A stretch of 24,966 nt of DNA from Sphingobacteriales bacterium (lineage in GTDB: Bacteria > Bacteroidota > Bacteroidia > Sphingobacteriales > Sphingobacteriaceae). The stretch lies in assembly GCA_020058405.1 (NCBI GenBank), contig JAGVEE010000138.1, forward strand, positions 1 to 24,966, in the 5' to 3' direction. Shown here piece by piece: positions 1 through 24,966 of this stretch (its first letter is position 1; every line of letters begins with the position of its first letter). The position numbers and the translations under genes were made by a program. Below the pieces are notes generated by a model. It ran no database searches, was not told the DNA's origin, and was given only the letters and a program-made list of their open reading frames with translations.

Positions 1-13
1 CACATTTGCATAT

Positions 14-763
14 TTACGCATTTGTAAATTTAAATAAAACAGGTTTGCTTGGACTAGCGTCGGTTTTTAGTGAGGCAATTTGCAAGTTTAAGAAATAGTT
101 GCCATCGCTAATAGAATCAGGGATGTACACGAGTTCTGTTATTGTCATATCTGTTCGTGGCTCTATTTCAAAATTCCAAAAAGCTTTGTGGGCTGCTAAG
201 GCTCCTCCATCTTCTTCTCTATCTACAGATGGCAAATCTAAAAGCAAATGTTTATAGCCCATCTCTCTAATTTTTTTACAAAAATCGGCACTTAAATAAG
301 TTGGGTTTGTGCCAGAATAATTTTTTGTTAATTTTTCTGAAGTATTAGGGTTTGTTCTAATAATAATTGCTTCGCAATCGTCGATTCTTTTTAATGAATT
401 CAATGCATCTACATTTACTATAAAATCATTTTGATGTTCTGTAGGGTTAACCGTGTGTAGCTGAGCAAAAAAGAAAAACTCCTTCAAACAATCGTTTATA
501 CAAATTCTTTCGGCACTTATATGCCCCACACATTCGGTATGTGTGCCGTTACCATGAGCATTAATATATAGGTTTTCGCAATTGGCCGATCCGCCCTCTT
601 TTACTGAGCCTACAAAGTTGCCAACTCTAATGGGTTCGAATTTGGCCGGCTCAATATAAAATGCATTTACACCCTTGCCAGGTTCAATAGCTATTGATAA
701 ATCGATGCCCTTCTTTAAATCAATACTAATTTCTTTTTCATTAAAAGTGGTATGAATAATCAT
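14..763 (-). CDS. Cyclase family metal-dependent hydrolase (kynurenine formamidase KynB-like), 249 aa
   Basis: Motif NAHGNGTHTECVGHI resembles the cyclase HxGTHxDxPxH signature; also LLLDLPSVD, AHKAFW and C-terminal DASPSKPVL typical of the family. The start overlaps the hemW stop (ATGA, 760-763). Confidence 0.85.
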   Translation of the reverse strand: MIIHTTFNEKEISIDLKKGIDLSIAIEPGKGVNAFYIEPAKFEPIRVGNFVGSVKEGGSANCENLYINAHGNGTHTECVGHISAERICINDCLKEFFFFAQLHTVNPTEHQNDFIVNVDALNSLKRIDDCEAIIIRTNPNTSEKLTKNYSGTNPTYLSADFCKKIREMGYKHLLLDLPSVDREEDGGALAAHKAFWNFEIEPRTDMTITELVYIPDSISDGNYFLNLQIASLKTDASPSKPVLFKFTNA

Positions 764-1902
764 CTTTCAAAATTTTCTAATGTAAATAATTCCGACGCAA
801 TTTTATCTGCCATAAGTTTACCTTCTCTGGTGGTTTTGTAAAACCCGTTTTCAAAAATCACCCATTTTTTAGAAATATACTCTTGTGCATTTTTCTCAAA
901 ATGGGTTAACATTGCAGAACCAAATTCATCTTCCAAATATGTAGTGTTTACACCTTTAGAAGTTCTAAAACTAAGCATTAAATACTCATTAAAACGATCG
1001 TTAAGTTTTAATTGTTCTGTTTGCGATGGAAGCACTTCAGAATAAATATCGTTTAAATATTTTTGATTATTAGCAACATTCCATTCTCTGCTAGTTTTGT
1101 TAAATGAATGTGCAGACGGTCCAATACCCAAGTATTTAGAGCCTTCCCAATAAGAAGAGTTGTGTTTAGAATAATAGCCAGGTTTTGCGAAATTCGAAAT
1201 TTCATAATGATCGAATCCATTCGAGGCCAACTCTTCCATTAAGATCTCAAACTGCGAAGCGGCCTGTTCTTCGTCCATCGGTTTCTGCTTTTTCTTCTCC
1301 ACCCAATTTCCTAATGCTGTACCTTTCTCAACGGTTAATGCATACGATGAAATATGCGGAACTTCTAATTCTAATGCTTGCTGAATATTATCTAACCATT
1401 CTCGATCGCTTAGATTAGGTGTTCCATAAATTAAATCGATGCTGATGTTTTCAATGCCAATATCTTGTGCACGTTTTATGGAAGTTAAGGCTTCATCTTT
1501 ATGATGTGCGCGATTCATCCAAATTAAATCTCTATCAATAAACGACTGCACTCCAATGCTCAATCTGTTGATCCCGATTTGGTGTAAAGCAGATAAATGT
1601 TCTTTACTTAAATCATCGGGGTTCGCTTCTAATGTAATTTCAGGTACTGCACTAAGTTGGAATCGATCGTATATTGTTTGTAATATCTTTTCAATGTCTC
1701 GGGCAGGCACTATAGAAGGGGTTCCACCGCCGAAATAGATGGTTTTAACTTCTTTATCCCCTAAATAAAACTTACGCATTTCAATTTCACGTACTAAAGC
1801 TTCCATCATTTCGTCTTTATACTTTAAAGAAGTACTGAAATGGAAATCGCAATAATGACATGCTTGTTTGCAAAAAGGAATATGTATATAAATACCAGCC
1901 AT
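760..1902 (-). CDS. hemW: Radical SAM heme chaperone HemW (coproporphyrinogen III oxidase-like), ~380 aa
   Basis: GIYIHIPFCKQACHYCDF (CxxxCxxC), YFGGGTPS, EITLEANP, NRLSIGVQSF, YEISNFA and HNSSYW (HemW-type HNxxYW). Start placed at ATG 1902 (MAGIYIHIPF) rather than the ORF-track start at 1926. Confidence 0.93.
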   Translation of the reverse strand: MAGIYIHIPFCKQACHYCDFHFSTSLKYKDEMMEALVREIEMRKFYLGDKEVKTIYFGGGTPSIVPARDIEKILQTIYDRFQLSAVPEITLEANPDDLSKEHLSALHQIGINRLSIGVQSFIDRDLIWMNRAHHKDEALTSIKRAQDIGIENISIDLIYGTPNLSDREWLDNIQQALELEVPHISSYALTVEKGTALGNWVEKKKQKPMDEEQAASQFEILMEELASNGFDHYEISNFAKPGYYSKHNSSYWEGSKYLGIGPSAHSFNKTSREWNVANNQKYLNDIYSEVLPSQTEQLKLNDRFNEYLMLSFRTSKGVNTTYLEDEFGSAMLTHFEKNAQEYISKKWVIFENGFYKTTREGKLMADKIASELFTLENFER

Positions 1903-1940
1903 AAGACGAATTTCAACAAATTTCAATTAATTTAGCCCTA

Positions 1941-3662
1941 ATGAAGAGCCCTTTTTTCATCCTACTGTTTATTCTGCTGTCTGTAAGCTCTTTAATTGCT
2001 CAAGATAAAACGTATATTTTGAGTATACAACCTAATTTGCCAAGTACCATTAAAACTGTTAAAACAGAATTTAAAGATACTGCTAAATTAAACAACGAGG
2101 TGTTGTATTTCGAAAACAAACTACGTGCCGCAGGGTACATAAATTTCAAAAAAATACAAGATACTACCATTGCCAATGAACGTAAATTGTTATATAATTA
2201 TGGTGATGTGTGGACCTGGGGATTTGTAAAATTAGGAGATAATTTAGTTGATTTACTTCCGAAATCTGAATTGAAAAATAGCATAAAAGCAGATCGAATA
2301 ATACAAGTTGATTTACTTACTGATGCAATTGAGCAAATGCTTACATATGCCGAAGAGCATGGATATCCTTTTGCTGAAATTAAATTTGATAGCATTCAAA
2401 TTATTAATAACAAAGTAAATGCACAACTCAATTTAATTCTTAATCCTTTAATAAAATTCGACACCTTAACTATTATCGATAAGAATATAATTAAACCTTC
2501 TTTTTTAAGTTCGTACATAGGCATTAAATACGGAGATGTTTATAATGAAAAAAAAATACAAGCTATACAAAACAGAATAGATGAACTTGGATTTATACGA
2601 TTGAAATATCCGCCGAAGGTATATTTTGCTAATAATACAGCCAATGTAGTTTTAAATCCTGAAAAAAGAAACGCTAATAAATTCGACGGACTAATTGGCG
2701 TTCAACCTAATGCCAACAATCAAAAAACTGCAATAGTTGGCCAAGCACAATTATACTTAGTAAACTTATTAGGTCGTGGTGAAAAAGCTTCCATAGATTT
2801 TAAAAGCCAAGCGAATGAAACACGCGATTTGAAAATAATGCTTAATTACCCTTTCGTTTTTTCAACATCATTTGGCTTAACTGCAAACCTCGATATTCGT
2901 AGGCAAGATACAAGCTTCTCTAATTTAGGAAGAGCCATCGCAATCCAATACTTATTGAAAGGAAATAATCAATTAAGTTTGGTATACAAAGTTAATGAAA
3001 GCAATCTATTGTCTGTAAAAAAATATGCAAATACAAATGTGCTTCCGGATAATTTAGACGTCAACAAAAAATCGTACGGAATTAACACCCTATTTGAAGA
3101 ATTAGATTATAGAATTAATCCTAAAAAAGGCTACAGTATTGCAAGTTCAGCCTTATTTGGCACCAGAAAAATAACTAAAAATGCAGGTATCACAGACACA
3201 TTGTATGAAGGAATAAGTTTAAGCAGTACACAAATACAGCTCTTGCTCGGTGTTAAAAAGTATTTCAATTTAACAGGCAAACATGTTGTACTATTGTCGT
3301 ACAAAACAGAATGGATAGAAAGTGACAAATTATTTAACAATGAATTATTAAGAATTGGGGGGATTAATGATTTACGAGGATTTGACGAAGAAAGCATTTT
3401 TACATCGTATTATTGGATTTCTACTTTTGAGTATCGTTTTTTATTGGATCGAAATTCCTTTTTCAGATTATTTTACGATCAAGCATATTATGTAAATAAA
3501 GTACTAAATGCCGAAGATTACCCATATGGAATTGGAGCAGGAGTGCAAATACAAACGGTTGCGGGCATGTTACAATTAAATTACGCATTGGGTGCACAAG
3601 CTAATTCAGGAATTAATTTCCAAACAGGCAAGATTCATTTTGGAATCATCAATTATTTTTAA
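1941..3662 (+). CDS. Omp85 (BamA/TamA-like) outer-membrane protein: POTRA domains + C-terminal beta-barrel, 573 aa
   Basis: Sec signal peptide ending SLIAQ; POTRA-like segments (YAEEHGYPFAEIKFDSI, IQNRIDELGFI); barrel loop motif RIGGINDLRGFDEE; amphipathic strands and terminal aromatic residue (IHFGIINYF). Confidence 0.8.
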   Translation: MKSPFFILLFILLSVSSLIAQDKTYILSIQPNLPSTIKTVKTEFKDTAKLNNEVLYFENKLRAAGYINFKKIQDTTIANERKLLYNYGDVWTWGFVKLGDNLVDLLPKSELKNSIKADRIIQVDLLTDAIEQMLTYAEEHGYPFAEIKFDSIQIINNKVNAQLNLILNPLIKFDTLTIIDKNIIKPSFLSSYIGIKYGDVYNEKKIQAIQNRIDELGFIRLKYPPKVYFANNTANVVLNPEKRNANKFDGLIGVQPNANNQKTAIVGQAQLYLVNLLGRGEKASIDFKSQANETRDLKIMLNYPFVFSTSFGLTANLDIRRQDTSFSNLGRAIAIQYLLKGNNQLSLVYKVNESNLLSVKKYANTNVLPDNLDVNKKSYGINTLFEELDYRINPKKGYSIASSALFGTRKITKNAGITDTLYEGISLSSTQIQLLLGVKKYFNLTGKHVVLLSYKTEWIESDKLFNNELLRIGGINDLRGFDEESIFTSYYWISTFEYRFLLDRNSFFRLFYDQAYYVNKVLNAEDYPYGIGAGVQIQTVAGMLQLNYALGAQANSGINFQTGKIHFGIINYF

Positions 3663-3673
3663 ACTTTTGCAAA

Positions 3674-4618
3674 ATGAATAACGTCCGACTTCTTCTACTA
3701 TATATTTTACTTCAGCTATTAATGTTATCTGTACATGCACAAGTTGTAAATAGAGAATTGGATACCACTACTAATTACATCAACTTAAATTATTTTGAAC
3801 CTGTAGATACAGATAACAGATATTACGTGCTTATTGATTCGAGTATACTTACACCAAGTGATACGTTTAGAAAAATTGTACTCAATAGATATTCGGGTAA
3901 CACATTTAATTACAGCGATAGTACAATAAAATTAGATACTCGGAAATATGTAAATAGAAATGCAATTAAATTACGTAAAAGCCCAGATCAGTGGATAGTA
4001 TTTGTGTTTCTAATTATTGTGTTATTGTATGTATTGATTAAAAATATATACAACAAAACCTTATCAATCATATTTCAGGCATATTGGAATGACAGAGCGA
4101 TTAGTCAGTTTACCCGCGACGATAATTTTTTCAAATTGCGAAATACACTTTTATATTTTGTATTGTTTGCAATGGTATATGGTCTACTCATTAAATACAT
4201 GTTAGATACTTTTGGAGTAGAAATAAAAACGAAAGATTCTGATGAATATTTGTTTATAACTGCAGCAGCCGTTCTGTTTTACATTGCTAAGTTTATATTG
4301 ATGAAATTTGCTGGGTATGTTTTTTCTATACAGAAATTAATGTCTGGCTATTTGTCAATCATCTCAATTTCTAATTTTATTTACTCTATTTTCATCATCC
4401 CATTCCTAATCCTGTACTATTATCTGCCTAATGAATATGAGGGTTTGGTGTTTTACTTAATATTAATTTTATTTTGTTTTAACACTATATACAAGTATTT
4501 GAGAACAGGGTCATTTATATTAAATAATTTTCAGTTTCCTAAGTTTTATTTATTTCTCTATCTTTGCAGCCTTGAAATAATGCCATTATTAATTATCTAC
4601 AAAGTGTTTCTAGCATAA
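3674..4618 (+). CDS. DUF4271-family integral membrane protein, 314 aa
   Basis: Signal-like N-terminus, short soluble region, then about 6 hydrophobic segments; C-terminal FYLFLYLCSLEIMP matches the DUF4271 motif as I recall it; lies upstream of hemD. Confidence 0.75.
   Translation: MNNVRLLLLYILLQLLMLSVHAQVVNRELDTTTNYINLNYFEPVDTDNRYYVLIDSSILTPSDTFRKIVLNRYSGNTFNYSDSTIKLDTRKYVNRNAIKLRKSPDQWIVFVFLIIVLLYVLIKNIYNKTLSIIFQAYWNDRAISQFTRDDNFFKLRNTLLYFVLFAMVYGLLIKYMLDTFGVEIKTKDSDEYLFITAAAVLFYIAKFILMKFAGYVFSIQKLMSGYLSIISISNFIYSIFIIPFLILYYYLPNEYEGLVFYLILILFCFNTIYKYLRTGSFILNNFQFPKFYLFLYLCSLEIMPLLIIYKVFLA
4559..4566 (+). promoter_or_regulatory. Candidate Bacteroidota primary-sigma -7 element (TATCTTTG) inside the DUF4271 3' end; possible hemD promoter
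   Basis: Exact TAnnTTTG followed by CA, 84 nt upstream of the hemD ATG. The -33 position holds TTTC (4535-4538, 20-nt spacer), an imperfect match. Confidence 0.45.
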
Positions 4619-4649
4619 TTATTGCTTGGAGTGTATTAACAAGAGAAGT

Positions 4650-5405
4650 ATGGATAAGAAATTGAAAGTTAAAAGCATTTTGGTAACACAGCCAAAACCC
4701 GAATCAGATAAGTCGCCATTCTTTGAATTAGCCAAAAGATATAATTTAAAGATTGATTTTAGGCCATTTATCCACGTAGAGGGCATTCCAGCTAAAGAAT
4801 TTAGAAAAGAAAAAATCAGCCCTACAGACTTTACTGCGGTAATATTTACGAGCAGAAATTCAATTGATCATTATTTTAGAGTGTGTGAAGAGCTAAGAAT
4901 AGAGGTTTCTTCAGAAATGAAATATTATTGCATTACAGAAGCTGTAGCCTTATACATGCAGAAATATGTCCAATATCGTAAACGAAAAGTATTCATTGGT
5001 AAACAAACTACTGCAGATCTTATCGAATTAATAAAAAAACACAAAGACGAAAAATATTTTTATCCGTGTACAGATGTTCACACAGATGAAATACCTGTAT
5101 TTATGAGAAGTAGCGGTTTTAACTTCTCTGAAGCGGTAATTTACAGAACTGTATGTAGTGATTTATCTGATTTAGCAGAGGTCAATTATGATATGATCGC
5201 ATTTTTCAGTCCTTCGGGCATAAAATCTTTGTTTAAAAACTTCCCAGATTTCAAACAAAAAAATACTAGAATTGCCACATTTGGTCCAACAACTGCTAGG
5301 GCAGTAATAGATGCAGGCTTAAATATTGATGTGCAAGCTCCTAGTCCTCAGGCTCCTTCCATGACAATGGCAATCGAGGAGTATGTGAAAACCGCGAATA
5401 AATAA
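4650..5405 (+). CDS. hemD: Uroporphyrinogen-III synthase, ~251 aa
   Basis: Bacteroidota HemD-like sequence (KVKSILVTQPKP, FRPFIHVEG, VIFTSRNSIDHYF, IAFFSPSGIKSL, IATFGPTT). Start placed at ATG 4650; the ORF track uses an upstream TTG at 4626. Confidence 0.88.
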   Translation: MDKKLKVKSILVTQPKPESDKSPFFELAKRYNLKIDFRPFIHVEGIPAKEFRKEKISPTDFTAVIFTSRNSIDHYFRVCEELRIEVSSEMKYYCITEAVALYMQKYVQYRKRKVFIGKQTTADLIELIKKHKDEKYFYPCTDVHTDEIPVFMRSSGFNFSEAVIYRTVCSDLSDLAEVNYDMIAFFSPSGIKSLFKNFPDFKQKNTRIATFGPTTARAVIDAGLNIDVQAPSPQAPSMTMAIEEYVKTANK

Positions 5406-5475
5406 TTTATAATTCTTGGTATCAAATTTGTTGCAAAAGCATTTCTAACTAAAAATTGAGGAAATGAGTACAAAA

Positions 5476-5506
5476 TTTGCATATAGATAATATTATGCTA
5501 ATTTTG
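5476..5506 (+). promoter_or_regulatory. Bacteroidota primary-sigma promoter for porP
   Basis: TTTG (5476-5479), 19-nt spacer, TAATTTTG (5499-5506): full -33/-7 consensus, 36 nt before the porP ATG. Confidence 0.75.
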
Positions 5507-5542
5507 GAATCCTTGGTTTTATGGTTGTTATTTTAGGAATAA

Positions 5543-6475
5543 ATGAAGAACAAATATAGATTGCTGCTAATAGCATTACTATTAGTAGGTTTTAAAACAT
5601 TTGCACAGCAAGATCCGCAGTATTCACACTATATGTTTAATGGGTTTGTATTTAACCCTGCATTAGCTGGTAGCAAAGAGTCCTTAAGTGCTTTAGGTTT
5701 ATTCCGTACACAATATGTAGGGGTTGATGGTGGTCCACAAACTCAAACTATAAGTGCACACATGCCTTTACCAAGCATAACAAGTGGAGTAGGTATTCAC
5801 ATTATTAATGATCAAATCGGTGCCGGAAATGCAAGTTTAAGTTTCATGGCATCTTATGCATACAAATATCAATTAGCTAATGGAACATTATCTGGTGGTA
5901 TTGGCTTAGGTTTTATACAAAGAACACTTGATGGTACAAAATTAATTACTGGCGTACCGGGTGACCCTGTTGTACCAACAGGCAAGTTGAATGCTTTAAA
6001 ATTAGATGTAAACGCTGGAGCGTTTTATAATACGGAGCTTTATTATGTTGGATTATCGGCAACTCACTTAACAAGACCTAATATGGGTTTTGATGGTGTT
6101 GCGGCAACAGAATACCGAAATGTAATACATACCAACTTAGTTGCAGGATATAATTGGAACATTTCTCCAACGTTAGACGTAAAACCATCAGTATTGTTAA
6201 AATATTCGAAAGCAGTTTCTTTTGATGTAAATGCAATGGCATTTATTAATCAAAGATTTTGGGGAGGATTATCATACCGTTTAAATGAGTCGTTAATTGG
6301 TATTGTAGGGTTAAATATTACCCCAGCGATTAAATTTAGCTACGCATATGACTATACTTTAAACAATTTAAATGTAGCAAGTTCGGGATCACATGAGGTT
6401 ATTTTAGGCTATGATGTGATCATCAAAAAGAAAATAAAAACAGATGTTATTATAAAAACACCTCGTTTCTTGTAG
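5543..6475 (+). CDS. porP: T9SS membrane protein, PorP/SprF family, 310 aa
   Basis: Signal peptide then QQDPQYSHYMFNGFVFNPALAG (family N-terminal signature), beta-strand pattern, C-terminal SGSHEVILGY...PRFL; directly upstream of gldK. Confidence 0.9.
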   Translation: MKNKYRLLLIALLLVGFKTFAQQDPQYSHYMFNGFVFNPALAGSKESLSALGLFRTQYVGVDGGPQTQTISAHMPLPSITSGVGIHIINDQIGAGNASLSFMASYAYKYQLANGTLSGGIGLGFIQRTLDGTKLITGVPGDPVVPTGKLNALKLDVNAGAFYNTELYYVGLSATHLTRPNMGFDGVAATEYRNVIHTNLVAGYNWNISPTLDVKPSVLLKYSKAVSFDVNAMAFINQRFWGGLSYRLNESLIGIVGLNITPAIKFSYAYDYTLNNLNVASSGSHEVILGYDVIIKKKIKTDVIIKTPRFL

Positions 6476-6528
6476 TATATGTGCATTTTTTATACTAAAA
6501 ACCGAAATCATCCGTTTAATTGCCCGGC

Positions 6529-6549
6529 TCAAATAATAATATTATTTGA
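6529..6549. repeat. Perfect 9-bp inverted repeat (TCAAATAAT-aat-ATTATTTGA) in the porP-gldK intergenic region
   Basis: Arms 6529-6537 and 6541-6549 are exact reverse complements. Function unknown; the arms are AT-rich. Confidence 0.55.
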
Positions 6550-6613
6550 AAAATAAAAACTGAAAACAAATAAAATTATTCACATTCGTTCTTTATTATT
6601 TAGTATAATATGC

Positions 6614-6621
6614 TAAATTTG
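6614..6621 (+). promoter_or_regulatory. Candidate -7 element (TAAATTTG) for gldKLMN
   Basis: Exact TAnnTTTG 55 nt upstream of the gldK ATG at 6677; no clean -33 TTTG. Confidence 0.6.
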
Positions 6622-6676
6622 TACTTACGGCTTATTTAATTAATTATATAAAAGCAAATTTTTAGTAATGCTTGCT

Positions 6677-7939
6677 ATGAAAAAAATCGCATTGTTCTGT
6701 TTAGCGGGACTAACAACTGTTGTTAGCAGTTGTGGTTTAAACTCTGGTAATGGAGAATTGGTTGGGTCGAATGATCGCCCTAGCTTTAAGCCTTTTATTC
6801 CTTTTGGAATGGTTTACGTTCCATCTGGTACGTATCATATAGGTCAGTCTGATCAAGACATTGCCTATTCTCAAGTGGCGCATAATCGCCAAGTGAGTAT
6901 TAGTGCATTCTATATGGATGAAACTGAAATTACAAACAACGAATACCGTCAGTTTACGGAATACGTTCGCGACTCTATTGTTAAGAAAACATTGGGTGGT
7001 GAGCATATTTTGCAAGATGCAGATGGTAAAGAGTACTTAAACTGGAAAACAAAGTTGAATTACAACGATCCAGCTGTTGTTGAAGCTTTATCTGAATTGT
7101 ATTATCCAGAGGAAGAAAGAATTTTCGGTAGAAAAGAAATTGATAACCGTAAATTGATCTATCACTTAGAGTGGTTCGATTTAACATCGGCTGCAAGTAA
7201 ATCTAACAGAGATAAACCTCGTACTCAATTTATCGTTAAAGAAGATATTCAAGTTTACCCTGATACATTATGTTTCATTTCGGATTTTGCGTATGCATTA
7301 AATGATCCGATGGTAGAAAAATATTTCTGGCATCCAGCATACGACGAATATCCAGTTGTAGGTATTAGCTGGAAACAAGCTCGTGCATTTACAATATGGA
7401 GATCTAGAATGTTAGACGACTTCAAACGTGCACAAGGTGAAGCAGTAATGAATCAATACCGTTTACCAACAGAAGCAGAGTGGGAATACGCATCTCGTGG
7501 TGGTCGTATTAATGCTGATTACCCTTGGGGTGGTCCGTATGCTAGAAACAGCAGAGGTTGTTTATTAGCTAACTTCAAACCAGGTCGTGGTAATTATGGC
7601 GACGATGGTGGTATGCACACTGTAAAAGTTACTTCTTATTTCCCGAATGATTTCGGTTTATACAACATGTCTGGTAATGCTGCAGAGTGGACAAGCACCT
7701 CTTATGATGAGTCTGCTGTAGTATTTATACACGACATGAACCCTAACTACTCTTATGAAGCTAAGCCAGACGATCCAGAAGTATTGAAGCGTAAAGTAAT
7801 ACGCGGAGGTTCTTGGAAAGACATTGGTTTCTTCATGCAAAACGGTACACGTTCTTATGAGTTCCAAGATACTGCGAAGTCATACATCGGTTTCCGTTGC
7901 GTAATGTCGTACATGGGTCGTTCAATCTCTGATGAATAA
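6677..7939 (+). CDS. gldK: T9SS/gliding motility lipoprotein GldK (PorK), FGE-sulfatase fold, ~420 aa
   Basis: Lipoprotein signal MKKIALFCLAGLTTVVSSC; PFGMVYVPSGTYHIG, FYMDETEITNNEYRQF, YRLPTEAEWEYA, FGLYNMSGNAAEW, IRGGSWKD, YIGFRCV; position between porP and gldL. The alternative start at 6668 adds 3 aa. Confidence 0.95.
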   Translation: MKKIALFCLAGLTTVVSSCGLNSGNGELVGSNDRPSFKPFIPFGMVYVPSGTYHIGQSDQDIAYSQVAHNRQVSISAFYMDETEITNNEYRQFTEYVRDSIVKKTLGGEHILQDADGKEYLNWKTKLNYNDPAVVEALSELYYPEEERIFGRKEIDNRKLIYHLEWFDLTSAASKSNRDKPRTQFIVKEDIQVYPDTLCFISDFAYALNDPMVEKYFWHPAYDEYPVVGISWKQARAFTIWRSRMLDDFKRAQGEAVMNQYRLPTEAEWEYASRGGRINADYPWGGPYARNSRGCLLANFKPGRGNYGDDGGMHTVKVTSYFPNDFGLYNMSGNAAEWTSTSYDESAVVFIHDMNPNYSYEAKPDDPEVLKRKVIRGGSWKDIGFFMQNGTRSYEFQDTAKSYIGFRCVMSYMGRSISDE

Positions 7940-8013
7940 TATCATCAACTAAAACGTAAACAATAAAACAATCAATAAATTAATTCACACAAAAATTCAA
8001 ATTATCTATTAAA

Positions 8014-8793
8014 ATGGGCAACTACAAAAAACTAATGGCCAAAGTTTATGGTATTGGCGCGGCTATCGTAATTATCGGTGCATTATTTAAAATCTTACAC
8101 TTAAAATTTGCAAACGAATTATTGATTGTTGGTCTGACGACAGAAGCGTTAATATTTTTCCTTTCAGCTTTTGAAAAACCACATGAAGAATACGATTGGA
8201 CTTTAGTTTATCCTGAATTAGCTGGAATGGACGCTCATAGCAAACCTGCTAAATCTGCTAACAATGGTACTGTTTCACAACAGTTAGATCAAATGTTAGA
8301 AGACGCTAAAATTGGCCCAGAATTAATTGAAAGTTTAGGAACAGGCTTACGCGCATTTGGCGATAAAGTAAGTACTATTTCAAACGTAACGGATGCTGCA
8401 ACTTCTTCAAATGAATTTGCTAGCAAATTAAAACAAGCAACTAAATCAGTTGATGAGTTAACATCTGCTTACTCACAAGCATCTTCTTCTTTATCAGAAA
8501 TTGCTGCTTCATCTTCAGATTCTAAAATGTACCACGAACAAGTTCAAACATTAGCGAAAAATCTTTCTTCGTTAAATGCTATGTATGAGTTAGAATTACA
8601 AGATTCAAACAATCACTTAAAAACATTAAATAAATTCTACGGAAACGTAAATGAAACTATGCAAAACTTTAGCGATTCATTAAACGACGCTAGAGCATTT
8701 AAAGATGAAGTAGGTAAATTATCTAAAAACTTAGCTTCACTAAATGCAGTGTATGGTAATATGTTATCGGCAATGACCGTTAAAGCAAACTAA
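8014..8793 (+). CDS. gldL: T9SS/gliding motor rotor subunit GldL (PorL), 259 aa
   Basis: Two N-terminal TM helices (MAKVYGIGAAIVIIGALFKILH; GLTTEALIFFLSAFE), DWTLVYPEL motif, coiled-coil cytoplasmic domain ending LNAVYGNMLSAM. Confidence 0.96.
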   Translation: MGNYKKLMAKVYGIGAAIVIIGALFKILHLKFANELLIVGLTTEALIFFLSAFEKPHEEYDWTLVYPELAGMDAHSKPAKSANNGTVSQQLDQMLEDAKIGPELIESLGTGLRAFGDKVSTISNVTDAATSSNEFASKLKQATKSVDELTSAYSQASSSLSEIAASSSDSKMYHEQVQTLAKNLSSLNAMYELELQDSNNHLKTLNKFYGNVNETMQNFSDSLNDARAFKDEVGKLSKNLASLNAVYGNMLSAMTVKAN

Positions 8794-8837
8794 TTAAAGG
8801 TTTTATATCTACTAAAAGATTAAATTAATTAAAGAAG

Positions 8838-10370
8838 ATGGCAGGTAAAGAAACCCCAAGGCAGAAGATGATCGGGATGATGTACTTAGTGTTAACAGCA
8901 ATGTTGGCATTAAACGTCTCTGAGGAATTTATGAATGCCTTTAAATTAGTAAACGATGGTTTGGAAACAACTGCGGAGAATTTTGCTGCGGCTAATAAAA
9001 TGACTTATGATGCATTTGAACAGTCGATGAAAAATGATCCAAAGAAAACTGGGCCATACCGTGACAAAGCATTACAAGCTCAAAAATATTCTCAAGAATT
9101 AGACAAATACATTATTGAGTTGAAAAAAGAGCTTACAGCAGAAGCTGGTGGTATTGATGAAGAAACGGGTGATATCGCTAAAAGAAGTGATATGGAAATC
9201 GGTGTTCAATTAATGATCACTAATAAAAAAGGTACTGACTTAAAAACAAAAATTTTAGATACAAGAAAAAAATATCTCGCATTGGTAGATCAATCAGATC
9301 GTTCTAATTTCGATTTCAGCTTAAATGCTGTTGAACCAGGAGCAGATAAAGAAGGTATTAAAAAATCTTGGGAAGGTAAAAATTTCGAAGGTGTACCAGT
9401 AACTGCAATTGTTACTATTCTTTCTAAAATACAAAACGATAATAAAAACGCAGAAGCAGAGGTTACTAAATATTTATTAAGTAAAATTAATGCTTCCGAT
9501 TTTAAATTCGACCAATTAGAGGCAACTGTAGTTGCTCCTACAAGTTATGTGTTAGTTGGACAAACGTATGAAGCAGATGTATTTATTTCTGCATCAAGTT
9601 CTACTCAAAACCCAAGCATTGTAGTTGGCGGACAAACATTAAAAGTGGAGAATGGAAAAGGTAAATACATGGTAACACCTAATAAAGAAGGCTTAGTGAA
9701 ATGGGGTGGTGTTATTAATGTAAAAGGACCAGACGGTGCAATTAAGCCTTACAAATTTGAAGCAGAATACCAAGCAGCAAAACCAACTGCAGTAGTTTCT
9801 GCAGATAAGATGAACGTATTTTACGTAGGTGTTGATAACCCAGTTTCTATTTCTGCACCAGGTGTTCCTAAAGATAAAATTAAAGCAACCATTAATGGTG
9901 AAGGTTCTAGTATTTCTGGATCAAACGGAGTGTACACAGTACGTGTTGCAAAACCAGGTACAAAAGTAATGGTAACTGTTTCTGCTGAAGTTTCTAAAGG
10001 ACAAGTAAAGAATTTAGGTGGTATGGAGTATCGTGTAAAACGTATTCCGGATCCAGTTGCTAAAGTGGCAGGTATAACAAGTGGTAGCATTTCTGCTTCT
10101 TCGTTAAAAGCTCAAAGAGGTGTATTTGCAGTATTAGATAACTTTGATTTCGATTTGAAATTCAACGTAAAATCTTTCTCAGCAATTATTATCAGAGCAC
10201 GCCAAGACTTAATACGTTTACAATCTAACTCTGCAGCTATTACGCCAGAGATGTTAGGTGCGATGAACGGTTTAGGACCAAAAGACAAAGTGATATTTGA
10301 TGATATCGTTGCTTCTGGACCAGACGGTACAAACAGAAAATTGAATTCAGTAGTGATTTCAATTCAGTAA
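8838..10370 (+). CDS. gldM: T9SS/gliding motor subunit GldM (PorM), 510 aa
   Basis: ETPRQKMIGMMYLVLTAMLALNVS N-terminal TM signature; VVSADKMNVFYVGVDNPVSISAPG; YRVKRIPDP. Confidence 0.97.
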   Translation: MAGKETPRQKMIGMMYLVLTAMLALNVSEEFMNAFKLVNDGLETTAENFAAANKMTYDAFEQSMKNDPKKTGPYRDKALQAQKYSQELDKYIIELKKELTAEAGGIDEETGDIAKRSDMEIGVQLMITNKKGTDLKTKILDTRKKYLALVDQSDRSNFDFSLNAVEPGADKEGIKKSWEGKNFEGVPVTAIVTILSKIQNDNKNAEAEVTKYLLSKINASDFKFDQLEATVVAPTSYVLVGQTYEADVFISASSSTQNPSIVVGGQTLKVENGKGKYMVTPNKEGLVKWGGVINVKGPDGAIKPYKFEAEYQAAKPTAVVSADKMNVFYVGVDNPVSISAPGVPKDKIKATINGEGSSISGSNGVYTVRVAKPGTKVMVTVSAEVSKGQVKNLGGMEYRVKRIPDPVAKVAGITSGSISASSLKAQRGVFAVLDNFDFDLKFNVKSFSAIIIRARQDLIRLQSNSAAITPEMLGAMNGLGPKDKVIFDDIVASGPDGTNRKLNSVVISIQ

Positions 10371-10397
10371 TTGAATTAACTCTATAGTATTATAGAC

Positions 10398-11234
10398 ATG
10401 AAAAATAAATTTATCTTATCACTGATTACTTTGCTCTTTGCAGCAAGCATCAGTTTCGCGCAAACGGAACCACCTTTAGATGGGGTGTACCAAAAAATTA
10501 ACGTGAAAACAGCAAGCGTAACGCCTTATGCTCCTTTAAGAGAAGCAGATGCGATGTGGGCTAAACGTGTTTGGAGGGTTATTGATTTGAAAGAAAAACA
10601 AAACCTTGTAATGACGTACCCAAGAGCGAAGCTTATTGACGTAATTATGGACGCTGTGTTAGCAGGTGAATTAACCGCTTACAACCCAAATCCAAGTGGA
10701 CCGAAAGATTTCGGTGATGAATTTAAAGTACCAATGACTCCTGAAGAGGTTGCTCAAATTGGTGCAGGTACAGACACTACAGATGTTGAACAATTAGACG
10801 GAACTTTCCAAACAGTTATTACTGTTCGTGAATTAAACCGCGACGATGTGGTAGCATACCGTGTAAAAGAAGATTGGGTATTCGATAAACAACGCTCTAT
10901 TTACGAGCCACGTATTATTGGTATCGCTCCAATTTTAATTTACAGAAATTCTTCTGGAGAAGAAGTAGGTAAAGGACCATTGTTCTGGATCTATTTCCCT
11001 GAAGCACGTAAAGTATTTTCTAATGCTGAAGTGTTTAACCGCCAAAATGATGCTGCTCGTTTTAGCTATGATGATTTATTTACTCAACGTATGTTTAGTA
11101 GTTATATCACTAAATGGTCTAACGAAAAGGATTTCCGTATCGAAGATTATGCAACAGGTATGGATGGTTTAATTGAAGCAAATAGAATTAAACAAGCATT
11201 GTTCGAATTCGAACATGACTTATGGGAATACTAA
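10398..11234 (+). CDS. gldN: T9SS/gliding ring protein GldN (PorN), 278 aa
   Basis: Signal peptide; YAPLREADAMWAKRVWRVIDL, YRVKEDWVFDKQRS, RIIGIAP, LFWIYFPEAR, C-terminal FEFEHDLWEY. Confidence 0.96.
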   Translation: MKNKFILSLITLLFAASISFAQTEPPLDGVYQKINVKTASVTPYAPLREADAMWAKRVWRVIDLKEKQNLVMTYPRAKLIDVIMDAVLAGELTAYNPNPSGPKDFGDEFKVPMTPEEVAQIGAGTDTTDVEQLDGTFQTVITVRELNRDDVVAYRVKEDWVFDKQRSIYEPRIIGIAPILIYRNSSGEEVGKGPLFWIYFPEARKVFSNAEVFNRQNDAARFSYDDLFTQRMFSSYITKWSNEKDFRIEDYATGMDGLIEANRIKQALFEFEHDLWEY

Positions 11235-11273
11235 GATCTAGTCTTTAGAAATTAGTCATTAGATATTAGAAAG
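11232..11273. repeat. Degenerate 7-bp tandem repeat, 6 units (TAAGATC TAGTCTT TAGAAAT TAGTCAT TAGATAT TAGAAAG)
   Basis: TAG at 11239, 11246, 11253, 11260 and 11267 with exact 7-nt period; the gldN TAA stop at 11232 is in the same register. Confidence 0.8.
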
Positions 11274-11303
11274 AGAGCTGCGGATAACGCGGCTCTTTTT
11301 TTT
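11274..11303 (+). terminator. Rho-independent terminator of gldKLMN
   Basis: Stem AGAGCTGCG (11274-11282) / loop GATAA / CGCGGCTCT (11288-11296) with one G-U pair; T8 run at 11296-11303. Confidence 0.9.
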
Positions 11304-11385
11304 GTTTAGATATTGATGTTTTGTTTAGTATTATTTTGATAATTAGTTATTTGTAATTAAATTGTATTATCTACATCGAAAAAAT

Positions 11386-13596
11386 ATGAAAAATTACTAC
11401 AAATTTACTTACATGATTTTGTTTATGTTAATAATAAGCAAAATAAGTTCTGCTCAATTTAATAGAACATTTAATCAAGACAGTATTTTTTATAAGAATA
11501 ATGCTTGGAATATAAAGATAGATACTTCTTTTATTCCCTTTGATTCGACTAGTGTAATATTAAAATTTAGTTCGAATGTAAATAGAGATGTTATAATAAA
11601 TTATTTACAACTTAAAAACTTAGTTTTAATAGACTCTTTATTCGATTATAAATTATGCAGACTAGATTCCAATTGGATTTTTAGTAGAAGTTTAGATAGT
11701 ATTGAAAGTAATACTCTATTTGAAATAATAGAATTAAATTCTTCTGGAATTCTAACAAATGACCCCAATGATTCTTTATTTCTAAATCAAACACATTTAG
11801 ATACCAATAATAAAGCAGCACTTGATGTTATACGTGCGTGGTATAGTGGCTATGGTAATCAAAACATAATTGTGGCTGTTATTGATCAATATCCAGATTG
11901 GTCACATGACGATATTGGTTTTAGTATCAATGACAATTATAGTAATATTTGGATAAACCCAAAAGAAGACGCATGGGCAGATCCAAATATACCTATTGGT
12001 GATAGTGTTGATAATGATGGGAATGGACTAATTGATGATTGGAAAGGTTGGGATTTTAGAAATAATGATAATGACACAAGACCTTCTATGAATGATGGTG
12101 GGCACGGAACTCAGATTGCTGGAATCATTGGAGCTAAAACAAATAATAGTTTAGGAATTGCCGGTATAGCTGGAGGAAATAACAATCCTGGTGTTCGAAT
12201 AATGCCAATTAACATTATGAAAAAGCATTCTGATGTAGGAGCGTTTTTTACATTTTTTGATTTAGCAAAAGCGATAAATTATGCGGCAGAAAACAATGCA
12301 GATATTATATCCTTGTCTCTGAACACAGGAAATAACACATCGCCATCAGACCTATTGGACTTTGTATTTACAAGAGCATATGAAAAATATAATGTTTTAA
12401 TTTTTTGCTCTTCTGGGAATTATTCATTTGGTAAAATTTATTATCCTTCATCGCACCCTTTAGTATACTCAGTTGGCGGTATTAATTTAGAAGCCACAGA
12501 GAATATGTTTACGTTTGGTGATTATAATAACAACAAAATATTAGATTTTGTAGCTATTGGCGAATACATTTACACAACTACAGTTGGAAATCAGTACATA
12601 GCAAACATAAGGGGTACGTCTTTTGCTTCTCCTCAAGTATCAGGTATAGCAGCATTAATACTATCTAGTTACCCTTGTTTAACGAATAGTGCTGTTTATG
12701 AGGTAATGAAAGGTACTGCCAAAAGAAATATTTTCCCAAATCACGTATTGGAGTTTGAATTTGAGAATGGGACCTTGTCTAATGAATTTGGATATGGAAT
12801 CCCTTATGCTGTAAATGCTCTAGCTTTATTAAATTCTTATGAGCTTACAAACTATACAGTTTCAACTTCTGAAGCAATTAGCTCTACTAAGATAGCTTTG
12901 GAGGACATAATAGTTGAATCTGGAGGGATCTTGAATATTTCTGGCGAACTCCAAATGTCTGAAGATAAAAAAATTGTTGTACAACCTGGTGGCAAGTTAA
13001 TTATTGATGGCGGAAAGATAACAAGTGGTTGTGGTTGGAAAGGTATAGAAGTAATAGGCTTAGCTACTGAAAATCAAAATACAAGCAGTTTTGGTTTTGT
13101 AGAGATAAAAAACAATGCAACCATAGAACATGCCATGGTTGCAATTAGGTCTATTGATGGAGGTGTCGTACAAACGAAATCTGAGTCCGTATTTAGAAAC
13201 AATTACCAGTCTATTGTATTTGAAAAATATACAAATAACCATCAACATACAATTATAGAAAACACTAAATTCCTTTGCGATGGCCCGGTATTAAAATTAC
13301 TCAAAGGTGCTACAGGTAGAGTACAAGCTAGTAAAGAGTTTATTCGTATTGCAGAGACTTCAAAAATTAATATTGAAGATTGCGAGTTTATTAATGAGTT
13401 TAAAGGGAAAGGCATTTATTCTAAAGTAATTGGTGTAAATATGTATAATGCTAAATTTATAACGATACAAGATGCAAATGTTTTTAATGGGTTATCAATT
13501 GGTATAAATGCAGCTAGTTTAAATGGGCTATTAAATTTTTACAATATTAAGAGTAATACATTTACTAATGTAGATGAATCAATTAAAAATTTATAA
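11386..13596 (+). CDS. S8 (subtilisin-like) serine peptidase with prodomain and start of a beta-helix region; N-terminal part of a frameshifted T9SS cargo gene
   Basis: Signal peptide (MKNYYKF...ISSA/Q); catalytic Asp VAVID (11884), His GHGTQIAGIIGA (12103), oxyanion Asn SSGN (12418), Ser GTSFASPQVSGIAALILS (12619); DNDGNGLIDDWKGWDF Ca-loop-like insert. No C-terminal sorting domain in this frame. Confidence 0.9.
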   Translation: MKNYYKFTYMILFMLIISKISSAQFNRTFNQDSIFYKNNAWNIKIDTSFIPFDSTSVILKFSSNVNRDVIINYLQLKNLVLIDSLFDYKLCRLDSNWIFSRSLDSIESNTLFEIIELNSSGILTNDPNDSLFLNQTHLDTNNKAALDVIRAWYSGYGNQNIIVAVIDQYPDWSHDDIGFSINDNYSNIWINPKEDAWADPNIPIGDSVDNDGNGLIDDWKGWDFRNNDNDTRPSMNDGGHGTQIAGIIGAKTNNSLGIAGIAGGNNNPGVRIMPINIMKKHSDVGAFFTFFDLAKAINYAAENNADIISLSLNTGNNTSPSDLLDFVFTRAYEKYNVLIFCSSGNYSFGKIYYPSSHPLVYSVGGINLEATENMFTFGDYNNNKILDFVAIGEYIYTTTVGNQYIANIRGTSFASPQVSGIAALILSSYPCLTNSAVYEVMKGTAKRNIFPNHVLEFEFENGTLSNEFGYGIPYAVNALALLNSYELTNYTVSTSEAISSTKIALEDIIVESGGILNISGELQMSEDKKIVVQPGGKLIIDGGKITSGCGWKGIEVIGLATENQNTSSFGFVEIKNNATIEHAMVAIRSIDGGVVQTKSESVFRNNYQSIVFEKYTNNHQHTIIENTKFLCDGPVLKLLKGATGRVQASKEFIRIAETSKINIEDCEFINEFKGKGIYSKVIGVNMYNAKFITIQDANVFNGLSIGINAASLNGLLNFYNIKSNTFTNVDESIKNL

Positions 13597-14959
13597 TTCT
13601 CGTGCTCATATACATAACAATGATTTTGAATTAACTAGTAATGCTGAAATTTCAGGCAATAATTTTATTCCATCTGTAGGAGTTTATACTTTGGGCTCGA
13701 TGGTTAAAATTACAGATAATAGCTTTAGTACAGATTTTAATGATGATGGTTATGGCATGGTAATTCGCAATACTAAAACTTTATTTGAAAGTAAAATTGA
13801 AGGAAATTCAATTTCCAATTTGCGTTTTGGAACTCAATTAGAGCAAGCTAATAAAAGACTTCGGTTATATTGCAACAGTTATAGCAATATATCTCTAAAC
13901 GATTGGAGTGTGAATCCTATTTATGCTGGTGATAATTTATTGCCAATGCAAGGAACATCATTATCAACATTAGAACCCGGATTAAGAAGGGCTGGCAATT
14001 TATTTTATGATAGAGATATTGAAGAGTTATCAACTAAACATATTCGATCTAGTTTTGGGTTTAAATATAATGCTGCAAATTCACCTGATGAAGCAGTTCC
14101 TGAATACATTAGCCCAAATGTCGAAGTTGAGCCGTTTTTTGAATCTAATAACATATCTTGTTCAGTAGAAGAGCTACCTTGTGTATTGTCACCTTGTAAT
14201 CCATCAGAATGGCAAGAGTTATTATTAAATACTTCTGAGGAAGATTCAATTGTTTTTTATCAACAAGAGTTATTATACTCTATTGCTCAACAAGACGATA
14301 TTTCTGAATCTGTGAGCATACTAGAATTATTATCAGATTCAGTAGATTATTTGGAACTTTTAATTGGTATACATATAAATTTGAACAATTATGAGGCGGC
14401 TAGTTTTGCATTACAAAATCATTCTGTAATAACTGAGCGCGACCAAGATTATTATAATTTTTACACAAGCATTTTGGATAGAGAATTTAACGAAATCCCT
14501 TCCGACTCCATACCAAATTCAGACAGTACTCTGTATGCTGATATAATGAGCCATGGAAACGATGTATCCGATTTAGTTAAAGCATATCTCAATTTTAATT
14601 TCGATTCTAGTTTTGTGGTTTCTCCAGAATTATGGGAAGAAGAATCGTCGAGACCAATTTTTAATCCAGAACAAAATAGTAAGGATAGAACCTATAATCA
14701 AAAAACAAAACTTAACACTTCAATCCATCCAAACCCCAGTAATAAAGAGTTATTTGTCTCATATATTTCTAATGAACACAATCAGCTAACCATTTCAATA
14801 AGTAATGTATTAGGTGAAATTGTTCTAAATAAATTAGAACTCAAAAATAACATACGCGAGAAAATTGAAATAAATAATATTCCTTCTGGAGTCTATTATA
14901 TAAGTTTTAATTCAGAACATGGCAGAATATCCGTAGAAAAAATTGTTATTATTCATTGA
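13574..14959 (+). CDS. C-terminal part of the same gene: parallel beta-helix repeats, acidic helical region, T9SS type A C-terminal sorting domain
   Basis: No signal peptide; IxxNxF repeats (IHNNDF, ITDNSF, IEGNSI, LYCNSY); CTD SIHPNPSNKELFV...NVLGEIV...IPSGVYYISF...EKIVIIH. In the +1 frame relative to the upstream ORF, overlapping it by 23 nt. Confidence 0.85.
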   Translation: MNQLKIYNSRAHIHNNDFELTSNAEISGNNFIPSVGVYTLGSMVKITDNSFSTDFNDDGYGMVIRNTKTLFESKIEGNSISNLRFGTQLEQANKRLRLYCNSYSNISLNDWSVNPIYAGDNLLPMQGTSLSTLEPGLRRAGNLFYDRDIEELSTKHIRSSFGFKYNAANSPDEAVPEYISPNVEVEPFFESNNISCSVEELPCVLSPCNPSEWQELLLNTSEEDSIVFYQQELLYSIAQQDDISESVSILELLSDSVDYLELLIGIHINLNNYEAASFALQNHSVITERDQDYYNFYTSILDREFNEIPSDSIPNSDSTLYADIMSHGNDVSDLVKAYLNFNFDSSFVVSPELWEEESSRPIFNPEQNSKDRTYNQKTKLNTSIHPNPSNKELFVSYISNEHNQLTISISNVLGEIVLNKLELKNNIREKIEINNIPSGVYYISFNSEHGRISVEKIVIIH

Positions 14960-14961
14960 TT

Positions 14962-16485
14962 ATGAAAGCTAGTTTAGTTATTACTTTATTTTTCCTACTT
15001 ACTATTTCAAAAATTAGTTTAAGTCAAAATACTTTTTCAAAGTTTTATGATAACAATACAAATGGAAACCGAATTTCTGACCAAGGACATGATTTTCACG
15101 TTTTAAAAGATTCTGGATTTTTATTTCCGACTATTTCAGTTAATTTATATGAAATTGACACATTTAACTTTGCTGTTTCTTATTTACAAATCATAAGAAC
15201 AAATAAAATAGGAGATACAGTTTTTAAAAAAGTATACAGAAGAAAGAATCATAATATAGTAACAAAATATATCGTAAAAAATAGCGATTCTTCATTTCTT
15301 CTTGCTGGTTATATCTTCGATTTGGTTAAATACAAAGCAGATTCTACTGGTGCAGAAATACTATTGGTGAAAATTAATTTAAACGGAGATACCCTATGGA
15401 CAAAAACAGTAGGAATTAGTGATGGAGATGAATTAGTATCGCGAATCATTAGTACCAATGATGGAGGGTTCGCCATTTTTGGCCAAACTTGCAACAAAAA
15501 AGAAACAAACTGTGATTACTTTCTAATGAAGGTTGATAGCAATGGCACTAAACTATGGCAGAGTACTTATTCATTAAATGCTAATTCATGGGAATTGCCT
15601 CAATCTGTTATTGAAACAAAAGAAAAAGGATTCTTAATGGTTGGGCATACTACTGGTGGTATTAATTCTGTCATAGTGAAAGTAGATTCTTTAGGAAAGC
15701 AATTATGGAAAAAAAGTTTTAATAAAAATGGTGCAACATTTTCATTTGTAATAAATGTTTATCATGCTGAAAATAACACCTATTTATTTGTAGGTGGGAT
15801 TGGGAATAGTGTATCTCATAAAGGTTGGATTTTACGAACAGATACCTCTGGTAAATTTATAAAGGAAACTAGAACCGGTAAAGACGGTTATTATACTACC
15901 TTTAGAGCACTAGTAGAAAGTGATGACAAAATTTATGCACAAGGTGAAACAAAAGAATACGTGCTCCCTCAATCAGACGATTTACAAACTTGCCTATACG
16001 CTTTTACCAGCACAGGAGACCCTTTATGGCGTAGAACTTACCCAGATTCATTAGTAAAAAATAAAAGATATTTGATTTACGATATGAAGCCTTCCTTAGA
16101 CAATGGTTTTGCCATGATTGGTTTTGGTATGGACCCCCAAGCAACTAATCCTCAAAACAATCAAGATGTATGGTTTTTAAAAGTAGACAGCAACGGCTGC
16201 TTGTACCAACCGTGTGTAGATATGACCGTGGGAATAAATAAAATGCATGAAAAATTAGCAGCAGTCAAGATTTATCCTAATCCAAGTAAAGGGCATTTTT
16301 TTATTGAAACAGATGAAAAAATTAAAGAAATAGAGGTATTTGATTTATTAGGGCAAAGTGTTTATATGAACTTGAATTTAGTGAAGAATGAAATAAATAT
16401 CAGTCATCTTGATAATGGATTTTATGTTATAAAAATCATCATGCTTTCTGGTATAGAGTATTCAGAACGAGTTATTAAACAATAA
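14962..16485 (+). CDS. T9SS type A CTD protein with seven (K/R)xDxxGxxxW-type repeats (probable 7-bladed beta-propeller), ~507 aa
   Basis: Signal peptide MKASLVITLFFLLTISKISLS/Q; repeats RTNKIGDTVF, KINLNGDTLW, KVDSNGTKLW, KVDSLGKQLW, RTDTSGKFI, AFTSTGDPLW, KVDSNGCLY; CTD KIYPNPSKG...FDLLGQ...LDNGFYVIKI...RVIKQ. The propeller fold is inferred from the repeats. Confidence 0.82.
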   Translation: MKASLVITLFFLLTISKISLSQNTFSKFYDNNTNGNRISDQGHDFHVLKDSGFLFPTISVNLYEIDTFNFAVSYLQIIRTNKIGDTVFKKVYRRKNHNIVTKYIVKNSDSSFLLAGYIFDLVKYKADSTGAEILLVKINLNGDTLWTKTVGISDGDELVSRIISTNDGGFAIFGQTCNKKETNCDYFLMKVDSNGTKLWQSTYSLNANSWELPQSVIETKEKGFLMVGHTTGGINSVIVKVDSLGKQLWKKSFNKNGATFSFVINVYHAENNTYLFVGGIGNSVSHKGWILRTDTSGKFIKETRTGKDGYYTTFRALVESDDKIYAQGETKEYVLPQSDDLQTCLYAFTSTGDPLWRRTYPDSLVKNKRYLIYDMKPSLDNGFAMIGFGMDPQATNPQNNQDVWFLKVDSNGCLYQPCVDMTVGINKMHEKLAAVKIYPNPSKGHFFIETDEKIKEIEVFDLLGQSVYMNLNLVKNEINISHLDNGFYVIKIIMLSGIEYSERVIKQ

Positions 16486-16496
16486 TTATATTTTTG

Positions 16497-18293
16497 CTAA
16501 TTGTTTGTGAAGAATTCTTTCAGCGCAATCAATTGTTTTTTGTTGAGCACTACGCTCAATTCCTCATCACTCGCTTCTCTAATCCGTTTTACCGATTTAA
16601 ATTTTATCAGCAATTTTTCGATGGTTGTTTTGCCTACTCCTGGAATTTCTTCTAACTCAGATTTGAGCGTTCCTTTATCACGTTTGCTTCTGTGGAAAGT
16701 TATACCGAAACGATGAGCCTCGTCTCGTAAATGCTGAATAATTTTTAAACTCTCCGATTTTTTATCAATATACAATGGTAAAGAATCGCCTGGATAGTAA
16801 ATTTCTTCTAACCTTTTTGCGATTCCTATAATAGTTACTTTCTTATCAATGCCTAGCTTCGCTAAACTTGCCACTGCCGATGATAATTGACCCTTACCGC
16901 CATCAATAACAATTAACTGAGGCAAATCCTGCTCTTCTTCTAGTAGTCGCTTATAGCGCCTAAAAACGGCTTCCTCCATGGTGGCAAAATCATTCGGACC
17001 TTCAACGGTTTTTACATTAAAATGCCTATAATCTTTTTTAGAAGGCTTTGCATCTTTAAACACCACAATTGCCGACACTGGATACTTGCCCTGAAAGTTT
17101 GAATTATCAAAACACTCAATGTGCTTTGGTAATTGATTCATTCGTAAATCTTTTTGAAGTTGCAATAAAACCCTTTCTGTTCGTGCCTCAGGGTTTACCT
17201 TTTCGTACTGTTCTAATTTAGATTTCTTAAAAAACAGAACATTTTTCATCGATAAATCTAAAAGACTTTTTTTATCGCCTAATTTGGGAACTATAAACTT
17301 TATGTTTTCTTTCGTGTCAATATTTAATTCGAAGGGAACAATAATTTCTTTTGCAGTACTGCTAAATTTATTTCTAAAATCAGAAATCGCTAAGCTTAAT
17401 AATTCCTCATCACTCTCATCTAATTTTTTTCTAATTTCAATGGTTTGAGTTTGAGAGATGGTACCCTTGTTTACTTTTAAATAATTTACGAAAGCTATTT
17501 TTTCATCAGAGCTAATCGCGAACACATCAATATTATCAATAATGGTACTTACTACCGTTGATTTACTTTGGTAATTCTCTAAAGTATCTATTTTCTCCTT
17601 CACCAAATTTGCCAACTCAAAATTCATATTCGCTGCTGCATCGTTCATCTCAGCATTTAAATGTTGGAGCACGGGTGTAATGTTTCCTCTTAAAATTTCT
17701 TTAATTTCTTTTATGTTTTCTTCATAGCTCTCAAAACTTTGAAAAGCTTGACAAGGTCCTTTACAATTGCCAATTTGATATTCTAAACAGACTTTAAATT
17801 TGCCTGCATTGATATTTGCTTCTGTAAGTGCTAAGCTGCAAGTTCTAATAGGGTATAAGGTTTTTATTAATTCGAGTATGGTACTCATCATACGTACCGA
17901 AGCATACGGACCTAAATAGGTCGAGCCGTCTTTAATGATATTTCGAGTTGGGAAAATTCTCGGGAATCTTTCTTTTTTTATACAAATAGACGGATAGGTT
18001 TTATCGTCTTTTAATAAAACGTTATATCGAGGTTGATGTTTTTTTATTAAAGAATTCTCTAATAACCATGCATCAATTTCAGTATCAACAATCGTAAATT
18101 TTATATCTCGAATTTTTTTTACGAGAATTTTTGTTTTAGAATTTACATTGTCGTTATTAAAATAAGAAGAAACTCTGTTGCGTAAATCTTTTGCTTTTCC
18201 AATATAAATTAAGGTGCCTTCTTCATCGTAATACTGATACACTCCGGGCTTATGCGGAATGTTTGCTAAGGCTGCACGATAATCAAACATCAT
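16497..18293 (-). CDS. uvrC: Excinuclease ABC subunit C, 598 aa
   Basis: GIY-YIG N-terminus (PGVYQYY...IYIGKAKDLRNRVSSYF), CLEYQIGNCKGPC, IECFDNSN, LIVIDGGKGQL, RDEAHRFGITFHR, HhH motif LEEIPGVGK. Confidence 0.97.
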   Translation of the reverse strand: MMFDYRAALANIPHKPGVYQYYDEEGTLIYIGKAKDLRNRVSSYFNNDNVNSKTKILVKKIRDIKFTIVDTEIDAWLLENSLIKKHQPRYNVLLKDDKTYPSICIKKERFPRIFPTRNIIKDGSTYLGPYASVRMMSTILELIKTLYPIRTCSLALTEANINAGKFKVCLEYQIGNCKGPCQAFQSFESYEENIKEIKEILRGNITPVLQHLNAEMNDAAANMNFELANLVKEKIDTLENYQSKSTVVSTIIDNIDVFAISSDEKIAFVNYLKVNKGTISQTQTIEIRKKLDESDEELLSLAISDFRNKFSSTAKEIIVPFELNIDTKENIKFIVPKLGDKKSLLDLSMKNVLFFKKSKLEQYEKVNPEARTERVLLQLQKDLRMNQLPKHIECFDNSNFQGKYPVSAIVVFKDAKPSKKDYRHFNVKTVEGPNDFATMEEAVFRRYKRLLEEEQDLPQLIVIDGGKGQLSSAVASLAKLGIDKKVTIIGIAKRLEEIYYPGDSLPLYIDKKSESLKIIQHLRDEAHRFGITFHRSKRDKGTLKSELEEIPGVGKTTIEKLLIKFKSVKRIREASDEELSVVLNKKQLIALKEFFTNN

Positions 18294-18308
18294 ATTGATA
18301 AAATCAAT

Positions 18309-20510
18309 TTAAAACTCTAAGCCAGGGTTGCTAGTACCTTGATTGTTCTTTTTATATTGATCGCAATCTACAACTATGCTTAGTCCTCCTGGTGGAGCTT
18401 CAAAATCTCGCATAGAAATAGAAAGGCTTGCATCACCATACACTTTTTTCATGTACAATGCCCAAATTGGCAAGGCGGTATTTGCGCCTTCACCTAAATT
18501 TGTTGATCTAAAATGTACAATTCTATCCTCGGCACCGGTCCAAGTTCCAGAAACTAAATCGGGTGTAATGCCAATAAACCATCCATCAGAGTTTTCTTGT
18601 GTAGTACCCGTTTTACCGGCAATAGGGTTTGTAAATCTATAGCGTGGTCCGCGTAAACGCAAACCTGTACCTTTATCAATTACACCCTTCATCATGTAAA
18701 TCATTAAATAAGCTGTTTGTTCACTTAAAGCATCCACTTTACGCGGCACTTTTTCAAAAAGTACATTTCCGTTTTTATCTTCTATTCTTGTAATGTACAC
18801 TGGTTCGGTCCACACACCTTTATTTGCATAGGTTGAATAAGCACCTACCATTTCATATAAACTTACATCTGGCGTACCTAAACAAATAGATGGGTAAGGA
18901 GGAATTTCACTCGTGATGCCCATTTTCTTCGCCACATTTACAACCGCTTGTGGGCCTACTTGCTTCATCATGTATGCTGTAATTAAATTTACAGAATTTG
19001 ATAAGCCCATTCTCAAAGTCATCATGCCGCCATCTTTCCCATCAGAATTTTTAGGCGACCAATTATCGAAATCTTCAAACACAATTGGCAAATTGGGTGC
19101 TTCAAAACAAGGCGACCAGCCATTGTCCATGGCAACAGTATACACTAAAGGTTTAAATGTAGAACCTACTTGGCGCTTTCCAGTTTTTACTTGATCGTAT
19201 TTAAAGTATCTGTAATCTGGTCCGCCTACCCAAGCTTTTATATGGCCAGTGTGCGGGTCCATCGACATAAAACTAGAACGTAAGTACCATTTATAATATT
19301 TAATAGAATCTAAGGGAGTCATTGTTGTATCTCTATCGCCAGTCCATGTAAACACTGTCATGGAAGTTGGAGTATCAAATACTTTTCTTATTTCCTCATC
19401 ACTTGCACCTTCCTCTTTCATCAACATATAACGCTCACTTCGTTTCATAGAAAGGCTTATAATATCAGTGTTTTTACCCCAAGGTGTTCTGCCTTTCCAA
19501 TGGTTGTTAAACTCTTTCTGAAGGTAAGTTAAATGCTCTTTCACTGCTTCCTCTGCATAACGTTGCATGCGCGAATCGAGTGTAGTGTAAATTTTCAATC
19601 CATCTCTATATAAATCATAAGGCTCGCCGTCTGATTTTGTGTTTTCTTTGCACCAAGCTTGCAATTCAATTCGCAAGTATTCTCTAAAGTATGTTGCTAA
19701 ACCTTGGTTATGTGTAGGGCTTGTAAATTTTAAATTTAATTCTGATGAAATCGCTTCTTCGTATTCTGTCTCGGTGATGTAGCCATATTTTTCCATTTGG
19801 GCCAATACTACATTTCTTCTTCTTAGAGAACGGTCTGGGTTACGAATTGGTGAATAAACAGTAGTGCCTTTTAGTATTCCAACTAGCAATGCTGCTTCAT
19901 CAATTTTTAACTCAGAAGGTAGTTTGTTGAAATATGTTTTTGCTGCTGTTTTTATACCGAATGAATTATTTCCAAATTCAACAGTATTAAAATACATGGT
20001 AATAATTTCTTCTTTGGTATAGTTACGTTCAATTTTTATAGCCGTTAACCATTCTTTTAGTTTGATGATTCCAATGTTGAAAATGGTTTGTTTTTTGCGT
20101 GGAAATAAGTTTTTTGCTAATTGTTGTGTGATGGTACTAGAACCTCTTTTTTTACCAATAGCCGAGTAAAATATAATTGCAAAAGTGCCTTTTAAATCGA
20201 TACCAGAATGTTCGTAAAAACGAATATCCTCCGTAGCAATTAATGCATTAATTAAATTAGGTGATAAATCTTTGAATTTTGTGTTTGATCTGTTTTGTAT
20301 ATAGTAAGCACCTAGCACTTGCCCGTCTGTAGAAATAACTTCAGAAGCTAAACTGCTTTTCGGATTTTCTAAATCTCTAAAAGTCGGCAATTCACCAAAC
20401 AAGCCAAAGCCAACAGAGCTAATTAATAATACAACAAATAAAAATCCTCCAACAATAATTTGCCAGAATCTTTTTATATATGTGTTGCCAGTGGATGATT
20501 TATTACTCAT
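18309..20510 (-). CDS. mrcA: Class A penicillin-binding protein (PBP1A-type transglycosylase/transpeptidase), 733 aa
   Basis: N-terminal TM; GT51 motifs EDIRFYEHSGID, GSSTITQQLAKNLF, LKEW...IERNYTKEEI; transpeptidase SxxK (GSTFKP), SxN (SVN), KTG (GKTGTT). Confidence 0.92.
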   Translation of the reverse strand: MSNKSSTGNTYIKRFWQIIVGGFLFVVLLISSVGFGLFGELPTFRDLENPKSSLASEVISTDGQVLGAYYIQNRSNTKFKDLSPNLINALIATEDIRFYEHSGIDLKGTFAIIFYSAIGKKRGSSTITQQLAKNLFPRKKQTIFNIGIIKLKEWLTAIKIERNYTKEEIITMYFNTVEFGNNSFGIKTAAKTYFNKLPSELKIDEAALLVGILKGTTVYSPIRNPDRSLRRRNVVLAQMEKYGYITETEYEEAISSELNLKFTSPTHNQGLATYFREYLRIELQAWCKENTKSDGEPYDLYRDGLKIYTTLDSRMQRYAEEAVKEHLTYLQKEFNNHWKGRTPWGKNTDIISLSMKRSERYMLMKEEGASDEEIRKVFDTPTSMTVFTWTGDRDTTMTPLDSIKYYKWYLRSSFMSMDPHTGHIKAWVGGPDYRYFKYDQVKTGKRQVGSTFKPLVYTVAMDNGWSPCFEAPNLPIVFEDFDNWSPKNSDGKDGGMMTLRMGLSNSVNLITAYMMKQVGPQAVVNVAKKMGITSEIPPYPSICLGTPDVSLYEMVGAYSTYANKGVWTEPVYITRIEDKNGNVLFEKVPRKVDALSEQTAYLMIYMMKGVIDKGTGLRLRGPRYRFTNPIAGKTGTTQENSDGWFIGITPDLVSGTWTGAEDRIVHFRSTNLGEGANTALPIWALYMKKVYGDASLSISMRDFEAPPGGLSIVVDCDQYKKNNQGTSNPGLEF

Positions 20511-23112
20511 TGCTTATTAAATAATTACCATTGTAAAATTGAATGTATTTTTTTACTGCTTTGCTTTCTCTTAATGTTTTTAAATTACGTTCAGAAATAA
20601 AAGAAATTACATAGGTATTAGGTTTTAACTTTATTACTTCGTTTGTTTTTTTAGTTAAGGCATTAATGTATTCGCGTGCACTTGCTACATCTTCAAAGTT
20701 TTCAATTAGTAATAGTTGCTCTTTTTCTCCTAACAATTCAGAATTTATTCGCAAACTTTTTAATGAAAATTCGGTGATGTTAAAACGAACCAAATTGTTT
20801 TTTGTATCACGCAACACAGACATGTCTGTAGAAATCATTACAATATACTTCGCTCTGTTTTCTAATTCAAAATTTATCGGATCTTCTTCTCTAGCTGCTT
20901 TTAACGCTGGATTTTTTTGTTCTTCAATTTTCTTTAAATGTTCACGTGCCATACTAGCGGCATCTGATGATGGGAAGTCGTTTAACAATTTTTGTAATGA
21001 AGCCTCAAATGCAGTTTGCCCATTTACTTTATTTTGTGTTAAGGCATATAAATAATAGTATTTTGGTGCGATGCTAGTTTTGGAGTATTGAGTATCTATT
21101 CTTGATTTCGAACTAAATACTGCTTCATAACTTCCGTTTTTATAGGCATCATAAATATTATCGTAAAAATGCTGAGCAGCTAAATCGTTAGCTTTTGCTT
21201 CTGATATATATGATGGATCTAAAATTACTTTTGCAATTAAAGAATTAGGAAAATCACTTAAAATTTTATTCTTGTAATATTCGCTTTGCTGTTTATTGTT
21301 CACTTCAGCATATAATCTATATAAGTTGAAATATATTTCGGCGCGAAGCTTATTATCTGGAAATTGTGACACACAAGTTTCATATGCTTTTATAGATTCT
21401 TTCAAATTAATGATTTCTTCTCTATAAAACTGTCCAATATTATAATATGCTTTTACCATTTTATCGGTTGAAGCAGTTAAGGCAGCAGGTGTTGTTGGGA
21501 TGTTTGCTAAATATCTTTTCTTTATGGCAGCATCGTCATTTTTATTTGCAGCACTCCCTTTTTCTTCTGCATTTGTTTCTCCATTATTCGGTGCAGTTAT
21601 TGTAGCGTATGATTCTTTGTTAGATCTTCTCCAATTATCTTCTAATGTTCTTCGACCATACTTTTTAACAAAGTCTGCATTTCCCAAGCCTATAGAATTT
21701 TGATTATAAAAATACCAAGTACTACCTGAGCCAACATTTGTTGCATTTGTAGTAACACCATCACCTGGCCTGGAAATATTATTGAGTGCCTGTTCAGCTA
21801 TTCTTTTTTCTTCTTCTTGTTGTCGAATTTTTTCTTCCTTTTCTTTTTTAATTACTTTCTCTACATAAGCTATTCGCTCAGATTCAGGCATTCGAGCAAG
21901 TCTCATTAAACTATCTTCACGTTGAATGATAATTAAATTTTCAACTAATTTTGTTAAACTATTTTTGCGTTTGTTTACGAATTCGAAATCGGGATTTGAT
22001 TTTGGTAAGAATGTACCAGCACTGTCATAATACATTTGTGAAATCTGGTAACGCTCTCTATCGTAATAAATATTTGCTAATTTAAAATAGGCTAATCCTT
22101 TTTGACTTAAATTATTTACACTGCTAGCAGCAGAAGATTTAAATGCATCTACCATTTTTTCTTCTTCCTCATCTTTCTCATAAATCAATCCAAGGGAATA
22201 ATAAATTTGATCTCTAAATTCTTTGTTCTTCGAATCGTTAAGCATTTTTATTAATTCTTTCTCTAGATTTTTTTTAGAGCCAGCTGTGCTTCTTTGCACT
22301 AATCTTGCGGAATTTATTTTTGCATTAAACAACAAATCGTAAGCAGGATTCATTTTTACTACTTGTTGGTATTTAACACCTGCTTTACCATCTTCGTTTA
22401 TTTTTTCTAACAGTTGAGCAGTAATGTAAGTATACCTAGCACGTTTGTTTTTTTTCTTTTGAATAACGGTAGCCTTCTCTAAATATTCAACAGCCTTGGC
22501 ATAATTTTTTTTGTCAATATAATACCATGCAACTGTTGCAAATAATTCTGAGATGTGTTTCTTAGGAAAAGTTTCACTAGCAAGCGCAATGTTTATTACC
22601 GACTCAGCCTGTGGATATTTTTTTAATAAGATGTAACATTTTATGAGCCAGATGTACGACTTGTCGCCCACTTCTTTGTCTTTATACCTGCCTGCTGCAA
22701 ACTGAAAAGTTTCTGCAGCCGTGAAATAATCTTTTTTATAAAAATAAGCCCTGCCAATTTCAAAATAACAATCGTCGATCCACTTACTACGTTCATGCCT
22801 TTGAACCACAAGAGAAGCTTTTTTAATGGCCTCGTCCATGGCTTGGTTGCCGCCACCTTTTCCAGATTTTGCTTCAGACTCTTCTTTTGCAATTTTAAAC
22901 ACAGGCAGAATATCATCATATCTATCCTGAAACGACTTGTCGTTTTGTTTCTCGGTATTGTCTATTTTAAGTTTTGCATTGAAATATCCATTATAATGAG
23001 CGGTTATATCATGGTAAATTTTCCCGATTGCAGATTTCTTGCTCGATTTACATGAGCTCAAAACCAAAATCATTACAATGTATATAGATATTTTGAGGGA
23101 ATTCGTTTTCAA
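20503..23112 (-). CDS. sprE: TPR lipoprotein SprE/PorW (T9SS/gliding component), 869 aa
   Basis: TTG start, lipobox LSSC, then YHDITAHYNGYFNA (SprE/PorW-type N-terminal motif as I recall it), many TPR-like helices, RTLEDNWRRSNK; length matches my recollection of SprE (~870 aa). Confidence 0.8.
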   Translation of the reverse strand: MKTNSLKISIYIVMILVLSSCKSSKKSAIGKIYHDITAHYNGYFNAKLKIDNTEKQNDKSFQDRYDDILPVFKIAKEESEAKSGKGGGNQAMDEAIKKASLVVQRHERSKWIDDCYFEIGRAYFYKKDYFTAAETFQFAAGRYKDKEVGDKSYIWLIKCYILLKKYPQAESVINIALASETFPKKHISELFATVAWYYIDKKNYAKAVEYLEKATVIQKKKNKRARYTYITAQLLEKINEDGKAGVKYQQVVKMNPAYDLLFNAKINSARLVQRSTAGSKKNLEKELIKMLNDSKNKEFRDQIYYSLGLIYEKDEEEEKMVDAFKSSAASSVNNLSQKGLAYFKLANIYYDRERYQISQMYYDSAGTFLPKSNPDFEFVNKRKNSLTKLVENLIIIQREDSLMRLARMPESERIAYVEKVIKKEKEEKIRQQEEEKRIAEQALNNISRPGDGVTTNATNVGSGSTWYFYNQNSIGLGNADFVKKYGRRTLEDNWRRSNKESYATITAPNNGETNAEEKGSAANKNDDAAIKKRYLANIPTTPAALTASTDKMVKAYYNIGQFYREEIINLKESIKAYETCVSQFPDNKLRAEIYFNLYRLYAEVNNKQQSEYYKNKILSDFPNSLIAKVILDPSYISEAKANDLAAQHFYDNIYDAYKNGSYEAVFSSKSRIDTQYSKTSIAPKYYYLYALTQNKVNGQTAFEASLQKLLNDFPSSDAASMAREHLKKIEEQKNPALKAAREEDPINFELENRAKYIVMISTDMSVLRDTKNNLVRFNITEFSLKSLRINSELLGEKEQLLLIENFEDVASAREYINALTKKTNEVIKLKPNTYVISFISERNLKTLRESKAVKKYIQFYNGNYLISNE

Positions 23113-23145
23113 TTTTAATTGTTTACAGTATTAACTAAAGGATTA

Positions 23146-23153
23146 CAAATTTA
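23146..23153 (-). promoter_or_regulatory. Candidate -7 element (TAAATTTG on the minus strand) for sprE-PBP1A-uvrC
   Basis: Plus-strand CAAATTTA, 33 nt upstream of the TTG at 23112; only TTTA at the -33 position (21-nt spacer). Confidence 0.55.
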
Positions 23154-23234
23154 TTTTATTTAATGATATTCTTTTAAAACTTATTACGATTAAGTACAAT
23201 TCGATAAAAATGGTTTAATTTGTAAGCATTGCGT

Positions 23235-24104
23235 ATGACCAAAAAGAAGCAAAAAATACTAGATCGTTTAAAGAATAAGTACAAATTAGTTATTCTGAAC
23301 GACGAAACCTTCGAAGAAAAGGCCTCATTTACCTTAAATAGGTTAAATGTGTTCATTCTTGGAAGCATGCTATTGGTATTATTGATAAGCATAGTAACCT
23401 CTTTATTAATATTCACACCCTTAAAAGAGTACATTCCTGGTTATGCAGATGTTTCGTTGCGTAGAGATATCTCTGAAATGGCATTGAGAGTGGATTCTAT
23501 GCAAATGATTATAGATGCGAACGATCAATACATTGAGAATGTGAAAGGTGTAATTAACGGGACTGTTGGACTGAACGATACCATCAATAAAAATAGTAAA
23601 CCGACTTTAAAAGACACCACCTTTAGAATTGGTGCAAAACCTGAGGAAGATTCGTTGTTAAGGCTGATGATTGAAGACCAAAATCAATATGGTTTTGCAA
23701 TTAAAGAGAGCAATGTGAAGCCCACAGGCATAGCTGGTTATACTTTTTTTACACCTGTAAAAGGCATAATTTCCGAAAAGTATAACCCCAGAAAAGGTCA
23801 TTATGGTATTGATGTGGCAGCAACAAAAGGAATGCCTGTAAAAGCAACGTTGGAGGGAAGTGTAATATTTGCAAGTTGGACTTCTGATGGAGGATATGTA
23901 ATAGCAATACAGCATGGAAACGACTTAATATCAATATATAAGCATTGTTCTGTGCTTTTCAAAAAAGTTGGTAACTTTGTACGTTCCGGAGAACCGATAG
24001 CAATTGTAGGGGATTCTGGTGAAATGCAAACAGGTCCGCATGTGCACTTTGAGCTTTGGTTTAAAGGCAACGCAGTGAACCCAAAGGAATACATAAATTT
24101 TTAA
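23235..24104 (+). CDS. M23 family zinc metallopeptidase (peptidoglycan endopeptidase) with N-terminal TM anchor and coiled coil, ~289 aa
   Basis: HYGID (HxxxD) and HVHFELW (HxH); TM segment VFILGSMLLVLLISIVTSLLIF; start at ATG 23235 (or TTG 23229). Confidence 0.92.
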   Translation: MTKKKQKILDRLKNKYKLVILNDETFEEKASFTLNRLNVFILGSMLLVLLISIVTSLLIFTPLKEYIPGYADVSLRRDISEMALRVDSMQMIIDANDQYIENVKGVINGTVGLNDTINKNSKPTLKDTTFRIGAKPEEDSLLRLMIEDQNQYGFAIKESNVKPTGIAGYTFFTPVKGIISEKYNPRKGHYGIDVAATKGMPVKATLEGSVIFASWTSDGGYVIAIQHGNDLISIYKHCSVLFKKVGNFVRSGEPIAIVGDSGEMQTGPHVHFELWFKGNAVNPKEYINF

Positions 24105-24108
24105 AATT

Positions 24109-24537
24109 ATGTTTGAGAAGAAAGAACACAAAACAACTAAAGAGAACGAGTTAAATGGCTCGATTAATTTAATTGGACAAGGAACTACGATTACAGGCGA
24201 TATGTCTTGTAAAGGAGATATACGTATTGATGGGGAGATTGTAGGCAATGTGATATCAAAAGCGAAAGTTGTAATTGGAGCAACAGGGAAAGTGGTTGGC
24301 GATATTATAGGCACTAACGCAGATATTTCTGGGCAGTTAACTGGCGACTTAACGGTTTCAGATACCATATTTTTAAAATCTTCGGCAAGAATAGAAGGCG
24401 ATATGGTTACTAATAAGTTAATTGTAGAGTCGGGGGCAATTTTCAGCGGAAATTGTAACATGGGAATATCATCAGAGAAAGGATATTCGTCAAAAATAAA
24501 GACTGAAAAATCTCTTCAAGAAATAGAGGGCAATTGA
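24109..24537 (+). CDS. Bactofilin (polymer-forming cytoskeletal protein, CcmA/BacA family), 142 aa
   Basis: Right-handed beta-helix signature LIGQGTTITGDM...IRIDGEIVGNV...VVIGATGKVVGDI...IEGDMVTNKLIVESGAIFSGNCNM. Confidence 0.93.
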   Translation: MFEKKEHKTTKENELNGSINLIGQGTTITGDMSCKGDIRIDGEIVGNVISKAKVVIGATGKVVGDIIGTNADISGQLTGDLTVSDTIFLKSSARIEGDMVTNKLIVESGAIFSGNCNMGISSEKGYSSKIKTEKSLQEIEGN

Positions 24538-24719
24538 ACAGTTATTTAAAATATGCTGGTTTAGGCTTTCAAATGTTAGTTACCATAGGAGGTTTGAGTT
24601 ATTTAGGGCATTATCTCGACAAAAAATGGGAATTAAGCACGCCTTGGTTGACCATAAGTTTAGCACTCTTTGGCGTAATCGCTTCGATGTATCAAGTAAT
24701 TAAATCACTCAATAAATAA
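24534..24719 (+). CDS. AtpZ/AtpI-family (ATP synthase gene 1) small membrane protein, 61 aa
   Basis: YAGLGFQMLVTIGGLSYLGHYLDKKW...PWLTISLALFGV, a two-TM signature with GxxLD; TTG start overlaps the bactofilin TGA (TTGA). Confidence 0.85.
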   Translation: MNSYLKYAGLGFQMLVTIGGLSYLGHYLDKKWELSTPWLTISLALFGVIASMYQVIKSLNK

Positions 24720-24720
24720 G

Positions 24721-24966
24721 ATGAGCTTATTAAAGTATTCAATATACACGCTATTTATTGGTGTATTAATGTATGGAATGGGAGAAGTAATGAATAATTT
24801 GCTGGAGCGCGACTTCTTTTTAAGTGCTTATCCAACTTTTATTTTGTTTTTTTATGTGATCGGAATGCTAGCATATGGAATTTGTGAGTGGGGATTAAAA
24901 AAATCTGCAGATAGTTCAGTATTTATTGTATTGGCCGCGGTAGTTGCAAAACTGCTTTTAAGCATG
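24721..24966 (+). CDS. Partial hydrophobic membrane protein (probable second AtpI-like gene preceding atpB), truncated by the window edge
   Basis: My translation is open to the edge: MSLLKYSIYTLFIGVLMYGMGEVMNNLLERDFFLSAYPTFILFFYVIGMLAYGICEWGLKKSADSSVFIVLAAVVAKLLLSM; starts 1 nt after the preceding stop. Absent from the ORF track. The atp-operon context is inferred. Confidence 0.7.
   Translation, partial: MSLLKYSIYTLFIGVLMYGMGEVMNNLLERDFFLSAYPTFILFFYVIGMLAYGICEWGLKKSADSSVFIVLAAVVAKLLLSM

Follow-up and report, generated by a model that had tools for sequence, protein, structure and literature searches.

Conserved pairing of stalked-enzyme and beta-propeller T9SS cargo genes in Bacteroidia

T9SS cargo proteins are usually treated as single proteins, with the CTD as the sole part that they have in common; gingipains and mirolase are examples of such cargo with a type-A CTD. 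Paired genes occur in Tannerella forsythia, in which the KLIKK/potempin loci comprise a secreted T9SS protease gene followed by a second exported gene. Display of a protease on a stalk is a feature of the SPATEs and subtilase autotransporters of type V, in which an N-terminal protease head is held outside the cell by a long right-handed beta-helix that is followed by a C-terminal beta-barrel translocator. A literature search revealed no described cargo family with a constant beta-helix plus helical stalk or with a conserved propeller-CTD partner, and no paper describing stalk-propeller gene pairs. The locus described here shares features with each of these systems.

The window, i.e., the whole stretch of 24,966 nucleotides analysed from a Sphingobacteriales bacterium, contains two adjoining genes that the first-pass annotation had proposed to be a two-gene T9SS cargo module. 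The order of protease, beta-helix, helical region and CTD that it assigned to gene 1 agrees with Pfam matches and with the AlphaFold2 fold, and the seven repeats, Cys pair and CTD that it assigned to gene 2 are borne out by repeats readable in the translation and by a seven-bladed AlphaFold2 model. Its statement that this architecture lacks a characterised precedent is in line with the literature search. The features are as follows (positions are those of the window):

~11273–11305, forward strand: intrinsic terminator after gldN, a GC-rich hairpin followed by T8, read from the sequence (missed by a consensus scanner)
11386–14959, forward strand: gene 1, with signal peptide, S8 subtilase, right-handed beta-helix, helical bundle and type-A CTD
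11386–13596, forward strand: 5' ORF of gene 1, with signal peptide, putative prodomain, S8 head and first beta-helix rungs; its TAA end is made by the frameshift
11860–12798, forward strand: peptidase S8 catalytic domain (Pfam PF00082, 127.1 bits, aa 167–479 of the ORF starting at 11362)
12886–14146, forward strand: right-handed parallel beta-helix stalk (AlphaFold2 model residues 1–421), crossing the frameshift
13585–13589, forward strand: A5 run with one extra A, the +1 frameshift that splits gene 1
14147–14599, forward strand: helical bundle, second half of the conserved stalk (AlphaFold2 model residues 422–572)
14714–14959, forward strand: type-A T9SS CTD and TGA stop of gene 1 (PF18962, 46.5 bits; TIGR04183, 36.5 bits; model residues 611–689)
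14962–16485, forward strand: gene 2, with signal peptide (aa 1–21), seven-bladed propeller (aa ~25–408), Cys413/Cys418 and type-A CTD (aa 437–507)

Both proteins resemble T9SS type-A cargo (PF18962/TIGR04183). Each has a Sec signal peptide with Gln after the putative cleavage site, and T9SS core genes share the window with them. The CTD scores lie above the curated cut-offs in both cases: 46.5 and 47.6 bits for Pfam Por_Secre_tail (cut-off 27 bits) in genes 1 and 2, respectively, and, in gene 2, 47.4 bits for TIGR04183 (cut-off 23 bits). As read from the translations, the hydrophobic N-terminus ends SSA/QF in gene 1 and SLS/QN in gene 2, and Gln22 of gene 2 is invariant in 19 homologues. Gln after signal-peptide cleavage is the prediction of the Bacteroidetes Q-rule (PMC5837995).

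In gene 1, the PF00082 match spans profile positions 2–288 of 288, and the translation contains the Asp, His and Ser motifs of the S8 triad (VAVIDQ, GHGTQIAG and GTSFASP) together with the oxyanion motif SSGN. The part from nt 12886 onward was modelled by AlphaFold2 (pLDDT 82.8) as a beta-helix, a helical bundle and a CTD sandwich. The beta-helix aligns with many beta-helix proteins at VIA-align Z 18–21.5 over 290–356 residues; the Vag8 passenger, tailspikes, NosD and AlgE4 are found at Z 19–21, and Foldseek matches include PL6 lyases, AlgG and tailspikes. Identities in these structural matches are 8–16%, and no lyase, hydrolase or epimerase subfamily is prominent among them. Pfam beta-helix models gave no match on the gene 1 protein itself in a Pfam scan, and one relative (P0130) bears PF13229. 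The most conserved block is QxExxN...CNxY...WSVNP...RAGNLF (positions 318–374 of A4), and the helical region was found by its HMM (coreHel) in 137 of the 150 top family representatives. The GH167 structure 9whd was considered as a relative of the helical region and rejected, as the match is essentially that of the CTD. The cysteine motifs that the first-pass annotation quoted from both genes as possible disulfide partners are present; in the gene 1 cluster, however, an alignment of orthologues shows only one nearly invariant Cys.

The likeness to type V autotransporters thus concerns head and stalk: the Vag8 autotransporter passenger is the best structural match of the gene 1 stalk (Z 21.5), and gene 1 has a weak NCBIfam match to the autotransporter peptidase EprS. 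In place of the beta-barrel translocator, however, gene 1 has a helical bundle and an 80-residue CTD sandwich, its export would go via the T9SS CTD, and the separate propeller gene has no counterpart in type V systems.

Gene 1 starts at ATG 11386, a start common to the sister locus L038, and is covered by two ORFs (11362–13596 and 13574–14959) that result from the frameshift. At the A5 run, L038 has A4, as does a 98% identical contig from an independent sequencing run, and in three other runs 110 nt stand against 111 nt in the frameshift patch of gene 1 (the comparison runs are Logan contigs of relatives or near-identical strains). The protein alignment with intact orthologues, which are 1,194–1,234 aa long, is seamless across the run. 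The gene 1 homologue of L038 is itself interrupted, by a TAA at the site equivalent to window 13775–13777, whereas this sister MAG has an unbroken gene 2 of 97% identity. Two related MAGs with distinct breaks between head and CTD could be explained by a module that is dying in this organism, with gene 1 a true pseudogene and gene 2 alone functional. This explanation deserves weight but is rather unlikely: dN/dS of gene 1 relative to the sister MAG is 0.10–0.13 in all parts of the gene, which shows purifying selection during nearly the whole divergence time, the intact A4 is present in the 98% identical contig of another run, and both disrupted records are metagenome-assembled, the source MAG being fragmented (419 contigs, 77% complete). 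The extra A is specific to this assembly and most likely reflects a misassembly or a strain variant of very recent origin, and not an old pseudogene. If the breaks in both MAGs are real, the propeller can be retained without its partner.

The gene 2 protein, modelled by AlphaFold2 as a seven-bladed propeller plus CTD (pLDDT 82.8), contains seven K/R-x-D/N-x-x-G-x-x-x-W/F repeats in its translation. All 19 homologues compared retain C413 and C418, and in the 12 closer homologues the conservation of C177/C184 is 90% or more. The family profile (A1) matches the CylK propeller at E 3e-31, and CylK is also the best Foldseek match of the model (E 1e-14, TM 0.60). Identity to the C-terminal propeller of CylK is only about 15%, however, the N-terminal domain of CylK is absent from gene 2, and nothing hints at alkylating chemistry. 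SBBP (PF06739) gave no match in gene 2 at E <= 0.01 and did not reach the Pfam threshold; NCBIfam Lepto_SBBP_lipo scored 35 bits against a cut-off of 400, and Atlas clusters related to gene 2 bear SBBP and Por_Secre_tail. Kinship to SBBP propellers is supported just at the profile level (CylK) and by Atlas neighbours. PorZ is likewise a beta-propeller protein with a T9SS CTD and is located on the cell surface (PMC8545088), as is proposed here for gene 2. It contains two propellers, however, is a single-copy component of the attachment complex without a stalk-gene partner, and is absent from the 50 best Foldseek matches of gene 2.

The two genes are separated by 2 nt (TGA 14957–14959, ATG 14962), as the first-pass annotation had stated. 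Upstream lie further T9SS genes, namely porP/sprF, gldK (with an FGE-sulfatase fold), gldL, gldM and gldN; a TPR protein in the window was named sprE/porW in the earlier annotation. The pair does follow porP and gldK-L-M-N, but the significance attached to its location directly after the motor that would secrete it has fallen away. The terminator 3' of gldN makes genes 1 and 2 a transcription unit apart from gldKLMN, and gld genes do not adjoin the closest intact pairs at other loci (L039, L043/L024). A link to the gld operon was therefore rejected, as the pair is located elsewhere in other genera, and gldKLMN are incidental neighbours here. A scan for sigma-70 promoters found about as many sites as expected (32 vs. 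31.5) and was uninformative.

The coupling of the two genes is conserved and not a chance arrangement. Among 40 relatives, all nine non-self homologues of the C-terminal part of gene 1 are immediately followed, on the same strand, by a homologue of gene 2, and the junctions of related pairs either overlap or keep a spacing of 0–5 nt (TAATG, ATGA, TAGATG). Class-wide, 72 of 201 sampled Bacteroidia genomes (57 of 122 genera) have a match to the CTD-free stalk profile, and the stalk, i.e., beta-helix plus helical region, is present in 7,329 protein clusters at 50% identity. In 29 of the 38 top-ranked stalk matches with enough downstream sequence, a gene 2-family propeller follows immediately, often as two to four tandem copies (L173, L156, L048); a Kelch or DUF5122 propeller with CTD follows in two more, and seven stalk genes have no downstream propeller. 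The stalk-propeller pair is thus widespread in Bacteroidia and far more general than had been proposed from this locus. Gene 1 homologues are not mostly solitary. Propellers nonetheless persist without a stalk gene in three of 13 close loci (L032, L033 and L035), and the region 5' of the orphan propeller in L035 yielded no stalk-gene remnants. The partnership is thus facultative on either side.

The pair is also inherited as a unit. Distance matrices of stalk and propeller correlate at r = 0.95, a value reached in none of 5,000 permutations, and paralogous modules within one genome are included in this comparison. Adjacency and matching trees indicate co-inheritance; they do not show binding. 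Conceivably, the proteins share inheritance and expression without binding each other, and contribute to one task as individual proteins, either at the surface or released, e.g., with the propeller capturing a substrate or product while the enzyme degrades the polymer. The existence of propeller-only loci and of stalk genes without propeller agrees with this, as do the intact gene 2 beside an interrupted gene 1 in both MAGs and the presence of ligand-capturing surface propellers such as BtuG among the Foldseek matches of gene 2. We nevertheless hold this reading to be improbable, although it is the alternative to a complex that carries most weight. In a natural fusion lineage of three divergent genomes (L177, P0279, P0297), one ORF encodes beta-helix, helical bundle, beta-sandwich-like linker and propeller together with a single CTD; neither a further CTD nor a signal peptide could be detected inside these ORFs, and no separate propeller gene lies 3' of the fusion in P0297 or P0279. 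The conserved overlap of stop and start codons likewise argues against independent proteins, and a propeller that is present whatever the head cannot be matched to the head's substrate.

A 'minimal module' of helical-CTD plus propeller, represented by small ORFs in L062, L056 and L114, was rejected because these ORFs lack signal peptides and are copies of the 3' end of the large gene, i.e., tandem-duplication debris. With the L062/L056 ORFs explained as by-products of duplication, the propeller link is not pinned to the helical domain. For the helical domain as what determines whether a propeller is present, the loci point both ways: L121 and L122, with neither a helical match nor a propeller, fit the idea, and in L086, L123 and many class-wide loci, the propeller is present and a helical match is undetectable.

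The heads, by contrast with the stalk, are interchangeable. Swapping of the N-terminal enzyme domain among loci, which the first-pass annotation had suggested looking for, does occur: the heads seen on stalk genes include S8, M43, M12, M4, C25, C1, GH18, sortilin/BNR-like, PKD, SprB repeats and lipase-like. Among 94 representative heads, S8 is present in 20, M43 in nine, M12 in three, and M4 and a trypsin-like domain in one each. One propeller family lies 3' of stalk genes with S8, GH18, sortilin-like, M43-like, PKD, SprB-repeat or unknown heads, so the propeller tracks the stalk and not the protease. This finding disfavours the idea that gene 2 inhibits the S8 protease of its neighbour or keeps it latent; a cognate inhibitor had been put forward earlier by analogy with KLIKK proteases and potempins. 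The potempin arrangement is admittedly similar, with an exported gene immediately 3' of a secreted protease gene and the same export route. However, class specificity is lacking here, potempins are small and the partner is a 45-kDa propeller, its sequence has diverged in parallel with that of the stalk, and the ~140 residues between signal peptide and S8 domain of gene 1 could serve as the protease's own prodomain. An inhibitor role thus seems very improbable.

The propeller could instead assist the beta-helix stalk outside the cell, as a factor in its assembly or stabilisation that is needed only during folding or attachment after T9SS passage. Large beta-helices fold slowly, tight translational coupling would deliver both proteins together, and the propeller follows the constant stalk and not the head. 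Nonetheless, tandem arrays of two to four propellers and permanent fusion suit a structural partner better, and seven stalk genes do without a downstream propeller; we regard a purely transient role as distinctly unlikely.

The best reading is probably a co-secreted surface complex of a stalked enzyme and a propeller, and it is with moderate confidence that we take genes 1 and 2 to be one copy of a conserved, translationally coupled T9SS cargo module, common in Bacteroidia, that acts as such a complex. The large protein has the build of an autotransporter passenger adapted to the T9SS: an exchangeable N-terminal head, in gene 1 an S8 subtilase, is mounted on a constant stalk that comprises ~430 residues of right-handed beta-helix and ~150 residues of helical bundle, and the type-A CTD follows. 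Both proteins would cross the inner membrane via Sec and the outer membrane via the T9SS, and PorU-type processing, as in Porphyromonas type-A cargo, would remove both CTDs and tether the new C-termini to the cell surface. Many T9SS cargo proteins of other Bacteroidota are released and not surface-anchored, and anchoring of both proteins is an extrapolation from Porphyromonas. The propeller may lie beside the helical end of the stalk at the membrane-proximal base and act with the large protein as one complex, in which the propeller would be a base, docking or ligand-binding subunit and the stalk would hold the enzyme head outward. More tentatively, and with less than even confidence, the pair may serve Bacteroidia as a general platform for surface display that has two components: the propeller would be a dedicated membrane-proximal base docking on the conserved stalk end, and any enzyme head (proteases, chitinase, binding domains) could be exchanged. 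Such a platform would correspond, in the T9SS, to autotransporter passengers, with the difference that a partner is required.

These findings define a large unnamed T9SS cargo architecture, in which interchangeable, mostly protease heads are carried on one stalk and a propeller-CTD gene comes next in about four-fifths of the genes; it extends to about one third of the sampled Bacteroidia genomes. If the two proteins do form a complex, this would account for the surface presentation of many degradative enzymes in Bacteroidota, including abundant polymer-processing freshwater lineages, and would provide a natural scaffold for surface display.

The two cargo genes follow the gld genes on the same strand, in the following order:
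5543-11234, forward strand: porP/sprF, gldK, gldL, gldM and gldN
11362/11386-13596 and 13574-14959, forward strand: gene 1, two open reading frames of one gene
14962-16485, forward strand: gene 2, 507 codons
Only 2 nt separate the gene 1 stop codon from the gene 2 ATG, and uvrC comes next in convergent orientation. The first-pass annotation had tied this pair to the upstream gld motor; however, directly 3' of gldN there is a GC-rich hairpin followed by T8 (approx. 11273-11305), and gene 1 and gene 2 therefore lie outside the gld transcript. Elsewhere in the window, Pfam matches identify a class A PBP gene overlapped by a gene for a TPR protein (20503-23112) and an M23 peptidase gene followed by a bactofilin gene (23229-24537).

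Gene 1 encodes a signal peptide, approx. 140 residues that may represent a prodomain, a complete S8 subtilase domain (127 bits, with legible triad motifs) and, as its final 80 residues, a Por_Secre_tail domain (CTD). The part behind the S8 domain, with an X placed at the frameshift to read through it, was modelled with AlphaFold2 (pLDDT 82.8) as follows:
model residues 1-421: right-handed parallel beta-helix, approx. 420 residues
model residues 422-572: helical bundle, approx. 150 residues
after model residue 572: linker, then CTD
The beta-helix and helical bundle are referred to here as the stalk, and whatever precedes them as the head. Structural matches of the modelled beta-helix at Z 18-21 comprise the autotransporter passenger Vag8, phage tailspikes, NosD, alginate epimerases and PL6 lyases, with weaker matches in Foldseek; these establish the predicted fold without pointing to any one chemistry. 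Conservation across the stalk family peaks in a block (QxExxN...CNxY...WSVNP...QG...RAGNLF; within window 13574-14959, stalk-family alignment positions 318-374) that occupies the final beta-helix rungs, adjoining the helical bundle, and may be a functional site or a propeller-docking site.

Gene 2 encodes a signal peptide followed by seven K-x-D-x-x-G-x-x-x-W-type repeats, with a GCxxxxC pair and a Por_Secre_tail behind them. Its AlphaFold2 model, built from a family alignment of 19 sequences (pLDDT 82.8), is a seven-bladed propeller closed by an N-terminal strand and followed by the CTD sandwich. The best solved relative is the CylK propeller (Foldseek E 1e-14; profile-to-sequence E 3e-31), other structural matches being generic propellers, and its neighbours in the Atlas, uncharacterised proteins of Bacteroidota, combine SBBP, Reg_prop or PQQ_2 repeats with a Por_Secre_tail. 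The architecture first proposed for both genes, including their junction, is confirmed. Scans of Pfam and NCBIfam returned no specific family for either protein; as type-A CTD cargo, both are unexceptional.

The gene pair is almost certainly a conserved module. In 40 related genomes, the C-terminal half of gene 1 has nine matches besides itself, and each of them has a gene 2 homologue as its direct downstream neighbour on the same strand. The junctions of close pairs overlap or are spaced by 0-5 nt. Among loci with close gene 2 homologues, 10 of 13 are paired and three (L032, L033 and L035) are propeller-only; tandem duplicates of the propeller gene occur at many related loci. Stalk and propeller distance matrices, with paralogous modules of one genome included, correlate at r = 0.95 (0 of 5,000 permutations as high), which shows inheritance as a unit rather than binding. 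At two loci (L062:7539-13530 and L156:111-6120), tandem propeller genes alternate with 160-280-aa fragments that lack signal peptides and duplicate the helical part and CTD from the 3' end of the upstream stalk gene; therefore, the duplication unit spans the gene boundary. The window's own genome carries a second module on another contig (G000:C189, L165:401-4076), in which a PKD-headed 934-aa stalk protein gene is directly followed by a propeller gene cut by the contig end.

More telling for the stalk-propeller linkage than the matrix correlation is a fusion lineage: three divergent genomes (L177, P0279 and P0297) carry both in a single ORF. The beta-helix and helical bundle are followed by a beta-sandwich-like linker of approx. 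100 residues that the fusions share, and then by the propeller and one CTD. The fusions have neither an internal CTD nor an internal signal peptide, and no separate propeller gene was found downstream of P0297 or P0279.

Across the class Bacteroidia, 72 of 201 evenly sampled genomes and 57 of 122 genera contain a match to the stalk profile (a tally that takes in one unpublished genome, G118, of which the other results are independent). Approx. 6 kb downstream of 40 top-ranked stalk loci was surveyed, two stopping at contig edges. In 29 of the remaining 38, the stalk gene is directly followed, on the same strand, by a gene 2-type propeller gene, in up to four tandem copies, and two of the other nine have a different CTD-bearing propeller there (Kelch in L163, DUF5122 in L187). 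Because such propeller genes are a handful among thousands per genome, we roughly estimate chance adjacency at well under 1%. A third gene recurs after the propeller in 9 of the 38 loci (L154:3642-4523, L171:4439-5362, L172:2524-3510, L185:3256-4335, L187:4329-5270, L191:4800-5696 and others), although not in the window; its product (approx. 300 aa) combines a signal peptide and a Por_Secre_tail with an unknown domain, and the copies are homologous to one another (blastp down to 1e-25) with no Pfam family. Ribosomal-protein operons harbour two large T9SS cargo genes of the stalk type, whose heads are lipase-like and C25 (L121:5001-10436 and L122:5001-9548); one lies between rplE and rpsN, the other between rpmD and rplO-secY, and no propeller gene follows either.

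The only region common to the large partners is the part behind the S8 domain; heads in related genomes are S8, sortilin/BNR-like, PKD, SprB repeats or unknown. In a stalk-only search, precomputed Pfam heads include S8, C25, C1, GH18, lipase-like and sortilin domains, all with Por_Secre_tail. Of the 7,329 clusters that an exhaustive search with the stalk profile minus the CTD returned at E <= 1e-3, 3,682 also reach E <= 1e-30. The complete stalk stops approx. 90 residues before the C-terminus in nearly all of the 150 best, and their heads range from 0 to 1,765 residues. Among 94 heads scanned, S8 (20), M43 (9), SprB repeats (4), M12 (3) and sortilin-like domains (3) recur, M4, trypsin-like and ice-binding-like heads appear once each, and most have no Pfam match. 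Swapping of the N-terminal enzyme, which the first-pass annotation had proposed as a test, is borne out, with S8, M43, M12, GH18, C25 and others on one stalk. The propeller had also been suggested to be a cognate protease inhibitor; since it accompanies the stalk whichever head is present, a head-specific inhibitor is unlikely.

The gene 1 reading frames overlap around an A5 run (13585-13589). A sister MAG locus (L038, GCA_943372925.1), with a 97% identical gene 2 and the same synteny, has A4 there and an in-frame TAA where the window reads AAA (13775-13777). A contig from an independent run, with 6 differences in 370 nt, lacks one A, and three other runs contain relatives in which the diverged patch is a base shorter. 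Intact orthologues (1,194-1,234 aa) exist, with which the protein alignment passes seamlessly over the break, and dN/dS against L038 is 0.10-0.13 in every part of the gene; thus, purifying selection has acted on gene 1. The extra A most likely reflects either an assembly error or a very recent variant. Synonymous divergence from L038 varies approx. 20-fold along 11386-18293 (gene 2, 0.036; gene 1 C-terminal part, 0.16; S8 head, 0.71; uvrC, 0.55), with hyper-diverged patches at 12743-12946 and 13474-13586, which suggests a recombination mosaic or mixed-population consensus sequences.

It is possible that the stalked enzyme and the propeller are independent proteins that function together, or that the propeller is a transient folding helper; unpaired loci favour these readings, as does a gene 2 that is intact and highly conserved next to an interrupted gene 1. 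The odds of a physical complex of the two are about even. It is established from the Porphyromonas literature (e.g., PMC8545088) that type-A T9SS cargo crosses the outer membrane and sheds its CTD, the new C-terminus being joined to surface lipopolysaccharide. If, by analogy, the same processing extends to both products of the module, the propeller would lie close to the membrane, as would the helical end of the stalk, and the beta-helix would project the head outward; the domain order of the fusions agrees with this geometry. Our literature search found no published description of a constant stalk with interchangeable heads and a near-obligate propeller neighbour, in keeping with the first-pass annotation, which knew of no characterised module of this architecture. 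On balance, we lean towards the two proteins forming one surface complex of two subunits, a stalked enzyme and a propeller whose part would be that of a base, docking or ligand-binding subunit.
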